Part shown: positions 1 through 64,000 of the stretch, piece by piece
Layout of the letters: each line of letters opens with the position of its first letter
Position numbering within the stretch: the stretch's first letter is position 1
Sequence record: OL770074.2
Source of the DNA: Escherichia phage vB_EcoM-RPN187
Strand: one strand, 5' to 3'
DNA length: 64,000 nucleotides
Translations under genes and position numbers: made by a program
The notes under the pieces: model-generated
The model's input: the letters and a program-made list of their open reading frames with translations, nothing else
The model's database searches: none
What the model was told of the DNA's origin: nothing

Positions 1-72
1 AACTATATCGTTTAAAAATTAATTCTATGGGCATCTGGTTAATCCTAAGCCCATATTACTACAGAGGCTAAT

Positions 73-564
73 ATGTTTGTAGATGACGTAACTCGTGCCT
101 TCGAATCAGGTGATTTCGCTCGCCCTAACCTGTTCGAAGTAGAAATCTCTTATCTTGGGCAAAACTTTAGCTTCCAGTGTCGTGCTACGGCTCTTCCTGC
201 TGCGATCGTTGAAAAGGTTCCTGTTTCTTATATGAACCGTAAAATTAACGTGGCCGGTGATCGTACATTCGATGATTGGACTATTACAGTAATGAACGAT
301 GATGCTCATAGCATTCGTCAGAAATTTGTTGATTGGCAAGGTATTGCAGCAGGACAAGGTAATGAAATTACCGGTGGTAAACCTGCTGAATATAAAAAGA
401 CCGCTATCGTTCGTCAATTTGCTCGTGATGCTAAAACGGTCACTAAAGAAGTTGAAATTGTTGGCTTGTGGCCTACTAACGTTGGTGAAGTATCTCTTGA
501 CTGGGACAGCAATAACGAGATTGAAACGTTCGAAGTAACTCTTGCTCTTGATTGGTGGGAATAA
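73..564 (+). CDS. 19: tail tube protein gp19
   Basis: 163-aa ORF; N-terminus MFVDDVTRAFESGDFARPNLFEVEI matches recalled T4 gp19; directly upstream of portal gene as in T4. Confidence 0.9.
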   Translation: MFVDDVTRAFESGDFARPNLFEVEISYLGQNFSFQCRATALPAAIVEKVPVSYMNRKINVAGDRTFDDWTITVMNDDAHSIRQKFVDWQGIAAGQGNEITGGKPAEYKKTAIVRQFARDAKTVTKEVEIVGLWPTNVGEVSLDWDSNNEIETFEVTLALDWWE

Positions 565-612
565 TCTGGTTGGGGAGAAATCCCCAGCTTCCCGTGATGA
601 CGGAGAAGTCCA

Positions 613-620
613 TATAAATA
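613..620 (+). promoter_or_regulatory. T4-type late promoter (TATAAATA) upstream of gene 20
   Basis: exact TATAAATA about 29 nt upstream of gene 20 ATG; SD GGAGAA follows. Confidence 0.6.
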
Positions 621-648
621 TAACTATAATTCCCATTCGGAGAATACA

Positions 649-2220
649 ATGAAATTTAATATCTTAAGTTTGTTTGCTCCATGGGCAAAAATGGACGAAC
701 GTGATTACAAAGACCAAGAAAAAGAAAATTTAGAATCTATCACCGCACCAAAATTGGACGACGGCGCTAAAGAATATGAAGTATCTGAAAATGAAGCACA
801 GCAAACATATAATGCTATGTTTCAGAGAATGTTCGGTAGTCAAGAACCAGGGCTCAAATCAACCCGTGAATTAATCGATACGTATCGAAATTTGATGACG
901 AACTATGAAGTGGATAACGCGGTCTCTGAAATAGTTTCCGATGCTATCGTGTATGAAGATGATACAGAAGTCGTTTCTATAAATTTAGACAACACAAAAT
1001 TTAGTCCAAATATCAAATCAATGATGTTGGATGAATTTAATGAAGTGTTAAATCATTTATCTTTCCAACGTAAAGGTTCAGATCATTTTAGACGTTGGTA
1101 TGTGGATTCTCGAATTTTCTTCCATAAAATTATTGACCCTAAACGCCCTAAAGAAGGTATTAAAGAGCTTCGTCGTTTAGACCCACGTCAAGTTCAATAT
1201 GTCCGTGAAGTTATTACAACCACTGAAGCCGGTGTTAAAATAGTCAAGGGTTATAAAGAATATTTCATTTATGACACATCACACGAATCTTATGCTTGTG
1301 ATGGTCGCATATATGAAGCCGGCACAAAAATAAAAATCCCTAAAGCCGCGATTGTTTATGCCCATTCTGGTTTAGTTGATTGTTGTGGTAAAAATATCAT
1401 TGGTTATTTGCATCGGGCTATTAAGCCGGCGAACCAATTAAAACTTCTTGAAGATGCCGTCGTAATTTATCGTATTACTCGTGCTCCTGATCGTCGTGTA
1501 TGGTATGTTGATACAGGTAATATGCCTTCAAGAAAAGCAGCCGAACATATGCAACATGTTATGAATACGATGAAAAACCGTATTGCGTATGATGCTACTA
1601 CAGGCAAGATTAAAAACCAGCAGCATATTATGTCGATGACCGAAGATTATTGGTTACAACGACGTGATGGTAAAGCGGTAACAGAAGTTGACACATTACC
1701 AGGTGCAGATAATACTGGAAATATGGAAGATGTACGTTGGTTCCGTAATGCGCTTTATATGGCTTTACGTATTCCTATTACCCGTATTCCAAGTGACCAA
1801 GGTGGTATACAGTTTGATGCTGGTACTTCTATTACACGAGATGAATTGACATTTGGTAAATTTATTCGTGAGCTGCAACATAAATTTGAAGAGATATTCC
1901 TAGACCCGCTTAAAACTAATTTAATTCTTAAAGGAATTATTACAGAAGATGAGTGGAATGATGAAATAAATAATATTAAGATAAAATTTCATCGGGATAG
2001 TTATTTCTCGGAATTAAAGGATGCTGAGATTCTGGAGCGTCGCATTAATATGCTTCAGATGGCCGAACCATTTATTGGTAAATATATTTCTCACAGAACA
2101 GCTATGAAAGATATTCTTCAGATGTCTGACGAGGAAATTGAACAAGAGGCTAAGCAAATTGAAGAAGAGTCGAAAGAGGCTCGTTTCCAAGACCCCGACC
2201 AAGAACAAGAGGATTTTTAA
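649..2220 (+). CDS. 20: portal vertex protein gp20
   Basis: 523-aa ORF, near-identical over long stretches to recalled T4 gp20 ([17 protein letters not shown]...[12 protein letters not shown]). Confidence 0.95.
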
Positions 2221-2450
2221 TGGACGATTTAATTCAAGCTATTAAATCAAACGACCTCGTTGCTACTCGAAAGTTTTTTGAAAGTGCAATGGCAGAAAAA
2301 ACGGTTCGTTTGATTGAAGCACGCAAAGCAGAAATCGCTTCTCAATTTTTGATTGAAGGCGAAGAACCCGAAGAAGAAGAGAAAGCTTCGGAAGACGACG
2401 CTGATGAAGGCGATGACGACGAAGACGAAGATGATGAGGACGATGAATAA
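2220..2450 (+). CDS. 67: prohead core protein gp67 with acidic C-terminal tail
   Basis: 76-aa ORF start-overlapping gene 20 stop (ATGA-type coupling); poly-D/E C-terminus; T4 synteny 20-67-68-21. Confidence 0.8.
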
Positions 2451-2875
2451 TGTATCTTATCCCTGAATCTTATGAATTGGTACTCGAAAATGTCGAAGCA
2501 CTTATTCCTGAAGCACAGGGCCGAATCGATGCATTGTCTTCTGCTCTCGATATTGACGATATAAATACTATTATCGAGAACATGCTTGAAACTGAAACGG
2601 ATTTAGCTGTTGCAATGGCTTCCATTATTAATGAAGAACAGTTAAATGAGTTTATCGTTAAACATGTTTCTTCTCGTGGTGAAGTCACTCGCACTAAAGA
2701 CCGTAAAACTCGTGAACGTAACGCGTTCCAAACAACTGGTCTTTCTAAAGCAAAACGTAGACAAATCGCTCGTAAGGTCGTTAAAGCTAAAAAAGCTAAC
2801 CCTTCAGGCCAAGTTAAAGGCTTGCGTAAGCGTAAAAAAGCTCTTAAACGTCGTAAAGCATTAGGATTAAGCTAA
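2450..2875 (+). CDS. 68: prohead core protein gp68
   Basis: 141-aa ORF, basic K/R-rich C-terminus; position between 67 and 21 as in T4. Confidence 0.8.
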
Positions 2876-3522
2876 TGAATAAACCCGAGTTACTTATTGA
2901 AACTTGGGGTCAACCCGGTGAGATTATTGATGGCGTTCCAATGTTGGAATCTCATGATGGAAAAGATTCTGGCTTAAAACCAGGGCTTTATATAGAAGGT
3001 ATTTTTCTTCAGGCAGAGGTTGTTAACCGAAATAAACGTTTATATCCTAAACGCGTTTTGGAAAAAGCAGTAAGTGACTATATTAAAGAACAAGTCGAAA
3101 CCAAACAAGCCCTTGGAGAATTAAACCATCCACCTCGTGCAAATGTTGACCCCATGCAAGCCGCTATCATTATTGAAGATATGTGGTGGAAAGGAAACGA
3201 TGTATACGGACGTGCTAGAATTATTGAAGGCGACCATGGTCCCGGTGATAAATTAGCTGCTAATATACGAGCTGGTTGGATTCCAGGTGTTTCCTCTCGT
3301 GGTCTTGGTTCTTTAACCGACACCAATAAAGGGTACCGTATCGTGAACGAAGGATTTAAATTAACCGTCGGCGTAGATGCCGTATGGGGACCTTCTGCTC
3401 CAGATGCTTGGGTTACTCCTAAACAAATATCAGAATCAGAATCAGAAAATTCGGTGGAAACCACCAAAAACAGTGCTGATGAAGCATTTAAAGCTCTCGC
3501 AGAGAGTTTAAAAGCATTATAA
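2875..3522 (+). CDS. 21: prohead core scaffold protein and protease gp21
   Basis: 215-aa ORF (T4 gp21 about 212 aa); synteny. Confidence 0.9.
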   Translation: MNKPELLIETWGQPGEIIDGVPMLESHDGKDSGLKPGLYIEGIFLQAEVVNRNKRLYPKRVLEKAVSDYIKEQVETKQALGELNHPPRANVDPMQAAIIIEDMWWKGNDVYGRARIIEGDHGPGDKLAANIRAGWIPGVSSRGLGSLTDTNKGYRIVNEGFKLTVGVDAVWGPSAPDAWVTPKQISESESENSVETTKNSADEAFKALAESLKAL

Positions 3523-3555
3523 ATAATAATGTAATCTAAACCACAGGACACTAAA

Positions 3556-4368
3556 ATGATCAAAGAACAACTTTTGAAAGAAGCTCAAAACATCGAGACT
3601 TCAGTTGCTCTTAATAGTGTTTTCGAATCAGTAGAACTGTCTCCGGACGTTAAAGCTAATTTCAGCACTGTATTCGAAGCCACCGTTAAGCAGGAAGCAG
3701 TCAAACTGGCTGAATCTCATATCAAAGCCATCGCCGAAAAGGCCGAAGAAGAAGTTGAAAAGGCCAAAGAAGATGCTGAAGAGAAAGCTGATAAAAAATT
3801 GGCTGAACAAGCTTCTAAATTCCTAGACCATCTTGCAAAAGAATGGCTCGCAGAAAACCAAATCGCAGTTGATAAAGGCATTAAAGCTGATTTGTTCGAA
3901 TCCATGCTTGGTGGTCTGAAAGAACTGTTTGTTGAACATAACGTTGTTGTTCCAGAAGAATCTGTAGATGTTGTAGCAGAAATGGAAGAAGAGCTGGCCG
4001 AACATAAAGAAGAAACCGCTCGTTTGTTCGAAGAAGTTACCAAACGTGATGCATATATCAATTACGTTCAGCGTGAAACCGCTATTAATGAAAGCGTAAA
4101 AGACCTGACTGAATCTCAGAAAGAAAAAGTTATTGGCCTGGTTGAAGGTATGGATTATTCTGACGCATTTGGTACTAAGTTAACTGCTATTGTAGAAATG
4201 GTTAAAGGTTCTACTAAAGAAGAAGCCGCTATTACCGAAAGTATAAATACAGTTGACAATGACGCTGCCGGTCTTAATTTTGTTGCCGAAGCAGTTGACA
4301 CTACCACAACTCAGGTAGAACAGAATTCTAATGTAAGTTTATATGCGAAAGTCGCATCTCGTTTCTAA
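3556..4368 (+). CDS. 22: prohead core scaffolding protein gp22
   Basis: 270-aa highly acidic, alpha-helical/coiled-coil-like ORF (T4 gp22 269 aa); synteny. Confidence 0.9.
   Translation: MIKEQLLKEAQNIETSVALNSVFESVELSPDVKANFSTVFEATVKQEAVKLAESHIKAIAEKAEEEVEKAKEDAEEKADKKLAEQASKFLDHLAKEWLAENQIAVDKGIKADLFESMLGGLKELFVEHNVVVPEESVDVVAEMEEELAEHKEETARLFEEVTKRDAYINYVQRETAINESVKDLTESQKEKVIGLVEGMDYSDAFGTKLTAIVEMVKGSTKEEAAITESINTVDNDAAGLNFVAEAVDTTTTQVEQNSNVSLYAKVASRF
4242..4249 (+). promoter_or_regulatory. candidate late promoter TATAAATA inside 3' end of gene 22 (possible P23)
   Basis: exact TATAAATA about 137 nt upstream of gene 23 ATG; no consensus closer to the start. Confidence 0.35.
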
Positions 4369-4385
4369 TTTAAAGGTTAACACAA

Positions 4386-5954
4386 ATGACTACTATCAAA
4401 ACTAAAGCTCAGCTCGTAGACAAATGGAAAGAACTGCTGGAAGGTGAAGGCCTGCCGGAAATCGCTAATAGCAAGCAGGCTATTATCGCTAAAATCTTCG
4501 AAAACCAGGAAAAAGATTTCGAAGTATCCCCTGAATATAAAGACGAGAAAATCGCTCAGGCATTTGGTTCTTTCTTGACCGAAGCTGAAATTGGTGGTGA
4601 CCATGGTTATAATGCTCAGAACATCGCAGCAGGTCAAACCTCTGGTGCAGTAACCCAAATTGGGCCAGCAGTTATGGGTATGGTTCGTCGTGCTATTCCT
4701 AATCTGATCGCTTTTGATATTTGTGGTGTTCAGCCTATGAACAGCCCGACCGGTCAGGTATTTGCTCTCCGTGCAGTATATGGTAAAGACCCTATCGCTG
4801 CTGGCGCTAAAGAAGCTTTCCATCCGATGTATGCCCCGGACGCGATGTTCTCTGGTCAGGGTGCTGCTAAGAAATTCCCAGCTCTGGCTGCTGACACTAC
4901 TACTGTTGTAGGTGATATCTATACTCACTTCTTCCAAGAAACTGGTACCGTATATCTGCAAGCTTCTGCTATCGTAACACTTGATTCTAGTGCGACTGAT
5001 GCTGCTAAATTAGATGCAGAAGTTAAGAAACAAATGGAAGCTGGTGCACTGGTAGAAATCGCTGAAGGTATGGCTACTTCTATCGCTGAACTCCAGGAAG
5101 GTTTCAACGGTTCTACCGACAACCCATGGAACGAAATGGGCTTCCGTATCGATAAACAAGTTATCGAAGCTAAATCTCGTCAGCTGAAAGCAGCTTACTC
5201 CATCGAATTAGCACAAGACCTCCGTGCAGTACACGGTATGGATGCTGATGCTGAACTGAGCGGTATTCTTGCTACTGAAATTATGCTAGAAATCAACCGT
5301 GAAGTTGTTGATTGGATTAACTACTCAGCACAGGTTGGTAAATCTGGTATGACCCTGACTCCGGGTTCTAAAGCCGGTGTATTTGACTTCCAGGACCCGA
5401 TTGATATCCGTGGTGCTCGTTGGGCCGGTGAAAGCTTTAAATCTCTGTTGTTCCAGATTGATAAAGAAGCAGTTGAAATTGCTCGTCAAACCGGTCGTGG
5501 TGAAGGTAACTTCATTATCGCTTCCCGTAACGTAGTTAACGTACTGGCTTCAGTTGATACTGGTATTTCTTACGCTGCACAGGGTCTGGCTTCTGGTTTT
5601 AATACCGACACTACTAAGTCTGTATTTGCCGGTGTACTTGGTGGTAAATACCGCGTATACATCGACCAGTATGCTAAACAGGATTACTTCACCGTTGGTT
5701 ACAAAGGCGCTAACGAAATGGATGCAGGTATTTACTATGCTCCTTACGTTGCACTTACCCCACTGCGTGGTTCCGATCCTAAGAACTTCCAGCCGGTAAT
5801 GGGCTTTAAAACTCGTTACGGTATCGGTGTTAACCCGTTTGCTGAAAGTTCCCTGCAGGCTCCAGGTGCTCGCATCCAGTCCGGTATGCCGTCTATCCTG
5901 AACAGCCTTGGTAAGAACGCTTACTTCCGCCGTGTATATGTAAAAGGCATCTAA
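4386..5954 (+). CDS. 23: major capsid protein gp23
   Basis: 522-aa ORF (T4 gp23 521 aa), very high codon bias, strong SD; T4 synteny. Confidence 0.97.
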   Translation: MTTIKTKAQLVDKWKELLEGEGLPEIANSKQAIIAKIFENQEKDFEVSPEYKDEKIAQAFGSFLTEAEIGGDHGYNAQNIAAGQTSGAVTQIGPAVMGMVRRAIPNLIAFDICGVQPMNSPTGQVFALRAVYGKDPIAAGAKEAFHPMYAPDAMFSGQGAAKKFPALAADTTTVVGDIYTHFFQETGTVYLQASAIVTLDSSATDAAKLDAEVKKQMEAGALVEIAEGMATSIAELQEGFNGSTDNPWNEMGFRIDKQVIEAKSRQLKAAYSIELAQDLRAVHGMDADAELSGILATEIMLEINREVVDWINYSAQVGKSGMTLTPGSKAGVFDFQDPIDIRGARWAGESFKSLLFQIDKEAVEIARQTGRGEGNFIIASRNVVNVLASVDTGISYAAQGLASGFNTDTTKSVFAGVLGGKYRVYIDQYAKQDYFTVGYKGANEMDAGIYYAPYVALTPLRGSDPKNFQPVMGFKTRYGIGVNPFAESSLQAPGARIQSGMPSILNSLGKNAYFRRVYVKGI

Positions 5955-5978
5955 TCTTAATTGATTAAATCTTATTTT

Positions 5979-5996
5979 GGGAGACTTCGGTCTCCC
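5979..5996. terminator. CUUCGG tetraloop hairpin terminator after gene 23 (bidirectional context)
   Basis: GGGAGA-CTTCGG-TCTCCC followed by ATTTTT; preceded by T-run on the other strand, so also serves the convergent minus ORF. Confidence 0.8.
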
Positions 5997-6006
5997 ATTT
6001 TTGGTT

Positions 6007-6276
6007 TTATTTCTGTGCAATTTCGATGTAAGTTTTCAAAATATTTTGCCAATTAGGCATACCTTCTTGGACATATGCCGGAGAACCATCTTTGTTTTTG
6101 AATGACGCAAGTTTATCAGTGGCCCAATAACCTTTAGCTCGAGCTTCGGAATCAACTTTCATCCATACTTTGTTGAAGGCATTACCATTAACTTTTGCAC
6201 CATATTTTTCTACTAATCTAACTGCTTCAGCTTCCAGAACTTTTAAAGTATCTCGTAAGAAACGTGCTTTAGTCAT
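6007..6276 (-). CDS. hypothetical protein (occupies the T4 segD position between 23 and 24)
   Basis: 89-aa ORF with its own early-type promoter upstream; no nuclease motifs. Confidence 0.5.
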   Translation of the reverse strand: MTKARFLRDTLKVLEAEAVRLVEKYGAKVNGNAFNKVWMKVDSEARAKGYWATDKLASFKNKDGSPAYVQEGMPNWQNILKTYIEIAQK

Positions 6277-6305
6277 TTTGTTTACTCCTCTGTAGTTGAT
6301 AAGTC

Positions 6306-6336
6306 TATAGTATCACATACCAAATACGTTGTAAAC
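6306..6336 (-). promoter_or_regulatory. T4 early-type promoter (GTTTAC -35, TACTAT -10) for ORF 6007..6276
   Basis: plus-strand tatagta...(17 nt)...tgtaaac is the reverse complement of GTTTACA-N17-TACTATA. Confidence 0.55.
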
Positions 6337-6342
6337 AATCTT

Positions 6343-6350
6343 TATAAATA
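6343..6350 (+). promoter_or_regulatory. late promoter TATAAATA for gene 24
   Basis: exact TATAAATA 28 nt upstream of gene 24 ATG. Confidence 0.6.
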
Positions 6351-6377
6351 ATCTATATCACATAAGGAAAAAATGCA

Positions 6378-7661
6378 ATGAGTAAAATCCAAAAATTATT
6401 GCGTGAATCTACAACGTCTACTAGCAACTCAATTGGTCGCCCAAATCTCGTTGCTTTGACTCGCGCTACGACTAAATTAATATATTCTGACATTGTAGCA
6501 ACACAAAGAACTAATCAACCTGTTGCTGCTTTTTATGGTATCAAATATCTTAACCCAGATAACGAATTCACATTTAAAACTGGTGCTACTTATGCAGGCG
6601 AAGTTGGATATGTGGACCGAGAAAAAATTACTGAGCTCACAGAAGATTCAAAAGCCACACTAAATAAAGGCGATTTTTTCAAATATAATAATATCGTCTA
6701 TAAAGTGTTAGAAGATACACCGTTTGCAGATATTCAAGAAAGTGATCTAGAACTAGCTCTTCAGATTGCAATCGTTCATTTAAAGGTACGGTTATTTTCA
6801 GATGCAGCGGTAACAAGCAAATTTGAAAGCTCTGATAGCGAAATTTCTGATGCAAGATTCCAGATTAATAAATGGCAAACTTCGGTCAAATCTCGTAAAC
6901 TTAAAACTGGTCTCACGGTTGAATTAGCGCAAGATTTGGAAGCGAATGGATTTGATGCCCCTAACTTCTTAGAAGATTTGCTTGCTACTGAAATGGCTGA
7001 TGAAATTAATAAAGATATTCTTCAGTCTTTAATTACTGTATCTAAACGCTATAAAGTTACTGGAATTACTGACACCGGATTTATTGACTTGAGCTATGCA
7101 TCCGCTCCAGAAGCAGGTCGTTCATTATATCGAATGGTGTGTGAAATGGTATCACACATTCAAAAAGAGACAACTTATACTGCAACGTTTTGTGTAGCCT
7201 CAGCTCGTGCAGCTGCTATTCTTGCTGCTTCTGGTTGGTTAAAACATAAGCCAGAAGATGACAAGTATCTTTCACAAAATGCTTATGGATTCTTGGCAAA
7301 TGGATTACCTCTTTACTGCGATACCAACAGTCCGTTAGATTATGTTATTGTGGGTGTTGTAGAAAATATCGGCGAAAAAGAAATTGTAGGGTCCATCTTT
7401 TATGCTCCATACACTGAAGGAGTAGATTTAGATGACCCTGAACATGTTGGTGCATTTAAAGTTGTAGTTGATCCAGAAAGCTTGCAACCGTCTATCGGAT
7501 TATTGGTTAGATATGCTTTATCAGCAAATCCTTACACAGTAGCAAAAGATGAAAAAGAAGCGAGAATAATTGATGGCGGGGACATGGATAAAATGGCAGG
7601 ACGTTCAGACTTGTCTGTTTTACTCGGTGTTAAATTGCCAAAAATCATCGTTGATGAATAA
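6378..7661 (+). CDS. 24: capsid vertex protein gp24
   Basis: 427-aa ORF (T4 gp24 427 aa); gp23-like fold expected; synteny. Confidence 0.93.
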   Translation: MSKIQKLLRESTTSTSNSIGRPNLVALTRATTKLIYSDIVATQRTNQPVAAFYGIKYLNPDNEFTFKTGATYAGEVGYVDREKITELTEDSKATLNKGDFFKYNNIVYKVLEDTPFADIQESDLELALQIAIVHLKVRLFSDAAVTSKFESSDSEISDARFQINKWQTSVKSRKLKTGLTVELAQDLEANGFDAPNFLEDLLATEMADEINKDILQSLITVSKRYKVTGITDTGFIDLSYASAPEAGRSLYRMVCEMVSHIQKETTYTATFCVASARAAAILAASGWLKHKPEDDKYLSQNAYGFLANGLPLYCDTNSPLDYVIVGVVENIGEKEIVGSIFYAPYTEGVDLDDPEHVGAFKVVVDPESLQPSIGLLVRYALSANPYTVAKDEKEARIIDGGDMDKMAGRSDLSVLLGVKLPKIIVDE

Positions 7662-7669
7662 AAAAAAAA

Positions 7670-7685
7670 GGGACCTTACGGTCCC
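7670..7685. terminator. bidirectional hairpin terminator between gene 24 and rnlB
   Basis: GGGACC-TTAC-GGTCCC flanked by A10 upstream and T5 downstream. Confidence 0.75.
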
Positions 7686-7692
7686 TTTTTCG

Positions 7693-8691
7693 TTATGATA
7701 CTAATTCAATCCATGCAGGACGCAGAACATCTTGCACCATTCGGACTAATTCTTTCTTAACAAGATTCGGATTATCAGATGATGTTAATACAATACCTTC
7801 ACGAGAAGTTTCTTCCAGAATATCTTGAACAGTCAATCCCATCACTTTGCCAAAATCTTTTGGCGTTACAGTCCCAATCTTAGAAATCACATTATTAACA
7901 CGATTTAATGTAACATAACAAGCTAGAACATCAAGCAAGTTTTTGTCAATTTCGGTTAATGGAACCTGAGTTTTAATAGGCTTATCAGACTTTTTCTTTT
8001 CACTGAATTTAGAGTTCTTGCACTTAATAGCTACACGAGTACCGTTTGGCAGCCATTTAGGGAAACAAGGCTTCAGAACATAACCTTCTGCCGTATTATC
8101 GCCAATAACATTAGCATCAAATACACAATTATTTGCTTCTAAAAGGTCTTCTGACGCAGTAGCATTATAAGCGGCTAAGACGGAATCAAGGTCGTTCGGA
8201 ATCATGATAAGAGAATCAAATGTTCCACGACCAAGCATTGGTGCCATTTTAAAACCGAATTCATTACAGAAATCTTGCATTTCGTAATCGGTCAAATACG
8301 TATTATCACCACTTTCTGTATTGATAAGGATATCGAACACATAAAAATCTTTTTCACCGTAGTCAACACCTTTCTGGATTCCACCGCCAGCGAATTCACC
8401 GAATACTTGATATGATACGGCTCGAGCTGCGTGCATTAATTCCTGAACGGCTTTAATAGCTTTATCATACTTCTTGAGTACGATTTCATAGCCGTAAAAA
8501 TCTTCTGCTGGAAGAATAGGGCCTGTGCGCTTGGCGCATGTGACGTTGTCACGTTCAATTATTAACGAGAAGTTGGTCCCATGGATCTTCTCACGTGCTA
8601 CCCAAACACCAGTAGTCAAACCGTTAGTGTAGAGGTTTTCAATAAACTTAGAGTTGTAGTGGTTTTCAAGACTGCTGTATTTCTTAAACAT
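7693..8691 (-). CDS. rnlB: RNA ligase 2 (RnlB)
   Basis: 332-aa ORF; nucleotidyltransferase motif I KIHGTN; T4 Rnl2 is about 334 aa; synteny after gene 24. Confidence 0.85.
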
Positions 8692-8783
8692 AAATCACCA
8701 TTATAAATAATAATATCAAAATAATTAGCAGAGACTCTATCTCTGTCCCAATGTTTAATTTGAATGGATAGAACCTAGATTCA

Positions 8784-8810
8784 TTATACCATCAAAAAAT
8801 GTAAAGCATA
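8784..8810 (-). promoter_or_regulatory. MotA-dependent middle promoter for rnlB
   Basis: minus strand reads ATGCTTTA (MotA box) - 13 nt - TATAAT. Confidence 0.5.
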
Positions 8811-9062
8811 CTAGAACTTGATTTCTATCCAGTGCCCATCACGCTGGTCGTGATTAATTTTGTACTGAAAGCCGTTATCACGGAACCACTGCCCGATTTG
8901 CTCGGTGATAGTTAAATCATTCTTTGACGGATAGTATGTAAATTGTGTCTGGCCTTTGTCAGCGGCTTTCTCTGCCATCACAGAGAAGTTAGTAATAAAA
9001 TCTTTCAACAAATTGGCTTTAGTGGCCAGGGCCCTTTCTCTTAATTCCTGTGCAAAACTCAT
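8811..9062 (-). CDS. hypothetical protein
   Basis: 83-aa ORF, start-overlaps upstream ORF stop. Confidence 0.5.
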   Translation of the reverse strand: MSFAQELRERALATKANLLKDFITNFSVMAEKAADKGQTQFTYYPSKNDLTITEQIGQWFRDNGFQYKINHDQRDGHWIEIKF

Positions 9063-9259
9063 TTCTTCACCTTTTTGTTAATAAAACGTTTACGGTATAC
9101 AACTTTTTCTTTTGCTTTAAACTTTGACCGAGCTGTCTCGGCTTTAGTCCATAGTAATCCAACTTCTTTAGGTTGTAAACCGATTTTTTGAGCAATTTCT
9201 ACGAATGAAAATCCCGCCTCATGTAATGTATAAACTTCAACTTCAGCTCTCATAATCAA
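9059..9259 (-). CDS. small helix-turn-helix protein (hypothetical)
   Basis: 66-aa ORF; segment LHEAGFSFVEIAQKIGLQPKEVGLLW resembles an HTH (sigma region-4/LuxR-like); basic C-terminus. Confidence 0.45.
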   Translation of the reverse strand: MIMRAEVEVYTLHEAGFSFVEIAQKIGLQPKEVGLLWTKAETARSKFKAKEKVVYRKRFINKKVKK

Positions 9260-9334
9260 TCCCGTATTATTTGGTTTGTGCCATTATACACATCAATCTC
9301 AAGATGTGTTTTGTATGCTTTAAAAACGAAGAAA

Positions 9335-9348
9335 GGGGCCGAAGCCCC
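9335..9348 (-). terminator. UUCG-tetraloop hairpin after hoc
   Basis: GGGGC-CGAAG-CCCC on plus gives UUCG loop on the minus transcript, followed by T-rich tract. Confidence 0.6.
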
Positions 9349-9354
9349 TTACGA

Positions 9355-10206
9355 TTATTGATAGGTATAGATGATACCAGTTTCTAAAGCAGTTTTATGA
9401 ATGATGTATCCATTACGTGATTCTTGAACATCAACTTCTGGATAATCTTGCAACATCTTCTGAAGAGTGTAACGATGCAGGTAGTATTTACTATCTGGAT
9501 CTTCAGTTTTCCAATCTTTACCTTCTTCGGTCATTTTTTGGATTTCATCCATAACCCACCAACCGCACCAGATGTAAGCTGAAGTACGATGTGGAAGAGG
9601 ATGAACATAAGGTAATTCGCCTTCTGGTTCTTGAGCAACTTTATCATTCACAGTAAGTGATACTTCATTCGAAGTAACTTCCTTTGCATCATAATCTGTC
9701 GCGGTTACTTGAGCTACACACTTAATTGTTTTAACTCCGCTTGTGGAAGGAGTGTAATTAAATGTAGCAGAAGTTGCTTCGCCTACAGGAGAACCGTCAA
9801 CGTACCACTGATACGTAGCAGATGCGCCTGATGGTTGAGAAGCTAAAGCAGCAGTAAATTCAACAGGAGTTCCAATCGCTCCAGTAGCAGGACTATCAGG
9901 AGTTACAGCTAAGGTAGTTGACTGAGTTTTATTTTTAACTGTGATAGTTGTTGTCGCTTCAGCCGTTTCCGGGCCTCCTTCAGAAAGTGTATTTGTTGCA
10001 ACAACTTTAATTGTTTTTGTTCCAGCAGGTCCTTTTAACACATAATCAAAAGTTGCTTCAGATCCATCTTGTTGAACATTATCTACAGTCCAAGCATAGG
10101 TAATAGTTCCACCTCCAGTTTCACCACTGGGTGTAGCAGTAAACTGCTGAGTCTGATCTATAACTCCAGTAGGTGTTTTAGGAGTTATATCAACTGTAAA
10201 AGTCAT
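9355..10206 (-). CDS. hoc: Hoc, outer capsid decoration protein with Ig-like domains
   Basis: 283-aa ORF; two T/S/V-rich Ig-like repeats (TITYAWTVDN...KTIKVVATN and ATYQWYVDG...KTIKCVAQV) plus Trp-rich C-terminal domain; T4 synteny. Confidence 0.8.
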   Translation of the reverse strand: MTFTVDITPKTPTGVIDQTQQFTATPSGETGGGTITYAWTVDNVQQDGSEATFDYVLKGPAGTKTIKVVATNTLSEGGPETAEATTTITVKNKTQSTTLAVTPDSPATGAIGTPVEFTAALASQPSGASATYQWYVDGSPVGEATSATFNYTPSTSGVKTIKCVAQVTATDYDAKEVTSNEVSLTVNDKVAQEPEGELPYVHPLPHRTSAYIWCGWWVMDEIQKMTEEGKDWKTEDPDSKYYLHRYTLQKMLQDYPEVDVQESRNGYIIHKTALETGIIYTYQ

Positions 10207-10215
10207 AAGTTATCC

Positions 10216-10884
10216 TTATTTTAATGTTACGAAAGAAGAATTGCGTGTTTCACGAATTAGAACTGATCCGTCGCGATTAATGTAATAAATTAAGCTAAAT
10301 AAAGTTTGGTGAGCAGAAGCATGCACAAAACTAGTTGGGCGAGATTTCCAATCTGGGGTTTCGGCTATCCATTGATAAATCCACCAAGGAACAGTAACAT
10401 ATCCTGGGCCTTTGCCTAATTTAATGAGTGTAGGACTAAAATTTTCAGGCAGAACAAATTTTACTTCTTTATTTACATCTGCCTCAGGCTCTTTTTCAGA
10501 TTCAACAACCTGAGTAATTGCTTCTTCGAATTTATCATGGTCGAATTCTTTTTCTTGTTCGACAACTTCTAATACTTCAACTTGTTCTGTTGGAGAATCA
10601 AACAACAGAATAGCTTCTTCTTTAACTTCTTCGTTGGTGAAATTAACACCGTCCACATCATCTGCGGCAGTAATTAAATCGGTGATAGATAATCCATCAG
10701 TTTCAGGTAATGGTTCATCAGCCAGTGCTTTAAGAGCTTCTTCGATATCAATAACAATATTATCGAATGATTTTGTTTTCTTAACACTAATCCCAAATTG
10801 TTCTGCGTATTCAAACAGTTTAGCTTTGGCTTCCTTTTTATCAGAAAGAGCACGTAACTCTTCAATATAGTCTTTATCGATCAT
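10216..10884 (-). CDS. inh: Inh, inhibitor of prohead protease
   Basis: 222-aa ORF (T4 Inh about 226 aa); position between hoc and uvsW. Confidence 0.7.
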   Translation of the reverse strand: MIDKDYIEELRALSDKKEAKAKLFEYAEQFGISVKKTKSFDNIVIDIEEALKALADEPLPETDGLSITDLITAADDVDGVNFTNEEVKEEAILLFDSPTEQVEVLEVVEQEKEFDHDKFEEAITQVVESEKEPEADVNKEVKFVLPENFSPTLIKLGKGPGYVTVPWWIYQWIAETPDWKSRPTSFVHASAHQTLFSLIYYINRDGSVLIRETRNSSFVTLK

Positions 10885-10897
10885 GGTATTTCCTCAT

Positions 10898-10905
10898 TAT
10901 AAATA
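10898..10905 (+). promoter_or_regulatory. late promoter TATAAATA for uvsW
   Basis: exact TATAAATA 30 nt upstream of uvsW ATG. Confidence 0.55.
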
Positions 10906-10934
10906 TAACTATATTTATTACATGGTAATTTGAC

Positions 10935-12449
10935 ATGACTGACATTAAAGTACATTTTTATGATTTTAGTCACGTGCGCATTGAATGCGACGAAAGTACG
11001 TTTTACGAACTTCGTGACTTTTTTAGTTTTGAAGCTGACGGGTATAAATTTAACCCAAAATATCGCTATGGGAACTGGGATGGTAGAATTCGACTTTTAG
11101 ATTATAACCGTTTGTTACCATATGGACTTGTAGGACAAATAAAAAAGTTCTGTAATAATATGAGTTATTCTGTATGGATTGACCCTAAAATATTTGAGAC
11201 CGAAGACCTTACCAGGGAAGATTTTGACGCATGGCTTTCTAAACAAGAAATTTATTCGGGCAACTCCAAAATCGAACCACATTGGTATCAAAAAGATGCA
11301 GTATACGAAGGATTAGTTAATCGTCGTCGAATTTTAAACCTTCCGACATCAGCAGGTAAATCACTAATCCAAGCACTTTTAGCTCGATATTATCTAGAGA
11401 ACTATGAAGGTAAAATTCTCATTATCGTCCCTACAACAGCATTGACAACCCAGATGGCTAATGATTTTGTTGATTATCGCTTGTTTAGTCATTCGATGAT
11501 TAAGAAAATTGGCGGTGGTGCTGATAAAGCAGACAGAGCTAAAAACGACGCTCCAATTATTGTTGGCACATGGCAAACAGTAGTTAAGCAGCCTAAAGAA
11601 TGGTTCTCTCAGTTCGGTATGATGATGAATGATGAATGCCACTTAGCAACAGGCAAAAGTATTTCTTCAATCATCTCAGGATTAAATAATTGCATGTTTA
11701 AATTCGGTTTATCTGGCTCATTAAGAGATGGAAAAGCCAATGTAATGCAGTACGTAGGTATGTTCGGCGAAATCTTCCGTCCTGTTAGCACGTCTAAATT
11801 AATGGAAGACGGACAGGTAACTGAGCTTAAGATTAATAGTATTTTCCTTCGTTATCCGGACGAATTCACCGTTAAATTAAAAGGTAAAACATACCAAGAA
11901 GAAGTTAAAATTATTACCGGACTAAAACGACGTACAAAGTGGATTGCTCAACTTTCAGTCAAATTGGCTAAGAAAGACGAGAACGCCTTTGTAATGTTTA
12001 AACACGTTACACACGGTAAAGAAATATTTGAAGCTATTAAAGAGCTTGGATACGAAAAAGTTTATTACGTATCAGGTGAAGTTGATACTGAAACACGTAA
12101 CGCGCTTAAAGTCATGGCAGAAAATGGTAAAGGCATTATTATTGTCGCATCATATGGAGTATTCTCTACTGGTATTTCAGTCAAGAATCTTCATCATGTT
12201 ATTTTTGCCCATGGTGTTAAATCAAAAATTATCGTACTTCAAACCGTAGGTCGCGTGCTTCGTAAGCATGGTTCTAAAGCTGTTGCTACAGTTTGGGATC
12301 TCATCGATGACGCAGGTGTAAAACCTAAATCATTAAATACTAAAAAGAAGTATACTCATCTTAATTACTTGTTAAAACACGGTATTGATCGTATCCAACG
12401 TTACGCTGATGAGAAATTTAACTATGTAATGAAAACAATTAATTTATAA
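10935..12449 (+). CDS. uvsW: UvsW DNA/RNA helicase (SF2)
   Basis: 504-aa ORF; Walker A PTSAGKS, DECH box (MMMNDECHL), SF2 motifs; T4 UvsW 502 aa. Confidence 0.95.
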   Translation: MTDIKVHFYDFSHVRIECDESTFYELRDFFSFEADGYKFNPKYRYGNWDGRIRLLDYNRLLPYGLVGQIKKFCNNMSYSVWIDPKIFETEDLTREDFDAWLSKQEIYSGNSKIEPHWYQKDAVYEGLVNRRRILNLPTSAGKSLIQALLARYYLENYEGKILIIVPTTALTTQMANDFVDYRLFSHSMIKKIGGGADKADRAKNDAPIIVGTWQTVVKQPKEWFSQFGMMMNDECHLATGKSISSIISGLNNCMFKFGLSGSLRDGKANVMQYVGMFGEIFRPVSTSKLMEDGQVTELKINSIFLRYPDEFTVKLKGKTYQEEVKIITGLKRRTKWIAQLSVKLAKKDENAFVMFKHVTHGKEIFEAIKELGYEKVYYVSGEVDTETRNALKVMAENGKGIIIVASYGVFSTGISVKNLHHVIFAHGVKSKIIVLQTVGRVLRKHGSKAVATVWDLIDDAGVKPKSLNTKKKYTHLNYLLKHGIDRIQRYADEKFNYVMKTINL

Positions 12450-12464
12450 GGGCTTCGGCCCTTA
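12449..12464 (+). other. CUUCGG hairpin between uvsW and uvsW.1 (no T-run; RNA structure)
   Basis: AAGGGC-TTCG-GCCCTT overlapping uvsW stop, immediately followed by SD AGGAG of uvsW.1. Confidence 0.5.
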
Positions 12465-12474
12465 GGAGATAAAA

Positions 12475-12705
12475 ATGGTACTTGAATTTAAACAATTTTT
12501 ATACGAAGCATCTATTGACGAATTCATGGGTAAAATTGCTAGTTGTCATACCTTAGAAGGGCTTGAAGAATTGGAAGCTTATTATAAGAAACGTATAAAA
12601 GAAACGAAATTAAAAGATACAGATGATATTTCTGTCAGGGATGCCTTAGCAGGTAAGCGTGCCGAACTTGAAGGCGACGATGATGATGAGGAAGAAGACT
12701 TCTAA
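12475..12705 (+). CDS. uvsW.1: UvsW.1 small acidic protein
   Basis: 76-aa ORF with SD AGGAG; acidic DDDDEEEDF tail; T4 UvsW.1 is 76 aa. Confidence 0.8.
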   Translation: MVLEFKQFLYEASIDEFMGKIASCHTLEGLEELEAYYKKRIKETKLKDTDDISVRDALAGKRAELEGDDDDEEEDF

Positions 12706-12761
12706 TTAAAAAAGGCCCGACCTTTTTGGAAGGGCCAAAACCATAGGCAAAAAAGGTAACA

Positions 12762-12929
12762 CTATAGTAAAAGTTGGGTTTCGTTCAATTGCTCTTCTGA
12801 ACTTTCTGAAACCGGCATTTGTTGGACATAATTATAACAAGGCCCAGGATGTGCTGGTCCTTTGTCTGTTTCAACAACCAATGCAGAATCGATTGGAGTT
12901 TTACAGACAACACAAATCTTATCTGACAT
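12762..12929 (-). CDS. small Cys-containing hypothetical protein (uvsY upstream-region ORF)
   Basis: 55-aa ORF below the ORF-track threshold; strong SD GGAGG 6 nt upstream; CxxC...C spacing; minus-strand TATAAATA 30 nt upstream. Confidence 0.4.
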   Translation of the reverse strand: MSDKICVVCKTPIDSALVVETDKGPAHPGPCYNYVQQMPVSESSEEQLNETQLLL

Positions 12930-12958
12930 GATTGCCTCCTAAGTTGAAATTACATATC

Positions 12959-12966
12959 TATTTATA
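12959..12966 (-). promoter_or_regulatory. late promoter (TATAAATA on minus strand)
   Basis: plus tatttata = minus TATAAATA, 30 nt upstream of ORF 12762..12929. Confidence 0.4.
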
Positions 12967-13186
12967 CAACTCGCATGCACATATCGATACCCATATCTTT
13001 TGTATAAAAATACTCGTCGATGTACCCAGCAAACTTCCCTTTAATATAAAGGACGTCTTCGCCACAAGGGTGGTCTGCCAGGATACGAATATCCTGGCGT
13101 CGTAGACGATACTTTTCCATTAAGAATTTAATTTCAGTTTCAAATTCTTCATCATTATTAAAGGCATCTTCAATTGAATAGCGCAT
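12962..13186 (-). CDS. hypothetical protein (T4 uvsY.-1/-2 position)
   Basis: 74-aa ORF start-overlapping uvsY stop. Confidence 0.5.
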   Translation of the reverse strand: MRYSIEDAFNNDEEFETEIKFLMEKYRLRRQDIRILADHPCGEDVLYIKGKFAGYIDEYFYTKDMGIDMCMRVV

Positions 13187-13599
13187 TATTGCCCCGCTTC
13201 AAATTCTCGCATATCCTGGATATGTTTAAGTGCAAAACTACGAGACTTAACTGCGTCAAGTGCACCACTACAGAACTCAAGTAAAATTCCCCAGTATTGT
13301 AAAGTAGTCTCTATTTTAAGCACATCTTTATCTGCAGCCAGGACAGTTTTCATTTCAGACTTCTCGTATCGGTCCATACTGAATTCATCACCGTCACCTC
13401 GTCCCGAGTAGTAGTCTAATCTTGCTTTTAGAGCAGTTTTCTTCTGAGTCTCTATACGCAACATTTCTTTACGAATAAATGAGTGCTTACGTAGCCATTT
13501 GCTGTATAACTTAACATTATTCGCCGTCTCATATTGCAACTTTGTCATATCAATAGCTAAGTCTGCGTCTAACTCTTCCTGTAAATCTTCCAGCTTCAT
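13186..13599 (-). CDS. uvsY: UvsY recombination mediator protein
   Basis: 137 aa from MKLEDLQEEL; near-identical to recalled T4 UvsY; the 164-aa track ORF is an upstream in-frame extension. Confidence 0.9.
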   Translation of the reverse strand: MKLEDLQEELDADLAIDMTKLQYETANNVKLYSKWLRKHSFIRKEMLRIETQKKTALKARLDYYSGRGDGDEFSMDRYEKSEMKTVLAADKDVLKIETTLQYWGILLEFCSGALDAVKSRSFALKHIQDMREFEAGQ

Positions 13600-13654
13600 A
13601 ATGTTCTCTCTTTTAACTAATAATCTCCCGGCTGTATCGGAAGGACCTAAAACC

Positions 13655-13680
13655 ATTATACACAGGTTGCCTTGAAGCAT
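13655..13680 (-). promoter_or_regulatory. MotA-dependent middle promoter for uvsY
   Basis: minus strand ATGCTTCA (MotA box) - 12 nt - TATAAT; overlaps gene 25 stop. Confidence 0.55.
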
Positions 13681-14078
13681 TACACTCTATTGCTTGACGC
13701 TAACTGAAGTTTAATTTGTTCAATATCGTCAGGGTTGTCTACGACCGAAAATCTAATCTCTACTATAACCGTATAGTCATCATATACTGGCGTTACACTC
13801 ACAGAAAGTTTGTCGATGCGTGGCTCATAGTTACGAACAGCTGCCTGGATATTACGCTCAATCGTATCGGCTGTAAGTGGTGTCATGTTCTCGAAAAGTT
13901 CGTCGACCAAATCGCATCCAAATTCAGGGTCGAAGGGGCGTGAGCCTTTTCTAGTTGTCACTATGCCAAGAAGACTATTTTTAATAGAACGAAGTCCTAC
14001 AGAACGAGCAACGTCCTTGTTCCAATCCATACGCATTTCTGGGTCGATATCTGAATAAAGTTTATTGATATTAGACAT
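13680..14078 (-). CDS. 25: baseplate wedge protein gp25
   Basis: 132-aa ORF (T4 gp25 132 aa); synteny. Confidence 0.9.
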   Translation of the reverse strand: MSNINKLYSDIDPEMRMDWNKDVARSVGLRSIKNSLLGIVTTRKGSRPFDPEFGCDLVDELFENMTPLTADTIERNIQAAVRNYEPRIDKLSVSVTPVYDDYTVIVEIRFSVVDNPDDIEQIKLQLASSNRV

Positions 14079-14704
14079 TATAGTAACTCAAAGAATTCTT
14101 TGAGGCCTCGTATTGTGTGAACGTGTGACGCCCCACATTTGGGACATTTAATAGGGGTTGCCAGATAAATTGATGGCGATACTAAAAGATTTTTAATATT
14201 GATCATGTCATCTTCTGTTATAAGGCCGTAAAGGTCGTTTATTTCTGCTTCAGTTAAATCTTCAACAGGGATGGACTCTCCATTGACAAAAACAGCCTCA
14301 ATACATGAAGCAATCATTAATGCGATATTTTTATCGTCAAATAATTTAGGTTGACGGAACTTAATTTTAATACCACTGAACGAATACCAGGGATCGGCCT
14401 GTTCATCTAATCGAGTGTGCAATAAATTCATATAGACTTGAAATGAATGCCCACAGGAACAATTCCAGGTGTGTTCTTGATTCACTTCACCTAATGAATG
14501 TGCCCACAGATTTACCAACAATAACTCGGCTTCTTGTTTAGTCAAGTTTTTAGCGTTAGAGCAATTAGTGATAATATTGTTCACTGCTGATTCAATAGTA
14601 CCTGTAGCCCGCGCACCTATGAGTCCTAGATATTCTTTTAAAGTAAAGGCTCTACAATTCACTTCTTTATCGCCTAAACGTACGGTAAACGTATATTTGT
14701 ACAT
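14078..14704 (-). CDS. 26: baseplate hub protein gp26
   Basis: 208-aa ORF (T4 gp26 208 aa); start-overlaps gene 25. Confidence 0.85.
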   Translation of the reverse strand: MYKYTFTVRLGDKEVNCRAFTLKEYLGLIGARATGTIESAVNNIITNCSNAKNLTKQEAELLLVNLWAHSLGEVNQEHTWNCSCGHSFQVYMNLLHTRLDEQADPWYSFSGIKIKFRQPKLFDDKNIALMIASCIEAVFVNGESIPVEDLTEAEINDLYGLITEDDMINIKNLLVSPSIYLATPIKCPKCGASHVHTIRGLKEFFELL

Positions 14705-14721
14705 GTTAACTCCTTTATTGT

Positions 14722-14733
14722 GTATTTATAAAT
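14722..14733. promoter_or_regulatory. overlapping divergent late promoters (TATAAATA on both strands) for 26-25 and 51-27-28-29-48-54
   Basis: plus tatttataaata contains TATAAATA (14726-14733, +) and its reverse complement (14722-14729, -). Confidence 0.6.
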
Positions 14734-14751
14734 AATAGAAAAGGAGTAATT

Positions 14752-15504
14752 ATGGCTAATATAATTCGTTGTAAATTACCGGATGGTGTTCATCGTTTTA
14801 AGCCGTTCACTGTGGCGGATTATAGAGACTTTTTACTAGTTAGAAATGATATCGAACATCGTTCGCCACAAGAACAAAAAGAAATAATTGCCGATCTGAT
14901 TGATGATTATTTTGGCGAGTACCCTAAAACATGGCAACCATTTATATTCCTGCAAGTTTTTGCAGGCTCTATAGGCAAAACAAAAGTTCCCGTTATTTTC
15001 ACTTGCCCTAAATGCTCTAAAGAAAAAACTGCACCATTTGAAATATATCAAAAAGAACTAGTCGAACCTGAACTTGATGTTGCTGGTATAAAAATACGTT
15101 TTTCTTTCCCTGAAAAGTTTTATGACAATAAAGCATTAATGATAAGTGAAAACATAAAAGAAATATATTATAATGATGAATGGTACCCATGGAATGATTT
15201 GACTGAAGAGAACCAAATCCAAGTAATAGAAGCAATAGACATTGACTCGCTCGAGAAGGTTATTGCTTCTATGAACCCTATTAATTTGACCCTTAGATTA
15301 GGTTGTTGTGAACGTCATGTTAAAACATATACTGATATCTTAGAGGTTTTTAAATTGTTAGTTAACCCTGATGAGATTTTTACATTCTATCAGATAAACC
15401 ATTCACTAGTAAAGAGTCAATACACATTGGATTCTATTATGCAAATGATTCCTGTTGAACGTGGTATTGCTTTAACATTAGTAGAAAAGGACCATAAAAA
15501 ATGA
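14752..15504 (+). CDS. 51: baseplate hub assembly catalyst gp51
   Basis: 250-aa ORF (T4 gp51 249 aa); divergent from gene 26 as in T4. Confidence 0.85.
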
Positions 15505-16673
15505 CAGTATTCCAACGTCCAGGATATCCTAACTTAAGCGTTAAATTATATCAAGATTATTCGGCTTGGCAAGAAAATAGATACGTTGAACTCGCGGCAA
15601 CAATAACAACTTTAACCATGCGAGATTCGCTATATGGAAGAAATGAAGGGATTCTTCAATTTTATGACACTAAAAACATCCACACTAAAATGGATGGTAG
15701 ACAGATAGTCCAAATCTCTGTTTCAAATTCAAACACACCTCTCCAAGTTAGAACTCGAATTTATGGATGTAGACATTATTCTGTGTCTGTGGACTCAAAA
15801 GGTGACAATATTATTGCAATTGAGCTTGGAACAATACATTCTATAGAGAACCTTAAATTTGGGCGTCCATTCTTCTCAGACGCAGGAGAATCTATACGTG
15901 AAATGTTAGGTGTCATATATAAAGACCGTACGTTAATTACTCCGCCAATAAACACTATTAATGCTTATGTTCCTGATATTCCTTGGACAAGCACATTTGA
16001 TGATTATTTGGCATATGTCAGAGAATTAGGACTTGCTACAGCGAGTGATAAGTTCGTATTCGTATGGCAAGATATTTTAGGCGTAAACATGATTGACTAC
16101 GATACTCTTATTGGTCAGGAAGGCATTAAGATGGTTGTAGGTGAGCCAAATACTGTAGGTCAGTATATTCAAGAGCTTGAGTATCCATTAGTATGGGATT
16201 TCACCTGGATGACTAAAGCTAACCAATTTACAAGAGACCCTATTAAAAACGCCACGATATTCGCTCATTCATTTTTAGATACATCTATTCCGGTTATTGT
16301 TACAGGTGATGGTGATAATGCTATTCTTGTGTCAAGATCAGGTGGATATTCCGAAATGACCTATCGTAATGGATTTGAAGAAGCAAGTCGTCTTCAGACA
16401 ATGGCCCAATATGACGGATATGCTAAATGCACTACTACAGGTAATTTTAACATAACGCCTGCTACTAAAATTATATTTGTTGACCAAAAGAACCAATTCA
16501 AATCCGAATTTTACGTGGATGAAGTTATTCATGAGTTATCAAATAACAACTCGCAAACTCATCTGTACATGTTTACCAACTCAATGGTGTTAGAACCTGT
16601 TAACCCAGTTAAGGTTAAAAATGAACTTAAATCTGATTCTACCTCTAAAGAAAATAATTCTACCACAGTCTAA
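15501..16673 (+). CDS. 27: baseplate hub protein gp27
   Basis: 390-aa ORF (T4 gp27 391 aa); ATGA overlap with gene 51. Confidence 0.9.
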
Positions 16674-17154
16674 TAAAAAGGTAATGATTCCCAAACTAGG
16701 GCTCAAACATTATAATCTTTTAAAGGACGTTAAAGGTCCTGACGAAAACATGAAAATCTTAGCTGATTCTATTTGTAAAAATATGAGTCCCGCAGATTTT
16801 GATTTTGCATGTCTACACATATTGGAATTTAATAACAAACTTAAGTCTGAAGTTGAAAAAGATGGATTCACTTATAAACTAGATGACGTCTATGTATGCC
16901 AACGAACAGAATTCCAATTTCAAGGTAATACTTTTTATTTTAGACCCCCAGGCAAATTTGAACAATTCGCTACAATCAGTGAAATGCTATCAAATTGCTT
17001 AATAAAAGTTAACGACGAAGAGAAAGAAATTTCTTTCCTTGAGATGCCTGCTTTTGTAATCAAATGGGCAGAAGACCTTTCGACAACTATTGCTATTCCA
17101 GGCCCTAATGGTCCTATTAAGGGTATAGCAGAAATTATTGGATTGCTTGAATGA
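16621..17154 (+). CDS. 28: baseplate hub distal subunit gp28
   Basis: 177-aa ORF (T4 gp28 177 aa) overlapping gene 27 by 53 nt; alternative start at 16684 possible. Confidence 0.75.
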
Positions 17155-18923
17155 AACCTGAAGAAATGAAATCCATGCGTAGAAATAAGGTCATTGCCGA
17201 TAATAAACCACAAAAAGTAGCTGCAACAGCAGCTACTGATTCATTAGAAGCATTGAATAACATTTCATCAAAACTGGACGATGTCCAAGCCGCGTCTGAA
17301 CTCACATCACAAAGTGTAGAAGATAAAGGCAATGGAATTATTGAATCAATTGGAGACTTAAAGAATTCGACAGATAATACTGCTGAAGGCGCAGAGCTTA
17401 TCGCAGAAGTTATTGAAAAACAAACTGAAGTCACTAAAAGTATAAACGAAGTTTCTAGTGCAATAAGCTCCAAGTTAGACCGATTAGCTACATTATTAGA
17501 GCAAAAATTACAAACATCTACCGCTATTCAAAATACAGGAGGCACCTCTCTTGAAGTAATTGAGAACGCAATACCTGTTAAAGTGGTTGATAACGAAACT
17601 TATGATGAGTTGTTTAAAGCATTACCTACACCTGAAAAGATTGATAATAAGCCAGACGAAGATTTCTTCCCAGCCCCGGTTCAAGAAAGTGCTAATTCTA
17701 CTTCCGATTCTAAAGGTGGAATTAGCTTTAAATTGAGCGATAAAATTGCAATGCTCACCAAAACAGTTCAAGCCGGGTTTAATAAATCAATATCAATTTC
17801 AGACAGAATTGCTGGAATGCTTTTCAAATACACTATAACGGCTGCTATTGAAGCAGCAAAAATGGCCGCACTTATTCTTGGTATTGTTATCGGTATTGAT
17901 TTATTGATAGTCCATTTCAAATATTGGACAGACAAGTTCACTTCTGCCTGGGATTTATTTGATGAAAACTTTACTAAATTCTCCGATGAAGCTAAAGAGT
18001 GGGGTAAATTCTTAAGTGATATATTCACTTCTATTGACTCGATAAAACAATTGTGGGAAGCCGGAGACTGGGGTGGTTTAACCGTTGCTATTGTCAAAGG
18101 TGTAGGAACAGCGTTAATGAACTTAGGTGAACTAATTCAATTAGGAATGGCTAAACTCTCCGCGTCTATATTGCGTGCTATAGGTTTTGGTGATACCGCG
18201 GACGAAATAGAAGGACGTGCTTTGGAAGGATTCCAAGAAACTACTGGGAACAAATTAAAGAAAGAAGACCAAGAGAAAGTCGCTAAATATCAAATGAAGC
18301 GTGACGATGGTGAATTAGGAACCGTTTCTAAAGGTCTTGATATGTTACAACGCGGCAAAACATTTGTTACTAACTGGGTTCGTGGTAATGACAATAAAGA
18401 AGAGTTTAGTACAAGCGATGAACGTGCTGCAGAATCAGCAAAATTAAAAGAGTTACCTGAAGAGGAGCGTAAAGAGGCATATATAAAAGCTAATGAAACT
18501 CGTGCAGCACTGGTTAGATTTGAGGATTATATCGATAAAATCGATATGACTAATCCGGAAAATGCTAAAAACGTCGAGAAGTCTTATGCTGATTTAAGTA
18601 AACTTATTAAAGACCCTGAACTTAATAAAACTCCTGTTGTTAAAAAGGAATTAGATGCTAGATTTGAAAAGCTAAATAATAAAATGGCTGAAGCCAAAAA
18701 GGCCCAGACGACAGTTAAGCCTGAATCTTCGACTAAATCTCCAGAAGCAAAACAAGTTCAGTCAATAGAGAAAGGACGTGCTTCTGAATCTAAACAACAG
18801 CAACCGGTAGCGGCGATTAGTAACACAAATAATGTCGTCAAAAAGAATACCGTAGTCCAGAATATGACCCCTGTAACAAGTACAACGGCTCCTGGAATTT
18901 TCCATGCCACCGGTGTTAATTAA
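17151..18923 (+). CDS. 29: baseplate hub / tail length determinator gp29
   Basis: 590-aa ORF (T4 gp29 590 aa). Confidence 0.85.
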   Translation: MKPEEMKSMRRNKVIADNKPQKVAATAATDSLEALNNISSKLDDVQAASELTSQSVEDKGNGIIESIGDLKNSTDNTAEGAELIAEVIEKQTEVTKSINEVSSAISSKLDRLATLLEQKLQTSTAIQNTGGTSLEVIENAIPVKVVDNETYDELFKALPTPEKIDNKPDEDFFPAPVQESANSTSDSKGGISFKLSDKIAMLTKTVQAGFNKSISISDRIAGMLFKYTITAAIEAAKMAALILGIVIGIDLLIVHFKYWTDKFTSAWDLFDENFTKFSDEAKEWGKFLSDIFTSIDSIKQLWEAGDWGGLTVAIVKGVGTALMNLGELIQLGMAKLSASILRAIGFGDTADEIEGRALEGFQETTGNKLKKEDQEKVAKYQMKRDDGELGTVSKGLDMLQRGKTFVTNWVRGNDNKEEFSTSDERAAESAKLKELPEEERKEAYIKANETRAALVRFEDYIDKIDMTNPENAKNVEKSYADLSKLIKDPELNKTPVVKKELDARFEKLNNKMAEAKKAQTTVKPESSTKSPEAKQVQSIEKGRASESKQQQPVAAISNTNNVVKKNTVVQNMTPVTSTTAPGIFHATGVN

Positions 18924-18931
18924 GGATTATT

Positions 18932-20041
18932 ATGATTAGTGTAAAAGAAATAGTAGTAGATGCAAAGGATTTAAATAAAGCAATCCCAGTCTCAGAAAGT
19001 GCTGGGCAAAGCACTAAAACCGAAACAACTACTAAAACTTATGTTGCTCAATTTCCTACAGGAAGAGCAGCCGGAAATGACTCCACAGGAGACTTCCAGG
19101 TAACAGATCTTTATAAGAATGGATTATTATTTACCGCGTACAATATGTCTGCACGCGATTCAGGATCCCTCAGGAATTTACGTCCGGCATACGCCGGCAC
19201 TTCATCTAACGGTATCATATCAGATTTAACTGATAATGTGAAAGATGCAGTGACTAAATTCTCTAATGGGTTGCTTCCTGCCGGAGCTAATAAACCTACT
19301 ATAAATAAAACTCCTGTTGCTAATATACTTTTGCCACGTTCCAAATCTGACGTTGATACAACTTCACATCGTTTTAATGATATTGGTGATAGCCTTATTA
19401 CTAAAGGTGGAGGTACTGCTACGGGTGTTTTAAGTAACATTGCTTCTACTGCAGTTTTTGGTGCATTAGATTCTATTACTCAAGGGCTTATGGCTGATAA
19501 TAACGAACAGATTTATACGACTTCTCGTAGTATGTACGGCGGTGCTGAGAACCGTACTAAAGTCTTTACATGGGATTTAACTCCACGTTCAACTGAAGAC
19601 CTTATGGCTATTATAAACATTTACCAGTATTTTAACTATTTCTCATATGGTGAGACCGGTAAATCACAGTACGCCCAAGAGATTAAAAGTTATTTAGACG
19701 AATGGTACCGTTCAACGTTTATTGAGCCTATGACGCCTGATGATGCAGTAAAAAATAAGACATTGTTTGAAAAGATTACTGCGTCATTAACAAATGTATT
19801 AGTTGTAAGCAACCCTACAATTTGGATGGTTAAAAACTTTGGTTATACGTCTAAATTTGATGGATTAACTGACGTATTTGGCCCATGTCAAATTCAAAGC
19901 GTACGTTTTGATAAAACTCCAAATGGACAATTTAATGGTCTTGCTGTTGCTCCTAACTTACCGTCAACATTTACGTTAGAGATAACAATGCGAGAAATTA
20001 TTACATTAAACCGTTCTTCACTTTATGCGGGGACTTTCTAA
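18932..20041 (+). CDS. 48: baseplate tail-tube cap gp48
   Basis: 369-aa ORF; synteny 29-48-54. Confidence 0.85.
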   Translation: MISVKEIVVDAKDLNKAIPVSESAGQSTKTETTTKTYVAQFPTGRAAGNDSTGDFQVTDLYKNGLLFTAYNMSARDSGSLRNLRPAYAGTSSNGIISDLTDNVKDAVTKFSNGLLPAGANKPTINKTPVANILLPRSKSDVDTTSHRFNDIGDSLITKGGGTATGVLSNIASTAVFGALDSITQGLMADNNEQIYTTSRSMYGGAENRTKVFTWDLTPRSTEDLMAIINIYQYFNYFSYGETGKSQYAQEIKSYLDEWYRSTFIEPMTPDDAVKNKTLFEKITASLTNVLVVSNPTIWMVKNFGYTSKFDGLTDVFGPCQIQSVRFDKTPNGQFNGLAVAPNLPSTFTLEITMREIITLNRSSLYAGTF

Positions 20042-21003
20042 TGTACTCTTTAGAAGAATTTAATAACCAAGCTATAAATGCAGATTTCCAACGAAACAAT
20101 ATGTTTAGTTGTGTATTTGCTACTACACCGTCGACCAAATCGTCTTCACTAATTTCGTCAATTGGTAGTTTTGCTTATAATAACTTAGGGTTGGATTCAG
20201 ATTGGCTAGGATTATCTCAAGGTGATATCAATCAGGGCGTAACAACCCTGATTACAGCAGGAACACAGAAATTAATTCGAAAATCAGGTGTAAGTAAATA
20301 TCTGATTGGAGCAATGAGTCAACGTACGGTACAAAGCTTGTTAGGCGAGTTCACAGTAGGAGCTTATCTGATAGACTTCTTCAATATGGCATATAATAAT
20401 ACAGGTTTAATGATTTATTCTGTAAAAATGCCTGAGAACCGATTATCTTATGAAACGGATTTCAACTATAACTCTCCGAACATCCGAATTACCGGCCGTG
20501 AAATGGACCCGTTAGTAATAAGCTTTAGAATGGATTCCGAAGCATCTAACTTTAGAGCAATGCAAGACTGGGTAAACTCAGTCCAAGACCCTGTAACAGG
20601 TCTTCGTGCTTTACCACAAGACGTCGAAGCAGATATTCAGGTTAATTTACATGCACGAAATGGTTTACCACATACCGCTGTCATGTTCACCGGATGTATT
20701 CCTGTTAGTGTCTCTTCTCCTGAGTTAACGTATGATGGTGATAATCAGATAACAGTTTTTGATGTAACATTTGCTTATCGCGTTATGCAATCAGGTGCCG
20801 TAAATAGACAGGCTGCTTTAGAATGGCTGGAATCAGGACTTATTAGTAGTGTTTCAGGAATGTTTGGAAATAATCAGAATGATTCTGGCCTAGGAAGTGC
20901 AGTATCAAGACTTTCTAGATTAGGTGGGACTGCTGGAGGTGTGTCTAATATAAACACATTGACAGGTGTGGTGAATTCTGCGTCAAGAGTTTTAGGACTA
21001 TAA
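20041..21003 (+). CDS. 54: baseplate tail-tube initiator gp54
   Basis: 320-aa ORF (T4 gp54 320 aa); ATGT overlap with gene 48. Confidence 0.85.
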   Translation: MYSLEEFNNQAINADFQRNNMFSCVFATTPSTKSSSLISSIGSFAYNNLGLDSDWLGLSQGDINQGVTTLITAGTQKLIRKSGVSKYLIGAMSQRTVQSLLGEFTVGAYLIDFFNMAYNNTGLMIYSVKMPENRLSYETDFNYNSPNIRITGREMDPLVISFRMDSEASNFRAMQDWVNSVQDPVTGLRALPQDVEADIQVNLHARNGLPHTAVMFTGCIPVSVSSPELTYDGDNQITVFDVTFAYRVMQSGAVNRQAALEWLESGLISSVSGMFGNNQNDSGLGSAVSRLSRLGGTAGGVSNINTLTGVVNSASRVLGL

Positions 21004-21011
21004 GGAAAAAA

Positions 21012-21028
21012 GGGAGACGTCGTCTCCC
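21012..21028. terminator. bidirectional hairpin terminator after gene 54
   Basis: GGGAGACG-TCGTCTCCC palindrome flanked by A-run upstream and TTT downstream. Confidence 0.7.
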
Positions 21029-21037
21029 TTTAGGGGT

Positions 21038-21331
21038 TTATTTACGGAATGAAAGGAATGCTGGTGCTCGGAATGGAGTATCATCTTTAGAGTATTTAAC
21101 TAATACGACCATTGGTACCTCTGTTTCTAAATGACCTGTCACTACACCGACAAAAATTTGATCAGTGTGCTCAGGGTCGCGAAAGTTTTTAAGAGGTTCC
21201 ATAGCAATATGGAATGCACCTGGGAATACTCGATTCAATTCGTCAATCACAGCTTCGTTAAAAGCATCATCCGCTGGGATAACATCTTCAACTACTAGTT
21301 CTTGACCATTAAAGCGAAGCATAGATTTCAT
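21038..21331 (-). CDS. hypothetical protein (T4 alt.-x region)
   Basis: 97 aa from MKSMLRF, chosen so the early promoter at 21361-21390 lies upstream; the 121-aa track ORF extends into alt. Confidence 0.45.
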   Translation of the reverse strand: MKSMLRFNGQELVVEDVIPADDAFNEAVIDELNRVFPGAFHIAMEPLKNFRDPEHTDQIFVGVVTGHLETEVPMVVLVKYSKDDTPFRAPAFLSFRK

Positions 21332-21360
21332 AACGTTTTCCTCATGTTGTTGATGGGATG

Positions 21361-21390
21361 ATAGTATCACACATCCATGTGTTTGTAAAC
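21361..21390 (-). promoter_or_regulatory. T4 early-type promoter
   Basis: plus atagtat...(16 nt)...tgtaaac, i.e. minus GTTTACA...ATACTAT, overlapping alt 3' end. Confidence 0.5.
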
Positions 21391-23477
21391 TATCCTTGGA
21401 CAAATTTAAATGGAACTGATTCTAAATCCATTAAAGATGCTAACAATTTCAATCCTTTAGGAGCACTAGTTTTTTCTACAAATGAAGAGAACGATACCGG
21501 CTCATCCGATTCGATTTCACCAGTCATAGCAACCACCTCGCCTGTTTCCATGAGAACATCACCATCGTAAATGACAGCTTCGTCCAACTGGTCTGAGGAC
21601 ATGACTTCAGCTTGAATAAATTTAAGGTTGGATTCTAAACCTGCACCAGTGTCAGATGACGCATCTGTAATTTTATTTATCTGCAAGAGAATGCCTCTAG
21701 GCAAAATAATTTCTTGCTCGTTAGGGTGATTACTCAACTGTCCAGGATAAATCACGTTAACTTTATGGGCGCCATCAATAGCCCATCCAACGTTAACACG
21801 GATTTGGTCTGGTGCATGCATAGCTGTTCTTACTTGACTAGGAGAAATAGTAACACCTTCGTCATTATTATCAATGTTAAGCTCTTTGCGAACTTCTTCA
21901 GGAGCAAGTCCAAGGGCAACGTTCTCTTTAAACCCGCCGAAAATAATAGGAGCTAGTGAAGTGGAAACATAGTTTCTGAAGTAGAATACCTTATTTTTAA
22001 CCATTGCTTCGTAAATAGGCATTCTGATAGACTGAGCTCTATATAACGTTAGTCCTTCAGGTAAACGGTCTCCATTTAAAAACGCCGAATCAAGACCATC
22101 AATAGCGCGTTTAACTTCATCTTCATCTGCAACATCGTAAAAATCTGGTTTATAACGACCTAACAACATATTATTGATATCGGTATACGCAGAAGAGGCA
22201 TATTCACGAATAGCTCGTTTTTCAGCAACAGAGTATTGATTAGGGACCCGATTCATTGTTATATTAAAGGTGCCTCTAGCCGATTCTCGTGCATAAGTAT
22301 ACATCACATTAGACAAGAACGCTGATTTACGCTGTTTCCAAGTTTTTTCAGATACTTCAGCTAAAACGTCGTCAGCCAGTTGGAAATTATCACGTCTAAA
22401 ATCTTCAAACCATTCGTCTTTAATAGAGTCTGCAATTTCATTTGCAGCTTCAACAAAAGCAGCTAATGCTTTAACAGATGTTGTTTTTTCAGTTTTAATT
22501 TTCTTAGCAAACTTTTCTAAAGTTGGCTTAATAACACTACCGTAAGAAACTTCATCAGCAAATCTAAAGGATTCATCAATACGATTATAAATCTTATTTT
22601 CGATATCAGCAACTAAAGTGCCTTTTGCTGTGGACGATGCTTGGGCTAGTACGATTTCATATGCTTCAGGAAGTAATTCGGCTGTAGCTGGGCCACTAAC
22701 TTCTTTAGCAGAATTTTCGTATTTCTGGAATAACTCACCTTCTTGACGGTCAGCTTCTAAAGATTGACTTGCTGCAATAGCACGACGAGAAATTTTAGTA
22801 CGAGCAATAACAGGCTTATCTTTACGTTTTTCTTCTACAGCAGCAATAGAACCAGCGATAGCAGTTTCTTTGGTGACCATTTCACCAGTCTTTTTACTCA
22901 CATAAACTTCGCCAACATCAGAATCTACTTTCGTGTACAACTCTGTGTTAATGTTAGGGATGCCTTTAATATCTTCAATGTTGGCATTTTTACGAACCAT
23001 CATCACATAGGTGTGTTTACCTGTGAATTGATACATTGCCGACAATACTTTAAAACGACCACCGGTTTTAGTAGAAACTAAACGAGCAAGAAGAGTTTGA
23101 AGTTGTTGTCCACGTCCTTTCAATTTCTTTGTAGGGAATCGGAACAGAACTGCATCCATACGAAGAGCTTTAACCTGTTCATATACTGTATTGAAAATGG
23201 TGTTGATTGCATCAATAGGAGCAGGACCAAGGCCGTTTTTCAATTCAGCGAGATTACCCTTTTCAGACAGACTCATAATAACAACATGAGCGTATTTGTC
23301 GCCAAGTTTAACTTGTTTTACAGCATCGCCTTCAGAAAGGTAAGAGAATAAGCGAACTACGATGTTTGTATCAACATCACCAATTTTCCAGACTTGTGGA
23401 ACTTTAGCTTTAGGGTTCAAATTGACGACAGGAAGACTGCCTTCAGATTCAAACACTTCATTTAATTGTTCAGACAT
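21390..23477 (-). CDS. alt: Alt ADP-ribosyltransferase (packaged, modifies host RNA polymerase)
   Basis: 695-aa ORF (T4 Alt 682 aa); position upstream of gene 54 block and downstream of gene 30 as in T4. Confidence 0.85.
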   Translation of the reverse strand: MSEQLNEVFESEGSLPVVNLNPKAKVPQVWKIGDVDTNIVVRLFSYLSEGDAVKQVKLGDKYAHVVIMSLSEKGNLAELKNGLGPAPIDAINTIFNTVYEQVKALRMDAVLFRFPTKKLKGRGQQLQTLLARLVSTKTGGRFKVLSAMYQFTGKHTYVMMVRKNANIEDIKGIPNINTELYTKVDSDVGEVYVSKKTGEMVTKETAIAGSIAAVEEKRKDKPVIARTKISRRAIAASQSLEADRQEGELFQKYENSAKEVSGPATAELLPEAYEIVLAQASSTAKGTLVADIENKIYNRIDESFRFADEVSYGSVIKPTLEKFAKKIKTEKTTSVKALAAFVEAANEIADSIKDEWFEDFRRDNFQLADDVLAEVSEKTWKQRKSAFLSNVMYTYARESARGTFNITMNRVPNQYSVAEKRAIREYASSAYTDINNMLLGRYKPDFYDVADEDEVKRAIDGLDSAFLNGDRLPEGLTLYRAQSIRMPIYEAMVKNKVFYFRNYVSTSLAPIIFGGFKENVALGLAPEEVRKELNIDNNDEGVTISPSQVRTAMHAPDQIRVNVGWAIDGAHKVNVIYPGQLSNHPNEQEIILPRGILLQINKITDASSDTGAGLESNLKFIQAEVMSSDQLDEAVIYDGDVLMETGEVVAMTGEIESDEPVSFSSFVEKTSAPKGLKLLASLMDLESVPFKFVQG

Positions 23478-23517
23478 AGTGTTTTCCTTTTAGTAATAAT
23501 TTATATTTATGCCAAAA

Positions 23518-23533
23518 AGAGCCCGAAGGCTCT
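23518..23533 (-). other. UUCG-tetraloop hairpin upstream of alt
   Basis: AGAGCC-CGAA-GGCTCT on plus (UUCG on minus transcript) followed by T-run. Confidence 0.55.
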
Positions 23534-23721
23534 TAATCCACAATCGGGAGCAAAGTACGATAAACTTCAAAATTAGGGCCTTTTTCGTACCCATTAACGT
23601 TATCTACGAAAACCCGATACGAATTTTCATTAGGAAAATCTAATATAATCTGAGAGCAAGAGGTGGAAACATCTCCACCATCCTTCTTAGCTACAATAAC
23701 TGTTTCTAAATAAGCTTTCAT
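23533..23721 (-). CDS. hypothetical protein
   Basis: 62 aa from MKAYLETV; start overlaps gene 30 stop (TAATG). Confidence 0.4.
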   Translation of the reverse strand: MKAYLETVIVAKKDGGDVSTSCSQIILDFPNENSYRVFVDNVNGYEKGPNFEVYRTLLPIVD

Positions 23722-25214
23722 TATAAACCTGTCTGGGACCACGGTCCAAATACGTCTTCAAATGAATCCGCTTCTGTTTTATCAAAACGGAACCCTTTAA
23801 TAATTGGAAGGAAAATACCTACAGTACCTTCACGGCCTTTAGAATGAACCCAACCATTACATTCACAATCAGCGATACGCCCAATTAATTTACCTTCACG
23901 AGCTTCGGTCATTAATCGTTCACGGTCCAAATCATGACGCTCGTCTAAAGGAATAAGAACCTTTACACCGTCAACTGTTTTATGAGTTGTATCTTTAAAA
24001 CCTGAACCACAATCAGTTGTAATACGACGACAACGTGATACGAGTTCGACACCACCTAATTTGTTAGGGTCTTTAGAGTGTTCATAGTATCCTACAACTT
24101 CTAAAGCGATATCAATAACTTCTTTAAATTTAATTAGGTTCTTAGATCGTTTGTTTTCCCAATATGAATCACGGTTTTTAAGGATAATACCTTCAAGACC
24201 TTGGTCAACATATTTTTTATAAACCGCTTTAGCTTCGTCAAGATTACGAACTAACTGATTTTCAATTGGCTCAATTCGCTTAAAGCCTTCAGCCATATTT
24301 TCAAGAGCAGCAAAACGAACATCGTATTTCTGACCTTTAATTTTGCCATCAGAATAGACTTCATCTAAAGGAACATAGTCCCAGGCTTGAAGAACCATAC
24401 CTTCCGCTTCTTTAGGAGAAATAGTCCCTTGAAGAGATTTATTTGCTAAACCATTTGAAGTGCTACGGTCTGCAACTTGTACTTCTTCTGATTCTTCATT
24501 ATCACCAAATAAGAACGACAGGTCATTTCCTGAGCTCACAGCCTTTTTAATATCAAATGAATGATAAACTAATTCACCGTCGATTAAAACCCCATTAGGG
24601 TGTCTTTCACGAGCTTCTTTAGTCATTTCCATTAGTTCATCCGCTAATAGAGTAAGACCATGGTATTCGTTACCAGCACGAGAAAAGAATTGAACACCAT
24701 CATCGCGAACTTCAGCGAAACAACGAGCACCATCTGCTTTTAATTGGGCAAATGCTGGCCATTTAATATTTTTAGTAATCAATTTCTCATCATATGCAGA
24801 TGCTAACATCTGTGGTTGCAATTGAATAAGTCCAGGCCACACCTTATTCGCGATAGACACTGAAGCACCTACTTCAAGATCGCGCATCATTACACGACGA
24901 AGGACTTCTACATCATCAGGTTTACCATCAGCGATATAACCCATGAGCTCTTTAATTGCAGCGTTACCAGTGAGTTTACGAGTGGCTAATGTGAACTCAA
25001 TAAAATCCAACATGTCATCTAATTCAAGAAGACCATATGCTTGAGACCTTTCACCCGGTCCTGGCCATTTCTTAATATAATACTGGATACCACGTGCATA
25101 TGTTAAACGATACACACGTTCAAGTAATTTGTTGTCCTTATTTTTCTTAAGGATTTCTTGTTTTGTTTTAGTAGAACCGATCGCAGCTATTTTGTTTAAA
25201 ATATCTAAAATCAT
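23721..25214 (-). CDS. 30: ATP-dependent DNA ligase gp30
   Basis: 497-aa ORF; adenylation motif KADGAR; T4 ligase 487 aa. Confidence 0.95.
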   Translation of the reverse strand: MILDILNKIAAIGSTKTKQEILKKNKDNKLLERVYRLTYARGIQYYIKKWPGPGERSQAYGLLELDDMLDFIEFTLATRKLTGNAAIKELMGYIADGKPDDVEVLRRVMMRDLEVGASVSIANKVWPGLIQLQPQMLASAYDEKLITKNIKWPAFAQLKADGARCFAEVRDDGVQFFSRAGNEYHGLTLLADELMEMTKEARERHPNGVLIDGELVYHSFDIKKAVSSGNDLSFLFGDNEESEEVQVADRSTSNGLANKSLQGTISPKEAEGMVLQAWDYVPLDEVYSDGKIKGQKYDVRFAALENMAEGFKRIEPIENQLVRNLDEAKAVYKKYVDQGLEGIILKNRDSYWENKRSKNLIKFKEVIDIALEVVGYYEHSKDPNKLGGVELVSRCRRITTDCGSGFKDTTHKTVDGVKVLIPLDERHDLDRERLMTEAREGKLIGRIADCECNGWVHSKGREGTVGIFLPIIKGFRFDKTEADSFEDVFGPWSQTGL

Positions 25215-25480
25215 TTGATGTCCTCGATTTTGGTTACGGTTCTATTATAAGCCACTTCATCTAGAAGCGATTTCAGCGTTTTCTGATAAGTGGTAATCCA
25301 TTTACCGAGTCCTTCAACATAGTATTCTGAAATGTAGATGAACCCTTGTTCAACACACTCTTTAAATATTTCTGCATCTTTTACTGAACGAAACAACGGC
25401 CAGTCTCGAAAGAACATGTTAACGTGACCGTAGTCACGCGTTGTGTTTTTGCCATCTGTAATATCATGAACTACAAACAT
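25211..25480 (-). CDS. hypothetical protein (T4 30.1 position)
   Basis: 89-aa ORF; ATGA overlap with gene 30 start. Confidence 0.5.
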   Translation of the reverse strand: MFVVHDITDGKNTTRDYGHVNMFFRDWPLFRSVKDAEIFKECVEQGFIYISEYYVEGLGKWITTYQKTLKSLLDEVAYNRTVTKIEDIK

Positions 25481-25489
25481 AATTAACCC

Positions 25490-26305
25490 TTAACAATTTG
25501 TAGACCAAGTCCATTTGGACGAATCTAAAGGAAAGTTTTGAATCGTCCACCATGGCTGCATATCGGTTGGTCCTGGGGTTCGCCAGGTATACGGATTCGA
25601 CGGAGCGCCAATTTGATTAGGCCATGCGCCTGGACTTGTTGTACCAGATTCTTTAAGCAAATCCGCCAATCGTTTTAAAAGGTCTTCATGATCTGAATCT
25701 GAATTATGCTCGGGAGGAACCAAACGAGATTCAATATCATCCCACGTGTGTACACGTTGTGCAGTACGAGGAATGGCATCACGTTCACCACGAGCCAACC
25801 AATAAATCGGTACATTAAGAATTTCTGCTGCATGGTCACAATGATGAGCTAAATCGTCAACGTAACAAATCACGTTATATTTTGTTTTAGCTAGTTCGAA
25901 TAATTGTTCCTTTGAAGAATCATGACCACACATCATTACTTCAGAGAAAGCGCCTGGGAACAAAGCATTCAAATTAAATTGTCTATTCAATCGAGCATCA
26001 ATTGAATCACCTAGCGCCGTCACGGCTACAAAATTATAGTCTTCCTTTAGTTTATTGATAACTCGAAGAGCATCAGAATAAGGCGCTAAGTAACGAATAA
26101 AATCAGAGCGATTATATTTTTCTATTAATTGTTTACCGAGGTTATCGTCGGTATTGAATAGTTTACCAGGAGAAATAAATTTTTCGTCCTGAATCATTTT
26201 TAAAATATGTTCTAATGGAAGATTATATTTTTGGGCAAAATAAGGAAGTCCAGATTGCCAGCTTAAACATACACCATCAATATCAGTTAAAATAGTAGGT
26301 TTCAT
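25490..26305 (-). CDS. HAD-superfamily hydrolase (T4 30.2 position)
   Basis: 271-aa ORF; HAD motif I LTDIDGV near N-terminus; unusual Trp/Pro-rich C-terminal tail. Confidence 0.6.
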   Translation of the reverse strand: MKPTILTDIDGVCLSWQSGLPYFAQKYNLPLEHILKMIQDEKFISPGKLFNTDDNLGKQLIEKYNRSDFIRYLAPYSDALRVINKLKEDYNFVAVTALGDSIDARLNRQFNLNALFPGAFSEVMMCGHDSSKEQLFELAKTKYNVICYVDDLAHHCDHAAEILNVPIYWLARGERDAIPRTAQRVHTWDDIESRLVPPEHNSDSDHEDLLKRLADLLKESGTTSPGAWPNQIGAPSNPYTWRTPGPTDMQPWWTIQNFPLDSSKWTWSTNC

Positions 26306-26754
26306 AAAGAGTCTCTTAATAGGTTTAACACATCAATAAATTCAGCTTCGGTTAGTATTGTATCATCTTTTGTTAGACCGCTAGCCATGCTGTGCTTCAA
26401 AATTTTTCCTTTAGAGGCTTGTAAGGCATCACGAAACCCCTTGTTTTGGATCGCGGCTTCAAAATATGCATTTGTGTATAATTCTTTCCACGCTTCGGAG
26501 TATCTTGAAAATGGAACTCCTAACCAGAAGAGAGTCCCACGGTCCTGAGCTCTTGCATAAGACCTTCCGGCTTGCTGTGCAGCCAATCCAGACAACCTAA
26601 ATATACGTTTTTGTTGTTCAACATTTTTCACCTTACATCCTTGGAGAAATCCTTCAAGTCCTCCGAATTGAATACCATCCATAACAAAAGGCCATTGAGC
26701 AAAGTTACTTAATGCACATGACGGCCATGGAAAATTGCTTCTGATTTCAATCAT
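26302..26754 (-). CDS. hypothetical protein, possible NADAR/YbiA-like domain (T4 30.3 position)
   Basis: 150-aa ORF; N-terminal LSNFAQWPF..DG...F resembles the YbiA/NADAR signature; assignment tentative. Confidence 0.4.
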   Translation of the reverse strand: MIEIRSNFPWPSCALSNFAQWPFVMDGIQFGGLEGFLQGCKVKNVEQQKRIFRLSGLAAQQAGRSYARAQDRGTLFWLGVPFSRYSEAWKELYTNAYFEAAIQNKGFRDALQASKGKILKHSMASGLTKDDTILTEAEFIDVLNLLRDSL

Positions 26755-26945
26755 AGTCTTTTAAGGCTTTTGATAATTTCTAATTCAGAACTCATGCGAA
26801 CGTCTTCAGTTCCATCGACCCATAGGACGGTGTAGGCTTCTTTAATTTGTGTATTACCCAATTTAAAAGCAGGTAGAACCTTGGAAATCATGCCAGGAAT
26901 ACCTACACCTTTTAATTGAACTGTTTGTGATAAGAATAGTTGCAT
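26751..26945 (-). CDS. hypothetical protein
   Basis: 64-aa ORF, ATGA-coupled to neighbours. Confidence 0.45.
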   Translation of the reverse strand: MQLFLSQTVQLKGVGIPGMISKVLPAFKLGNTQIKEAYTVLWVDGTEDVRMSSELEIIKSLKRL

Positions 26946-27232
26946 TAGAACCTCATCTGAAAGCCATGAGATTTAACATTACCACCATAGATGTCAGAGG
27001 TATTGACTTCACGGGCGACACTTGGGTCGATATTGATAACATGGTTGAGCTTAGTGATTGCTAGGGTATCCCGACCATTAACAGTACGGAATTCTACTGG
27101 GCATACAACATCGGCATAAGCCTTAATAGATTCACGAGTAGGTTGTTTGTCGGCAGGAACATCTTTACCCGCTTTAGAGAAAACAACTTCACAGAAATTT
27201 TTACGAGTATCGAAATAAGTGGTCATAAACAT
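26945..27232 (-). CDS. hypothetical protein
   Basis: 95 aa from MFMTTYF (SD GAGGAAAA upstream); the longer track ORF starts inside a hairpin. Confidence 0.45.
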   Translation of the reverse strand: MFMTTYFDTRKNFCEVVFSKAGKDVPADKQPTRESIKAYADVVCPVEFRTVNGRDTLAITKLNHVINIDPSVAREVNTSDIYGGNVKSHGFQMRF

Positions 27233-27247
27233 AATATTTTCCTCAAT

Positions 27248-27263
27248 GGAGGCTTCGGCCTCC
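27248..27263 (-). other. CUUCGG hairpin (intercistronic)
   Basis: GGAGGC-TTCG-GCCTCC followed by ATTTTTA. Confidence 0.5.
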
Positions 27264-27273
27264 ATTTTTAAGA

Positions 27274-27639
27274 TTAGATATCGAATTCGTTAAGAACTAC
27301 ATCAAAGATTGCTTCGAGATGTTCAGGTTTAGCTCGATTGCTCAGGATGTGACGAATCCAAGTTTTAACCAGAAGTTTACGATTAACACCGTTCCAGCAA
27401 GGATGAGTACCTAAATCACGTTGACGGAAATCGTCATCTAATGCAATTTTGAAGTTGGAACCTTCCATCGTGATTGAAACCGTGATGCCATTTTCAAATC
27501 GCATATAAACGTAATTAGGAGTCATATACTGCTCAATTTCGCATACTGAGCCGTTATTATGCTTCCATAAGCAAATTGTATCGATAGAACCAGCGATACA
27601 GTTAGAAACATATTTACGTTCGAAGTTGATGTAGTTCAT
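27274..27639 (-). CDS. hypothetical protein
   Basis: 121-aa ORF. Confidence 0.5.
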   Translation of the reverse strand: MNYINFERKYVSNCIAGSIDTICLWKHNNGSVCEIEQYMTPNYVYMRFENGITVSITMEGSNFKIALDDDFRQRDLGTHPCWNGVNRKLLVKTWIRHILSNRAKPEHLEAIFDVVLNEFDI

Positions 27640-27679
27640 TTTATTCTCCAGATGTTTAAGTTGTTTGTTGGTACAGGTC

Positions 27680-27709
27680 TATAATAACAAAACCTGTACC
27701 AAAGTAAAC
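27680..27709 (-). promoter_or_regulatory. T4 early-type promoter with -10 embedded in an inverted repeat
   Basis: minus GTTTAC-N17-TATTAT; flanking inverted repeat ggtacagg/cctgtacc. Confidence 0.5.
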
Positions 27710-27713
27710 TGTT

Positions 27714-28082
27714 TTATGCAACTTTAATCCAATTGCCTAAATTTAAAACACCTTTGGCTTTCATTTTTTCGATCAGGTTATCTGCTGTAATGCGTCCATT
27801 TTGATACCATGTAACATCTTCAGAGTAACCAGTTTCTTCGTCAACATATGTTTCTGAGCGAATTTTACCGGTAATAATAGTTTTTAATTCGTATGTGTCA
27901 CCAGTGAAAAAGTTTGCTAACACAATTTTCCAAGAGAAATCATTTGAAGGACCTTCAGGGGTCATACAACTTATGAACTCAAATTGCTCTTTGTATAACA
28001 TCCACTGGAATTCTTTAATTTCGATAGCTTTATAACCGTCGTGGTCTTTACATTTGATGTATGAGTTCAGATTGATTTTCAT
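27714..28082 (-). CDS. hypothetical protein
   Basis: 122-aa ORF. Confidence 0.5.
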   Translation of the reverse strand: MKINLNSYIKCKDHDGYKAIEIKEFQWMLYKEQFEFISCMTPEGPSNDFSWKIVLANFFTGDTYELKTIITGKIRSETYVDEETGYSEDVTWYQNGRITADNLIEKMKAKGVLNLGNWIKVA

Positions 28083-28123
28083 TTTATTCTCCGGTTGTTT
28101 TATTGATTAGGTGGTACAAGTCT

Positions 28124-28153
28124 ATAGTAACACATCCTACAGGAGAGTAAACA
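28124..28153 (-). promoter_or_regulatory. T4 early-type promoter
   Basis: minus GTTTAC-N17-TACTAT. Confidence 0.5.
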
Positions 28154-28189
28154 TCTTTTTTAAACTTTTTCTGCCCTAAACGCACAAAA

Positions 28190-28207
28190 GGGAGACCGAA
28201 GTCTCCC
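28190..28207 (-). terminator. CUUCGG tetraloop hairpin terminator
   Basis: GGGAGA-CCGAAG-TCTCCC (identical 18-mer family) downstream of small ORF stop, followed by T-rich tract on minus. Confidence 0.7.
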
Positions 28208-28212
28208 TAAAA

Positions 28213-28392
28213 TTATGCAACAACCTTTCCAAAACGAGAAGCATCATCTCGAAGAACTGCACGTGCTCTGCGCATGATCTTCTCAACTGTTTGATTAATA
28301 CGAGAGTTCGACCCACGCTTGTATCCAGCGCGTTTAGAGGTACCATCAACTTTCTTTTCTACTGCTTTCTTTGCTTTAGCTTGTTTTGCCAT
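28213..28392 (-). CDS. small basic Lys/Arg-rich protein (hypothetical, not in ORF track)
   Basis: 59-aa ORF MAKQAKAKKAVEKKVDGTSKRAGYKRGSNSRINQTVEKIMRRARAVLRDDASRFGKVVA; terminator hairpin immediately downstream. Confidence 0.45.
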   Translation of the reverse strand: MAKQAKAKKAVEKKVDGTSKRAGYKRGSNSRINQTVEKIMRRARAVLRDDASRFGKVVA

Positions 28393-28662
28393 TATAAATT
28401 CTCTTTAAATGAAAATGCAGGACTTATTGACATTGCCTGCTCAAGCCCTCAAGGGGAACATAGGTTTTTGAATATTTAACGACCAGGATAACCATAAACC
28501 CGTCATCATACCTACCACGACTTAGACAGATAACCTTTTTCTGACGCGTGATAGTACAAAATACATTCAAGAGGTACACCGTAAAATTGTCGGGGCGGTA
28601 CTTCTAAAACATACCGATTCGCAAATCGATAATCAGACAATTCGACGGCTCCTCGATTTAAC

Positions 28663-28911
28663 TTACTTCAGGGTAATAACAAAATGACGAACTGCTTTAC
28701 GTGCTGCAGAAGCCAGAGGCTTAGCATATTTCAATTCATCTTTCTGGACCAGGATATCACGAAGATCAGCTTGTGCTGGATTCAGATGTTTGAAATACTG
28801 TAAGATTTCAAGAGCTTCGGCTTCAACATCAATAGATGCACCGTAATTTTCATGGCCATTATTCCATGCATGGCGTTGCAGTTCAAGAGCGTGTTGTAAT
28901 TGTTTAATCAT
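28663..28911 (-). CDS. rIII: rIII lysis-inhibition accessory protein
   Basis: 82-aa ORF (T4 rIII 82 aa); position just upstream of gene 31. Confidence 0.8.
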   Translation of the reverse strand: MIKQLQHALELQRHAWNNGHENYGASIDVEAEALEILQYFKHLNPAQADLRDILVQKDELKYAKPLASAARKAVRHFVITLK

Positions 28912-29035
28912 TTTAAATTCTCAATTCGAGATAATATTTAGTAGCCACGTTCTTCTGAATTTCACTTTCTTTCGACAAGTCTCTCAGGTGTAGGCTACCG
29001 CTTAGAAGAGTGTTCTCTTCATATAGTTATTTATA

Positions 29036-29368
29036 TCACTTATAAAGACACGGAATAGCTTTATAGTGGCATGTTACGAATTTCTGTTTAATTTCTTTAG
29101 GTTGTTTAAGACCCAAAGCCACAAATGGATGTGGAACATTTCGAATTTGTCCAACTGGTAGTGGAGTCAAATCACCGACTTCAACAAAACCTTCAGGAAC
29201 ATCAGGACCTACAGAATGAACTACACATAGTTCAGGAACTTCACCTTGAACACGTTTACCAATCACAAGTCCTGATTCTGTAACTTCTTCATCACCTGCT
29301 TGAGCTGGTTCAGAAACCAGAATGACATATTCACCAACAGCACGAATTGGGAGTTGTACTTCAGACAT
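29036..29368 (-). CDS. 31: gp31 co-chaperonin (GroES analogue for gp23 folding)
   Basis: 110-aa ORF (T4 gp31 111 aa); synteny rIII-31-cd. Confidence 0.85.
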
Positions 29369-29425
29369 CTTATTTCCTTATTGTTTGACGATAGATTAAT
29401 AATACCATACTATTCGTAAAGCATA

Positions 29426-29734
29426 TTACATAAGAAGCAAACGTTCTACCGGAGTGCCATCAACCGAAATTACTTTATCAAGGCGGAAAGAACGCCACTG
29501 ACCTAACTTGGTGTCGAATGCTCGAACTGATTCACGAGGTTCATAACGAACTTCTGTTGCTGGATTGTTATTTTCGTATTTGACTTCAAGTTCATCGCGC
29601 GAAGCAAACATAGTGCGTACCTCGCCGTTAGCCTTTTCAAATACAACACAATGAACGCCTACAGACAGAATAGTTTTAATACGTTCACGAAGAACCATAG
29701 TTTCTTGTTCAGTTAAAATCATATTATTCACCAC
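29426..29734 (-). CDS. hypothetical protein (T4 31.1 position)
   Basis: 102-aa ORF, start-overlaps cd stop. Confidence 0.5.
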   Translation of the reverse strand: MVNNMILTEQETMVLRERIKTILSVGVHCVVFEKANGEVRTMFASRDELEVKYENNNPATEVRYEPRESVRAFDTKLGQWRSFRLDKVISVDGTPVERLLLM

Positions 29735-30305
29735 AAAAGTTTCGGATTTGTTCCCAATTCAGAGAACGAAGATTATTACGAGAGTACTGAATTACTTCAA
29801 TACCGGCTTGTTTTAGAATGTCTGCCCAATTTTCAGGAGATCGATCGTATAATTCTGCGTATACAACCTTTTTAATACCTGACTGCGTAATAGCTTTAGT
29901 GCAATCAGGACACGGAGAAAGCGTCGTATATAACGTAGCACCTTCAATAGAATTACCTTTACGAGCTGCAAACAAAATTGCGTTCAGTTCCGCATGGATT
30001 TCGTTATTAGCAGACCATGCACTATGAGCCGCTCGATGTTCTTTAGCCAAAACAAAATTATCTGCCCGTCCAAATGCCGTAGTGCCTTCTTTATGTCCAG
30101 CAACGATGACCGGACTTGGTTTATTCTTCAACCAACCATTTTCGGATGCATGTTCGCAACAGTTAACGCCACCGGCCGGTGAACCATTATATCCAGTAGA
30201 GATAATGCGCCCATCTTTTTCAATGACGGCACCAACTTTCCATGAACAACATTTTGATTCTTGAGAAATCAAATAAGCAATTTGAAGATATGTGCTAGCT
30301 TTCAT
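29724..30305 (-). CDS. cd: dCMP deaminase
   Basis: 193-aa ORF; zinc-binding HAE (HAELNAI) and PCPDC motifs; T4 Cd 193 aa. Confidence 0.95.
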   Translation of the reverse strand: MKASTYLQIAYLISQESKCCSWKVGAVIEKDGRIISTGYNGSPAGGVNCCEHASENGWLKNKPSPVIVAGHKEGTTAFGRADNFVLAKEHRAAHSAWSANNEIHAELNAILFAARKGNSIEGATLYTTLSPCPDCTKAITQSGIKKVVYAELYDRSPENWADILKQAGIEVIQYSRNNLRSLNWEQIRNFCGE

Positions 30306-31297
30306 TATTGAACCTTATTAATATAAGTTAACAGCTCTTTAGTTTGTTCCCAACTGATGCACGCATCGGTAACGGAAACGCCATAGGACATATTATCAGA
30401 AATTTTTTGATTTCCTTCATGTAGGAATGATTCTATCATAATTCCTTTGACCAAATCATTAGCTGCTAAATTTTTACCAATACCAATTTGATTGCTATAA
30501 CACCCATCAGCGTTTGCATGGCTACAGTCAACCATTACATAATGATTCAGACCTAATGCACTTGCTTTGTTAGAAGCTTCTTGAATATCAGAAGAATGAT
30601 AGTTCGGGCCGTTGGTCCCACCACGCAATACGATATGCGTATTCTGATTACCTTCAGCTTCAACAATGCCTACAGTACCATCGACGTCCATACCCATATA
30701 CCGATGAGGCCAGGCGGCACTATACATCGCGTCTGTAGCTACTTTAATAGAACCATTGGTTGCGTTCTTGAAGCCTACGCACATCGGTAGACCTGAAGCA
30801 ATTTCACGATGTGTCTGACTTTCAGTCGTACGGGCGCCAATAGCAACCCATGAGAAAATACCAGAAAGATACTTAATTGTGAATGGGTCTAATACTTCAG
30901 TTGCTAATGGAAGTCCCATACGTAGAAGTTTACGACACAATGTTCGTGCAACTATAAGACCGTGGTTCATATCAAAACTTCCGTCAAGATATGGATCATT
31001 TACAAGACCTTTCCAACCTACGGTAGTTCGAGGCTTTTCAAAATAAACGCGCATCACTAACAGAACATTAGGAAGACGAGTTTGAAGTTCAGCCAGACGT
31101 TTGCCGTATTCAACAGCAGCAATAGGGTCATGAATTGAACAAGGACCTACAACAATAAGTTTGCGTGGGTCTTCACCGTTCATAATCGAATTAACTTGTT
31201 CGCGATGAGAAGCCACTTGTGATGCGTAAGCTTCCGACAAAGGAATAATCTCAGCCAGTTCTTTTGGAGAAATAAGTTTTCTGATGACAGGTAACAT
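30305..31297 (-). CDS. 3-deoxy-D-arabino-heptulosonate-7-phosphate (DAHP) synthase, class I AroG/AroF-like
   Basis: 330-aa ORF; AroG-like motifs LIVVGPCSIHD, KPRTTVGWKGL, GARTTESQ, DCSHAN, ESFLHEGNQ, TDACI; SD TAAGGA; start overlaps cd stop. Confidence 0.85.
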   Translation of the reverse strand: MLPVIRKLISPKELAEIIPLSEAYASQVASHREQVNSIMNGEDPRKLIVVGPCSIHDPIAAVEYGKRLAELQTRLPNVLLVMRVYFEKPRTTVGWKGLVNDPYLDGSFDMNHGLIVARTLCRKLLRMGLPLATEVLDPFTIKYLSGIFSWVAIGARTTESQTHREIASGLPMCVGFKNATNGSIKVATDAMYSAAWPHRYMGMDVDGTVGIVEAEGNQNTHIVLRGGTNGPNYHSSDIQEASNKASALGLNHYVMVDCSHANADGCYSNQIGIGKNLAANDLVKGIMIESFLHEGNQKISDNMSYGVSVTDACISWEQTKELLTYINKVQ

Positions 31298-31417
31298 AAC
31301 AATCCTTAGGAGATATAAACAGATTCTGATTCAACAATACCTTTAACCGGATTAGACAGGCTAAGTTAGTAGTGCTCAGATTTATGACCATTCTCGATAG
31401 TAATTAGATAACTCTCA

Positions 31418-31654
31418 TTATAGTGTTCCATATACTCGAGTTGCTTCAACGAGACCATCACTGCCTAATTTAAGATTAGTAATTTGGTCACCATCTTTAG
31501 GATTAACGATTATGAGAAAAGAACGAGGAGATTCTTGAATAACTCGTAATGTTGCATCCTGGAAACGTTCAGACACTTTATTGATGAGTGTTTGAGCGAA
31601 TTCTTTTACTTTAATCTGAAATTCGTGTACTGTAATTGGATTTTCACTTAGCAT
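31418..31654 (-). CDS. hypothetical protein
   Basis: 78-aa ORF with early promoter upstream. Confidence 0.5.
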   Translation of the reverse strand: MLSENPITVHEFQIKVKEFAQTLINKVSERFQDATLRVIQESPRSFLIIVNPKDGDQITNLKLGSDGLVEATRVYGTL

Positions 31655-31673
31655 TTCTATTTCCTCATTTGTT

Positions 31674-31702
31674 GGTAGAGTTATAGTATCACAACTCCAC
31701 CA
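31674..31702 (-). promoter_or_regulatory. T4 early-type promoter
   Basis: minus GTTTAC-N17-TACTAT. Confidence 0.5.
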
Positions 31703-31714
31703 TGTTGTAAACCA

Positions 31715-31990
31715 TTAAATTGCTTTGCATTCAATTTTTTGTGAATCGAAATCAACTTCACATTGAATTACTAGATCAGCGTCAAGTCCAAACACAACAA
31801 TCACATGAGCCGAGCTTGGCAACAGTGTAACAGACACAGAATCCACTTGGTCTGGCACCAGCGTATTCAAAACGTAGAGTAGTTCAGAGTGGATCTTAAG
31901 CTCGGTGGCCGTATCCGGCTTATCAAAGAAATGATTTGCGATAATCTGACTAAAAACTACCTTTACAATTTCAGAATATTTAGGGAACAT
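31715..31990 (-). CDS. hypothetical protein
   Basis: 91-aa ORF. Confidence 0.5.
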   Translation of the reverse strand: MFPKYSEIVKVVFSQIIANHFFDKPDTATELKIHSELLYVLNTLVPDQVDSVSVTLLPSSAHVIVVFGLDADLVIQCEVDFDSQKIECKAI

Positions 31991-31997
31991 AATTACC

Positions 31998-32222
31998 TCA
32001 GTGCACAGTATTTACTTTAACTCGAACAACAAATCGCTCGGTTGGTTCACCTACAGGAACAAACTCTACATGATATTCACCTTTGTAACGAGTATTCAGA
32101 TCATTACGAATTCCTGCGAGTTTGTTGATTAATGTAGGACTCATATTAAGTCCCACTAGTTTACGAAGCATTTTGTATGCTTCATCTTCGATTTCATGAT
32201 GTTTATCGTACATAGTTTTCAT
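31998..32222 (-). CDS. hypothetical protein
   Basis: 74-aa ORF. Confidence 0.5.
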   Translation of the reverse strand: MKTMYDKHHEIEDEAYKMLRKLVGLNMSPTLINKLAGIRNDLNTRYKGEYHVEFVPVGEPTERFVVRVKVNTVH

Positions 32223-32393
32223 TTAACCATTCAATTGCCTGGTCGACGTTATCAAATATACTGCCGTCCAACCATTCTTCATGTTCATAGTCCAGCACAT
32301 CAATACCGAACCGTCCATTTACTAAAGGCCATACTACAAACAAATATTCTTTATGCTGTTCGATGGCCTCAATCACTTCATATAATCGTTTCA

Positions 32394-32394
<1 letters not shown>
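32203..32394 (-). CDS. hypothetical protein
   Basis: 63-aa ORF, acidic; ATGA overlap with pseT start. Confidence 0.45.
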
Positions 32395-33480
<1,086 letters not shown>

Positions 33481-33481
<1 letters not shown>

Positions 33482-33780
33482 TATTTTATTCCTAAGAAAA
33501 TTTCAAGAATACGAATGTTATGCTCGCGCCGGTCTTTATTAATTTCAGCAACGTTTTTATTAATTGACGTACTTCTAACGTTTGAAGAAATAAATTTAAT
33601 CATATGACTTTTGAGTTGTTGCAAATCCAACCCTTTTTCTTTAGCAGCTTTACGAAGAGCTTTACCTGCTTCATCTAGTGCCTTTGCTGCATCTTTGTCA
33701 TAATTGCCAAGTGACATTCCACGGCAGATATCAATATACTCATCAGACCGTTTGATGTAATTCTCTAGTAATGTTTTCAT
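33481..33780 (-). CDS. hypothetical protein
   Basis: 99-aa ORF, basic. Confidence 0.5.
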
Positions 33781-33808
33781 TTAGATTTCCTCAATTATCC
33801 ATAGGAGC

Positions 33809-33838
33809 ATTATACTCTGCTCCTGAGAGTTTGTAAAC
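33809..33838 (-). promoter_or_regulatory. T4 early-type promoter, -10 TATAAT inside inverted repeat
   Basis: minus GTTTAC-N18-TATAAT; IR ggagca/tgctcc flanks -10; near-identical to promoter at 61410-61439. Confidence 0.55.
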
Positions 33839-34062
33839 TATTTTACTAAAGATTCAATATACTCGTGAAGAGCTTTAGTCGCTACTGCCCACTTATTCTG
33901 ATATTCATTTTTCAGATTAGCACGAGACTGAACTAACAATCGGTCATTAGTCGGAGGCAAAGATTCTAATCGTTGAATCTGGCGCCCATAAATCATAGCC
34001 GCCATTTCAGATTCATAGATAAGCCCTTTAATGTATTCATGCTGTTCTTTAGTCATTGGCAT
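33838..34062 (-). CDS. hypothetical protein
   Basis: 74-aa ORF. Confidence 0.45.
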   Translation of the reverse strand: MPMTKEQHEYIKGLIYESEMAAMIYGRQIQRLESLPPTNDRLLVQSRANLKNEYQNKWAVATKALHEYIESLVK

Positions 34063-34343
34063 TTTTCCTCTTTTAAACCACTACGATAATAACATATCAT
34101 AGTCTTCTGGTCATGTACGTATCTTTTTACGTCGTTTAACCAGATACGAAATTCTTGAGAGTCTTCAAATGGCATTCCAACCCACGGATTACCATCAATA
34201 ACCTTTACTTGCCATTTCTGGTTATATTCAACAATAGATTCAGGCCATGGCGGATGTAAAGTTTCTTTAGGGCTTAAGGGCACATCCTGGGCACATCCGG
34301 CTAAAATGCCAATAGATAATACAACTGCAGTTAATTTAATCAT
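34053..34343 (-). CDS. predicted small lipoprotein
   Basis: 96-aa ORF; signal peptide with lipobox MIKLTAVVLSIGILAG-C. Confidence 0.5.
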   Translation of the reverse strand: MIKLTAVVLSIGILAGCAQDVPLSPKETLHPPWPESIVEYNQKWQVKVIDGNPWVGMPFEDSQEFRIWLNDVKRYVHDQKTMICYYRSGLKEEKCQ

Positions 34344-34696
34344 TCTGAGAGCTTCCTGAGGTCTTCTGCAAAGGAATCGAAGGACCTGTTGATTTGTTTT
34401 TCGACCAATCCTGGTTTACTTGCCACCACGTTCTTCTTCTTCGAATCCTTACGGAGCTTTTCATTTTCGGCCTTAAGTTGGTCAACTAAAACACGGTTCT
34501 TATAAGTCATTTCTTCGATTGACTGATATTGAACCTTGAAGTCGTCTAATACTTTAGCATTGTTTTTAGCAGTCTCTTTAACAGAAGCTAATTCATTATT
34601 CAACGAATCAACTTTGTTGTTTAAGACAACTATTGTTAGCGTAGAAACTAGAGCAAAAGCTGCTACCATAGCATAAATCGGATTTACTTTAAGCAT
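34340..34696 (-). CDS. predicted single-pass membrane protein with coiled-coil
   Basis: 118-aa ORF; N-terminal hydrophobic helix (AMVAAFALVSTLTIVVL) then charged helical region. Confidence 0.5.
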   Translation of the reverse strand: MLKVNPIYAMVAAFALVSTLTIVVLNNKVDSLNNELASVKETAKNNAKVLDDFKVQYQSIEEMTYKNRVLVDQLKAENEKLRKDSKKKNVVASKPGLVEKQINRSFDSFAEDLRKLSE

Positions 34697-35183
34697 GTTT
34701 TAATAATCTCAATGATTTCATCTCGGGATAATCCATTGATAAGAACGGTTTTCGGACCATCACACTGGATTTTGTACGATTCAAACAATACACACAACTC
34801 TTCTGCTGTATGATACGGACTTGAAATTCCGAGGCGATTGAATTTGTCGGTAAGAGGGTCGCAAATAATGTAGAATTTTATACCTGAGATATGTACGTTT
34901 GGTTGACTAATATTAATGAACACATTAGCGTCATATTTAGTCAAATTGTTTTGAAGAAATTCTACCATGGCATTAACTGCTTCCGGCATCGCTTCACGTT
35001 TCTCTTCGGTGTAACGTGTTGAATATTCCTTTTGCTTTAACTTCTTTTTAGCATTTTTCGCTAGAGTAGTACGAAGGTCCGTAAGATAACCAACTGCACG
35101 GCCTTTCTTAAAGACTCGGATTCCATCTGTAGAATCACCAAATGCTGCCACAACCATATCGTTAGTAATCAATTGCATATTCA
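34684..35183 (-). CDS. alc: Alc-like protein (host transcription termination on dC-DNA), tentative
   Basis: 166 aa from MNMQLITN (SD GAGGAG); T4 Alc is 167 aa and sits immediately downstream of rnlA. Confidence 0.5.
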
Positions 35184-35214
35184 TAATTTTCTCCTCGTGT
35201 TGTTGATAAAAGCC

Positions 35215-35244
35215 ATAGTAACACCTTCCTTGGTGTTTGTAAAC
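35215..35244 (-). promoter_or_regulatory. T4 early-type promoter
   Basis: minus GTTTAC-N18-TACTAT. Confidence 0.5.
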
Positions 35245-35246
35245 CA

Positions 35247-36380
<1,134 letters not shown>

Positions 36381-36426
36381 TCAGTTAGTTTTTTTAAATT
36401 GTACCACAATCCTTGTGGCATGTAAA

Positions 36427-36837
36427 CTACTTTTTCTTATGTTGGATATTCCAAGGCGGGTTGAACTTTTTGATAAAAAGCGGTTCTTCAAGGTCCATTG
36501 TTGCGATGGTCATTGAACCAAGTTCGTTGGTGACTGAAAGGTCAAAACATTGGCGGGCCCAGAATTCAACCTTTTTGCCTTGCATTAAGGCATCCAAAAT
36601 CATAAGTGATTTTCTTGAATCTGAAGTCTGGTCTTTTCGATTTATGGCTGTTCGATAATAGTTAATGCGTTTCTTTAAATTCTTGGTTTTACCAATATAC
36701 ACAAGCTCGTCATCTATAGCAATAGCGTATATGACATTTTTCTTATTAGGGACATCAACTGTTTTAATTGTTGCATCTTCTAATAGCTCCAATTCTGTAT
36801 ATTTAATAAAGGAATATTCGGCGGCAATATCTTTCAT
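36427..36837 (-). CDS. denA: endonuclease II (DenA)
   Basis: 136-aa ORF (T4 DenA 136 aa); GIY-YIG-like segment VIYAIAIDDELVYIGKT; position next to nrdB. Confidence 0.8.
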   Translation of the reverse strand: MKDIAAEYSFIKYTELELLEDATIKTVDVPNKKNVIYAIAIDDELVYIGKTKNLKKRINYYRTAINRKDQTSDSRKSLMILDALMQGKKVEFWARQCFDLSVTNELGSMTIATMDLEEPLFIKKFNPPWNIQHKKK

Positions 36838-36845
36838 AATAAAGT

Positions 36846-36859
36846 GGGACCGAAGTCCC
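36846..36859 (-). other. UUCG-tetraloop hairpin between nrdB and denA
   Basis: GGGAC-CGAAG-TCCC. Confidence 0.5.
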
Positions 36860-36863
36860 GTCC

Positions 36864-38054
36864 TTAGAAATATTTTTTGTATGAATTGATTACATTTTGG
36901 TCTACATCATTATCAATTTGTGCGACAAGATAAGAACTGATTTCAACTTCCTGAGGAGCTGCTTGAACTAAATCAGAGTTCAGATATTCACGAATCCAAG
37001 GATACGGATGCTTGGTCGGAGCATCAGTGATTGGGCAGGGTAAACCACACTGTTTCATACGAGACACAGTCAAGTAATCAACAAAAGCACACATACTCTG
37101 CGTATTGATACCTGGACATGTACCGTCTTTAAAGAGGTGTGCAGCCCATTCCTTCTCTTGACTATTTACTTCCATAAAAATGCCAACTGCTTCTTGTTCA
37201 CATTCTTTAGCAATTTGAACCCACTCATCACCGTCAGTACCAGATTGAAGTTGACGGATAATGTACTGAGTACCCTTTAGGTGGAGTTGTTCGTCACGAG
37301 CAATGAACTTCATAATCTTTGCATTACCTTCCATAATTTCCATATTTTTATGGAAGTTGAAAGTACATGCGAAAGATACATAAAAACGAATAGCTTCCAA
37401 GGCGTTAATTACATGAAGGCAAAGATAAAGAGATTTCATTAGCTCACGCTTCCAATATGTCTCATGCTCAATAGCATCTTCAATAACGTCTTCGTCTGCA
37501 TTAATTTCTTTTTGGTATTTGATATCAGCTTTAGCGTTTTCCCAATAACGAGTTTTAACCAGAACATCATCGTAATATTTACCTATTGATTCAGCTCGTT
37601 TCATGATTGCTTCGTCTAATACAATCTCATCAAATACCTTAGACGGATCGGTATAAAGATTTCGCATAATATGAGTATACGAACGAGAGTGAATAGTTTC
37701 GCTGAATGTCCATGTTGCAACCCACGTATCTAATGAAGGGTCAGAAATCAGTGCCATAAGTACCGCAGATGGGGCTCTGCCTTGGATAGAATCTAATAAT
37801 GATTGATACTTAAGATTGTTTGTAAAGATGTCCTGTTGGAACTGAGGAAGCTTATTGAACTGCGCAGAGTCCAACATCAAGTTTACCTCTTCGGGGCGCC
37901 AGAAAAACGAGAGCTGACGTTCAATAAGTTCTTCAAATACTCGATGTCGTTGAATATCATAACGAGCTAAACCTAATCCAGAACCAAAGAACATCGGTTC
38001 ATTCAAAACATCAACTTGTTGTGTGTTAAAAACTGTACTCATTATATTTCTCAC
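36864..38054 (-). CDS. nrdB: ribonucleotide reductase small subunit NrdB (intron-less)
   Basis: 396-aa uninterrupted ORF with class Ia R2 ferritin-like features; T4 nrdB carries a group I intron, none here. Confidence 0.93.
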   Translation of the reverse strand: MRNIMSTVFNTQQVDVLNEPMFFGSGLGLARYDIQRHRVFEELIERQLSFFWRPEEVNLMLDSAQFNKLPQFQQDIFTNNLKYQSLLDSIQGRAPSAVLMALISDPSLDTWVATWTFSETIHSRSYTHIMRNLYTDPSKVFDEIVLDEAIMKRAESIGKYYDDVLVKTRYWENAKADIKYQKEINADEDVIEDAIEHETYWKRELMKSLYLCLHVINALEAIRFYVSFACTFNFHKNMEIMEGNAKIMKFIARDEQLHLKGTQYIIRQLQSGTDGDEWVQIAKECEQEAVGIFMEVNSQEKEWAAHLFKDGTCPGINTQSMCAFVDYLTVSRMKQCGLPCPITDAPTKHPYPWIREYLNSDLVQAAPQEVEISSYLVAQIDNDVDQNVINSYKKYF

Positions 38055-38094
38055 TTAGTTTAACTCATCCATGAGTAAATTATAATCAAAAGTC

Positions 38095-40350
38095 TTAAAG
38101 CTTACAAGCAGAACAATCTTCAGCTTTAGGTGTTTCTAATTCATAGTCATCTGTACCTGACCCATCACGAGTGTTATGATAGTAGAGATTTTTTCCGCCA
38201 AAGTACCAGAAGTAAAGCAGATCGTCAAGCATTACTGACATTGGCACTTTACCTTTCTCAAATACCGCAGGGTCATAGTAAGTATTAGCAGAAGCAGATT
38301 GGCACACCCATTTCAACATGATAGCAACTTGGGTCAAATAAGGTTTATTACCTTTCTTAGCAAGTTTCCACGCGTAGTCGTAAAGACTCATGTTATGTTC
38401 TATATTAGGAACAACCTGACGGAAGTTGCCTTCTTTAGATTCTTTAATACTTACTGGACCGCGTGGGGGCTCAATCCCGTTTGTAGAGTTTGATACTTGA
38501 CTGCTTGACTCACAAGGCATGAGTGCAGACAACGTTGAGTTACGAATTCCATGTTCTTTGAGTTCAGCTCGAAGTTCTTCCCAGTCACAGACGTAGTTCG
38601 GGGCTGCGATTTGGTCAATCTTTTTATTGTACCAGTCGATAGGTAATTCGCCTCTAGACCATTTAGTGTCTGAATAATACTCGCAACATCCTTTTTCTTT
38701 GGCGAGTTTGATTGAAGCTTTGATAAGGCCATATTGCAATCTCTCAAACAATTCATGAGTCAAATCGTTAGCGTCTTCATATGAAGCAAAGTTAGAAGTT
38801 AACCATGCAGCATAGTTCGTCACACCAACACCGAGGTTTCGACGCTTTTTAGCTTTTAAAGCTTCTGGAACCGGATAATCTTGATAGTCTAACAGGTTAT
38901 CAAGTGCACGAACTTGGACTTCTGCCAATTCATTAATTTTATCTTGGTCTTGCCAATCAAATTTATCTAATACAAAAGCAGATAATGTGCATAAACCAAT
39001 TTCAGCATCAGGACCATTCACATCATTAGTTGGAATAGCGATTTCACAACATAAGTTACTCTGACGAATTGGAGCTTTTTCACGAATAAATGGAGTATAG
39101 TTATTAGTGTTATCAACAAACTGTGGATAAATTCGAGCGGTGCCAGAACGTTCAGTCATGAACAATTCAAAGAGTTCTAGTGCTTTGATTCTTTTCTTTC
39201 TGATTGTCGGGTCTTTTTCAGCTTTCTCATAAAGCTCACGGAATTTATCTTGATCTTCAAAGAACGAGTAGTATAGTTCGCCTGACATTTCGTGAGGGCT
39301 AAATAAAGTAATATAATCATTTTTACCAAGGCGTTCCATCATGAGGTCATTAATCTGAATTCCGTAGTCCATATGTCGAATACGGTTTTCATCCACGCCT
39401 TTGTTATTTTTCAGAACTAATAGGTTCTCTACTTCTAAGTGCCACATTGGATAATAAGCTGTAGCAGCACCACCACGAATACCACCTTGAGAACAAGATT
39501 TTACTGCAGTTTGGAAATGTTTCCAGAATGGAATAACACCCGTATGTCGAACTTCACCCATACCGATCTTAGAACCTTCTGCACGAAGCATACCAACGTT
39601 GATACCGATACCAGCTCGTTTAGAAATATATTCAATAATTGATGCTGAAGTTTTGTTAATAGATTTTAACGAATCACCAGCTTCAATAACTACACAACTA
39701 GAGAACTGACGAGTTGGAGTACGAGCACCTGCCATAATTGGGGTAGGCAATGAAACTTGATGAGTAGAAACGGCATCATAAAAACGAATAATATGTTTCA
39801 AACGGTCATGAGTTTCGTCTTGGTGTAAGGCCATACCAATAGCCATGATAGCAAACTGTGGAGTTTCATAAATCTTCCCAGTTGTTTTATCTTTAACTAG
39901 ATATTTTTCTTTAAGCTGCATAGCACCAGCATAAGTCAGGTCAAAGTCTCGTTCATGTTTAATCTGTGAATCGAGATAAATGATTTCTTCTGCTGAATAT
40001 TGAGACAACAACTCAGGGTCGTATTTACCTTCATTAACACAGTAAGAAATATGGTCGATAAAAGCAGGCGGTTCAAACTGCCCGTATACATCTTTACGAA
40101 GTGCAAACATTAATCCTTTAGCGGCGACATACTGATAATCAGGTTCTTCGACAGAAATCAAGTTAGCTGCAACTTTAATACAAATCTTCTGAATATCTTT
40201 GGTGCTCATCCCATCGACAAGATGGGTCTTAATTTCTTCGTATAATTCATATGGGTCGATTTGTGTTCCTTCACATTGCCAAGTTAAAACTTGAATAATT
40301 TTCTGTGCATCAAAATTTTGAGATACACCACTGCTCTTAGTTACTTGCAT
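38095..40350 (-). CDS. nrdA: ribonucleotide reductase large subunit NrdA
   Basis: 751-aa ORF (T4 NrdA 754 aa); C-terminal redox cysteine pair. Confidence 0.95.
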   Translation of the reverse strand: MQVTKSSGVSQNFDAQKIIQVLTWQCEGTQIDPYELYEEIKTHLVDGMSTKDIQKICIKVAANLISVEEPDYQYVAAKGLMFALRKDVYGQFEPPAFIDHISYCVNEGKYDPELLSQYSAEEIIYLDSQIKHERDFDLTYAGAMQLKEKYLVKDKTTGKIYETPQFAIMAIGMALHQDETHDRLKHIIRFYDAVSTHQVSLPTPIMAGARTPTRQFSSCVVIEAGDSLKSINKTSASIIEYISKRAGIGINVGMLRAEGSKIGMGEVRHTGVIPFWKHFQTAVKSCSQGGIRGGAATAYYPMWHLEVENLLVLKNNKGVDENRIRHMDYGIQINDLMMERLGKNDYITLFSPHEMSGELYYSFFEDQDKFRELYEKAEKDPTIRKKRIKALELFELFMTERSGTARIYPQFVDNTNNYTPFIREKAPIRQSNLCCEIAIPTNDVNGPDAEIGLCTLSAFVLDKFDWQDQDKINELAEVQVRALDNLLDYQDYPVPEALKAKKRRNLGVGVTNYAAWLTSNFASYEDANDLTHELFERLQYGLIKASIKLAKEKGCCEYYSDTKWSRGELPIDWYNKKIDQIAAPNYVCDWEELRAELKEHGIRNSTLSALMPCESSSQVSNSTNGIEPPRGPVSIKESKEGNFRQVVPNIEHNMSLYDYAWKLAKKGNKPYLTQVAIMLKWVCQSASANTYYDPAVFEKGKVPMSVMLDDLLYFWYFGGKNLYYHNTRDGSGTDDYELETPKAEDCSACKL

Positions 40351-40437
40351 ACATTCCTCAGTACAGGTTGGTAGACATTACTCCAAACGGGATAGTATTT
40401 ATCCCGTTAATTTATTATACACTTTTAAACTGAAGCG

Positions 40438-40692
40438 TTAATTATCCTCAGCAATAATTTCTTCGTATTCTTTAGGTGTCAAGACTGTGATATCGAAATA
40501 AACCAACGGTTCTTTTTCTATACCGTAACCACCACAAAATTCACGATATTCATAAATTCGTTCGTGTGAATAGCAAATAAATCGTTCACCTTTAACTGTG
40601 ATTTCACTATTAGGTGAAGGGATATCCAGTTCACTTGGATTTTTCATTTCAAAAATTGTGGTGCCATATGAATTAATAAAACGTAAAATCAT
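40438..40692 (-). CDS. hypothetical protein (nrdA.1 position)
   Basis: 84-aa ORF between td and nrdA. Confidence 0.5.
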   Translation of the reverse strand: MILRFINSYGTTIFEMKNPSELDIPSPNSEITVKGERFICYSHERIYEYREFCGGYGIEKEPLVYFDITVLTPKEYEEIIAEDN

Positions 40693-40693
40693 T

Positions 40694-42404
<1,711 letters not shown>

Positions 42405-42421
42405 TTTTATTTGATAGGGCT

Positions 42422-42451
42422 ACTATAACATAGCCCTATCTTGTTATAAAC
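42422..42451 (-). promoter_or_regulatory. T4 early-type promoter with -10 in loop of a 9-bp inverted repeat
   Basis: minus GTTTAT-N18-TATAGT; IR gatagggct/agccctatc. Confidence 0.45.
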
Positions 42452-42843
42452 TACTTTTTAAAAGTTTTTTGCAAAAGTTTGATGATTTCGTCGACGTTGG
42501 TTTCATCTACGATACAATGGATTTTTGTTACACCTAAAGTTATACCTTCATTAGTAGGTTGAGGCTTTACTAAATCTACCTCAGTAAAGTATTTGAACTC
42601 GTCAGGATAAATCTCAAAATAAGTTTCAATTTCACCACCAGCAGAACATACCGTACCATCTTCCATAGTTACACTTACTACGTTTGACGTATCGCTATCA
42701 TAATCAGGTTCCATTCCGTTTACAACAAAACTAGGCCCGTGAAGTTCAATCAATTTTAACATCTTAGCGTTATTGTGTGGTGCTTCTTGAACAAAGTCGT
42801 CTTTAAACAAAGGGTTAATGATATAAGATTTTCCGATTTCCAT
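42451..42843 (-). CDS. hypothetical protein (frd.2 position)
   Basis: 130-aa ORF. Confidence 0.5.
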   Translation of the reverse strand: MEIGKSYIINPLFKDDFVQEAPHNNAKMLKLIELHGPSFVVNGMEPDYDSDTSNVVSVTMEDGTVCSAGGEIETYFEIYPDEFKYFTEVDLVKPQPTNEGITLGVTKIHCIVDETNVDEIIKLLQKTFKK

Positions 42844-42872
42844 TTTGATTTCCTCATGTTGTTGATAGAACT

Positions 42873-42901
42873 ATAATATCACATCTAGGGAAGAAGTAAA
42901 C
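42873..42901 (-). promoter_or_regulatory. T4 early-type promoter
   Basis: minus GTTTAC-N17-TATTAT. Confidence 0.5.
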
Positions 42902-42933
42902 AACTTTTTTTGGCAATTTACAGATACTCAAAA

Positions 42934-42951
42934 GGGAGACCGAAGTCTCCC
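42934..42951 (-). terminator. CUUCGG tetraloop terminator after gene 32
   Basis: GGGAGA-CCGAAG-TCTCCC 7 nt after gene 32 stop, followed by T-run on minus. Confidence 0.8.
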
Positions 42952-42957
42952 GATTTA

Positions 42958-43860
42958 TTATAGACCAGCTAACAGGTCATCGAGGTCGCCATCATCAGAG
43001 GATGAGGTAGAGCTCATGAAGTCATCTTCAGTTTTTGCAGAACTAAAGGCTTCCATGTCTTTATCAAAATCGTCAAGGTCAGAAGCAACTTTATCTGCAA
43101 CAGAAGCTGCTGCGGCTGCTGCACCACCAAGAGCGGCAGTACCAAGAACTTGATTAAATTTAGTATTCAATTCTTCAAACGATTTGAACTTATCTTTAGA
43201 AGTCATTTCAGAAAGGTCAACCATTTGTTCGAACAATTCTTTCTGGAAAGATTCATCATCAATGTTTGGAATCGCAGATTGATTCAGGAATTTAGATTCG
43301 TCGTAGTTACTGAAACCAGAAACCTGTTTAACTTTCAGTACAAAGTTAGCACCTTCCCATGGGCAAGTTACATCAACAGGAGTTTCACCCATTTCAGTAT
43401 CGACTGCAATCATTGCATTGATTTTGTCCCAAATCTTTTTACCAAAACGGTATTTGAATACTTTACCTTCATTGTCTGGAGCTTGTGGGTCTTTAACAAC
43501 CAGGATATTAGCCCAATAAGAAGTTTTACGTTTCAGTTGAGAATATTCTGTTTTGTTTGTATTGTACAGATCATTTTTACTAATGTACTGACATACTGGA
43601 CAAGAGTCATAATCGCCGTGTGTAGATGAACAGGTTTCAATATACCATTTGCCGTTTTTCTTGAACCCGTGGTTAACAAGAATTGCAAACGGAAGTGCGT
43701 CATCTGTTTTTGCCGGCAGGAAACGAATTACCGCTTGACCATTACCGGATGCATCGAGTTTCAGCTTCCATTCACCTTTATCTTCTGAAGAGAAACCTTT
43801 GTTACCATTCAGTTTAGCCATCTGAGCTGCGAGGTCTGCGGTACTTTTACGTTTAAACAT
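42958..43860 (-). CDS. 32: single-stranded DNA-binding protein gp32
   Basis: 300-aa ORF near-identical to recalled T4 gp32; acidic C-terminal tail. Confidence 0.97.
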
Positions 43861-43948
43861 TTTATTTGCCTTTATTTAGATTATTAATTAAATTTTACAG
43901 TTGGTTGCTACGACACTTATACCTCGTAGCTGGTATGTTTTATTTATA
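43861..43948 (-). promoter_or_regulatory. gene 32 5' leader: late promoter, hairpin and A/U-rich autoregulatory operator
   Basis: minus TATAAATA (43941-43948); palindrome gctacga...tcgtagc (43907-43930); 46-nt A/T-rich unstructured tract up to the ATG. Confidence 0.6.
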
Positions 43949-43977
43949 CGGTAATTCTAACACACAAGAAATAAAGC

Positions 43978-44631
43978 TTAATACTTACATGATTTGATTG
44001 TTTCTATGAACAATTTCTTAGCAGCATTTCCATCGATTTGAAGTATTTTTCGATATGCCTTTAATTTGGTAGAATAATTTTGCCAGACTAAGTTATCGGT
44101 GAGTTCGTCGTGCTTATCTATAATATTCAAAAATGAGTCCAACAATAAGAAAGTCTCAAATGAAATTATATTGCTTTGTAGCAATTTGAATATGTAGCTC
44201 GACTGAACGTTGTTATTATAATCAAATATCTCTTGAAGCGCACTAACTTCAACTTTCTTACTGAAATAGTAGATGTTACGCACGTCTTCAGCAAACGTCT
44301 CCTTGGCTTGTTTGAGACGTCCAATATATTCCCTATAGAAAACTAATGCATCAGCGTCTGATATCTCACCAATCCATGCGTCTTGGTTAGCAACTAAGTT
44401 GCTTATGAATATCAAGGTGAGTTCCTTCAATTTATATTTCTCTGATAGTTTTTCAAAGAAATATTTATCTCGGCGTTTTTGATACGCATTATCCGAAACA
44501 CGCATGCACCAGTTATATTTGATTACGTCATACCGACCATTAAAATGTTGTTTGCACATCAAGTATAGTTTATATACCGATTTTCCATTAATATAACGTT
44601 CTCCATCAGGAGGCATGCGTATTTTAATCAT
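43978..44631 (-). CDS. 59: gp59 helicase-loading protein
   Basis: 217-aa ORF near-identical to recalled T4 gp59 (MIK.RMP..GERYI.GKSVYKLYLM). Confidence 0.95.
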   Translation of the reverse strand: MIKIRMPPDGERYINGKSVYKLYLMCKQHFNGRYDVIKYNWCMRVSDNAYQKRRDKYFFEKLSEKYKLKELTLIFISNLVANQDAWIGEISDADALVFYREYIGRLKQAKETFAEDVRNIYYFSKKVEVSALQEIFDYNNNVQSSYIFKLLQSNIISFETFLLLDSFLNIIDKHDELTDNLVWQNYSTKLKAYRKILQIDGNAAKKLFIETIKSCKY

Positions 44632-44966
44632 AATAAGAAATCTAACGTATTAGTTTTTTCACCACGAGCAACTGATGGGCGAAGCATGTTTTCGTCAATT
44701 GCTTCGCTTGTAATTTTTTCAACAATTCCTGTAGGAATAAATTTAGCAAATTGTGTTTCTGGAATAGAATTTTCTTCCAAGAAAGCAGTTGTTGCTTCTA
44801 AATAAGACATACCAAATTGTTCAACCATGGATTCGATAATGAATCCGTTTTCTTGACGGTCAAGCAATTTAGCGATATCATCTTTATCGTGTTTTACTGC
44901 TAATTCTTGTTCAGATAAACCGGCCTCATCAACCGGCTTAATATCACTTAGTGAAAACTGTGTCAT
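44628..44966 (-). CDS. 33: gp33 late transcription co-activator
   Basis: 112-aa ORF (T4 gp33 112 aa); ATGA overlap with gene 59. Confidence 0.85.
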   Translation of the reverse strand: MTQFSLSDIKPVDEAGLSEQELAVKHDKDDIAKLLDRQENGFIIESMVEQFGMSYLEATTAFLEENSIPETQFAKFIPTGIVEKITSEAIDENMLRPSVARGEKTNTLDFLL

Positions 44967-45231
44967 AAAGCTCGACTACCTCTTCGTTTTCAGCTTCAAA
45001 TTGGTCACGAGCGTCTTTATGATAAAGAGCTAACAAACGATTAAACATTTTTACATCGACGCCAAGCTCTTCTTTAGCACGAGTACGAATGTCTTTAATC
45101 AGTTCATTATAACCAGAAATTTTAAGTTTGTTATCGGAAGCTTCCTTGACTAGTTTAGCCAGTTCTTCACCATGCACATCTTGATTAAATTCAACTGCTT
45201 CTTTCTTAGCCATGTTTACCTCAGAATTCAT
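44944..45231 (-). CDS. dsbA: DsbA double-stranded DNA-binding protein (late transcription)
   Basis: 95-aa ORF; alternative start MAKKEAVEF at 45213 would give the T4 size of 89 aa. Confidence 0.75.
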   Translation of the reverse strand: MNSEVNMAKKEAVEFNQDVHGEELAKLVKEASDNKLKISGYNELIKDIRTRAKEELGVDVKMFNRLLALYHKDARDQFEAENEEVVELYDTVFTK

Positions 45232-46138
45232 TAATTACACTTGTTAATTTAGAAAGACCAGATTTTACAAAGTATGAATAAATCTTGCCTTTAGGTTGTG
45301 GTTTATATGAGTTATAATACTCTATAATGGTTGAAGCAATATTATCAGGGATATAATCAAAATCAATGAGAACCAAATTTTCTTGATACCGTTTATATTC
45401 TTCTGCACTTAATAATACTTCAGCTTGAGAACGGTCATTGGCAATTGCTTCAATAATCGTTGTTTTCATGCTCGGAGTTCGTTCACCATCAACTCTGGTA
45501 AACCAGAAGTCGCCGCGAACTCGAACAGATGCAACGCCGTCTTTACGGTCACCTTTAAGAATTTTAGTCATGCAATCAATTTCAGCAGAACCGTTCTTAA
45601 TTTTAACCCATTTTTTCTGTGGTGGCGACCACTGTTTAACGTTAGGATATTTGTGTAATTGTGTAAAGTCACCATCTGATGCAACAATACATACCTTATG
45701 TCCAGTTAATGACAAATATTTAGTTAATACACCGATATGGTCATCCGCTTCATACTTGTCAATATCCATTACAACGTATGGCATGTATTTCTTAATCTCA
45801 TCAACAACTTGACGGAGCGCAGTAAAATATCCTTCCCAATCCCACTTTGAAGCTTCACGATCGGTTTTACGATTTTTCTTGTAATAGTAAGCAAAGTCAC
45901 GACGCCAATAACCTGAAGTAGCATTATCCATACACAATACAAATTTTGTATAGCCTTGCTTACGGAACATCACTACGTTTTTACGAATTGAATTCAAGAT
46001 TACATGGCGAACCATCGGAACAGTAATTTTATCACCGTCTTCAAAGTTGTTTAATGCAGCTGCTAATGCAATGTTACTAAAGTCGGCAAGTGCAATACCT
46101 TCTTTGTAATCTTCATCCAACATCATTTCTAAATCCAT
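45221..46138 (-). CDS. rnh: RNase H (5'-3' exonuclease / flap endonuclease)
   Basis: 305-aa ORF (T4 Rnh 305 aa); FEN-like acidic clusters. Confidence 0.9.
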   Translation of the reverse strand: MDLEMMLDEDYKEGIALADFSNIALAAALNNFEDGDKITVPMVRHVILNSIRKNVVMFRKQGYTKFVLCMDNATSGYWRRDFAYYYKKNRKTDREASKWDWEGYFTALRQVVDEIKKYMPYVVMDIDKYEADDHIGVLTKYLSLTGHKVCIVASDGDFTQLHKYPNVKQWSPPQKKWVKIKNGSAEIDCMTKILKGDRKDGVASVRVRGDFWFTRVDGERTPSMKTTIIEAIANDRSQAEVLLSAEEYKRYQENLVLIDFDYIPDNIASTIIEYYNSYKPQPKGKIYSYFVKSGLSKLTSVINEF

Positions 46139-46170
46139 ATGAACCTCTTGTTCAGTTAGTCAACTTGACT

Positions 46171-46200
46171 ATAGTAACATACTCATTTGAAAGCGTAAAC
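46171..46200 (-). promoter_or_regulatory. T4 early-type promoter for rnh
   Basis: minus GTTTAC-N18-TACTAT. Confidence 0.5.
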
Positions 46201-46203
46201 TGG

Positions 46204-46211
46204 TATAAATA
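46204..46211 (+). promoter_or_regulatory. late promoter TATAAATA for gene 34
   Basis: exact TATAAATA 30 nt upstream of gene 34 ATG, divergent from rnh promoter. Confidence 0.6.
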
Positions 46212-46241
46212 AGTATTATTGAAACAATAAAGGAAAAACGA

Positions 46242-49200
46242 ATGGCCGACATCAAACGTAAGTTCAGAGCCGAAGACGGTCTGGACGCCGGTGGCGACAA
46301 GATTGTTAACGTAGCATTAGCCGACCGTACAGTAGGTACTGATGGCGTAAACGTTGACTTCCTGGTACAAGAAAACACCGTTCAAGTATATGATTCTACG
46401 CGTGGATATAACAAAGGATTTGTTGTTCTTTATGACAACCGTTTATATCAAGCAATAAATGATATCGTGTCTCCTTCCGGGGCATTTAACCTTTTACAAT
46501 GGCGTGCAGTTCGTACCGATGCACAATGGATAACTGTCTCTTCTGGGACTTATCAACTTTCTTCAGGTGAATCGATTTCGGTTAACACTGGTGCCGGCAA
46601 TGATATGGTTTTCACATTGCCAAATACGCCGGTTGATGGTGATACTGTTGTTTTGGCTGATATTGGTGGAAGAACCGGGACAGTTAAAGTACAGATTAAC
46701 GCGTCTGTGCAGAGTATTTTAAACTTTAGAGGTGAACAAGTTCGTACAGTTTTAATGACGCGCCCACGTTCACAACTATTGTTTGTGTTTAGTAATCGTT
46801 TGTGGCAGATGTATATTACCGATTATGGTAAAGAATCAATCACTGTTACACCTGCGGCACCATACCAAGCACAAGCAAATGATTTTATCGTTCGTCGTTT
46901 TACTAGTGCAGCACCAATCAACATTACACTTCCACGTAATGCTAACAATGGTGATATAATCAGCCTAGTCGATTTAGATAGATTAAACCCGCTGTATCAT
47001 ACATTTGTTAAAACATTTGATGATACAACGTCTATTGGTGAAGTCGGGACTCATATTGCCGAAGGCAGAAATGACTCTGACGCGTTTTTTGTTTTTGATG
47101 CTGCAAATAGTTTATGGCGTATATGGGAAGGCGACCAGAAATCGCGTCTTCGTATTATCCGTGCGGATTCAAATATTCGTCCAAATGAAGAAGTTCTTAT
47201 TTTTGGCACAAATAACGCTACAGCCGGAACTATTAATCTTACGCTGCCTTCTGGAATTTTGAGTGGTGACACTGTTAAAATTTCAATGAACTACATGCGT
47301 AAAGGCCAAACAGTAAAAATTAAAGCTGCCGAAGGTGATACAATTGCTTCTTCTGTTGCGTTGCTTCAGTTCCCTAAACGTTCGGAGTATCCACCTGATG
47401 CACAATGGGTCTCTGTTACTGAACTAGAATTCAATGGCACTACTTCATATGTTCCTGTATTAGAATTAGCGTATATCGAAGACACCGTTGCTGGTACACG
47501 TTATTGGGTTGTTAAACAAAACGTCCCAACTGTAGAACGTGTCGATGCTGGAACTGATGCTACACGAGCTCGTTTAGGTGTTATTGCTCTTGCTACTCAA
47601 GCGCAAGCAAATGTTGATTTAGAGAATACTCCAGCTAAAGAAGTGGCTATTACTCCTGAAACGTTGGCAAATCGTACAGCAACTGAAGCTCGACGTGGTA
47701 TCGCCAAAATTGCTACAACATCACAAGTTAACCAGAATTCCACAGCATCATTTGTGGACGATACTATTGTTACGCCTAAAAAACTAAATGAGCGTACAGC
47801 AACTGAAACTCGTCGCGGTCTTGCTGAAATTGCTACTCAGACTGAAACCGATGCTGGTCTTGATGACACAACGATTATTACGCCTAAGAAATTACAGGCA
47901 CGTCAGGGTTCCGAAACACTATCGGGTATAGTTAAATATGTATCAACTACTTCTGCTACTCCTGCCGAAACTCGTGGGGCTGCAGGCACTAATGTTTATA
48001 ATAAAACCGTAAATAATTTAACTATTTCTCCTAAAGCCCTTGACCAATATAAAGCAACTTACGCCCAACAAGGTGCAGTAATTTTAGCTATTGATAGTGA
48101 AGTAATTGCTGGACAATCTCAGTCTGGATACTCTCATGCTGTAGTAACTCCTGAAACACTACATAAGAAAACTTCTACTGATGGACGTATTGGTTTAATT
48201 GAAATTGCTACGCAAGCAGAAACTAATGCTGGGACTGATTATACACGTGCAGTAACGCCTAAGACGTTAAATGATAGGAGAGCGACGGAAGGATTATCCG
48301 GCATAGCCGAAATTGCTACGCAAGTTGAATTTGATACTGGAACTGATGATACTCGTATCTCGACTCCACTGAAAATTAAAACTCATTTTGATTCTTCTGA
48401 CCGTACCAGTGTTAATTCTGATTCCGGACTTATTGAAGAAGGAACCTTGTGGAACCATTATACTCTTGATATTTCTAAAGCAAATGAAACACAACGTGGT
48501 ACACTTCGCGTAGCGACCCAGGCAGAATCTAATGCAGGAACTTTAGATGATGTTCTTATTACTCCTAAAAAGCTTTTAGGGACTAAGTCCACTGAAACGT
48601 CTGAAGGTGTAATCAAGGTTGCAACCCAGTCTGAAACTGTGACTGGAACGTCAGCGAACACTGCTGTATCTCCTAAGAATTTAAAATGGATTGTGCAGAG
48701 TGAACCAACATGGGCTGCTACTACAGCAATTCGCGGATTCGTTAAAACTTCATCCGGTTCTATTACATTCGTTGGTAATGATACAGTCGGTTCTACACAA
48801 AACTTAGAGCTATACGAGAAAAATAGCTATGCAGTATCACCGTATGAATTAAACCGTGTATTGGCAAATTACTTGCCATTAAAAGCAAAAGCTGCTGACG
48901 CAAATTTATTAGATGGCCTAGATTCATCTCAGTTCATTCGTAGGGACATTGCACAGACGGTTAATGGTTCACTAACCTTAACCCAACAAACGAATCTGAG
49001 TGCCCCTCTTGTATCATCTAGTACGGCTACGTTTGGTGGTTCGGTATCTGCTAATAGTACATTAACTATTTCTAATACAGGTGCTTCAACTCGCTTAATA
49101 TTTGAAAAAGGTCCACAAACTGGAAACAACCCTGCTCAGGCGATGAATATCCGTGTATGGGGTAACCAATTCGCCGGCGGTTCTGATACATCTCGTGCTA

Positions 49201-50117
49201 CGATATTTGAAGTTGGTGATGAAACATCTAACCACTTTTATTCACAACGGGATAACCTTGGTAATATTACTTTCAGCATCAACGGTACAGTTCGGCCGAT
49301 TAATGTTAATGCATCCGGAACATTGAATGCTAATGGTGCGGCAACATTTGGACGTTCGGTGACAGCACAGGGTGAATTTATAACCTATAGTGCAAACGCA
49401 TTCAGAGCAATTAGTGGTAATTACGGATTCTTTATTCGTAATGATGCTGCTAATACCTATTTTATGCTTACTGCATCAAGTGATCAGACTGGCGGATTTA
49501 ATGGATTACGTCCTTTAGCTATTAATAATGCATCCGGCCAAGTAACGATTGGTGAAAGCTTAATCATTGCCAAAGGTGCTACTATAAATTCAGATGGTTT
49601 AACTGTTAACTCGAGAATTCGTTCTCAGGGCACTAAAACCGCTGATTTATACACCCGTGCACCGACATCTGATACTGTAGGATTCTGGTCAATTGACATT
49701 AATGATTCAGCTACTTATAACCAATTCCCGGGTTATTTTAAAATGGTTGAAAAAACTAATGAAGTGACTGGGCTTCCATACTTAGAACGTGGCGAAGAAG
49801 TTAAATCTCCTGGTACATTGACTCAGTTTGGTAATACACTTGATTCACTTTACCAAGATTGGATTACTTATCCAACAACTCCAGAAGCACGTACAACCCG
49901 TTGGACACGTACATGGCAGAAAACTAAAAATTCTTGGTCGAGTTTTGTTCAGGTATTTGATGGCGGAAACCCTCCTCAACCTTCTGATATTGGCGCTTTA
50001 CCTTCTGATAATGCAACAATCGGAAACTTGACAATAAGGGATTTCTTAAGGATTGGTAATGTTCGCATTATTCCAGACCCTGTGAATAAAACTGTTAAAT
50101 TTGAGTGGATTGAATAA
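46242..50117 (+). CDS. 34: long tail fiber proximal subunit gp34
   Basis: 1291-aa ORF (T4 gp34 1289 aa); internal repeats; synteny 34-35-36-37. Confidence 0.95.
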   Translation: MADIKRKFRAEDGLDAGGDKIVNVALADRTVGTDGVNVDFLVQENTVQVYDSTRGYNKGFVVLYDNRLYQAINDIVSPSGAFNLLQWRAVRTDAQWITVSSGTYQLSSGESISVNTGAGNDMVFTLPNTPVDGDTVVLADIGGRTGTVKVQINASVQSILNFRGEQVRTVLMTRPRSQLLFVFSNRLWQMYITDYGKESITVTPAAPYQAQANDFIVRRFTSAAPINITLPRNANNGDIISLVDLDRLNPLYHTFVKTFDDTTSIGEVGTHIAEGRNDSDAFFVFDAANSLWRIWEGDQKSRLRIIRADSNIRPNEEVLIFGTNNATAGTINLTLPSGILSGDTVKISMNYMRKGQTVKIKAAEGDTIASSVALLQFPKRSEYPPDAQWVSVTELEFNGTTSYVPVLELAYIEDTVAGTRYWVVKQNVPTVERVDAGTDATRARLGVIALATQAQANVDLENTPAKEVAITPETLANRTATEARRGIAKIATTSQVNQNSTASFVDDTIVTPKKLNERTATETRRGLAEIATQTETDAGLDDTTIITPKKLQARQGSETLSGIVKYVSTTSATPAETRGAAGTNVYNKTVNNLTISPKALDQYKATYAQQGAVILAIDSEVIAGQSQSGYSHAVVTPETLHKKTSTDGRIGLIEIATQAETNAGTDYTRAVTPKTLNDRRATEGLSGIAEIATQVEFDTGTDDTRISTPLKIKTHFDSSDRTSVNSDSGLIEEGTLWNHYTLDISKANETQRGTLRVATQAESNAGTLDDVLITPKKLLGTKSTETSEGVIKVATQSETVTGTSANTAVSPKNLKWIVQSEPTWAATTAIRGFVKTSSGSITFVGNDTVGSTQNLELYEKNSYAVSPYELNRVLANYLPLKAKAADANLLDGLDSSQFIRRDIAQTVNGSLTLTQQTNLSAPLVSSSTATFGGSVSANSTLTISNTGASTRLIFEKGPQTGNNPAQAMNIRVWGNQFAGGSDTSRATIFEVGDETSNHFYSQRDNLGNITFSINGTVRPINVNASGTLNANGAATFGRSVTAQGEFITYSANAFRAISGNYGFFIRNDAANTYFMLTASSDQTGGFNGLRPLAINNASGQVTIGESLIIAKGATINSDGLTVNSRIRSQGTKTADLYTRAPTSDTVGFWSIDINDSATYNQFPGYFKMVEKTNEVTGLPYLERGEEVKSPGTLTQFGNTLDSLYQDWITYPTTPEARTTRWTRTWQKTKNSWSSFVQVFDGGNPPQPSDIGALPSDNATIGNLTIRDFLRIGNVRIIPDPVNKTVKFEWIE
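47560..48690 (+). repeat. tandem coding repeats in gp34 (about 40-aa repeat units, at least 7 copies)
   Basis: recurring motif T-E/D-x-R/S-x-G-[IL]-[AI]-[EK]-[IV]-A-T-Q-x-E-x-x-A/TG-T-D-D/x-T-x-I-TPK-x-L. Confidence 0.6.
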
Positions 50118-50125
50118 GAGGTATT

Positions 50126-51253
50126 ATGGAAAAATTTATGGCTAAGTTCGGACAAGGATACGTCCAAACGCCATTTTTATCGGAAAGCAATTCAGTACGA
50201 TTTAAATTAAGCATAGCGGGCTCTTGCCCGCTATCAACATCTCCTGCTTATATTAAGTTCCAAGATAATCCACTTGGGTCCCAGGTTTTTTCCGTTGGAT
50301 TAAACGTTCGTGTAATAAATCCTACAACAGGTGCAGTAGTTGAATCTAAGTCATATAATTTCTCTACTGAAAACGACGCCACGTCAAGTGCATTTGTTAC
50401 TTACATGGACACATATGCTTCTAATTTTATATTTGCTCTTGTTACTAACGCTAAAACAAACTTTCCTCCTGAAGTTCTCGCATGGTTTACCAAAGTTGGG
50501 AGTTCTGTTATTCCATTAGCTCAACAAGTTTTAAATATAGTGGACATTTCTTATTCTGCATTTTATATTTCTGGTAAGAATGCTATAGCACTAGAACATA
50601 TTAAGTATAGTAATAAGAAAACTTCAACCGACTATAGTACACCACTTGATGTTGTGTACGACACGATTGATGATATTGGTGCTACCGGCTTTCCTAGTCG
50701 TACGTACGAATCGACAGACACATTTTTATCTGCTGTTGGAGGTACTAATAATGAAATTAAAAGGATGCCTACAACGTCCCTTATTACACCTCTCGCTGGG
50801 TATAAATTGAAGGCTGGAGATTTCCTTTATATGAAATTCCAACTAATGGCTGATGCTGATTTGTTAGCACAAGGGACGACACGACTTTCTATTCGTTTCT
50901 TTAAATCTCCTTCTACTTCACCTATTTCATTTAAGGATATAAACTTTGATGGGGGCGCAGGTGAATGGAAGATATATGAAGACTACATAGAAATTCCTGC
51001 CGGTGCCGACGGGTTCACGATTTATTGTTATCGTACAGCTCCAGTTGGGCAAGGTGGATTAAGAAATGTTATATTCACTGAAGTATCATGTAATGGAAGC
51101 GTTTCAAAACCTGCCGAGTTTGGTATAAATGGTATTCGTGTAAATTATGTTTCAGAATCTTTAAGTGCCCCAGACATATTGACATTACCTACTCAATCTT
51201 CAACTGATACTGGTAAGGTATTTGGACAAGAATTTAAAGAAGCATCAGAATAA
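50126..51253 (+). CDS. 35: long tail fiber hinge connector gp35
   Basis: 375-aa ORF (T4 gp35 372 aa). Confidence 0.9.
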   Translation: MEKFMAKFGQGYVQTPFLSESNSVRFKLSIAGSCPLSTSPAYIKFQDNPLGSQVFSVGLNVRVINPTTGAVVESKSYNFSTENDATSSAFVTYMDTYASNFIFALVTNAKTNFPPEVLAWFTKVGSSVIPLAQQVLNIVDISYSAFYISGKNAIALEHIKYSNKKTSTDYSTPLDVVYDTIDDIGATGFPSRTYESTDTFLSAVGGTNNEIKRMPTTSLITPLAGYKLKAGDFLYMKFQLMADADLLAQGTTRLSIRFFKSPSTSPISFKDINFDGGAGEWKIYEDYIEIPAGADGFTIYCYRTAPVGQGGLRNVIFTEVSCNGSVSKPAEFGINGIRVNYVSESLSAPDILTLPTQSSTDTGKVFGQEFKEASE

Positions 51254-51258
51254 ATTTA

Positions 51259-51276
51259 GGGAGACTTCGGTCTCCC
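51259..51276 (+). terminator. CUUCGG tetraloop terminator after gene 35
   Basis: GGGAGA-CTTCGG-TCTCCC (identical to the one after gene 23) followed by ATTTTT. Confidence 0.8.
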
Positions 51277-51283
51277 ATTTTTG

Positions 51284-51291
51284 TATAAATA
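51284..51291 (+). promoter_or_regulatory. late promoter TATAAATA for gene 36
   Basis: exact TATAAATA 25 nt upstream of gene 36 ATG. Confidence 0.6.
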
Positions 51292-51315
51292 TGGTATACA
51301 TATAAGGAGACAACT

Positions 51316-51978
51316 ATGGCCGATTTAAAAGCTGGTAGTACAACTGGCGGTGCTGTTATATGGCACCAAGGTAATTTCCCTTTAATGCCAGCAGGTGATG
51401 ACGTCCTGTATAAAACGTTTAAACTCTATTCAGAATATAATAAACCGCAAGCGGCTGATAACGACTTCGTTTCTAAAGCTAATGGTGGTACTTACGCTGC
51501 GACTGTTCGATTTAATGGAGGCGTACATGTTCCTACTGTAGGTAGTAGTCAACAGTGTGGTGTTTATCCAGGTAACGGTGATAATGCTACTTTTGCTGTA
51601 ACAAATATCGATATTGTTTCGTGGAATGGTATTGGTTTTAAGTCATCACAAGGTTCAGCAGACCGAACTGTTGTAATTAATGCACGTAACGGTGATATTA
51701 GTACAAAAGGCGTTGTGACAGCAGCTGGTCAAGTAAGAAGTGATGCGACTGCTCCTATAGCAGCGAATGACCTTACTAGAAAAGATTATGTTGATGGACG
51801 AATAAATATTGTTACAGATAACGCAAATTCCCGTGTATTGCGTTCTGGCGATACTATGGCTGGTACTTTAACAGCACCAAACTTTTTCTCACAGAATCCG
51901 GCATCTGAGGCTAATCATGTTCCTCGTTTCGACCAGATTGTAATTAAAGATTCTGTTCAAGATTTCGGCTATTATTAA
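51316..51978 (+). CDS. 36: long tail fiber distal connector gp36
   Basis: 220-aa ORF (T4 gp36 221 aa). Confidence 0.9.
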
Positions 51979-51986
51979 GAGGACTT

Positions 51987-54900
51987 ATGGCTACATTAAA
52001 ACAGATACAATTTAAAAGAAGCAAAACCGCAGGTGCACGTCCTGCTGCTTCAGTATTAGCCGAAGGTGAATTGGCTATAAACTTAAAAGATAGAACAATT
52101 TTTACTAAAGATGATTTAGGAAATATCATTGATCTGGGTTTTGCTAAAGGCGGACAAGTTGATGGAAATGTAACTATAAATGGTCTTTTGAGATTAAACG
52201 GCGATTATGTACAAACAGGCGGAATGACCGTAAATGGACCTATTGGTTCTACTGATGGCATAACTGCAAAAGTTTTCAGATCTACACAAGGTTCATTTTA
52301 CGCAAGAGCAACAAACGATACATCAAATGCCCACCTTTGGTTTGAAAATACGAATGGATCGGAGAGAGGGGTTTTATACTCAAAACCGCAGTCTGAAAAT
52401 GAAGGCGTAATTACAATGCGTGTTCGCCAAGGAACCGCAGCAGGGGCTCAAAGTTCAGAATTTCATTTCATTTCTACTGATGGCGGTATCTTCCAGGCAC
52501 GCAAATTAACTGCTTTAACTTCTATTAGTACACCAACTATTAGTGTTAATTTAATTAATCATGATTCTAAAGCCTTTGGACAATATGATTCACAATCTTT
52601 GGTTAACTATGTTTATCCTGGAGATGGCGAAACCAACGGAGTAAACTATCTTCGTAAAGTTCGCGCTAAAGCTGCCGGAACCATGTGGCATGAAATCTGT
52701 ACAGCTCAGACTGGCCAAGCAGATGAAATGTCTTGGTGGACGGGTAATACTCCATCATCTAAACAATATGGTATTCGTAACGACGGCCGAATGGCTGGGC
52801 GTAATAGCCTTGCATTAGGTACATTCACTGCAGATTTCCCATCTAGTGATTATGGTAACGTCGGTGTAATGGGCGATAAGTATCTTGTTCTCGGTGACAC
52901 TGTAACTGGCTTGTCATACAAAAAAACTGGTGTATTTGATCTAGTTGGCGGTGGATATTCTGTTGCTTCTATTACTCCTGACAGTTTCCGTAGTACTCGT
53001 AAAGGTATATTTGGTCGTTCCGAGGACCAAGGCGCTACATGGATTATGCCTGGAACCAACGCAGCCTTTTTATCGGTTCAAACACAGGCCGATAATAACA
53101 ATGCTGGAGACGGACAAACCCATATCGGGTACAATGCTGGTGGTAAAATGAGTCATTATTTCCGCGGTAAAGGCAAAACTAATATTAATACTCAGGAAGG
53201 TGTAGACGTTAACCCGGGTATTTTAAAATTAACAACCGGTGCTAACAGTATTAGCTTTAACGCTGCAACAGGTAATATTGATTCTACATTAGCTTTTCGT
53301 CTTAATAAAGGTATAATTATTGATGGGCCTGATAATCAGGGGTTCCAATTCAATGCTCCGACGGCTGTAGATGGTACTAGAAGCATATACTGGAATAGTG
53401 GCACACGCTCAGGTCAAAACAAAAGCCCTGTTACGGTTAAGGCATGGGGAAGTGCGTACAGCACAGGCGATAAATCTCGTGAAACTGTATTTGAAGTTGG
53501 CGACGGACAAGGTTATTATTTTTATGCGCAGCGTGTAGCTCCAGCTTCAGGATCTACTGTTGGGCCAATTCAATTTAGAATTGCTGGAGCATTATTAACC
53601 GGTGGTGGTATTACATCATCCGGCTCGATTGTTACAGAATCCAGTTTAGTTGCTAATAACGGAATGACTGTAAACGGTCAAGCCAAATTTGGCGGAACAG
53701 CAGATGCATTAAGAATTTGGAACTCTCGTTATGGTGCCATTTTCCGCCGCTCAGAAACATCATTATATATTATCCCAACTAACGAAAATGAAGGGGAAAA
53801 CGGTGAAATAAACGACCTTCGTCCGTTTAGTATTGAGTTAGGCACCGGCGCAGTTTATATGAATCACGTTGTTGATATTGGCCGGGGCAAGTTTAAAGTA
53901 GAAGCATCCGGTACTACAGCAGGGCAACGTATTACAGTTAATACTGCCTCCGATGCTATTAGAATAAATGCTCCAACACAAGAATCTTCTAACTTCATCC
54001 AAGGACGTAAAGCAGATGTTCCGAAATGGTATTTAGGTATTGGCGATGGCGGCAACATCGTTCGTATGCACAGTTACACCTACTCCCATGGTATTGCATT
54101 AAACTCTGATACTGTTGATATAGCTAAACCTCTTAGAATAGGTTCAGCTCAATTAGGTACTGATGGTAATATTACTGGCGGTTCTGGTAATTTTGCTAAC
54201 TTGAATACCACAATAAATAACCTTAAGACGGATATTGTCTCGAGTTACCCAATTGGCGCTCCGATTCCTTGGCCTACTGATACACCTCCTGAAGGCTATG
54301 CCATAATGGAAGGTCAAACATTTGATGCTGGCTTGTATCCTAAGTTAGCTGCGGTGTATCCTTCCGGCACTCTGCCTGATATGCGTGGTCAAACTATCAA
54401 GGGTAAACCATCTGGGCGTGCTGTATTAAGTACAGAAGCAGACGGTGTTAAGTCACATAGCCATAGTGCAAGTGCATCAAGCACAGATTTAGGTACTAAG
54501 ACCACTTCTAGTTTTGATTACGGTAGCAAAACGACTTCAAGCTTTGATTATGGTACTAAGACAAGTAGTACCACTGGCAACCATAACCATACAGTGAGTG
54601 GTAATACTAGTTCCGCTGGTGCTCACCAACACGCGCGTTCAGGCCCTCAGATACAAGGCGTCGTACCCGCTAGCATATTCTATGATGGATACAATAGTGC
54701 CGGTCCAAACGGCAACGCTAAAATCACTGGAAGCGTGAGCGGTGCTACTGCATCGTCGAATATGGCCAAAACTTCTTCAGACGGTGCCCACGCCCATAGT
54801 TGGTCTGGTACTACTAGCGCCACAGGTAACCATGCGCATACGGTGGGTATTGGCGCTCATACCCATTCGGTAGGTATTGGTGCTCATACGCATACTGTTG

Positions 54901-55001
54901 CAATTGGTTCCCATGGACATACAATAACTGTAAATGCCACAGGAAATACAGAAAACACAGTTAAAAACGTTGCTTTTAACTATATCGTTCGTTTAGCATA
55001 A
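51987..55001 (+). CDS. 37: long tail fiber distal subunit gp37 (receptor-binding tip, T4 type)
   Basis: 1004-aa ORF; C-terminal His-x-His boxes; followed by T4-type gp38 chaperone. Confidence 0.95.
54453..54932 (+). repeat. His-box (G-x-H-x-H) repeat region of gp37 needle domain with short tandem DNA repeats
   Basis: HSHS, HNHT, HQHA, HAHS, HAHT, HTHS, HTHT, HGHT motifs; duplicated KTTSSFDYG and VGIGAHTH units. Confidence 0.7.
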
Positions 55002-55031
55002 GGAGAAGGGACTTCTGTCCCTTTTTATAAT
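55001..55031 (+). promoter_or_regulatory. split ribosome-binding site of gene 38: SD, stable hairpin, then AUG
   Basis: SD AGGAG (55001-55005), hairpin GGGAC-TTCT-GTCCC (55008-55021) plus T5, ATG at 55032; hairpin doubles as terminator after gene 37. Confidence 0.6.
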
Positions 55032-55583
55032 ATGAAACTCTATCACTATTATTTTGACACTAAAGAATTTTACAAAGAAGAAAATTACAAACCATTAAAA
55101 GGCGTAGGATTTCCGGCTCATTCGACACCAAAAAAACCTTTAGACCCTAAAGAAGGCTATGCTATTATATTTGACGAACGCGAGCAAGAATGGGTATATG
55201 TTGAAGACCATCGTGGAAAAACGGTATGGACTTATGATAAGCAAAAAATTGTTATTGACACTCCAGGTGCTCTTCAAAATGTTACTACAGAAGAACCCGG
55301 CGAATTTGACATTTGGACCGACGACGGGTGGAAGGAAGATGAAGCATATAAACGCGTAGTTCAACGTGATAAGAAAATTCATGAACTCTATAAATTATTC
55401 AGTGTTTTAAGTTCTCTTATTGACGCAGAGGTTGCTAATAGAGAAGAAAAACGAAAATTTAAAGAGCTCAAAAAATTCTTTGCCCTTTTAGAAAAGCATG
55501 AACATCTTGGCGGTGAATTCCCTAAATTCCCTGACCTTGAAAACAAATCTATTGTCAAAGCGATTATAAATATCTTTAAGTAA
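55032..55583 (+). CDS. 38: gp38 long tail fiber assembly chaperone (T4 type)
   Basis: 183-aa ORF; N-terminus MKLYHYYFDTKEFYKEENYKP and C-terminal LLEKHEHLGGEFP match recalled T4 gp38. Confidence 0.9.
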   Translation: MKLYHYYFDTKEFYKEENYKPLKGVGFPAHSTPKKPLDPKEGYAIIFDEREQEWVYVEDHRGKTVWTYDKQKIVIDTPGALQNVTTEEPGEFDIWTDDGWKEDEAYKRVVQRDKKIHELYKLFSVLSSLIDAEVANREEKRKFKELKKFFALLEKHEHLGGEFPKFPDLENKSIVKAIINIFK

Positions 55584-55592
55584 GGAGGTATT

Positions 55593-56252
55593 ATGGCAAC
55601 ACCAAAAGTATCATCTTCGCCTAGTGATATTCTATTTGGGTTGCTAGATCGTATTTTCAAAGATAACGCTACTGGAAAGGTTTTAATGTCTCGAGTAGCG
55701 GTAATTATTCTTTTGTTCCTAATGGCACTAATATGGTACAAAGGAAGTATTTTGCTGGATTATTATGTAAGAGCTAAGTATGATACTTATACTGAAATAA
55801 TCCAAAAAGAACGAGCTTTACGTTTTGAATCTGCGGCTCTAGAACAACTGCAAATAGTTCATATCTCATCTGGTGCAGATTTTAGTGCTGTGTATTCTTT
55901 CAGACCTAAAAACTTAAATTATTTCGTCGACCTTATAGCTTATGAAGGCAAACTACCTAGCACAATTTCTGAAAAGTCCCTTGGCGGATTCCCGGTGGAT
56001 AAAACGGCTAATGAATATATAATTCATTTAAGTGGCCGTCATTTCTCATCTAAATCAGAATTTGCATTTTTGCCTACAAAATCTAAGACTGCCGAACTTT
56101 CTTATATGTATAGTTGTCCATACTTTAATTTGGATAACATCTATGCTGGAACTGTGACGATGTATTGGTATAAGGGGAGTAATATACTTGAGGAAGATCG
56201 CTTAGCGGCTATATGCAACCAAGCGATCCGAATACTAGGAAGGGCTAAATAA
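55593..56252 (+). CDS. t: holin T
   Basis: 219-aa ORF near-identical to recalled T4 holin; SD AAGGAGG; one N-terminal TM helix and large periplasmic domain. Confidence 0.95.
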   Translation: MATPKVSSSPSDILFGLLDRIFKDNATGKVLMSRVAVIILLFLMALIWYKGSILLDYYVRAKYDTYTEIIQKERALRFESAALEQLQIVHISSGADFSAVYSFRPKNLNYFVDLIAYEGKLPSTISEKSLGGFPVDKTANEYIIHLSGRHFSSKSEFAFLPTKSKTAELSYMYSCPYFNLDNIYAGTVTMYWYKGSNILEEDRLAAICNQAIRILGRAK

Positions 56253-56525
56253 TTAGTTGTTAGAATACATCGCTAAATGACGATAAATATTTTCAAAACC
56301 TTCATTGAATTCACTAATCAGTGTTTTCTTTTCTTCGGCAGTTAAATTTGTAATTAGTTTTCTGAACGAATTCTGATTTAGCTGCCGACCATCTTTTTTA
56401 ATTCCAATCTCATTCAAGAATCCGATGAAACTTGCTCGGTCTTCAACAATATCTTCCCTAGAGAATTTAATCAAAATAGAAGCAATAGTAATAATTTCAC
56501 GTACGATTTCAATATCTTTATTCAT
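56253..56525 (-). CDS. asiA: AsiA anti-sigma70 factor
   Basis: 90-aa ORF near-identical to recalled T4 AsiA (MNK.I..VREIIT.ASILIKFSREDIVE.RA). Confidence 0.95.
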   Translation of the reverse strand: MNKDIEIVREIITIASILIKFSREDIVEDRASFIGFLNEIGIKKDGRQLNQNSFRKLITNLTAEEKKTLISEFNEGFENIYRHLAMYSNN

Positions 56526-56559
56526 AACGTTTTATTCATTCCACTTAGTTGATATGGAT

Positions 56560-56589
56560 ATAGTACCATTATCAGTGTTGATTGTAAAC
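56560..56589 (-). promoter_or_regulatory. T4 early-type promoter for asiA
   Basis: minus GTTTAC-N18-TACTAT. Confidence 0.5.
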
Positions 56590-56733
56590 GGCTTTTTCTA
56601 CGCTTTTAACGTAATTGGTATAGTCTTCCTGTTCATACGAGTGTAAGGCCAAGAACTGAACTAATAGTTCATTATAGACTAAAGCCTCACGCTCACGTTC
56701 GGCCTCTACTACGTTCTGAAGATTATGACTCAT
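56572..56733 (-). CDS. hypothetical protein
   Basis: about 53 aa from MSHNLQN; the 71-aa track ORF overlaps the upstream gene. Confidence 0.35.
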   Translation of the reverse strand: MSHNLQNVVEAEREREALVYNELLVQFLALHSYEQEDYTNYVKSVEKAVYNQH

Positions 56734-57022
56734 ATCGTTCCTTATAACTATCAATATAGTCCTGTATGTCGAAGAATGATATTTCATATTCTAGGGCATT
56801 AAGAGCCCGTTCTTCAGTATAGTCAGAACCAAAGACGATAGTGATTTCGCCAGGCTTCATGTGATTGAAATCAACACTAAAAGGAATACGAGAACATACT
56901 TCGTCTGCCATATCTGCAACAACACTACGGTATACTTCTCGGTTAACCTGATAAAGCTCTGCAAGTTCTTCACATTGAATAACAAGTTCAGTGGCAGGAT
57001 TTTCTTTGATTTTAGTAAGCAT
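56723..57022 (-). CDS. acidic small protein, candidate Arn (anti-restriction nuclease) homologue
   Basis: 99-aa ORF, strongly acidic; T4 Arn (92 aa) lies immediately upstream of asiA; assignment by position and composition only. Confidence 0.4.
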   Translation of the reverse strand: MLTKIKENPATELVIQCEELAELYQVNREVYRSVVADMADEVCSRIPFSVDFNHMKPGEITIVFGSDYTEERALNALEYEISFFDIQDYIDSYKERYES

Positions 57023-57096
57023 AGTCTTTACCCTTATGTTTTTGTTTGCGTTTAGATTGAAGTTCTGATTTCTTTTTGTCCTTATGAACAGAAGCC

Positions 57097-57324
57097 TTAT
57101 TGAAATCGTGTTTTGCTACAAGATTGTTCATAATGATTTATAACCTCATTTAAACATTTATCGGTAAAAGAAAACTTTTTAGCCACAGAACATTCGATAA
57201 TGTGCTCTTTCAAATCTTTAGAGTTGGTATATCCCATCTCAGTAATAAAGTGGCGAATTAAAGCTTTATTCTTATCATTAACAGAATTAAAATAATCTGC
57301 TTTAGAATCAATTATTCTCATCAT
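57097..57324 (-). CDS. hypothetical protein
   Basis: 75-aa ORF in arn-motA hyperplastic region. Confidence 0.45.
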   Translation of the reverse strand: MMRIIDSKADYFNSVNDKNKALIRHFITEMGYTNSKDLKEHIIECSVAKKFSFTDKCLNEVINHYEQSCSKTRFQ

Positions 57325-57589
57325 CTAATTTCCTTAATTGATATTGCAACGAGCTAATAATTTCTTCGTTCATTTTAATATACATATCACGCAAGAAAGG
57401 TTTTAACCCATCACGAATAATTGCTAACGTATCACCTTTACATAAATTAACCAAATAAGGATGGTCTAAAGCGTCCCAACCAGGCTGATTAGCATACATA
57501 CCATAGTTTTCTTCCATCATATGATTAAGACGTTTGATATCTTGGATACGTGATTCAATAGCATCTTTCTGGAGTTGTTTAATATTCAT
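57308..57589 (-). CDS. hypothetical protein
   Basis: 93-aa ORF. Confidence 0.5.
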   Translation of the reverse strand: MNIKQLQKDAIESRIQDIKRLNHMMEENYGMYANQPGWDALDHPYLVNLCKGDTLAIIRDGLKPFLRDMYIKMNEEIISSLQYQLRKLDDENN

Positions 57590-58050
57590 TAATAAAGGTC
57601 CTCTGAATAAAGTTCTTTCTCACTTCCGCCACGTTCAATACGTACCTGTCCAGCATACGTTGCAATAATCATTGCTTCTTCACGAGTCCAGTAATTAGAG
57701 TATTGGTCAATAAAGCCTTGGTCGTCACCACAAACTTGTTGCGAGACTAATTGAGGACCAACTATATCAAGTACTTCAGCCATATCTTTAGAGTAATGAC
57801 GAACTCCAGGAATAACCAGAGTTCCACCACTCTTCAATTTAAACCTATTAGCTGCACATACTATAACACGTTGAACTTTTTGGTCATTATTCCAATAGCA
57901 CGTTTGCCAACAGATTTCAGGAACTTCATTCATTATATCATCAGCAGAATAATTATAACCGTATGACTGGAATTTTTCTGCTAGACTTTCAGGAGTCTCA
58001 CGAGACAAGGCCAAATCTAATAGCTCTAAACGTTCTTTAAATGATTTCAT
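57589..58050 (-). CDS. hypothetical protein
   Basis: 153-aa ORF, ATGA-coupled to neighbours. Confidence 0.5.
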
Positions 58051-58376
58051 TTAAACCATTCCTTAATACGTTGCCAAATAGATTTTTGTTCTTGTTTATT
58101 TACACCGATCGAACGAATAACCGGTTGTGACTGCTGGTATTCTTTATAATCTTCTTTATAGATTTCGTAAGCTGCATCAACAAATGAACTGATCGCTGCC
58201 ATGTAGTTTTTACTAAGGCCAAATGGTGCGTCATTATTTTCACGAATAACCATATATTGGCCCGCTTTAATCTTTACAATTGTCCCTAAATAAGCCCCGT
58301 GGTACCAAATATCCCATCCTTCCTGAGTAGGTTCTGCACATTTACGAAGTTCGTTAATAATATTCAGCTTATTCAT
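58047..58376 (-). CDS. hypothetical protein
   Basis: 109-aa ORF. Confidence 0.5.
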
Positions 58377-58386
58377 TATGTATTCC

Positions 58387-59019
58387 TCACAGTACGTTAG
58401 TTACAAGGGTAATGATTTCTTTGGATACATTAGGGAAGTCAATGTAAGTATATTTACCACCGATCTTAATCTTAACATCGTTTTCAAGAGAAGTAAACAG
58501 TTTTGATTCAGTTTCTGACATGTTGTATGCAAATATTCTAAGACAACCATCTCGACGAATTTCAATCTGACGAATACCTAGAACTCGTTTTGCAAATCGA
58601 ACTTCCAAGTTACTACGGTTTTCACCAATTTCTTTAACTTCAACTTTATCTTTAATATTTTCAAAAACAAAGTTTGCTAATTCATGCATTTCGGGAGTAA
58701 CTCCACGTGCTTTTCTAGTGTTACGTTTCTGAAGAAGTTCTGGAGCATTTTCTTGGGCAAAGAGGTCTGCAGCTTTTTGGATAATATCCATTGCTTCGCC
58801 TGTTGCTATAAGTCCATCACCGGATTTTTCGACTAAACCTTTCTTAATCAATACACCAATGTTAGAGTTAACAACCGATGCATTGTATTCCGCTTCCAGA
58901 GCTTCACGGACATTGGCAGCAGTGGTGAAGTTGTTCTTAATGATATAAACCATTATTGCAGCAGTTTTTTCATTCAGAGCGTTTTCAGAAGCTTTGATGA
59001 TGTAAGCAACTTTAGACAT
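58387..59019 (-). CDS. motA: MotA middle-transcription activator
   Basis: 210-aa ORF; N-terminus MSKV.YIIKAS...LNEKTA and VLIKKGLVEKSGDGLI match recalled T4 MotA. Confidence 0.9.
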   Translation of the reverse strand: MSKVAYIIKASENALNEKTAAIMVYIIKNNFTTAANVREALEAEYNASVVNSNIGVLIKKGLVEKSGDGLIATGEAMDIIQKAADLFAQENAPELLQKRNTRKARGVTPEMHELANFVFENIKDKVEVKEIGENRSNLEVRFAKRVLGIRQIEIRRDGCLRIFAYNMSETESKLFTSLENDVKIKIGGKYTYIDFPNVSKEIITLVTNVL

Positions 59020-59058
59020 TTTATTTCTCCAATTTGGTTGTTTTGTTTTGATAGGTCT

Positions 59059-59087
59059 ATAATATCATGTTTGAAGCACATGTAAAC
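59059..59087 (-). promoter_or_regulatory. T4 early-type promoter for motA
   Basis: minus GTTTAC-N17-TATTAT. Confidence 0.5.
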
Positions 59088-59114
59088 TGTTTTGTGAGAA
59101 AAAATGCACAAAAA

Positions 59115-59128
59115 GGAGCCGAAGCTCC
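59115..59128 (-). terminator. UUCG-tetraloop hairpin downstream of gene 52
   Basis: GGAGC-CGAAG-CTCC, followed on minus by T5. Confidence 0.6.
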
Positions 59129-59205
59129 CTAATCATGTTTGTCCAACCAATACAGCCAAATCACTAGTGCAGCTATTGCACCGAGAAATCCCAAGGCTAG
59201 GGCAC

Positions 59206-60531
59206 TCAAAGTGCCTCCAAGTCTTTAGTGTACTCTGTCACAACATCAGTAGACTTCCAATACTCATTTTCTTCTTTCTTAGCTTTAGCTTCTTCTGCTA
59301 GTTTACGTGCTTCGTCAGAAGTGATATGGAAGATGTTAAGACCTACCAGTTTATCGACATGTTCTTTGTACATTTCGATTTGTGTTAGCTCTTCAGTCAA
59401 AGCTTTACGAGTCTTGCCTTGAATCACAATTTCACCGTTGATAACTTTTTTGATGAAGTGTGCCTTAGCAAAAGCAAGTTTAAATGCTTTTTCAGATTCA
59501 AGGATTTTGTTATCAATACGTTTCTGAACGTAAGTCTTACGGACTTCAACAAAATCTTTGATTAAGTCCACTACGTTATCGTAGACCGCTAATTTACCCT
59601 TTTCATTAATCACTGTGATGTTTTGTGAACGACGTTCGATGAGACTAAAATCTTTCATGATTTTTTCATGACGTAGCTCTTCATCATCAGGAAGCGAGTA
59701 CTCTTTACGGAACTTCACCTTAAACCCAAAGCCGTGTTCACCACAATCGTCTTCCCATGAGATTAGACCTTTGTCTTCCAATGGGTCAAGAACCTTACTC
59801 ACATACGTTTCACGGTCGAATTTATATGGGATTTCAGTTATCTGCATTTGAGTGCGAGATGTGAACTTATACGTTCCGTGAATCTCATAACGCCCATCAA
59901 CTTCATGTACTTCACCACGGAATTCCGGGAATTCAACTTTTGGCTTAGTGACATTTTTACCTTGAAGAGCTTGTAATACAGCCTTTTTGACTGATTTAAA
60001 ACTATGAGGCAGAATATTTGTTGCGTAACCGGTTGCAATACCAGATACGCCGTTCAAAAGAACTGTCGGAATAATAGGAAGATAGAATTTTGGTGGAATG
60101 TGTTCTTTATCTTCATGAGCTGGAGCATATTCAGTATCTTTATATACGTTATAGAAATTTTTACTTACACGTGCAAAAATATAACGAGATGCTGCAGCTT
60201 TTTGGACTGTTCGAGAACCAAAGTTGCCTTGGCCATCTAACAGTGGATAGTTGTTGTTCCATGTGTTAGCCATCAATGCACCTGCATCTTGTGCAGAAGA
60301 TTCACCATGGTGATAACCTAAATCTGCAACACCGCCTGCAATTGACGCAAGTTTATGAAATTTTTCTTTATTACCACGAGCCAAATCTAACGCACGATGA
60401 ACCACAAAACGTTGAACCGGCTTAAATCCATCAATCATGTTTGGGATTGCACGGTTTTCAACGGTGTACATCGCATATGCTAAGGCTTCGTTATCAATAA
60501 TACTTTTTAGATTACGAGAATTCAATTCCAT
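59206..60531 (-). CDS. 52: DNA topoisomerase II medium subunit gp52
   Basis: 441-aa ORF (T4 gp52 442 aa); GyrA-like N-terminal region. Confidence 0.93.
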   Translation of the reverse strand: MELNSRNLKSIIDNEALAYAMYTVENRAIPNMIDGFKPVQRFVVHRALDLARGNKEKFHKLASIAGGVADLGYHHGESSAQDAGALMANTWNNNYPLLDGQGNFGSRTVQKAAASRYIFARVSKNFYNVYKDTEYAPAHEDKEHIPPKFYLPIIPTVLLNGVSGIATGYATNILPHSFKSVKKAVLQALQGKNVTKPKVEFPEFRGEVHEVDGRYEIHGTYKFTSRTQMQITEIPYKFDRETYVSKVLDPLEDKGLISWEDDCGEHGFGFKVKFRKEYSLPDDEELRHEKIMKDFSLIERRSQNITVINEKGKLAVYDNVVDLIKDFVEVRKTYVQKRIDNKILESEKAFKLAFAKAHFIKKVINGEIVIQGKTRKALTEELTQIEMYKEHVDKLVGLNIFHITSDEARKLAEEAKAKKEENEYWKSTDVVTEYTKDLEAL

Positions 60532-60677
60532 AATTTTACCATACTAGTGAATGGAATAGCCATAATAACATCGGAAATAAAAAGCACAACTTGAATTATC
60601 CCGAACATTACTCCATAATACAGCGCTACCAATAAAGCAGCAAGGGCTAACGAGTAGCCCAAGATTTTATTAATCAT
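60522..60677 (-). CDS. small membrane protein (52.1/ac region)
   Basis: 51 aa from MINKILGYSLALAALLVALYYG; two hydrophobic helices. Confidence 0.45.
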   Translation of the reverse strand: MINKILGYSLALAALLVALYYGVMFGIIQVVLFISDVIMAIPFTSMVKLWN

Positions 60678-60831
60678 TTTTAATCGTCTTAAGTAAACCG
60701 ACAAAAGTAGAAAGAACCCAACCAATAAGCAGAAAACTTAAGAATATCGGACCAGGGGCCCACACACCTAAAAAGAAGCAAACCGAACAGACTATAGCCG
60801 TAATAAGTTCAATAAAAACTACGATAATCAT
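60670..60831 (-). CDS. small membrane protein (52.1/ac region)
   Basis: 53-aa ORF MIIVVFIELITAIVCSVCFFLGVW... with SD GAGGAAAAT; stop overlaps next start; below ORF-track threshold. Confidence 0.4.
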   Translation of the reverse strand: MIIVVFIELITAIVCSVCFFLGVWAPGPIFLSFLLIGWVLSTFVGLLKTIKND

Positions 60832-60844
60832 ATTTTCCTCATTA

Positions 60845-60858
60845 GCGTCCGAAGACGC
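60845..60858 (-). other. UUCG-tetraloop hairpin
   Basis: GCGTC-CGAA-GACGC. Confidence 0.4.
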
Positions 60859-60918
60859 CTTTAGTTTTAAGATTGTTACGATAGAACTGCATCACATGTT
60901 CGTTATGGAAATTACTCA

Positions 60919-61365
60919 TTAGTAAGCCTGCAGGATGAATTTAAAGTTATCAGCCAACATACGGTTCATTTCTTCCAGAGTCTGGAAGTCGGAACTATGA
61001 TTGCGAGTGAATGCCAGAGCCAATTGTCCTTTACCATAACCAGTGGTCAGTGGTTTCATGTTCTTAGCTGCAACAAAGATTACATCATATTCGATATTGT
61101 TAGTGCCCATGGTACGGGCTAGTTGCGAACGGCCTTGACGAATGTGAGAAAGAATTGCATCCAACCCTTGTTTAGAACGTTGACGTCCTACAAAGAATCG
61201 TGCTGCTACTTGGCGCCAATCAGATGAACCTTTAACAAAGAAGTAAAAACCTTCACGAGAACGAAACTCTTTAGAAACTTCAGAACCGTATTCGCCATTA
61301 CGAACTACTGCAACAACTTCACCACCAACTGCCAGAAGGTCTTTACGAGTTAAATATTTGGACAT
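60919..61365 (-). CDS. ndd: Ndd nucleoid disruption protein
   Basis: 148-aa ORF; C-terminal half near-identical to recalled T4 Ndd (RFYVGNQRSKQG...LADNFKF.LQAY). Confidence 0.9.
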
Positions 61366-61409
61366 GCTAATTTCCTCAATTGATTAATGTTTTTGTAATC
61401 CATGAGAGC

Positions 61410-61439
61410 ATTATACTCTGCTCTCAAGAGTTTGTACAA
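61410..61439 (-). promoter_or_regulatory. early-type promoter for ndd, -10 TATAAT inside inverted repeat
   Basis: minus TTGTAC-N18-TATAAT; IR gagagca/tgctctc; paralogous to promoter at 33809-33838. Confidence 0.5.
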
Positions 61440-61441
61440 TT

Positions 61442-61642
61442 TTATTCGGTTATATCAGAACGTTCAAAAAGCTCTTCGACAGTTAAACATTCGGTGTCAT
61501 CCTCAATAAAGAATCGGGTCCAACACGTCGGGGCGATGCAGTTATGAGTTTGTCCGGCTATAGAAGCTACACGAATAAGCTGTTGACCATTATTCAGGAC
61601 AAATTTTTCACCAATTTCAACATCTTTAAAAAGCTTAGCCAT
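61442..61642 (-). CDS. hypothetical protein
   Basis: 66-aa ORF with Cys/His pattern (HNCIAPTCW...C). Confidence 0.5.
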   Translation of the reverse strand: MAKLFKDVEIGEKFVLNNGQQLIRVASIAGQTHNCIAPTCWTRFFIEDDTECLTVEELFERSDITE

Positions 61643-61670
61643 TTTGTATTCCTCATGTTTTGATAGGACT

Positions 61671-61700
61671 ACTATACCATAATCCTACCTTGATGTAAAC
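61671..61700 (-). promoter_or_regulatory. T4 early-type promoter
   Basis: minus GTTTAC-N18-TATAGT. Confidence 0.5.
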
Positions 61701-61702
61701 AA

Positions 61703-61727
61703 TTAAATTACATTAAATTACATTAAA
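61703..61727. repeat. short tandem direct repeat (AAATTACATT x2.5)
   Basis: aattaaattacattaaattacattaaaat. Confidence 0.6.
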
Positions 61728-61823
61728 ATATGTTAAAGCCAACCATGTTCCGGTGAACGAACATGCGATGTAAAAACCTGTATCGCAAATTGTTCTTAGT
61801 ACAATAATAAGTGCATTTTTCAT
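61713..61823 (-). CDS. candidate small hydrophobic peptide
   Basis: 36-aa ORF MKNALIIVLRTICDTGFYIACSFTGTWLALTYFNVI; ATGA-coupled to upstream peptide ORF. Confidence 0.3.
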   Translation of the reverse strand: MKNALIIVLRTICDTGFYIACSFTGTWLALTYFNVI

Positions 61824-61906
61824 AAGTACCTCAATGCAATTGAAAATATTATACAAATCATAGGGATACTAAGCAACCATATTCCGATCCACGTTTTAGA
61901 GCTCAT
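61820..61906 (-). CDS. candidate small hydrophobic peptide
   Basis: 28-aa ORF MSSKTWIGIWLLSIPMICIIFSIALRYL; ATGA-coupled to ORF 61903..62166. Confidence 0.3.
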   Translation of the reverse strand: MSSKTWIGIWLLSIPMICIIFSIALRYL

Positions 61907-62166
61907 ATCTCAACTTCCGCGAGTTCCATATATCCTTTGTTGATAACCTCTTTAAGGTCTTTAGAAAGAATAACACTAAAATGGTCGTTCATATGTCCAT
62001 TAACCAGACGAGTTATTTCGGCTTCAGATGACATATAAGGCACGTCTGAGTCCCAATGAGATAGACCCAAATGGGTATAAATCATCCCTTCGTCATCTGC
62101 GGTGTTGTACATTGAAACAAATTCACCTGTTACTTTATGTTTTGCGTAGAAAAATTTAAATTTCAT
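61903..62166 (-). CDS. hypothetical protein
   Basis: 87-aa ORF with early promoter upstream. Confidence 0.5.
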   Translation of the reverse strand: MKFKFFYAKHKVTGEFVSMYNTADDEGMIYTHLGLSHWDSDVPYMSSEAEITRLVNGHMNDHFSVILSKDLKEVINKGYMELAEVEI

Positions 62167-62191
62167 GATGTTATCCTCTTTTAGATAGGAC

Positions 62192-62221
62192 TACTATATC
62201 ATAGTCCTACTTAGTTGTAAA
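62192..62221 (-). promoter_or_regulatory. T4 early-type promoter with -10 inside inverted repeat
   Basis: minus GTTTAC-N18-TATAGT; IR ataggact/agtccta. Confidence 0.5.
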
Positions 62222-62234
62222 CACTTTTATGAAA

Positions 62235-62792
62235 TTAAAGTTGAAGATACCACCCGTTGTAGTTGCTCTTGCGGACGATTTTCTTTAGGTCTTCATGGTC
62301 TCCCACGAACTTTATAGAATAAGAGAAGACGTCAGGTGAGGTTTCTTTGACATCTAATATAATAATGCAATCTGCGACTCGATGGTTCAAGAAGGGCCCT
62401 ATATTGATTCCATTACCACCCGGATAATCACCACTGTATCCTGTGGTGACCGAAATCCATTTAGAATCTATCTGGTGTGTCTTGACTTCTACACGAATTC
62501 CACAGTACTTGGGATGGGCTAACACGTCCCATGCATACGTGTACGGGTCTTCTACGTCTTCAATACCTTTATTAACATATCCGTCTAGCCAATTTGCTAC
62601 TACATACTCTGCAAAGACCGCAACCTTACAACGTCGAACTACGTCTTCTTTTATTTGACCTGGATCTTGTTTCAACGAGTACCGAGCAGTGTCAGCAATC
62701 TTCACCTTCATTTCACTAGTCAAAAACTCATTCGACAGGATAAATGTCGGAAGATTCTTCAGTCTCAACAGTCCCAAGTTCGTCTTTACCAT
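62235..62792 (-). CDS. denB: endonuclease IV (DenB), tentative
   Basis: 185 aa from MVKTNLGL (SD GAGG); T4 DenB is 185 aa and adjacent to rIIB; no motif confirmation. Confidence 0.6.
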   Translation of the reverse strand: MVKTNLGLLRLKNLPTFILSNEFLTSEMKVKIADTARYSLKQDPGQIKEDVVRRCKVAVFAEYVVANWLDGYVNKGIEDVEDPYTYAWDVLAHPKYCGIRVEVKTHQIDSKWISVTTGYSGDYPGGNGINIGPFLNHRVADCIIILDVKETSPDVFSYSIKFVGDHEDLKKIVRKSNYNGWYLQL

Positions 62793-63018
62793 AGATACCT
62801 CTGATGTGTAGTTCGCCAAAATAAATGCGGTCACCTTCTTCAAGATATTCTGCATCTACAGGCGGAATTTCAATAACAACTTCGTCACATTCTAACCAAC
62901 CGTAGTGTGCATCGCCAGGATGTTTTACCAATTTAGCACAATAAACTGATTTGCACTTATGATGACCACGAAGATTAGCAATTTTGGATTCTGATACGTC
63001 AAATGGATGAATCATAAT
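62728..63018 (-). CDS. hypothetical protein (rIIB-denB intergenic ORF)
   Basis: 96 aa from MIHPFDV (SD AGGGGT); overlaps denB start by 65 nt in another frame. Confidence 0.45.
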   Translation of the reverse strand: MMIHPFDVSESKIANLRGHHKCKSVYCAKLVKHPGDAHYGWLECDEVVIEIPPVDAEYLEEGDRIYFGELHIRGIYGKDELGTVETEESSDIYPVE

Positions 63019-63034
63019 TACCCCTAAAGAAAAA

Positions 63035-63050
63035 GGGGACCGAAGTCCCC
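63035..63050 (-). terminator. UUCG-tetraloop terminator after rIIB
   Basis: GGGGAC-CGAAG-TCCCC with T5 on minus strand. Confidence 0.7.
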
Positions 63051-63055
63051 AATTA

Positions 63056-63991
63056 TTATTCTGCAAATAATTCAGTAACGTCTGAAATTACTTCATAACG
63101 ACAAGTACGCATCTTAGCATCACCATAGTCAACTGGGATAGATACAACATCACGCGGATGAACTTTAACCTTAACAACTTTATCTGAGCTAGAACCAAAG
63201 TAACGAATATATGATTTAGCACAAACATGTAGACCACGGGAACAAGTTTGTGTATCATCGTCGTTAACACGAGTACGAGGCATTGAAACAACTTTACCAG
63301 GCGAGTTATCGAATGTGCCGCTATAGCAATCTAAATAGTCTTTACGAACTACTTTCCACGCGTAGAAATGCCCATCTTCAGTGATTTCAATATCGTTTGC
63401 AACCAAGAAGTCAAATAAACGTTGTACAGCTTTTTCGCTTGGGTTTTCTAACAGGTTTTCAAGGAACGGCAGATAGAATTTAAAGTCTTCGCCTTTTTCC
63501 ATGGAATCAATAATACGGTTAACCAGTCCTGAACGAATTTCTATACCTTGATAAAATAAACTACCACCTTCAATAGTAACATTACCGTCAACAAACTTAG
63601 TAATAGCTTTCTTGATGTTAATAAGTTCGACAGCTTTACTAAGGTTTCCTGCGACCAAATTGGCTTTAATTTCTTCAAAATTTGCATGACTTGATGGGGT
63701 CGCATTGTATGCTACGCGTCCTTCAATGATTGAAATAAATTTAGATGACGCGTTCCATACGATTTCTGGACGATGACCTGTAATAATAGGTTCATTATTT
63801 TCTGGGATCTGTTCTTCGTCTTCAAATTCAGCTGCTTTCTCTTCAGCTTTAAAATTCTTGACAATCTTACGAAGAGTATCTGTTGAAATGTCGAAGTAAT
63901 CGGCAATTTCTTTACGGGTCCATTTGCCTGATTTGACCAGGTCGTAAGCTTCTAACTGTTCTTCTTGGGACAAGCATTTGATATTGTACAT
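63056..63991 (-). CDS. rIIB: rIIB membrane-associated rapid-lysis protein
   Basis: 311-aa ORF; C-terminal two-thirds near-identical to recalled T4 rIIB (GGSLFYQ.IE.RSGLV.RI.DSMEKGE.F...). Confidence 0.95.
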   Translation of the reverse strand: MYNIKCLSQEEQLEAYDLVKSGKWTRKEIADYFDISTDTLRKIVKNFKAEEKAAEFEDEEQIPENNEPIITGHRPEIVWNASSKFISIIEGRVAYNATPSSHANFEEIKANLVAGNLSKAVELINIKKAITKFVDGNVTIEGGSLFYQGIEIRSGLVNRIIDSMEKGEDFKFYLPFLENLLENPSEKAVQRLFDFLVANDIEITEDGHFYAWKVVRKDYLDCYSGTFDNSPGKVVSMPRTRVNDDDTQTCSRGLHVCAKSYIRYFGSSSDKVVKVKVHPRDVVSIPVDYGDAKMRTCRYEVISDVTELFAE

Positions 63992-64000
63992 AATGTTTCC

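What the first reader, a model, noticed from the sequence alone, without database searches (positions are those of the whole stretch)
28190..28662. Unannotated 59-aa basic ORF next to a 270-nt gene-free gap
A 59-aa Lys/Arg-rich ORF (28213..28392, minus) is missing from the ORF track only because of the 60-aa cut-off, and a perfect CUUCGG terminator hairpin follows it. Upstream lies a 270-nt stretch (28393..28662) with no ORF of meaningful size, in a genome where intergenic gaps are usually under 60 nt. I found no clean consensus promoter in the gap. It may hold a structured RNA leader, a small RNA or an atypical regulatory region. The basic protein resembles nucleic-acid-binding or histone-like small proteins.
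Basis: seen in the sequence. Interest (0 to 1): 0.5.

Follow-up and report, generated by a model that had tools for sequence, protein, structure and literature searches.

The report
Structured RNA cassettes upstream of 30.9
The small ORF is the already known T4-type gene 30.9, but the "empty" 270 bases before it hold a chain of conserved, independently folding RNA structures that unrelated coliphages also carry, that no RNA database lists, and whose function is unknown.

Summary
The window comes from an RB69-like (Mosigvirus) T4-type phage.

**The ORF.** The 59-aa ORF at 28213-28392 (minus strand) is T4 gene 30.9. It is annotated in T4 and found in about 1000 phage records, and its function is unknown. 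A UUCG hairpin terminator follows it, then an early promoter.

**The gap.** The 270-nt gap is the conserved rIII-30.9 intergenic region. It has no promoter, tRNA, tandem repeat or Rfam match. Comparative analysis shows it is full of RNA structure on the sense strand:
- Module A is an 84-nt irregular hairpin. 98% of cells pair and 13 of 26 pairs show compensatory changes.
- Module B is a 43-nt hairpin.
- Module C is an H-type pseudoknot with compensatory changes across ten genera.
- Small hairpins lie in front of the 30.9 start codon.

**Mobility.** The modules behave as separate cassettes. Among T4-like genera they are gained, lost and reordered. They also occur in tRNA clusters of Vequintavirinae and phi92, and upstream of the terminase gene in Kuravirus. 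In sister phages the same gap carries one ToxI (type III antitoxin) repeat. This window lacks it.

**Function (inferred).** I favour protein-binding or decoy RNAs of the pseudo-ToxI kind, with a 30.9 leader next to the start codon. Autoregulation of 30.9 is the main rival.

The parts
28663..28911 (-). rIII (lysis-inhibition accessory protein, 82 aa). Its stop codon marks the upstream edge of the gap.
   Evidence: ORF list; phrog_1457 at E=5.8e-42; annotated as rIII in relatives.
28571..28654 (-). Module A, an 84-nt irregular hairpin. From the base upward: P1 GAGG/CCUC; invariant internal loop AG/UGUA; P2 CCGU/ACGG; GAA/UUU; P3 UUGUC/GACAA; UGAU; 8-bp P4 with a UNNG loop; then a conserved unpaired 3' strand UAUGUUUUA..CC.CC.
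   Evidence: Covariance model R1 scores 96.5 bits at 28567-28658 and this is the only copy in the window. 98.2% of cells are paired, 13 of 26 pairs have compensatory changes, and 0 of 500 shuffles reach the observed score; slid controls pair at 30-65%. RNAalifold finds the same fold independently. Pairing is 98.2% on the sense strand and 90.2% on the antisense strand.
28512..28554 (-). Module B, a 43-nt hairpin: outer stem CUAUCACG/CGUGGUAG and inner stem CAGA/UCUG, with conserved loops (AAAAAGGUUA and UCUAAGU).
   Evidence: RNAalifold on 7 variants gives 15 pairs, 5 of them with compensatory changes. It is a single copy in the window. T4 and Vequintavirinae lack it. In Karamvirus RZH it lies downstream of module C.
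28459..28504 (-). Module C, an H-type pseudoknot. S1 is GAC (28502-28504) with GUC (28481-28483). S2 is UAUGGUU (28490-28496) with AACCUAU (28460-28466). The conserved loop 3 is GUUAAAUAUUCAAA.
   Evidence: On the MAFFT alignment of 14 sequences from 10 lineages, S1 is 100% paired and 2 of its 3 pairs are compensatory. The whole structure pairs at 75.7% against 63.7 +/- 2.2% in shuffles (0 of 500), and slid controls pair at 34-50%. A manual register gives 115 of 140 cells paired against 93.7 +/- 3.4. Single copy in the window.
28446..28456 (-). Hairpin D (CCCCUUGAGGG), a small hairpin conserved across genera (variants CCCUUCGAGGG and CCCCUAGAGGG).
   Evidence: Seen directly in sequences of T4, Jiaodavirus, Gelderlandvirus, Moonvirus, Kanagawavirus and Karamvirus. 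No statistics were run.
28407..28440 (-). Hairpin E (GCAGG-CAAUGUCAAUAAGU-CCUGC) followed by AUUUUCAUUU. It looks like a weak terminator. The U-rich tail can pair with the Shine-Dalgarno region (AUUUUC/GAGAAU).
   Evidence: Sequence and a single-sequence fold. The loop CAAUGYCAAUAAG is conserved in T4 and Gelderlandvirus with changed stems. Function is inferred.
28213..28406 (-). Shine-Dalgarno sequence AAAGAG (28401-28406) and gene 30.9 (28213-28392; 59 aa, basic, function unknown).
28186..28207 (-). Intrinsic terminator: GGGAGAC-UUCG-GUCUCCC followed by UUUU.
   Evidence: dG -12.0 kcal/mol. Annotated by ARNold in ATK47 and PhAPEC2.
28124..28151 (-). T4-type early promoter (TTTACT, 16 nt, TACTAT, preceded by an A-tract) for 30.8. 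Together with the terminator it forms a PeSL-type cassette.
   Evidence: Sequence. It fits the PeSL promoter consensus TTTACW..N17..TAYWAT given for the PST/T4 pair in PMC4122927, with a 16-nt instead of a 17-nt spacer. The generic sigma-70 scan does not flag it.

Best explanation
The 270-nt gap is the conserved rIII-30.9 intergenic region of T4-type phages, and it is packed with RNA structure. It has no promoter of its own. It is therefore transcribed in the sense of rIII and 30.9, as the 3' UTR of rIII and the 5' leader of 30.9, and the transcript ends at the UUCG terminator after 30.9 (inferred from the sequence).

The RNA is a string of independently folding cassettes:
- A: an 84-nt irregular hairpin with an invariant AG/UGUA internal loop.
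- B: a 43-nt hairpin.
- C: an H-type pseudoknot with a conserved A-rich loop.
- D and E: small hairpins next to the ribosome-binding site.

The folds and their conservation are shown. It is also shown that the cassettes are separable and are exchanged horizontally.

The function is inferred. I think A, B and C are binding platforms or decoys for a host or phage protein. That would make this a small island of counter-defence RNAs of the same kind as pseudo-ToxI, which occupies the same gap in sister phages. I think the D and E hairpins and the helix that covers the Shine-Dalgarno sequence tune translation of gp30.9.
For: Structure:
- Module A has 98.2% of cells paired and 13 of 26 pairs with compensatory changes. 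No shuffle of 500 reaches it and slid controls collapse to 30-65%. RNAalifold recovers the same fold.
- 49 G-U cells make the fold specific to the sense strand: 98.2% paired against 90.2% on the antisense strand.
- Module C: S1 is 100% paired, with AU<->UA and CG<->GC<->UA changes across 10 lineages. The whole pseudoknot beats all 500 shuffles and all slid controls.
- Module B has 5 of 15 compensatory pairs.

Conservation:
- The gap matches 770 phage records, including T4.

Autonomy and mobility:
- Module content and order differ among genera: ToxI-like-A-C in T4; A-B-C here; A-X-C in JS98-type phages; C-ToxI-like-X in Jiaodavirus; X-C in Moonvirus and Kanagawavirus; D-C-B in Karamvirus RZH.
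- A+C lies upstream of two tRNAs in Vequintavirinae with no 30.9 nearby, and still shows a U-G to C-G improvement in P4.
- A T4-derived cassette sits in the phi92 tRNA cluster.
- A alone is present in 28 Kuravirus-type records and cleanly absent from phiEco32.
- 'Mini' versions of A keep only the basal stem and the AG/UGUA loop.

Link to ToxI:
- The 36-nt ToxI repeat I recalled matches pECA1039 and about 49 E. coli plasmids at 100%, just upstream of ToxN/AbiQ toxin genes.
- The pattern GGTGATTNGCTACC-N1-5-AGTGCNGCTAGAAA hits those arrays. It also hits the rIII-30.9 gap of 9 T4-like loci and the terminase-portal gap of Kuravirus XT18, which carries module A 1.7 kb away.
- The experimentally characterised phiTE pseudo-ToxI lies in the Vequintavirinae tRNA region (PMC3475682).

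Other:
- The gap has about 40-41% G+C against 33-35% in the nearby intergenic DNA.
Against: - No transcript or functional data were available. None of the T4 papers I could read mentions this region.
- This window has no ToxI-like unit, so the decoy reading rests on guilt by association.
- Modules A, B, C and X have no blastn match in 72,556 plasmids or 5,426 E. coli genomes. No host RNA that they might mimic is known.
- They are single copies, not tandem arrays like real type III antitoxins.
- Module C accompanies 30.9 in every T4-like genus examined, which fits a cis-regulatory role equally well.
- From my own knowledge: classic labelling of small stable RNAs in T4-infected cells found only tRNAs and species 1 and 2. 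This argues against an abundant stable RNA in T4.
- Single-sequence folding of the whole gap is not exceptional (z = -0.8).
- The sequences come from only three or four deep lineages, so many compensatory 'cells' are inherited rather than independent events.
Confidence: 0.45

Rival explanations
1. The region is a cis-regulatory leader. Pseudoknot C, hairpins D and E and the helix covering the Shine-Dalgarno sequence form an operator. The small basic protein gp30.9, or another phage factor, binds it to control 30.9 translation or read-through. This would resemble the T4 gene 32 pseudoknot leader or ribosomal-protein leaders. A and B would be accessory insertions.
For: - Module C lies upstream of 30.9 in all ten T4-like lineages examined, always in the same sense.
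- gp30.9 is tiny, very basic and strongly conserved.
- A short anti-SD/SD helix precedes the start codon in several genera: CUCC..GGAAG, and here AUUUUC/GAGAAU.
- The gap has no promoter, so the RNA is necessarily part of the 30.9 mRNA.
Against: - The distance and the intervening content between C and the start codon vary from about 65 to about 300 nt, and the order of modules changes.
- A+C is kept under structural selection in Vequintavirinae next to tRNAs, with no 30.9 in the 5-kb loci examined.
- A occurs alone in Kuravirus.
- gp30.9 homologues were found only in T4-like phages.
- No RNA-binding fold is detectable in gp30.9.
Confidence: 0.25
2. The modules are selfish or near-neutral cassettes. 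They would be stable hairpins that spread by recombination in a permissive intergenic site, like PeSLs, and that at most protect the rIII mRNA 3' end from exonucleases. They would have no specific partner.
For: - Presence/absence and reordering among close relatives.
- A phi92 cassette flanked by a 13-nt direct repeat.
- A PeSL-type terminator-promoter unit immediately downstream.
- No host counterpart found.
Against: Unpaired positions are invariant across families: the AG/UGUA loop, UGAUUA, UAUAGUUUUA and GUUAAAUAU. A generic stabilising hairpin would not need them. Compensatory changes show continuing selection on the exact fold in four phage lineages.
Confidence: 0.17
3. The element works at the DNA level, for example as an origin, a recombination hotspot or a single-stranded DNA hairpin, rather than as RNA.
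For: ATK47 carries an 'ori type 2 repeat' annotation just upstream of 30.9. Hairpins can also form in single-stranded DNA.
Against: - 49 G-U cells, including invariant G-U pairs, would be A-C mismatches on the other strand.
- The orientation always matches the surrounding genes or tRNAs in the contexts where it was checked.
- The ATK47 repeat is a 10-nt feature outside modules A to C.
Confidence: 0.03
4. The gap encodes one or more small proteins, such as the 42-aa TTG ORF at 28512-28640 or the 51-aa GTG ORF at 28424-28579.
For: These ORFs exist. Some records annotate tiny ORFs in the gap. SwissProt once extended T4 30.9 to 97 aa, reaching into the gap (P0005).
Against: Indels of 5, 2+2 and about 52 nt break every frame between relatives. 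Substitutions are compensatory rather than three-periodic. In this window a stop codon closes the upstream extension of 30.9.
Confidence: 0.02

Closest known systems
T4 gene 30.9 (NP_049823.1; phrog_1427; SwissProt 'Uncharacterized 11.1 kDa protein in Gp30-rIII intergenic region')
   Same: The 59-aa ORF is an orthologue. It has the same synteny (31 - rIII - 30.9 - 30.8) and is nearly identical to T4 gp30.9 over residues 17-56 (97.5% in tblastn).
   Different: Nothing of note. Function is unknown in T4 as well.
Pseudo-ToxI of Pectobacterium phage phiTE and ToxI of ToxIN (type III toxin-antitoxin; Blower et al. 2012, PMC3475682)
   Same: Both are short phage-encoded structured noncoding RNAs in an intergenic or tRNA-associated site. 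ToxI folds as a pseudoknot, and so does module C. Sister phages (ATK47, Jiaodavirus, and T4 in degenerate form) carry a ToxI-like unit in this same gap, and Kuravirus carries one near module A.
   Different: The window has no ToxI-like sequence. Modules A, B and C share no sequence with ToxI, are not tandemly repeated and match no plasmid or E. coli locus.
T4 gene 32 mRNA pseudoknot leader and ribosomal-protein leaders (autogenous translational control). This comparison is from my own knowledge.
   Same: An H-type pseudoknot lies tens of nucleotides upstream of the start codon of a small nucleic-acid-binding-looking protein in a T4-type phage.
   Different: There is no sequence similarity. Binding of gp30.9 is untested. 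The pseudoknot also occurs without 30.9 in Vequintavirinae.
PeSL promoter-terminator cassettes of T4-like phages (Arbiol 2010, PMC2839356; Comeau 2014, PMC4122927)
   Same: The terminator hairpin plus early promoter just downstream of 30.9 fits the PeSL description. The modular shuffling of the gap resembles PeSL-mediated exchange.
   Different: Modules A to C are not promoter-terminator units. They have conserved loops and complex folds.
preQ1-I and other small H-type pseudoknot riboswitches
   Same: The topology matches: S1, S2 formed with the 3' tail, and an A-rich loop 3.
   Different: No Rfam family matches even at E<=10 on the isolated 270 nt. Loop 3 is much longer, at about 14 nt. No ligand logic is apparent.

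Membership tests
T4 gp30.9 / phrog_1427 | Significant sequence match to the family profile | tested here: met
   E=2.4e-31 over residues 1-57. tblastn finds 1006 phage records.
T4 gp30.9 / phrog_1427 | Synteny: between rIII and 30.8, on the same strand | tested here: met
   rIII is upstream and a Phage_30_8 (PF06019) gene is downstream. The order is the same in T4.
Type III antitoxin RNA (ToxI / pseudo-ToxI) | Sequence similarity to the 36-nt ToxI repeat | tested here: not met
   No match in the window with up to 3 mismatches. The feature is met in sister phages and in true ToxI arrays.
Type III antitoxin RNA (ToxI / pseudo-ToxI) | Tandem direct repeats of a 34-45-nt unit | tested here: not met
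   Tandem Repeats Finder finds none in 28100-28950. Each module is a single copy.
Type III antitoxin RNA (ToxI / pseudo-ToxI) | Pseudoknot fold of the unit | tested here: inconclusive
   Module C is an H-type pseudoknot, but it is unrelated in sequence and size to ToxI.
Type III antitoxin RNA (ToxI / pseudo-ToxI) | Neutralises a ToxN/AbiQ-family RNase | not testable with these tools
   Needs a toxin rescue or efficiency-of-plating assay.
Any Rfam 15 family | Covariance-model match | tested here: not met
   Only chance snoRNA-like hits at E>1 on the isolated gap, on the ATK47 gap, on the variant carrying module X and on the Vequintavirinae locus.
tRNA / tmRNA | Cloverleaf detected by ARAGORN | tested here: not met
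   No genes in 27500-29500.
Intrinsic terminator (after 30.9) | G+C-rich hairpin followed by a U tract | tested here: met
   A 7-bp stem with a UUCG loop, dG -12.0 kcal/mol, then UUUUGUG. The tool's stricter scan did not list it. ARNold lists it in relatives.
PeSL cassette | Stem-loop followed by an early promoter TTTACW-N17-TAYWAT | tested here: met
   TTTACT, 16 nt, TACTAT at 28124-28151, which is 35 nt downstream of the hairpin. The consensus comes from PMC4122927. The spacer is 16 nt rather than 17.
Autoregulatory pseudoknot leader (gene 32 type) | The encoded protein binds its own leader and represses translation | not testable with these tools
   Only co-occurrence of module C with 30.9 in ten lineages is shown.

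The most novel reading that the evidence does not exclude
Modules A and C, and the alternative 138-nt module X, would be new classes of phage counter-defence RNA. They would be structured decoys that neutralise host RNA-guided or RNase-based immunity, collected together with pseudo-ToxI in a small 'RNA anti-defence island' that T4 itself carries and that coliphages of four unrelated lineages exchange.
Probability: 0.25. Interest if true: 0.85.

Novelty: new variant of a known kind. Interest (0 to 1): 0.6.

Why it matters
T4 and RB69 are among the best-studied viruses, yet this intergenic region is treated as empty. I found no Rfam family and, in the library I could search, no paper describing its RNA structures.

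Three things make it worth testing:
- It contains at least three covariation-supported RNA folds.
- Those folds have moved between T4-like phages, rV5-like and phi92-like phages, and phiEco32-like phages.
- They share their site with a mimic of the ToxI antitoxin.

Together these give a concrete candidate for RNA-based phage counter-defence, or otherwise for a new translational operator for a universally conserved T4-type protein of unknown function. Either result would add to the very short list of functional noncoding RNAs known in virulent phages. The ORF itself is ordinary.

Tried and rejected
- **Rfam.** Searches on 2 kb, on the isolated 270 nt, on the ATK47 gap, on the variant with module X and on the Vequintavirinae locus gave only chance hits.
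- **tRNA and tmRNA.** The ARAGORN scan found none in the window region or in the loci carrying module X.
- **Promoters and terminators.** No promoter lies in the gap. The tool also missed the obvious terminator and the T4-type early promoter, because its consensus rules are generic.
- **Single-sequence folding.** The z-score was about -0.8 on both strands and uninformative. Only comparative analysis gave a signal.
- **Motif ideas.** I considered a C/D-box or k-turn reading of CUGAUUA...AUGAUGA, a hammerhead core, a preQ1-like aptamer, a tRNA-like structure and a put-type antiterminator. I dropped them for lack of any model match or of defining features.
- **MotA and late promoters.** Inspected by eye; the spacing does not fit.
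- **Wider pattern scans.** Scans of the metagenome and of 185,579 genomes for module A returned only T4-like and Kuravirus-like contigs plus one chance hit. No bacterial source was found.
- **Host counterparts.** blastn of modules A to E plus X against plasmids and E. coli genomes found no match.
- **Literature.** Searches for an sRNA or transcript map of rIII-30.9 found nothing. Driukas & Nivinskas 2003 (Biologija) on rIII/30.9 expression is cited elsewhere but not held in the library.
- **gp30.9.** There is no Pfam or PDB relative. The AlphaFold2 model has pLDDT 67, too low for a meaningful fold search, so I ran none.
- **Protein-coding reading of the gap.** Rejected because of frame-breaking indels.
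Full report
**1. What the window is**

The region 27.7-31.3 kb of the window carries, on the minus strand, cd, 31.1, gene 31, rIII, the 59-aa ORF, 30.8 and 30.7. The 851 bases around the finding are 98.5% identical to Escherichia phage AV112. They match 735 phage records, and the closest annotated ones are Mosigvirus (RB69-like T4-type phages).

**2. Checking the observation**

- The ORF 28213-28392 (minus, 59 aa) exists and has an AAAGAG Shine-Dalgarno sequence.
- The hairpin GGGAGAC-UUCG-GUCUCCC at 28190-28207 is followed by UUUU and has dG -12.0 kcal/mol. ARNold annotates it as a terminator in ATK47 and PhAPEC2.
- The gap 28393-28662 lies between the rIII stop codon and the ORF start.
- The gap has no sigma-70-like promoter, no tRNA and no tandem repeat.
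- So the description is accurate.

**3. The ORF is known**

- ATK47, PhAPEC2 and T4 annotate it as gene 30.9 (T4 NP_049823.1).
- It matches phrog_1427, 'unknown function', at E=2.4e-31.
- tblastn finds it in 1006 phage records from Escherichia, Klebsiella, Enterobacter, Serratia, Citrobacter and Proteus hosts.
- A search of 5.8 billion proteins returns only proteins from T4-like phages.
- The core SKRAGYKRGSNxRINQ..EK...RARAVLRDD is almost invariant.
- It has no Pfam domain and no PDB relative.
- AlphaFold2 gives a low-confidence model (pLDDT 67) with a basic disordered N-terminus and one helix at residues 30-54. 'Histone-like' is therefore unsupported.
- The label '1,4-alpha-glucan branching enzyme' seen in several records has no support in the Pfam or PHROG searches and looks like an annotation artefact.

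**4. The gap is conserved and structured**

The 270 nt match 770 phage records, including T4, where the gap is 244 nt at 130541-130784. A large rIII-30.9 gap is present in every Tevenvirinae genus I sampled, at 146-368 nt. Folding the single sequence was uninformative (z = -0.8). Comparison was decisive.

*Module A (28571-28654)*
- It is an irregular hairpin. From the base upward: P1 GAGG/CCUC; an invariant AG/UGUA internal loop; P2 CCGU/ACGG; GAA/UUU; P3; UGAU; an 8-bp P4 capped by UNNG; and a conserved unpaired 3' strand.
- On 23 distinct sequences, 98.2% of 550 cells pair and 13 of 26 pairs carry changes on both sides.
- No shuffle of 500 reaches the observed covariation score, and sliding the partners drops pairing to 30-65%.
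- RNAalifold recovers the same fold unprompted.
- 49 G-U cells, including invariant G-U pairs, make the fold specific to the sense strand: 98.2% paired against 90.2% on the antisense strand. This points to RNA rather than DNA.
- A covariance model scores 96.5 bits here and finds no other copy in the 64 kb.

*Module B (28512-28554)*
- It is a hairpin with conserved loops. 5 of its 15 pairs are compensatory in 7 variants.

*Module C (28459-28504)*
- It is an H-type pseudoknot.
- S1 is GAC/GUC here, GUC/GAC in Karamvirus, GUG/CAC in Jiaodavirus and Gelderlandvirus, and GUU/AAC in Moonvirus and Kanagawavirus.
- S2 covaries likewise: GGUAG/CUACU, CAAGGUU/AACCUUG, UGUGAG/CUCACA.
- On an unedited MAFFT alignment, S1 is 100% paired. 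The whole knot pairs at 75.7% against 63.7 +/- 2.2% in shuffles (0 of 500), and slid controls pair at 34-50%.
- A hand-registered alignment gives 115 of 140 paired cells against 93.7 +/- 3.4. That alignment is fitted to the model, so it leans towards it.
- In T4 and Mosigvirus, the outer three S2 pairs are mismatched in this register and need a one-base slip.

*Downstream of C*
- Hairpin D (CCCCUUGAGGG) and hairpin E with a U-rich tail follow. A weak helix can cover the Shine-Dalgarno sequence.
- Other genera have a CUCC...GGAAG helix at the same place.

*Coding potential*
- Indels of 5, 2+2 and about 52 nt break every reading frame, so the gap is not coding.

**5. The modules are separable and mobile**

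*Within T4-like phages, content and order vary:*

| Phage or group | Order of modules |
|---|---|
| T4 | ToxI-like, A, C, D, E |
| This window | A, B, C, D, E |
| ATK47 | ToxI-like, A, B, C, D, E |
| JS98-type | A, X, C (X is a 138-nt element in 407 records) |
| Jiaodavirus | C, ToxI-like, X, D |
| Moonvirus, Kanagawavirus | X, C, D |
| Karamvirus | D, C, then another hairpin or B |

Some phages keep only a 'mini-A', meaning the basal stem plus the AG/UGUA loop.

*Outside T4-like phages:*
- A+C without B lies in noncoding DNA just upstream of two tRNAs in the Vequintavirinae A5-4 and LTH01, and the same stretch also matches UPEC06, A73 and W70. No 30.9 homologue is in the 5-kb A5-4 and LTH01 loci. 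These copies have their own structure-preserving changes.
- phi92 carries a T4-derived, circularly permuted cassette inside its tRNA cluster.
- Module A alone lies between a stop codon and a terminator upstream of the terminase gene in 28 Kuravirus-type records. It is precisely absent from phiEco32.
- Pattern scans of metagenomes and of 185,579 genomes found module A only in these phage types.

**6. The ToxI connection**

- The optional unit upstream of A in ATK47 (AGGTGATTCGCTACCTTAGTGCGGCTAGAAAATC) resembled the ToxI repeat as I remembered it.
- I verified that memory. The 36-nt repeat matches pECA1039 and about 49 E. coli and 12 Salmonella small plasmids at 100%, as tandem arrays just upstream of a ToxN/AbiQ toxin gene.
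- A 28-base pattern drawn from it hits those arrays. It also hits the rIII-30.9 gap of nine T4-like loci and the terminase-portal gap of Kuravirus XT18. XT18 holds an almost perfect single ToxI unit followed by a terminator.
- The experimentally characterised pseudo-ToxI of phiTE lies in the tRNA region of a Vequintavirinae genome (PMC3475682).
- So in three phage lineages, modules A and C share their kind of site with a known antitoxin mimic.
- The window itself has no such unit.

**7. Mechanism**

*Shown:*
- The RNA folds.
- Their strand.
- Their conservation.
- Their independence from one another.
- Their horizontal spread.

*Inferred from the sequence:*
- The gap is transcribed as the rIII 3' UTR and 30.9 leader, because it has no promoter.

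*Inferred by association:*
- Modules A, B and C are protein-binding or decoy RNAs of the pseudo-ToxI kind.
- The hairpins next to the start codon tune 30.9 translation.

*Against the decoy reading:*
- No host counterpart was found in plasmids or E. coli genomes.
- The modules are single copies.
- No expression data exist.
- Module C co-occurs perfectly with 30.9 in T4-like phages.

The main rival is an autoregulatory leader. It fits that co-occurrence. It does not explain the variable spacing and order, or the Vequintavirinae and Kuravirus copies that lack 30.9.

**8. Comparison and novelty**

- No Rfam 15 family matches any version of the region.
- No paper in the searchable library describes it.
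- The ORF, the terminator and the PeSL-type terminator-promoter unit are known things.
- The structured modules appear to be undescribed motifs of a known general kind, phage noncoding RNA cassettes.
- I rate the finding moderately high in interest. T4 itself carries A and C, and the hypothesis can be tested directly.

Noticed in passing
window 28124-28207 (minus): The 30.9 terminator hairpin is followed 35 nt later by an A-tract and a T4-type early promoter (TTTACT, 16 nt, TACTAT) for 30.8. This is a PeSL-type terminator-promoter cassette as described for T4-like phages.
   Followed up: partly
L014 (phi92 FR775895) 1968-2312: The phi92 tRNA cluster contains a T4-derived, circularly permuted cassette flanked by the 13-nt direct repeat TTTATTGGAGATT. 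The order is: ToxI-like unit, A, C, D, E, the 30.9 start fused to the last ~26 codons of rIII, then tRNA-Gln. The record annotates the fusion as 'putative rIII' gp113. The repeat is also the 5' end of the tRNA-Gln.
   Followed up: partly
L038 7912-8060; L046, L049, L050 (rIII-30.9 gaps of other T4-like genera): A 138-nt noncoding element ('module X', GCGGCAAGTGCATGCTACCCCGAGG...CAGATAAGAGC) replaces module B in many phages. It is 90-100% identical across nearly all of 407 records spanning Tequatrovirus, Jiaodavirus, Moonvirus, Kanagawavirus and others. It has no Rfam match. One internal hairpin covaries (UAUAUA, UAUACA, UAUGCA).
   Followed up: partly
L054 (Kuravirus XT18 OR757434) 2497-2580: A single, almost perfect ToxI unit (one T deleted) lies between the terminase and portal genes and is followed by a terminator. 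blastn also finds solitary ToxI-like units in 215 phage records, including Klebsiella Jiaodavirus and phages of Salmonella, Erwinia and Vibrio.
   Followed up: partly
L053 (phiTE NC_020201) 1470-1600: The phiTE pseudo-ToxI appears embedded in a degenerate tRNA-like scaffold. TATAGCTCAGC (like a D-arm) lies 5' of it, and GGTTCGAACCC...CCACCA (like a T-arm, acceptor strand and CCA) lies 3' of it.
   Followed up: no
plasmid collection; L051, L052: ToxI arrays 100% identical to those of Pectobacterium pECA1039 occur on about 49 E. coli and 12 Salmonella small (~6 kb) mobilizable plasmids next to a ToxN/AbiQ toxin gene. Coliphages therefore plausibly meet this system often.
   Followed up: partly
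L030 (KBNP1711) 700-745; L032 (A6-6) 1185-1225: 'Mini' versions of module A keep only P1, the AG/UGUA internal loop and P2, closed by a short loop. This suggests the basal stem and loop form the functional core.
   Followed up: no
window 28213-28392 and records: Several GenBank records label the gp30.9 homologue '1,4-alpha-glucan (glycogen) branching enzyme, GH-13-type'. Neither the Pfam nor the PHROG search supports that name. SwissProt holds a 97-aa N-terminally extended T4 version that reads into the structured gap.
   Followed up: partly
window 30305-31297 (minus): A 330-aa ORF next to cd is annotated in relatives as an AroG-type DAHP synthase (phospho-2-dehydro-3-deoxyheptonate aldolase). 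This is a metabolic gene in this phage group and is not present at this place in T4.
   Followed up: no
L002 (HX01 NC_018855) 1473-2787: The RefSeq record annotates six ORFs of 20-26 aa in and around the gap, some on the opposite strand. They overlap the RNA modules and are almost certainly spurious.
   Followed up: no

Follow-up and report, generated by a model that had tools for sequence, protein, structure and literature searches.

Host-type enzymes are known from lytic phages, the cyanophage talC and pentose-phosphate genes being expressed together with genes of nucleotide metabolism. The gene described here differs from these talC-type genes in that it encodes the entry enzyme of the shikimate pathway, a DAHP synthase (DAHPS), and is carried by phages of Enterobacterales hosts. 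It has family, fold and chemistry in common with the E. coli enzymes AroF (Tyr-sensitive; 6AGM/6AGL), AroG and AroH. With respect to feedback inhibition, the Phe site is formed by the N-terminal extension together with a β-hairpin (PMC4735112), the main chain of the inhibitor is contacted by Q151 and S180 (Q152 and S181 in AroF), and the AroG variants P150L, S180F and F209A/S are feedback-resistant (PMC9529685). A naturally insensitive enzyme is PhzC (PaeDAH7PS-PA1901), a type IIB DAHP synthase of phenazine clusters, which is without aromatic allosteric sites, does not respond to Trp, Tyr or Phe, and boosts shikimate flux (PMC6435475). The logic is the same as that predicted below for the phage enzyme, namely an extra deregulated enzyme for a special purpose; PhzC is, however, a bacterial type II protein of ~400 aa, in which regulation has been lost by omission of helices α2a/α2b.

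The phage gene is already known, being annotated in public phage records, usually as phospho-2-dehydro-3-deoxyheptonate aldolase, and mentioned in the literature, and we do not present it as a discovery. It appears in one preprint among the auxiliary metabolic genes, with its function given as unknown, and one phage genome paper links the DAHPS domain loosely to LPS synthesis (PMC8022965); in the BASEL paper and the RB69 arabinosylation paper the gene is unmentioned. A search of the full-text literature yielded these two brief mentions only, and for none of the phage DAHP synthases did it turn up an enzyme assay, transcripts, proteome data or a knockout. The homologues of ST0, JS09, HX01, Bas47, PEi20/26, CHI14, Marfa, PM2, EcS1 and PSTCR6 are the same gene, in the same slot by cd and with the same signature residues. 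That of ST0 is 99.7% identical and those of other genera are 56-77% identical, and nothing of substance sets the copy analyzed here apart from these annotated phage homologues. What is added here is the invariance of the catalytic residues, the clade-specific changes in the inhibitor pocket, and the missing N-terminal residues that close this pocket.

Locus and expression signals

The window analyzed was a stretch of 64,000 nucleotides from Escherichia phage vB_EcoM-RPN187 (OL770074.2). An initial annotation, made from the sequence alone, had placed a DAHP synthase ORF of 330 aa at 30305..31297 without giving a strand. The ORF is real and lies on the minus strand, with an ATG start and with the stop codon counted in the coordinates. 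A Shine-Dalgarno-like AAGGA could be read from the sequence 5 nt upstream of the ATG (31303..31307, minus strand). Downstream, the gene adjoins cd (dCMP deaminase; 29724..30305, minus strand), the ATG of which shares 1 nt with the DAHPS stop codon (TAATG, at 30305), and this overlap suggests translational coupling. Upstream, a 120-nt spacer (31298..31417, minus strand) leads to a cd.2 homologue of 78 aa which is immediately upstream and in the same direction (31418..31654, minus strand), and the interval is limited by pseT (polynucleotide kinase/phosphatase; 32394..33293, minus strand), which starts with GTG in the window and with ATG in ST0. Four small ORFs separate the DAHP synthase from pseT in the window. 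The gene was therefore correctly placed by the initial annotation in the cd-pseT interval, where T4 has only the small ORFs cd.1 to cd.5, and the slot which it occupies is that of cd.1. Its neighbourhood consists of phage genes (cd, gene 31, rIII, pseT, alc and rnlA), and as a host-type enzyme in a bona fide phage genome with phage flanks it can be classed as an auxiliary metabolic gene. An ORF of 41 codons annotated in the spacer of ST0, Bas47 and AV116 is probably not a gene, because it has an in-frame TAA at 31366-31368 in the window.

A candidate sigma-70-like promoter (TTTACA-17-TACTAT with extended TG; 31683..31711, minus strand) was identified by its match to the consensus and by positional analogy, the site being the equivalent of the gap between cd.2 and cd.3 in which T4 has an annotated early promoter. 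It is the likely source of a cd.2-DAHPS-cd transcript. No T4 late promoter (TATAAATA) was found near the DAHP synthase gene on its strand, and no MotA box (TGCTT) within the 120-nt spacer upstream of it. We infer that the phage enzyme is expressed early: a sigma-70-type early promoter would drive its pre-replicative transcription, jointly with cd.2 and cd, and its translation would be coupled to that of cd.

Distribution and age of the gene

Near-identical DAHPS genes were found in 139 Mosigvirus-type records and relatives in 212 phage records, counting matches with at least 80% coverage; the gene was full length in 212/212. Across the gene, the window was 99.6% identical to complete Mosigvirus genomes and differed from ST0 by 4 nt and 1 aa. 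The arrangement pseT-(small ORFs)-DAHPS-(0-2 ORFs)-cd recurs in Mosigvirus, Marfavirus, Bragavirus, Kanagawavirus, Winklervirus and a metagenomic T4-like contig. In the tree, the phage sequences formed a monophyletic clade, with an overall identity of only 55-77%, which was not nested in enterobacterial AroF; relative to host aroF the phage gene is a separate deep branch and no recent copy. The Aeromonas phage HJ05 and faecal-contig DAHP synthases are separate lineages and were left out of the clade statistics. In each phage the gene and its neighbours have the same GC content. Between genera dN/dS was 0.15-0.26, like that of cd and pseT, which shows purifying selection; within Mosigvirus it was noisy and higher (0.1-0.6, with one value of 2.1), there being only 4-14 differences, too small a number to be informative. 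Judging from these comparisons, these phages have carried the gene for a long time and it forms a phage-specific clade, not a recent arrival, because it is syntenic in at least six lineages, has a neighbour-like GC content and is not nested in host AroF. On the same grounds, the initial description of the gene as inserted holds as regards its placement between cd and pseT and fails as regards a recent event. A sequence from a bacterial contig (P0112), the nearest non-phage sequence in the tree and one which shares the substitution S180P, was considered as donor and was unconvincing in view of its long N-terminus and long branch.

In Mosigvirus RB69 a 1.1-kb segment comprising the spacer and DAHPS (30309..31408) is missing, homology ending at 30308 and restarting at 31409. 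This indel is bracketed by two copies of a 9-nt direct repeat, with the left copy CTTTCATTA at 30299..30307 (TAATGAAAG on the coding strand, at the stop/start overlap) and the right copy CTCTCATTA at 31412..31420, 8/9 identical to the left. RB69 seems to have lost the gene secondarily, by deletion. Among cd-carrying Mosigvirus-type records ~11/150 were apparently without DAHPS, and because these records and RB69 are without the gene, it is dispensable under some conditions.

Identity and catalytic site

The ORF was confirmed as a type Iα DAHP synthase. It matched Pfam DAHP_synth_1 (PF00793) with E = 3e-74 (249.8 bits, cut-off 25.5) and the NCBIfam aroFGH equivalog TIGR00034 with 425.9 bits (cut-off 173.2), and it passed the cut-off of the PRK12755/NF009395 subfamily model (453.4 bits, cut-off 343). 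The cut-offs of the AroG equivalog NF006723 (362.2 bits, cut-off 568) and of the AroH subfamily NF009396 (384 bits, cut-off 463) were not reached, and no KdsA model was among the NCBIfam matches. The best solved-structure match was E. coli AroF 6AGM (E = 1e-104). The protein search proposed with the initial annotation, against AroG, AroF and AroH and against phage proteomes, gave identities of 51% to E. coli AroF, 48% to AroG and 44% to AroH, and the phage records already described. An AF2 model (pLDDT 92.1, pTM 0.92) had the (β/α)8 barrel with N-terminal extension and internal β-hairpin (strands 198-203 and 209-214), and Foldseek comparison of this model with the PDB gave a TM of 0.95-0.96 and an rmsd of 1.5 Å to E. 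coli and N. meningitidis type Iα DAHPS. The N-terminal helices are kept in the model and the first ~8-9 residues are gone. In comparison with AroF, AroG and AroH, the N-terminus of the phage enzyme is 8-10 residues shorter and there are small loop deletions (AroG 86, 289-293, 315-316 and 346-350). Sequence profile, predicted fold and residues agree with the earlier reading of the ORF as an intact class I (AroF/G/H-type) DAHP synthase.

The five motifs quoted in support of that reading are all present (VVGPCSIHD, EKPRTTVGWKG, IGARTTESQTHRE, MVDCSHANADG and FLHEGNQKI). The Glu of HEGNQ had been taken for a metal ligand in error, since it is E294 (AroG E307) and the true ligand is E289 in MIESFL. 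The metal ligands are C53, H260, E289 and D311 (AroG C61, H268, E302 and D326), and this Cys-His-Glu-Asp site was invariant in 25/25 phage and 98/98 bacterial sequences. The earlier motif list had no entry for the fourth ligand, D311 (in VTDACI). The PEP/E4P residues R83, K88, P89, R90, T91, G154, A155, R156, K177 and R225 are conserved, K88-T91 being the KPRT motif, and metal ligands and PEP/E4P residues alike are identical to those of AroF, AroG and AroH. Altogether 14 of 14 catalytic, metal, PEP and E4P residues (in AroG numbering C61, H268, E302, D326, R92, K97, P98, R99, T100, G163, A164, R165, K186 and R234) were invariant across 25 phage-clade sequences. A loss of catalytic residues on alignment, named in the initial annotation as an argument against an active enzyme, was thus seen in none of the 25. 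With these residues the product would be a catalytically competent, metal-dependent type Iα enzyme, and we infer that it is active in forming DAHP from PEP and erythrose-4-phosphate.

The feedback-inhibitor pocket

An unbiased scan covered the positions whose conservation reached 90% or more in the phage group as well as in the bacterial group (n = 105). Phage and bacteria differed at 6 of the 105 (AroG P150I, Q151K, D155G, S180P, F209Y and T223A), and 5 of these 6 were inside the literature-defined inhibitor site (Fisher p = 7.6e-6), T223 being the one beyond the five known inhibitor-site positions. The remodelled positions of the window protein are I141, K142, G146, P171, Y200 and A214; in place of an intact aromatic-amino-acid pocket (AroG P150, Q151, S180, F209 and the N-terminal cap) it has I141, K142, P171 and Y200. 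None of the 25 phage sequences has the N-terminal 8-9 residues of AroG, among which are D6 and D7 (N7 and N8 in AroF); in the window protein AroG residues 2-9 are missing, and the AroG P19 column is preceded by 8-12 residues in phage versus a median of 21 in bacteria. Both D6 and D7 of AroG reportedly have a role in inhibitor binding (work of Shumilin et al. from 2002). Inspection of the feedback-inhibitor residues, which had also been proposed at the outset, thus found the five inhibitor-site positions and T223 replaced relative to AroF, AroG and AroH, and the cap gone. Feedback-resistant variants of AroG and AroF (AroG P150L, S180F, F209A/S and D146N; Q151 variants) share positions with the phage substitutions P150I, S180P, F209Y and Q151K. 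The laboratory variants carry a single substitution in a full-length host enzyme, whereas the phage enzyme has six fixed changes and an N-terminal trim, and its resistance is predicted.

Parts of the pocket are kept, namely L170, V212, P138 and a G202 like that of AroF. This retained hydrophobic part could still allow some ligand binding, and the Lys replacing AroG Q151 may have kept the ability to bind a carboxylate. Within the phage clade the rebuilt segments (LATEVLDPFTIKYL and HREIASGLPM) vary less than the remainder of the protein (entropy 0.20 vs 0.99), a pattern which fits a site still constrained, for instance as a dimer interface or by a new ligand, better than one simply abandoned. 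In a profile search the signature IKGPYA was found in none of the best 150 representatives of 1.84 billion proteins, among which PQDSFT dominates; the top two matches of this search were non-phage tandem DAHPS fusions of 730-799 aa.

In the mechanism we propose, the Tyr/Phe/Trp pocket would have been rebuilt (Pro-Gln to Ile-Lys, Ser to Pro, Phe to Tyr, Asp to Gly and Thr to Ala) and its capping N-terminal residues lost while the active site remained unchanged. From the rebuilt pocket and the lost cap, insensitivity to Tyr, Phe and Trp is predicted, and the phage enzyme would escape aromatic-amino-acid feedback. Escape from host feedback control had been one suggestion of the initial annotation, and it gains support from the fact that the only part of the protein to have changed systematically in the phage clade is this pocket. 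Our main reading, to which we give a probability of about 0.6, is that of an early-expressed, active DAHPS which would be insensitive to Tyr, Phe and Trp and would feed the host shikimate pathway.

The rebuilt pocket may instead be a new allosteric site, at which a different effector (a metabolite specific to the phage or related to nucleotides, or else a protein partner) would tie shikimate flux to the phage programme. The changed segments are nearly invariant despite the 55-77% identity of the clade, a basic Lys stands in place of the Gln that binds the ligand carboxylate, and the gene lies within a nucleotide-metabolism cluster with predicted co-transcription. There is, however, no candidate ligand, and conservation of this kind would also be expected of residues that had taken over from the lost N-terminus in stabilising the tight-dimer interface (PMC4735112), and we consider a new site possible but on balance unlikely. 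Just as tentative is the broader proposal that the pocket was rebuilt a single time and stayed fixed while the T4-like phages of enterobacteria radiated, the clade being a natural variant which would have gained a positive role (a non-aromatic effector or partner tying shikimate or E4P flux to the nucleotide and DNA-modification programme), and not a mere loss of feedback.

It is doubtful that the enzyme is an ordinary AroF-like DAHPS, Tyr-sensitive and still regulated, which adds dosage after host expression is shut off. Such an enzyme would suit the closest solved match (the Tyr-sensitive AroF), the PRK12755 cut-off passed, the Gly typical of AroF at the selectivity position (AroG S211), and the retention of L179, V221 and the AroF P148 equivalent, but Q151 and S180, the holders of the inhibitor main chain, are replaced in 25/25 phage sequences, the known feedback-resistance sites P150 and F209 are also replaced, and the N-terminal cap is missing.

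Pathway context and role

In ST0 no other shikimate genes are annotated over 1-167000 of 170496 bp. The phage DAHPS would drive carbon into the host's own AroB to AroC steps, which are absent from the phage, and this flux would persist in amino-acid-rich conditions, where the host DAHP synthases are repressed and inhibited. Candidates for the downstream product that matters are aromatic amino acids, which would go into phage protein, and folate made from chorismate, which would serve the neighbouring td/frd/cd nucleotide enzymes.

A drain on substrate has also been considered, in which irreversible removal of E4P (and PEP) would pull transketolase towards pentose phosphates, for nucleotides and for the arabinose of the hmC-DNA of Mosigvirus. 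The same phages have near the DNA polymerase an arabinose-5-phosphate isomerase module proposed for ara-hmC synthesis (PMC6024577), and the isomerase also occurs in DAHPS-bearing Mosigvirus, Winklervirus, Kanagawavirus and Enterobacter phages. The argument is nevertheless purely stoichiometric, and the distributions of the two genes disagree: the names of ~25 Klebsiella and 7 Proteus phage records with DAHPS are absent among the isomerase matches listed (at most 3 each), and in RB69 and 57 Acinetobacter phage records the isomerase is present and this DAHPS missing. We regard such a drain as improbable. A strict link between DAHPS and arabinosyl-hmC was rejected, given that the isomerase distribution overlaps only partly and that RB69 is a counter-example.

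KDO8P synthase (KdsA) has its own substrate motif in place of KPRT. The phage protein has the DAHPS-type KPRT with all E4P/PEP residues invariant, scores as an aroFGH equivalog with KdsA not among its matches, and is missing from RB69, which makes ara-hmC without a DAHPS gene. A changed, KDO8P-synthase-like substrate (arabinose-5-phosphate or another sugar phosphate, giving a precursor for DNA or surface modification) is very improbable against this evidence, even though PF00793 is common to DAHPS and KDO8PS and the domain has been loosely linked to LPS in the one phage genome paper (PMC8022965). Least probable of all is an inactive remnant or moonlighting scaffold, a suggestion of the initial annotation to which the lack of the gene in RB69 would be suited, but with which the full-length ORF in every one of the 212 records, the invariance of all fourteen catalytic residues, a dN/dS well under 1 between genera and a confident barrel model disagree.

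If the main reading of an early, feedback-insensitive DAHP synthase is true, the T4-like phages of gut Enterobacterales hold a naturally deregulated shikimate gate, and the gene is a rare coliphage auxiliary metabolic gene with a clear and testable regulatory logic, for which RB69 without the gene and most other Mosigvirus genomes with it form a natural presence/absence pair. Biotechnology would gain an evolution-tested, ready-made feedback-resistant DAHP synthase. For the phages themselves, it would mean that chorismate products (aromatic amino acids, and folate for the td/frd/hm-dCMP machinery) can limit yield once the host closes the pathway.

Identity and setting of the phage DAHP synthase

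The ORF at 30305..31297 on the minus strand (DAHPS) starts with ATG and encodes 330 amino acids, as the ORF listing of the window confirmed. Residues 36-323 match Pfam DAHP_synth_1 (E = 3e-74), and the protein scored above the curated cut-offs of NCBIfam TIGR00034, the aroFGH equivalog (425.9 against 173.2), and of PRK12755 (453.4 against 343), and under the cut-offs of both the AroG-specific and the AroH-specific NCBIfam models. The closest solved structure is the E. coli Tyr-sensitive AroF (6AGM, 1e-104). An AlphaFold2 model built from 54 sequences (pLDDT 92.1, pTM 0.92) resembled the E. coli and N. meningitidis type Iα enzymes with a TM of 0.95-0.96 and an rmsd of 1.5 Å. Profile matches, AroF match, predicted fold and residue alignment thus agree on the class I AroF/G/H-type identity proposed in the initial annotation; the observation of an intact DAHP synthase ORF is confirmed and its interpretation supported. 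Every hallmark motif listed there is present, although the metal-binding Glu had been wrongly assigned to HEGNQ: alignment places it at E289 in MIESFL (AroG E302).

The gene lies, as had been stated, in the cd-pseT interval, where every gene is on the minus strand: pseT (32394..33293) is followed by four small ORFs, a 120-nt spacer, DAHPS and the adjoining cd (29724..30305). The DAHPS stop and cd start have one base in common (TAATG), and AAGGA is found 5 nt upstream of the DAHPS ATG. In T4 this slot is filled by cd.1. Some 10 kb upstream are nrdA, nrdB, td and frd, which share the orientation of DAHPS. Since a sigma-70-like site (TTTACA-17-TACTAT with TG, 31711..31683) occupies the gap corresponding to the T4 cd.2/cd.3 gap, where an early promoter is annotated, and no late promoter TATAAATA was found near DAHPS on the minus strand, DAHPS is likely to be expressed early together with cd.

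Across the whole window the late-promoter motif occurred 16 times against 7.1 expected, a count reached in 0 of 100 shuffles, with 11 of the 16 on the plus strand at 600-19300, the structural-gene part. A terminator-like hairpin (13-bp stem and T run) at 31566-31598, within the cd.2 homologue but on the plus strand, opposite to every gene in the region, is probably a chance match (2 found versus 2.4 expected). Phages ST0, Bas47 and AV116 have an annotated 41-codon ORF between cd.2 and DAHPS; at the same position in the window (31306-31431) it is interrupted by a CAA to TAA change (stop at 31366-31368). Between strains the 120-nt spacer has 3-5 differences in its first half, whereas the five strains compared share one sequence over the 70 nt directly upstream of the DAHPS ATG. 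The pseT start codon (33291-33293) is GTG in the window and ATG in ST0, and pseT is the most diverged of the three proteins between these phages (97.3% identity, versus 99.7% for DAHPS and 100% for cd). No tRNA genes were found in the 64-kb window.

Catalytic residues and inhibitor pocket

The window protein and 24 phage relatives (together, the phage clade) were aligned with 95 homologues from bacteria and with the three E. coli isozymes AroF, AroG and AroH. No loss of catalytic residues was seen: all 14 AroG metal-, PEP- or E4P-binding residues are invariant in the 25 phage sequences. At the inhibitor site the phage clade differs from bacteria as a block. AroG Q151 is Lys in 24/25 phage sequences (Gln in 97/98 bacteria), S180 is Pro in 25/25 (Ser in 96/98 bacteria), P150 is Ile in 24/25 and F209 is Tyr in 25/25, and N-terminal residues including AroG D6/D7 (AroF N7/N8) are missing throughout the clade. 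As a guard against cherry-picking, an unbiased scan considered all positions at least 90% conserved within both groups. Only six of 105 eligible positions differed (AroG 150, 151, 155, 180, 209 and 223), five of them among the nine eligible positions of the literature-defined allosteric set (Fisher p = 7.6e-6). AroG P150L, S180F and F209A/S are feedback-resistant, Q151 and S180 (AroF Q152/S181) contact the main chain of the inhibitor, and D155 forms a stabilising salt bridge (PMC9529685). The phage signature IKGPYA was absent from the 150 best 50%-identity representatives in a profile search of 1.84 billion proteins, among which PQDSFT predominates. Inspection of the feedback-inhibitor residues, as the initial annotation had proposed, thus revealed a rebuilt pocket, and these clade-wide changes favour its suggestion that the enzyme may escape host feedback control.

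Aeromonas phage HJ05, which is not T4-like, encodes a 387-aa DAHP synthase of a separate, distant lineage (L011 2899-4062; 38% identity; annotated hypothetical) with intact catalytic residues and the changes Ser180 to Pro, Gln151 to His and Pro150 to Ala, which may represent convergent loss of the feedback site. Two unusual proteins of the representative library, P0121 (799 aa) and P0122 (730 aa), are tandem double-DAHPS fusions unrelated to the phage; both copies in P0122 have degraded catalytic motifs (GPVSAHD or GPEAIHD versus GPCSIHD) and no KPRT.

Distribution and evolutionary history

The window belongs to a Mosigvirus-type T4-like phage, and its gene is 99.6% identical to that of Escherichia phage ST0/JS09-type genomes. 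Of the 145 phage records with a megablast match, 139 contain the full-length gene at ≥95% identity; tblastn matched 212 records, each with a query coverage of 80% or more. With cd present at ≥90% identity in 150 records versus 139 with DAHPS, roughly nine in ten Mosigvirus-type records carry the gene. It is usually annotated as phospho-2-dehydro-3-deoxyheptonate aldolase, DAHP synthase or aroF, and the DAHPS domain is mentioned in the phiC120 genome paper (PMC8022965); the gene itself is therefore of low novelty. Literature searches found no functional study of a phage DAHP synthase.

Phage sequences (319-343 aa) came from Mosigvirus, Kanagawavirus, Winklervirus, Marfavirus/Klebsiella phages, EcS1, Bragavirus, Providencia and Shigella phages and metagenomic contigs. 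In a neighbour-joining tree they formed one clade outside, and not nested within, enterobacterial AroF, about equally distant from many bacterial enzymes (50-54% identity). The order pseT-(small ORFs)-DAHPS-(0-2 ORFs)-cd is kept in five annotated genomes of different genera and one metagenomic T4-like contig. GC content of DAHPS equals that of cd and pseT in each phage compared (0.407, 0.405 and 0.404 in the window), and its inter-genus amino-acid divergence follows theirs. Between genera dN/dS (NG86) was 0.15-0.26, with dS close to saturation. Synteny, matched GC, parallel divergence and lack of nesting in AroF all argue against recent capture, and the comparisons point to an old, vertically inherited gene under selection. 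A bacterial DAHPS, P0112 (JGI metagenome contig L014 8001-9083; neighbours UvrC, DctPQM and ABC transporters), branches beside the phage clade, shares S180P, has Gly at the Q151 position and retains a long N-terminus; it may represent a naturally deregulated bacterial enzyme, or its placement may be a long-branch artefact.

DAHPS is absent from the type Mosigvirus, RB69. Window-RB69 homology ends at 30308 and starts again at 31409, so that exactly the spacer and DAHPS are missing (30309-31408, 1.1 kb; RB69 locus L010 6243-6255). Outgroup genera carry the gene in this slot, so a loss by deletion on the RB69 branch is the more parsimonious explanation. A 9-nt direct repeat, TAATGA(A/G)AG, flanks the missing segment (30299-30307 and 31412-31420); both copies are stop/start overlaps and the RB69 breakpoints fall within the repeat, which suggests a repeat-mediated loss. 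RB69 is a natural null strain.

Proposed role

On the simplest reading, DAHPS would be catalytically active and its aromatic-amino-acid switch disabled. Within the phage clade the rebuilt segments show stronger conservation (entropy 0.20) than the remainder of the protein (0.99), so the pocket appears constrained rather than abandoned, and would either support the dimer interface or bind something new. Such conservation would suit a new effector site, which we consider possible though unlikely. Continued AroF-like regulation would fit the AroF-type Gly and the portion of the hydrophobic pocket that the enzyme retains, but is likewise improbable. It is doubtful that the enzyme acts as an E4P sink feeding pentose phosphates and an arabinosyl-hmC pathway: Mosigvirus does carry an arabinose-5-phosphate isomerase module, but the two features are distributed differently, with DAHPS alone in Klebsiella and Proteus phages and the module, without window-type DAHPS, in RB69 and Acinetobacter phages. 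An altered substrate is very improbable given the intact KPRT motif and E4P residues, and the inactive scaffold entertained in the initial annotation is least credible in view of sequence conservation.

At 32154-35042 of ST0 (NC_041990.1, L017), a region outside the window, DNA polymerase is adjoined by an arabinose-5-phosphate isomerase, a 561-aa protein of unknown function and a 'phosphoheptose isomerase', which together form a candidate UDP-arabinose module for arabinosyl-hmC DNA. Phage records with a homologue of the arabinose-5-phosphate isomerase number 275, of which 57 are from Acinetobacter phages.

DAHPS would pass its product to the host AroB-AroC enzymes, since no other shikimate gene is annotated in ST0 (1-167000 of 170496 bp). 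The downstream product that matters could be aromatic amino acids or, judging by the genes nearby and by T4 biology in general, folate made from chorismate, which the neighbouring thymidylate, hm-dCMP and DHFR enzymes would use. What these data add is a prediction that is specific, backed by statistics and easy to test: the phage clade would represent a naturally occurring variant of type Iα DAHP synthase with an altered allosteric pocket. Such a deregulated entry enzyme would be most useful in amino-acid-rich habitats, where the host isozymes are repressed and inhibited.

Follow-up and report, generated by a model that had tools for sequence, protein, structure and literature searches.

The membrane-protein and lipoprotein gene pair between alc and pseT.1 of Escherichia phage vB_EcoM-RPN187 very probably encodes a T4-type two-component spanin

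What is the role of the two small envelope proteins encoded between alc and pseT.1 in Escherichia phage vB_EcoM-RPN187? The question concerns a locus within a window of 64,000 nucleotides (the whole stretch of DNA that was analysed), in which a sequence-only reading had described a lipoprotein and a single-pass membrane protein encoded side by side. We found both open reading frames on the minus strand, at 34340..34696 and 34053..34343, and their products are an envelope pair, as that reading had proposed. By their sequences the two proteins are orthologues of the T4 PseT.3/PseT.2 two-component spanin, and their role is very probably to disrupt the outer membrane when lysis reaches its last stage. 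The parts of the pair, called i-spanin and o-spanin here, are the following.

34340..34696, minus strand: probable i-spanin gene (pseT.3 orthologue), 118 amino acids (aa), no Cys; from the list of open reading frames, PHROG and the T4 alignment
34622..34678, minus strand: codons for the transmembrane helix predicted at the N-terminal end of the i-spanin, about residues 7-25, IYAMVAAFALVSTLTIVVL; from hydropathy and AlphaFold
34343..34621, minus strand: predicted periplasmic domain of the i-spanin, with helix alpha1 to residue 88, the linker SKPGLVE at 89-95 and helix alpha2 at 96-117
34053..34343, minus strand: probable o-spanin gene (pseT.2 orthologue), a 96-aa precursor with a predicted mature lipoprotein of 80 aa
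34293..34343, minus strand: lipoprotein signal peptide of the o-spanin, lipobox L-A-G-C; from a pattern match
34293..34295, minus strand: codon of the o-spanin lipobox Cys17, a Cys conserved in all homologues examined
34092..34094, minus strand: codon of o-spanin Cys84, equivalent to T4 PseT.2 Cys87 by alignment
34059..34061, minus strand: codon of o-spanin Cys95, equivalent to T4 PseT.2 Cys98 by alignment

When the two proteins were compared with the PHROG families, the i-spanin matched family 739 (E 1.4e-33) and the o-spanin family 812 (E 2.3e-43), both named 'Rz-like spanin' and both over the full length, and the i-spanin gave a weak match to a second Rz-like family, 214 (E 7.7e-6). These spanin families were the only significant matches in the scan, which returned two further weak matches, of unknown function. 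Furthermore, alignment from end to end revealed 44% identity between the i-spanin and T4 PseT.3 and 71% identity between the o-spanin and T4 PseT.2, so that both proteins lie within the published threshold for sequence membership, which is 40% identity or more over no less than 40% of the length (PMC6139136). In the T4 reference genome, pseT.3 (117 aa) and pseT.2 (99 aa) overlap by 4 nt and stand between alc and pseT.1/pseT, downstream of rnlA, and the T4 record annotates both as 'Rz-like spanin'. The locus order rnlA-alc-pseT.3-pseT.2-pseT.1...pseT is common to this phage, T4 and S143_2, the last of which is classified in Mosigvirus (Straboviridae, Tevenvirinae). It had been held that neither frame could be assigned to a named T4 gene; since both align end to end with PseT.3 and PseT.2 and occupy the T4 position, this was wrong, and the names are pseT.3 and pseT.2.

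Over the 1.5-kb region, Escherichia phages AV112 and AV113 showed 99.1% identity to this phage, and about 100 others 95-99%. Relatives including AV112 and S143_2 label the i-spanin 'spanin Rz', and close relatives label the o-spanin 'outer membrane lipoprotein Rz1' or 'spanin, outer lipoprotein subunit'. The NCBIfam search returned nothing for either protein, and a PDB sequence search with both found no relative (best E 0.58-0.76). In Pfam the o-spanin had no match, and those of the i-spanin, most of them to coiled-coil families, were weak and below threshold. With no Pfam or NCBIfam model for either protein, the pair is easily mistaken for something new.

We found only one hydrophobic stretch in the 118-aa protein, at about residues 7-25, with the maximum of the 15-residue Kyte-Doolittle mean (2.58) at 11-25. 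Beyond it the protein is charged, with 20 K+R against 16 D+E. A single-sequence AlphaFold model (mean pLDDT 85.7) placed one helix at residues 6-88, in which the predicted transmembrane stretch is itself helical, a break at 89-95 (S-K-P-G-L-V-E) and a second helix at 96-117. Hydropathy, charge count and model agree with the earlier description of one N-terminal transmembrane helix followed by a charged, coiled-coil-like part. The single N-terminal transmembrane domain (TMD) and mainly alpha-helical periplasmic domain of the family are both found in this protein, the topology being predicted, and an equivalent N-terminal hydrophobic segment was present in eight of eight compared i-spanin homologues. 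The helix-linker-helix model also matches the published prediction for T4 PseT.3, whose ectodomain is predicted to consist of two helices with a very short linker, its o-spanin partner being predicted as beta-alpha-beta (PMC6139136).

The 96-aa protein begins with MIKLTAVVLSIGILAGC, which fits a PROSITE-style lipobox pattern at Cys17 and bears out the lipoprotein signal with a LAG-C lipobox that had been read from the sequence. The signal peptide, MIKLTAVVLSIGILAG, is followed across the cleavage site by C-A-Q; with Ala and not Asp at +2, the inner-membrane retention signal is absent. The outer-membrane lipoprotein signal of the family, a lipobox with an invariant Cys and no Asp at +2, is therefore found here. 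The protein has exactly two periplasmic Cys, C84 and C95, aligned with C87 and C98 of T4, and together with an i-spanin that has none they reproduce the Cys pattern of the T4 family. For the o-spanin, an AlphaFold model made from the single sequence had a mean pLDDT of 43.3, too poor for use of the fold.

The two frames share 4 nt (ATGA), the stop of the i-spanin frame lying over the start of the o-spanin frame, and alc shares 13 nt at its 3' end with the i-spanin frame. The gene adjacency of a two-component spanin is present, with the i-spanin first and the o-spanin next, both on the minus strand. We found the ATGA overlap, with the i-spanin directly upstream of the o-spanin, in 14 of the 14 loci in which both genes were found (12 IMG/VR contigs, T4 and S143_2, with frames called from ATG starts). 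The two coding sequences also share 4 nt in annotated records from five further Straboviridae genera, Tegunavirus, Bragavirus, Krischvirus, Jiangsuvirus and Slopekvirus, in all of which the order is kept, usually with rnlA upstream, alc being present or absent, and with pseT downstream. Likewise, all eight divergent Straboviridae pairs that were compared have an i-spanin without Cys and an o-spanin with the lipobox Cys and two C-terminal Cys; the spacing of the latter is C-x10-C in seven of the eight families and C-x7-C in KP15.

In a tblastn search, 1319 phage records contained a relative of the lipoprotein, the lowest identity being about 26%; among the matches listed, the hosts named were Escherichia, Klebsiella, Shigella, Enterobacter, Yersinia, Aeromonas and others, and almost all genomes were of about 160-180 kb. 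The dN/dS ratios were calculated by the Nei-Gojobori method for comparisons with three relatives, namely a phage of 98% identity, an RB69-like contig and T4. They were 0.27-0.48 for the membrane protein with the three relatives and 0.12-0.15 for the lipoprotein with the two distant ones, the closest relative showing zero non-synonymous change in the lipoprotein, so that the ratio was at most 0.48 in every comparison for both genes. The shortness of both frames, and the fact that Pfam, NCBIfam and PDB gave nothing above threshold, would suit the notion that one or both are non-functional or chance frames, but the spread of relatives, the dN/dS ratios, and the conservation of key residues and gene order all argue against it. 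We give this notion practically no chance, and the conservation data effectively refute it.

Several homologues showed irregularities of their own. In three relatives of about 60% identity (L015-L017, at about 2501..2779) there is no ATG before the lipobox in the o-spanin frame, which reads ...HQVKLLVATVLSIGLLAGC...; a non-ATG start is needed there, presumably the GTG for the V of VKLL, and ATG-only calling had missed these o-spanins. In L018, a 155-kb IMG/VR contig, the o-spanin frame at 2498..2689 stops at 63 aa (...MPFEDSE) beside an intact i-spanin, which could be a sequencing error or a genuine truncation without the essential Cys pair. For the o-spanin of Escherichia virus KFS-EC (NC_055757; L021, 1009..1461) the annotation gives 150 aa, in which the lipobox Cys is residue 68 (ALSS before the C); since a start at an internal Met (MFKKAHKNF...) would give a signal peptide of normal length, the gene has probably been annotated from a start that lies too far upstream. 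The weakest tblastn match (25.7% identity, E 2e-4), at L024 828..1331 in Pseudomonas phage vB_PpuM-SKa-4, is part of a 167-aa 'Rz-like spanin' whose gene adjoins one for an amidase, so that it belongs to a conventional lysis cassette and not to the T4-type rnlA-pseT context. The T4 record itself (NC_000866) has an ambiguous codon, X ('Ile or Thr'), at residue 86 of pseT.2 (L003 6175..6177), just before Cys87; the residue before the equivalent Cys is Ile or Leu in this phage and other relatives.

The identity to T4 was unevenly distributed along both proteins. In the i-spanin it was 19% in the TMD, 30% in helix 1 and 74% in the last 42 residues; in the o-spanin it was 76% in the signal peptide, 31% in the linker after the lipid anchor and 87% in the C-terminal 53 residues. 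This fits the pattern expected if both C-termini form a conserved interaction and fusion module and the membrane-proximal parts act as spacers, and the variable TMD, helix 1 and linker beside conserved C-termini agree with the published C-terminal interaction and fusion module. Covariation between o-spanin E92 and i-spanin K117 has been reported in the T4 family (PMC6139136). At these positions this phage has G89 in the o-spanin (34077..34079) and a C-terminal E118 in the i-spanin (34343..34345), and RB69-like contigs (L005-L009) have the same G/E combination. The combination in this phage fits the published covariation. PM2 looks like an exception, with E in the o-spanin and an i-spanin ending in ...EETQ.

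The 'separated' architecture of T4 PseT.3/PseT.2 reportedly goes back to work by Summer and colleagues in 2007. The T4 pair has become the paradigm of a two-component spanin of this architecture (Kongari et al. 2018, PMC6139136). Cloned pseT.3-pseT.2 restores lysis of a lambda RzamRz1am lysogen, and the C87S and C98S forms of PseT.2 are lysis-defective, so that both Cys are essential; PseT.3 has zero Cys and forms no SDS-stable dimers, and disulfide-linked PseT.2 dimers were seen only when PseT.3 was present (PMC6139136). According to the spanin model, complexes reach from the inner to the outer membrane through the meshwork of peptidoglycan, which keeps them inactive until the endolysin degrades the murein; they then fuse the two membranes (PMC6139136; PMC12642591). 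Cells without spanins end as fragile spheres bounded by the outer membrane, a defect visible when that membrane is stabilised by Mg2+ (PMC6139136). Direct demonstration of the membrane fusion step comes from lambda Rz/Rz1 only.

By analogy with this work we infer how the two proteins of this phage would behave in vivo. The 118-aa protein would insert N-in/C-out in the inner membrane through its single TMD, its helical periplasmic domain projecting from it. The 96-aa protein would be lipidated at Cys17, cut by signal peptidase II and then directed to the outer membrane on account of the Ala at +2. Conservation and the lambda and T4 data suggest that the conserved C-termini of the two proteins bind each other and that the complex spans the periplasm through the peptidoglycan mesh, where it would be inert as long as the murein is intact. 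As in T4 PseT.2, C84 and C95 would form the disulfides needed for activity, intramolecular at first and then homotypic intermolecular. Once the holin (T) has triggered and the endolysin (E) has destroyed the peptidoglycan, the complexes would diffuse, undergo a conformational change and bring about fusion of the inner membrane with the outer; the fusion would remove the last barrier and permit virion release.

Expression of the pair does not appear to follow a late programme. The T4 late-promoter motif TATAAATA was absent from the coding strand between 29028 and 43941; with one mismatch allowed, only two variants occurred in 33700..36600, and no MotA-box-plus-minus-10 arrangement was found in that same interval. 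A sigma-70-like site (TTTACA-17-TACTAT with a TG extension) occupies 35243..35215, a short way upstream of position 35184, where alc really starts. The lack of the late-promoter motif on the coding strand indicates that expression of the pair is probably not late-specific, and the promoter context suggests that it is probably co-transcribed with alc from early or middle promoters. Non-late expression is unusual for lysis genes, although the T4 genes share this context and position, far from e and t. The distance that separates the pseT.3/pseT.2 pair and the holin and endolysin genes is noted for T4 (Fig. 8 legend, PMC6139136), and the same holds here. Early synthesis would be compatible with the spanin model, since the complex would be inert until the murein is removed.

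The start of alc itself needs a correction. The mechanically called alc frame, 34684..35247 on the minus strand, is 187 aa long; its Pfam ALC and PHROG matches begin at residue 22, and relatives annotate a 501-nt coding sequence, equivalent to a start at 35184, which is preceded by GAGGAG. The sigma-70-like site at 35243..35215 sits within the spurious 5' extension of this frame.

The pair, or the lipoprotein alone, could in principle be a superinfection-exclusion or receptor-masking device like T5 Llp, Cor or T4 Imm/Sp, a function that the sequence-only reading had put forward. A small phage lipoprotein with a small membrane protein is the generic architecture for this, and the apparent early or middle transcription context, with no late-promoter motif nearby, would suit it. 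In T4, exclusion functions belong to other genes (imm, sp). In this phage, the PHROG scan gave no match of either protein to a family named superinfection exclusion, receptor blocker or Imm/Sp, the only significant profile matches being to spanin families, and PADLOC, a library for anti-phage defence, returned only one sub-significant coiled-coil match (PbeC, E 0.007), which we treated as noise. Strict pairing, coupled genes and an essential Cys pair are hallmarks of spanins, and the proteins are clear orthologues of T4 PseT.3/PseT.2, which have been shown to perform the Rz/Rz1 lysis function. Exclusion or masking as the function of the pair is thus highly improbable. A T4-type spanin might instead have a second, earlier role besides outer-membrane disruption, either in envelope tethering or in interference with superinfecting phage. 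Such a role could exist since the complex is probably in the envelope long before lysis and combines a structured, disulfide-dependent o-spanin with an early or middle context; we consider it very unlikely all the same.

The same reading had also offered lysis timing; in that role the pair would be a holin- or antiholin-like or lysis-inhibition component comparable to T4 T, RI or RIII. The proteins are lysis-related and envelope-located, and a single N-terminal TMD is seen in the T4 holin T and antiholin RI as well. The i-spanin, however, matches i-spanin profiles, neither PHROG nor Pfam gave a match to a family named holin or antiholin, and an rIII-like frame lies elsewhere in the window, at 28663..28911. 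Timing is the task of holin and antiholin, and the published model places spanins after holin and endolysin, where they do not set it (PMC6139136; PMC12642591). We see only the slightest chance that the pair acts in timing, and the reading as a T4-type spanin is the one that we retain.

Some neighbouring genes in the window deserve mention. At 30305..31297 on the minus strand we found a 330-aa class-I DAHP synthase (aroFGH TIGR00034, E 8e-128, above the curated cut-off), which would give the phage an enzyme of its own for entry into the shikimate pathway. The gene is directly upstream of the frame at 29724..30305, which, judged by position and a look at the sequence, is presumably cd, the gene for dCMP deaminase; at that place T4 carries nothing but the small frames cd.1 and cd.2. 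Between pseT.1 and pseT lie two minus-strand frames, 33290..33481 and 33481..33780, of 63 and 99 aa, which match PHROG 8683 and 2364, both of unknown function. Just upstream of them, at 33837..33809, is a near-consensus sigma-70-like promoter, TTTACA-17-TATAAT (11/12).

Collectively, these data indicate that the pair is an ordinary copy of an experimentally characterised lysis system that is already known, and one more diverged member of the T4 spanin family. Correct annotation has practical value, as many T4-like genomes (for example H4, H7 and H13-H15) still say 'hypothetical protein'.

Comparison with known systems places the pair in the same way. T5 Llp and Cor-type exclusion proteins are small phage-encoded outer-membrane lipoproteins that act alone on the receptor, whereas the lipoprotein of this phage occurs in strict pairing with an i-spanin and has the two Cys of spanins. 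The unimolecular spanin gp11 of T1 shares the final lysis role, with an outer-membrane lipoprotein signal and one TMD bridging both membranes; it consists, however, of one polypeptide in place of the two proteins found here, its TMD is C-terminal, and beta-sheet makes up most of its periplasmic domain. Lambda Rz/Rz1 is a machine of the same kind, with coupled genes for an outer-membrane lipoprotein and for a type II inner-membrane protein whose periplasmic domain is helical, and it can be replaced functionally by the T4 orthologues (PMC6139136). The lambda genes differ in that Rz1 is embedded in Rz in the +1 frame, whereas those of this phage are sequential. Compared by description, lambda Rz1 is a 40-aa proline-rich unstructured peptide, whereas the T4-type o-spanin is of about 80 aa and predicted to be structured as beta-alpha-beta. 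Lambda Rz has Cys and forms covalent dimers, whereas the T4-type i-spanin has none, and lambda tolerates some loss of Cys, whereas T4 needs both o-spanin Cys (PMC6139136).

The closest likeness is to T4 PseT.3/PseT.2. The lengths are nearly the same (118 against 117 aa and 96 against 99 aa, this phage first), the position between alc and pseT.1 and the 4-nt overlap of start and stop are shared, and both systems combine a Cys-free i-spanin made of a TMD and helix-linker-helix with an o-spanin that has a lipobox and two C-terminal Cys with 10 residues between them. The differences are that the TMD and first helix of the i-spanin of this phage are highly diverged (19-30% identity), that its o-spanin linker is 3 residues shorter, that E92 and K117 of T4 are replaced by Gly89 and the C-terminal Glu118, and that two extra small frames separate pseT.1 from pseT, which abut in T4.

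Follow-up and report, generated by a model that had tools for sequence, protein, structure and literature searches.

How is translation of gene 38 initiated when the only Shine-Dalgarno (SD) sequence available to it lies far upstream of its start codon? This question is raised by the junction between genes 37 and 38 in a 64,000-nucleotide stretch of Escherichia phage vB_EcoM-RPN187 (sequence record OL770074.2), with the whole of that stretch being referred to as the window. The junction reads GCA-UAAGGAGAAGGGACUUCUGUCCCUUUUUAUAAU-AUG. Here, the UAA stop codon of gene 37 at 54999-55001 overlaps the SD of the next gene, and a 14-nt hairpin, GGGAC-UUCU-GUCCC at 55008-55021, lies between the SD and the gene 38 AUG. 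Measured from AGGAG at 55001-55005 to the AUG at 55032, the SD-AUG distance is 26 nt (55006-55031). A functional spacing between the two elements is 5-13 nt and an unbridged spacing of 26 nt is non-functional. The features of the junction and its surroundings are collected in Table 1.

Table 1. Features at and around the gene 37/38 junction of the window.
Feature	Position	Strand	Basis or remark
Gene 37 (long tail fibre distal subunit), 1004 aa, C-terminus ...NYIVRLA-UAA	51987..55001	+	ORF; Pfam Collar, gp37_trimer, Gp34_trimer; homologous records annotated gp37
Shine-Dalgarno UAAGGAG of gene 38; bases 1-3 are the gene 37 stop codon	54999..55005	+	anti-SD duplex -9.3 kcal/mol; 11/11 split types
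Putative bridging hairpin AAGGGAC-UUCU-GUCCCUU	55006..55023	+	folds, stem energies, covariation
GC core of the hairpin, with loop and weak extension	core 55008-55012/55017-55021; loop 55013-55016; extension to 55003-55026	+	predicted fold
U5 run abutting the GC core on its 3' side (tail UUUUUAUAAU); candidate U-tract of a terminator, also in the extended stem	55022..55026	+	sequence; T-score 4.16
A/U-rich spacer UUUAUAAU, from the base of the 7-bp hairpin to the AUG	55024..55031	+	effective SD-AUG spacing with the hairpin folded
Gene 38, T4-type tail fibre assembly chaperone, 183 aa, AUG 55032-55034	55032..55583	+	ORF; Pfam Caudo_TAP
Holin gene t	55593-56252	+	Pfam Phage_holin_T supports identity
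Late promoter motif TATAAATA upstream of gene 36 (P36)	51284..51291	+	closest perfect late promoter 5' of gene 38
Late promoter motif TATAAATA for holin gene t, within the 3' end of gene 38	55565..55572	+	annotated T4-late-type promoter in SA35RD

The original prediction had placed AGGAG, the 14-nt hairpin, the U5 run at 55022-55026 and the AUG as given here, with a gap of 26 nt, and all of these coordinates are right. It had also named AGGAG as the sole SD-like sequence for gene 38. This was borne out by a hybridisation scan with the anti-SD, in which UAAGGAG (-9.3 kcal/mol) is the only SD-like site upstream of the gene 38 AUG and in which no 9-mer between the hairpin and the AUG pairs with the 16S 3' end at or below -3 kcal/mol. 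The term “split Shine-Dalgarno”, used for this arrangement, is inexact: the SD itself is an intact 7-mer, UAAGGAG. What is split is the ribosome-binding site (RBS), in which the SD stands apart from the AUG. The central proposal, that the hairpin bridges the two parts of the RBS, gains support from a junction homologous to that of T4, a covarying stem pair and an either/or placement of the SD among relatives, each of which is taken up below.

The precedent is T4, and the original prediction is correct that such an arrangement has been described for its gene 38. In T4 gene 38 mRNA, the SD-AUG spacing of 22 nt is cut to 5 nt by an intervening RNA structure (Uzan and Miller 2010, PMC3014915), and in gene 25 mRNA an intervening structure takes the spacing from 27 to 11 nt (PMC3014915). 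In both mRNAs the structure enhances initiation, and mutations that destabilise it reduce initiation (PMC3014915). For gene 38 and gene 25 alike, PMC3014915 cites the gene 25 paper (Nivinskas et al. 1999). The gene 25 split RBS has direct evidence from reporters and probing (Nivinskas 1999; Malys and Nivinskas 2009, summarised in PMC3014915).

The T4 junction reads UAAGGAGAGGGGCUUCGGCCCUUCUAAAUAUG and the window junction aligns base for base with positions 159621-159652 of NC_000866. Orthology of the two is indicated by conservation of the flanking C-terminus of gp37 and N-terminus of gp38; the gene 38 protein of the window is 66.5% identical to T4 gp38, with a conserved N-terminus, MK[IL]YHYYFDTKEFYKEENYKP. 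The window junction is thus orthologous to the split translation initiation region of T4 gene 38, an arrangement already known and not a new one. The two share the genes, the position, UAAGGAG over the gene 37 stop codon, a homologous GC hairpin and the lack of an SD near the AUG. They differ in spacing, which is 26 nt in the window and 22 nt in T4, and this gap is made up of one additional A before the stem, a C of the 3' arm that is missing in T4 and two additional bases in the tail. They also differ by an A-U instead of a G-C at the pair adjoining the loop-closing pair, in the loop (UUCU in the window, the extra-stable UUCG in T4) and in the tail, which is UUUUUAUAAU in the window and UUCUAAAU in T4, the window version being far more like an intrinsic terminator.

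With the gene 25 split RBS of T4, at the gene 26-25 junction, the window site shares the principle only: there, an SD 27 nt from the AUG is returned to working spacing by a hairpin, but that hairpin has an A/U-rich 7-bp stem and an AAUU loop, is followed by no U-tract, is unrelated in sequence and lies at another junction. An ortholog of the gene 25 site is present on the minus strand of the window, with GAGG at 14109-14106, the hairpin at 14104-14087, the AUG at 14078-14076 and a spacing of 27 nt. Another minus-strand hairpin, at 9333-9350, was considered as the gene 25 site and rejected, as it is a terminator-like hairpin that follows a different gene.

How would the bridge operate? The 30S subunit would pair with the UAAGGAG that overlaps the gene 37 stop codon, while the 18-nt hairpin at 55006-55023 would remain folded and be looped out of the path of the mRNA. 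The SD duplex would then be about 8 nt (UUUAUAAU) from the AUG, which is a normal spacing from which gene 38 initiation could proceed. Enhancement by such a structure is known from the T4 literature, and we consider hairpin-bridged initiation probable in this phage.

The hairpin is the dominant predicted fold at the junction. A 36-nt junction fragment has a minimum free energy (MFE) of -14.5 kcal/mol, with the MFE structure at an ensemble frequency of 78% and a z-score of -3.3, and 2 of 200 shuffled sequences fold equally well; in a 66-nt context the z-score is -2.9 and none of 200 shuffles folds as stably. The predicted stem energies are -8.7 kcal/mol for the GC core of 5 bp, -10.9 for 7 bp and -14.5 for 10 bp. 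The step from 5 to 7 bp adds two A-U pairs and that from 7 to 10 bp adds G.U, A-U and G.U.

The junction is widespread. A 701-nt query that spans it matches AV112 and AV113 at 99.7% identity, as well as many Tequatrovirus and Mosigvirus records. The exact 65-nt junction of the window, with its UUCU loop, is found in 29 GenBank records and 64 more carry it at 95-99% identity. For comparison, 26 junctions, representing 13 distinct types, were taken from GenBank phages, IMG/VR and metagenomes. Scans of IMG/VR with the gp38 protein and with the junction pattern yielded only two loci, one of which is the same contig twice, and a metagenome scan yielded 14 matches, 5 of which are true gp38 starts. 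A search of Rfam at permissive thresholds returned only chance matches, far below the gathering scores.

The split set consists of 11 of these distinct types, from phages of Tequatrovirus, Mosigvirus, Gaprivervirus and Dhakavirus; gp38 in these phages shares 62-100% identity with that of the window. In every one of these types UAAGGAG is followed by a hairpin and then by an AUG 7-10 nt past the 5-bp stem core. Most have a UUCG loop and the others have UUCU (the window), UUAG, UUUG or GUUA. The extra stability of UUCG is thus not required, since the window and 29 identical GenBank junctions carry UUCU. Within the stem, the pair that adjoins the loop-closing pair covaries (GC, 7; AU, 3; CG, 2) and 98.7% of the cells of the alignment are paired. 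The observed pairing or covariation score is reached by none of 500 shuffles, and slid registers score far lower. The covariation backing for the stem is real but modest, as it comes from a single variable pair in related sequences.

A different kind of evidence comes from where the SD is placed. In 11 of 11 split types there is an upstream SD of -9.1 to -9.3 kcal/mol and none downstream of the hairpin. The seven non-split types all have a downstream SD, of -5.9 to -10.0 kcal/mol, and upstream of the hairpin nothing stronger than -2.4 kcal/mol. Although indirect, this strict either/or placement is good evidence that the split group uses the far-upstream GGAG as its functional SD.

The seven non-split types come from T-even phages that are more distantly related: CkP1, Moon, PP01, X20, SEA1, Bp7 and Marfa. 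Downstream of gene 37, CkP1 and Moon have a homolog of the gp38 chaperone with about 35% identity, PP01, SEA1 and Bp7 carry an adhesin gp38 of the T2 type, in X20 an adhesin gene precedes a gene for a gp38 chaperone, and Marfa has an unrelated gene. In all seven, a GC tetraloop hairpin directly follows the gene 37 stop codon and the SD (GGAG, GGAGG, AAGGA or AGGAG) stands at canonical spacing downstream of that hairpin. The hairpin is thus older than the split arrangement, since it follows gene 37 in relatives that have their SD downstream at normal spacing. It probably also has a role that is tied to the 3' end of gene 37 and is independent of bridging. Such a history suggests an evolutionary route to split sites, in which an older hairpin comes to have the SD on one side or the other according to lineage.

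The same comparison bears on an alternative in which the hairpin is solely an element of the gene 37 3' end, either an attenuating terminator or a stabiliser of the mRNA, and gene 38 is translated without bridging. Here, gene 38 could be reached by re-initiation from the UAA 30 nt upstream (translational coupling) or through binding of S1 to UUUUUAUAAU. Conservation of the hairpin after gene 37, also at junctions where SD and AUG lie on the same side of it, fits this explanation, as do the terminator-like U5 tail, the A/U-rich tract that precedes the AUG in all split types and the overlap of stop codon and SD, which would deliver terminating ribosomes to the site. What it leaves unaccounted for is the SD itself: the GGAG past the gene 37 stop codon is non-coding, yet all 11 split types have it unchanged, while the spacer that follows the hairpin is variable. 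Junctions that lack the upstream GGAG all have a canonical SD beyond the hairpin, which is what a need for an SD would predict, and the enhancement in T4 is credited to the structure (PMC3014915). We regard an exclusive 3'-end role as unlikely.

In addition to bridging, the hairpin most likely acts on the 3' end of the gene 37 transcript. It may terminate part of the transcription or block 3' exonucleases, and either action would lower gene 38 message relative to gene 37. The original prediction had proposed the hairpin and its U-tract as a candidate intrinsic terminator that would couple chaperone stoichiometry to read-through. The site has both parts of such a terminator, a GC stem-loop (GGGAC-UUCU-GUCCC) and, immediately after it, a U-rich tract (UUUUUAUAAU). 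It also shares with intrinsic terminators and attenuators an A-rich 5' flank able to pair with the U run. The T-score of 4.16 for the window tail, UUUUUAUAAU, is the highest among the relatives (SP18, 3.29; ESCO47 and meta20, about 3.0; the T4 type, 2.28; CkP1, 1.73; Moon, 1.40). Within the window, it equals or exceeds that of most other intergenic GC hairpins, including the gene 35/36 hairpin (2.53), a site with a TransTerm-predicted terminator in each of the six T4-like genomes of a published comparison (PMC1524935). Furthermore, the GenBank records of MM02 and NBG1 annotate the orthologous hairpin as a putative terminator.

The U5 run, the T-score and the two annotations make a terminator possible at the sequence level, but the U-tract is not conserved and the site is absent from TransTerm lists. 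The hairpin itself is conserved, while the T4 type has UUCUAAAU, with UUCU in place of the U-tract, and no U run follows the stem in CkP1, Moon, PP01, X20, SEA1, Bp7 or Marfa. Published TransTerm predictions for RB69, RB49, RB43, 44RR and Aeh1 contain no terminator between genes 37 and 38, and the T4 GenBank records carry no regulatory features at this junction. A search of the accessible literature yielded no mapped RNA 3' ends and no terminator reported downstream of T4 gene 37. A consensus terminator scan of the window does not list the gene 37/38 site, a miss that we infer to arise because greedy stem extension takes in the U run. With 5 GC-rich pairs and -7.7 kcal/mol in the comparison of intergenic hairpins, the core stem is short. 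As a minus-strand terminator the hairpin was rejected, because on the reverse strand it is followed by CUCCUUAUGC, which contains no U run.

The transcription of gene 38 sets an upper limit on termination. Perfect TATAAATA motifs on the plus strand stand before gene 34 (46204), gene 36 (51284) and t (55565). Between P36 and gene 38 the window has no perfect copy, only sites with 1 mismatch, and the layout in T4 is the same. Lacking a perfect late promoter, gene 38 depends on transcripts that pass the hairpin, so termination there can only be partial, as the original prediction in fact proposed. Thus, unlike the terminators that close transcription units, this site lies inside a unit, with an essential gene downstream that lacks its own perfect promoter. 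At the gene 37/38 junction the hairpin would be at most an attenuator. As a gene 37 terminator it is plausible on sequence grounds only, and for this lineage, in which partial intrinsic termination is more likely than in T4, given the acquired U5. Attenuation would be compatible with the idea of chaperone stoichiometry, and a barrier to 3' exonuclease would have the same outcome. If the U5 version does attenuate, a single element of 30 nt would control how much chaperone mRNA is made and also how it is translated.

Two other candidates at the junction were rejected. A late promoter in the junction itself (in T4, TCTAAATA overlapping the AUG) cannot serve gene 38, as it would yield transcripts that begin at the AUG or beyond it. 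A fusion protein made by read-through of the stop codon could be imagined in the window, where gene 38 shares the reading frame of gene 37 with 33 nt from UAA to AUG, but the frame is not conserved: the UAA-AUG distance is 29 nt in T4 and 31 nt in ESCO47.

The predicted fold raises a further question, namely whether the hairpin holds gene 38 translation back. In the 10-bp stem (55003-55012 with 55017-55026), the SD bases GAG pair weakly with UUU, the first three U's of the spacer. The predicted probability that the SD bases 55003-55005 are unpaired in free RNA is 0.01-0.07, and the extension makes the 10-bp stem 3.6 kcal/mol more stable than the 7-bp stem. It also changes the effective SD-AUG spacing, which is 8 nt with the 7-bp stem and 5 nt with the 10-bp stem. 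By occluding three SD bases in free RNA, the extended stem could render the hairpin partly inhibitory. Taken further, the hairpin would be mainly a brake, in which pairing of GAG with the U run limits 30S access and keeps catalytic gp38 low relative to structural gp37, bridging being incidental. In line with this, the extended stem is at its longest in the window's lineage (10 bp, versus 6-9 bp in the MFE folds of relatives). The G.U, A-U and G.U pairs are, however, far weaker than the SD:anti-SD duplex. SD binding would first displace these three weak pairs, at a cost of 3.6 kcal/mol set against a duplex of -9.3 kcal/mol. Without the hairpin, moreover, 26 nt would separate the SD from the AUG, a spacing that does not function. 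Finally, in T4 a destabilised structure lowers initiation (PMC3014915). A function mainly as a brake is judged unlikely.

How common is the arrangement? The 117 ORFs of at least 60 aa in the window were scanned for the combination of no near SD, a far SD and an intervening hairpin. Only gene 38 passes strict thresholds, and under loose criteria genes 25, denA and 38 are the only ones that pass. GC tetraloop hairpins are common between the genes of this genome, but that an ordinary intergenic hairpin and a fortuitous GGAG came together by chance at gene 38 is very improbable, given a junction conserved over Tequatrovirus, Mosigvirus, Gaprivervirus and Dhakavirus with compensatory change and either/or SD placement, and a layout seen in only 3 of 117 ORFs, two of which are published T4 cases.

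Hairpin-bridged initiation, the preferred reading, would make the gene 38 junction a clean natural case of mRNA structure that activates, rather than blocks, translation. It also has practical consequences. Automated annotation often mishandles the junction, in that the hairpin is labelled as a terminator only and many records name gp38 “tail fibers protein”. When gene 37/38 cassettes are swapped in tail-fibre engineering, the stretch from stop/SD through the hairpin to the AUG should be kept whole, or chaperone expression may fail.

The third junction retrieved by the loose scan lies between nrdB and denA, on the minus strand at 36866-36835, and reads UAAGGAC-GGGACUUCGGUCCC-ACUUUAUU-AUG. It shares the overlap of stop codon and SD, the hairpin and the 8-nt spacer. 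The same arrangement is found in T4 GT7 (UAAGGAG-U-GGGCC-GCAA-GGCCC-A-UUUUAUU-AUG), Kosakonia phage 305 and Klebsiella phage phiA85, and 3 of the 6 pairs of the stem covary among four sequences, with Tequatrovirus, Kanagawavirus and Jiaodavirus represented. No description of a split RBS at nrdB/denA was found in the searchable literature, and the junction may be a third site of this kind.

A broader and more tentative possibility is that stop/SD, hairpin and AUG form a recurrent, evolvable intercistronic module of T-even phages, in which older 3'-end hairpins were co-opted as a bridge in some lineages. A shift of the SD onto the upstream stop codon would then turn a hairpin that sets the level of downstream message, through partial termination or 3' protection, into a bridge. 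This suggestion draws on the gene 37 hairpin that predates the split, the U5 added in this lineage and the layout at nrdB/denA.

The gene 38 hairpin also resembles the intercistronic C(UUCG)G hairpins of T4 mRNA, in which this tetraloop was first noticed (PMC4371310), by its short GC stem, its C-G closed tetraloop and its intergenic place. The window itself has C(UUCU)G at this site, while MM02, NBG1, HX01, phiEC1 and meta14 have C(UUCG)G. Over the whole window, CTTCGG occurs 35 times versus 16.7 expected, and there are about a dozen intergenic hairpins of this class.

Downstream of nrdB on the minus strand, the order of elements is a stop codon overlapping an SD-like AAGGA, a GC cUUCGg hairpin, 8 nt and the AUG of a denA-like ORF. 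This layout is identical to that of the gene 37/38 junction, and at the nrdB/denA junction no SD lies closer to the denA AUG than AAGGA. The arrangement is kept in T4 GT7, Kosakonia phage 305 and Klebsiella phage phiA85, and comparison of the window with these three reveals covariation at three of the six stem pairs of the hairpin. On its sequence, the nrdB/denA junction may be a third split ribosome-binding site, apparently undescribed, as no description of it was found in the searchable literature.

The split ribosome-binding site published for T4 gene 25 has its ortholog in the window as well. Here, the hairpin is CUCAAAG-AAUU-CUUUGAG and the SD-AUG spacing is 27 nt, which equals the literature value for T4 gene 25.

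Features of the window discussed in this section
Feature	Position	Strand	Elements
nrdB	36864..38054	minus	
denA-like ORF	36427..36837	minus	
nrdB/denA junction	36835-36866	minus	UAAGGAC-GGGACUUCGGUCCC-ACUUUAUU-AUG
Gene 25 split RBS	14076-14109	minus	GAGG 14109-14106; hairpin 14104-14087; AUG 14078-14076
Gene 35/36 junction	51259-51291	plus	cUUCGg hairpin GGGAGAC-UUCG-GUCUCCC, then AUUUUUGUAU, then late promoter motif
Late promoter motif TATAAATA	51284-51291	plus	3' of gene 35/36 hairpin
Long symmetric hairpin	7664-7691	both	GAAAAAGGGACC-GUAA-GGUCCCUUUUUU
Intergenic C(UUCG)G hairpins, examples	5978-5997, 27245-27266	plus	
Intergenic C(UUCG)G hairpins, examples	9333-9350, 23517-23534, 28189-28208, 42934-42951, 59113-59130, 63035-63050	minus	

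Genes 37 and 38 share a reading frame in the window (54999-55034), with UAA and ten sense codons between them; read-through of the stop codon would thus fuse the two genes. The frame relation does not hold in T4 (29 nt) and ESCO47 (31 nt), and because these differ, the match is probably coincidental.

About a dozen GC-rich intergenic hairpins with a C(UUCG)G loop are present in the whole window, most of them followed by a T-rich tail. The stem GGGAGAC/GUCUCCC recurs with the same sequence at four sites, and CTTCGG occurs 35 times in the window versus 16.7 expected, a count reached in none of 100 shuffles. Two further cUUCGg hairpins, at 12447-12474(+) and 60844-60859(-), have an SD (GGAG, GAGGA) directly 3', which is the order seen 3' of gene 37 in distant relatives.

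Read from its motifs, the gene 35/36 junction is a predicted terminator first and a promoter second. In all six T4-like genomes compared in PMC1524935, TransTerm predicts that genes 35 and 36 have a terminator between them. The strongest terminator-like site of the window is the hairpin at 7664-7691, which is flanked on either side by A and T runs and is probably bidirectional; its minus-strand tail is T10, with a T-score, the score of the T-rich tail after a hairpin, of 6.22.

Automated annotation of the junction hairpins is inconsistent among relatives. In phage Ac3 (L043, 202-224), the denA RBS is annotated within the hairpin and a terminator on the other strand, while for the gene 37/38 hairpin of MM02 (L002, 3307-3320) and NBG1 (L023, 766-802) the sole annotation is a terminator. 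In Serratia phage X20 (L037, 787-966), a 180-nt spacer leads from the adhesin gene to gene 38; it carries two copies of the direct repeat CGCCGCGCGCAACGAUGCUCACACAU, and the segment has a very stable fold (-69.5 kcal/mol).
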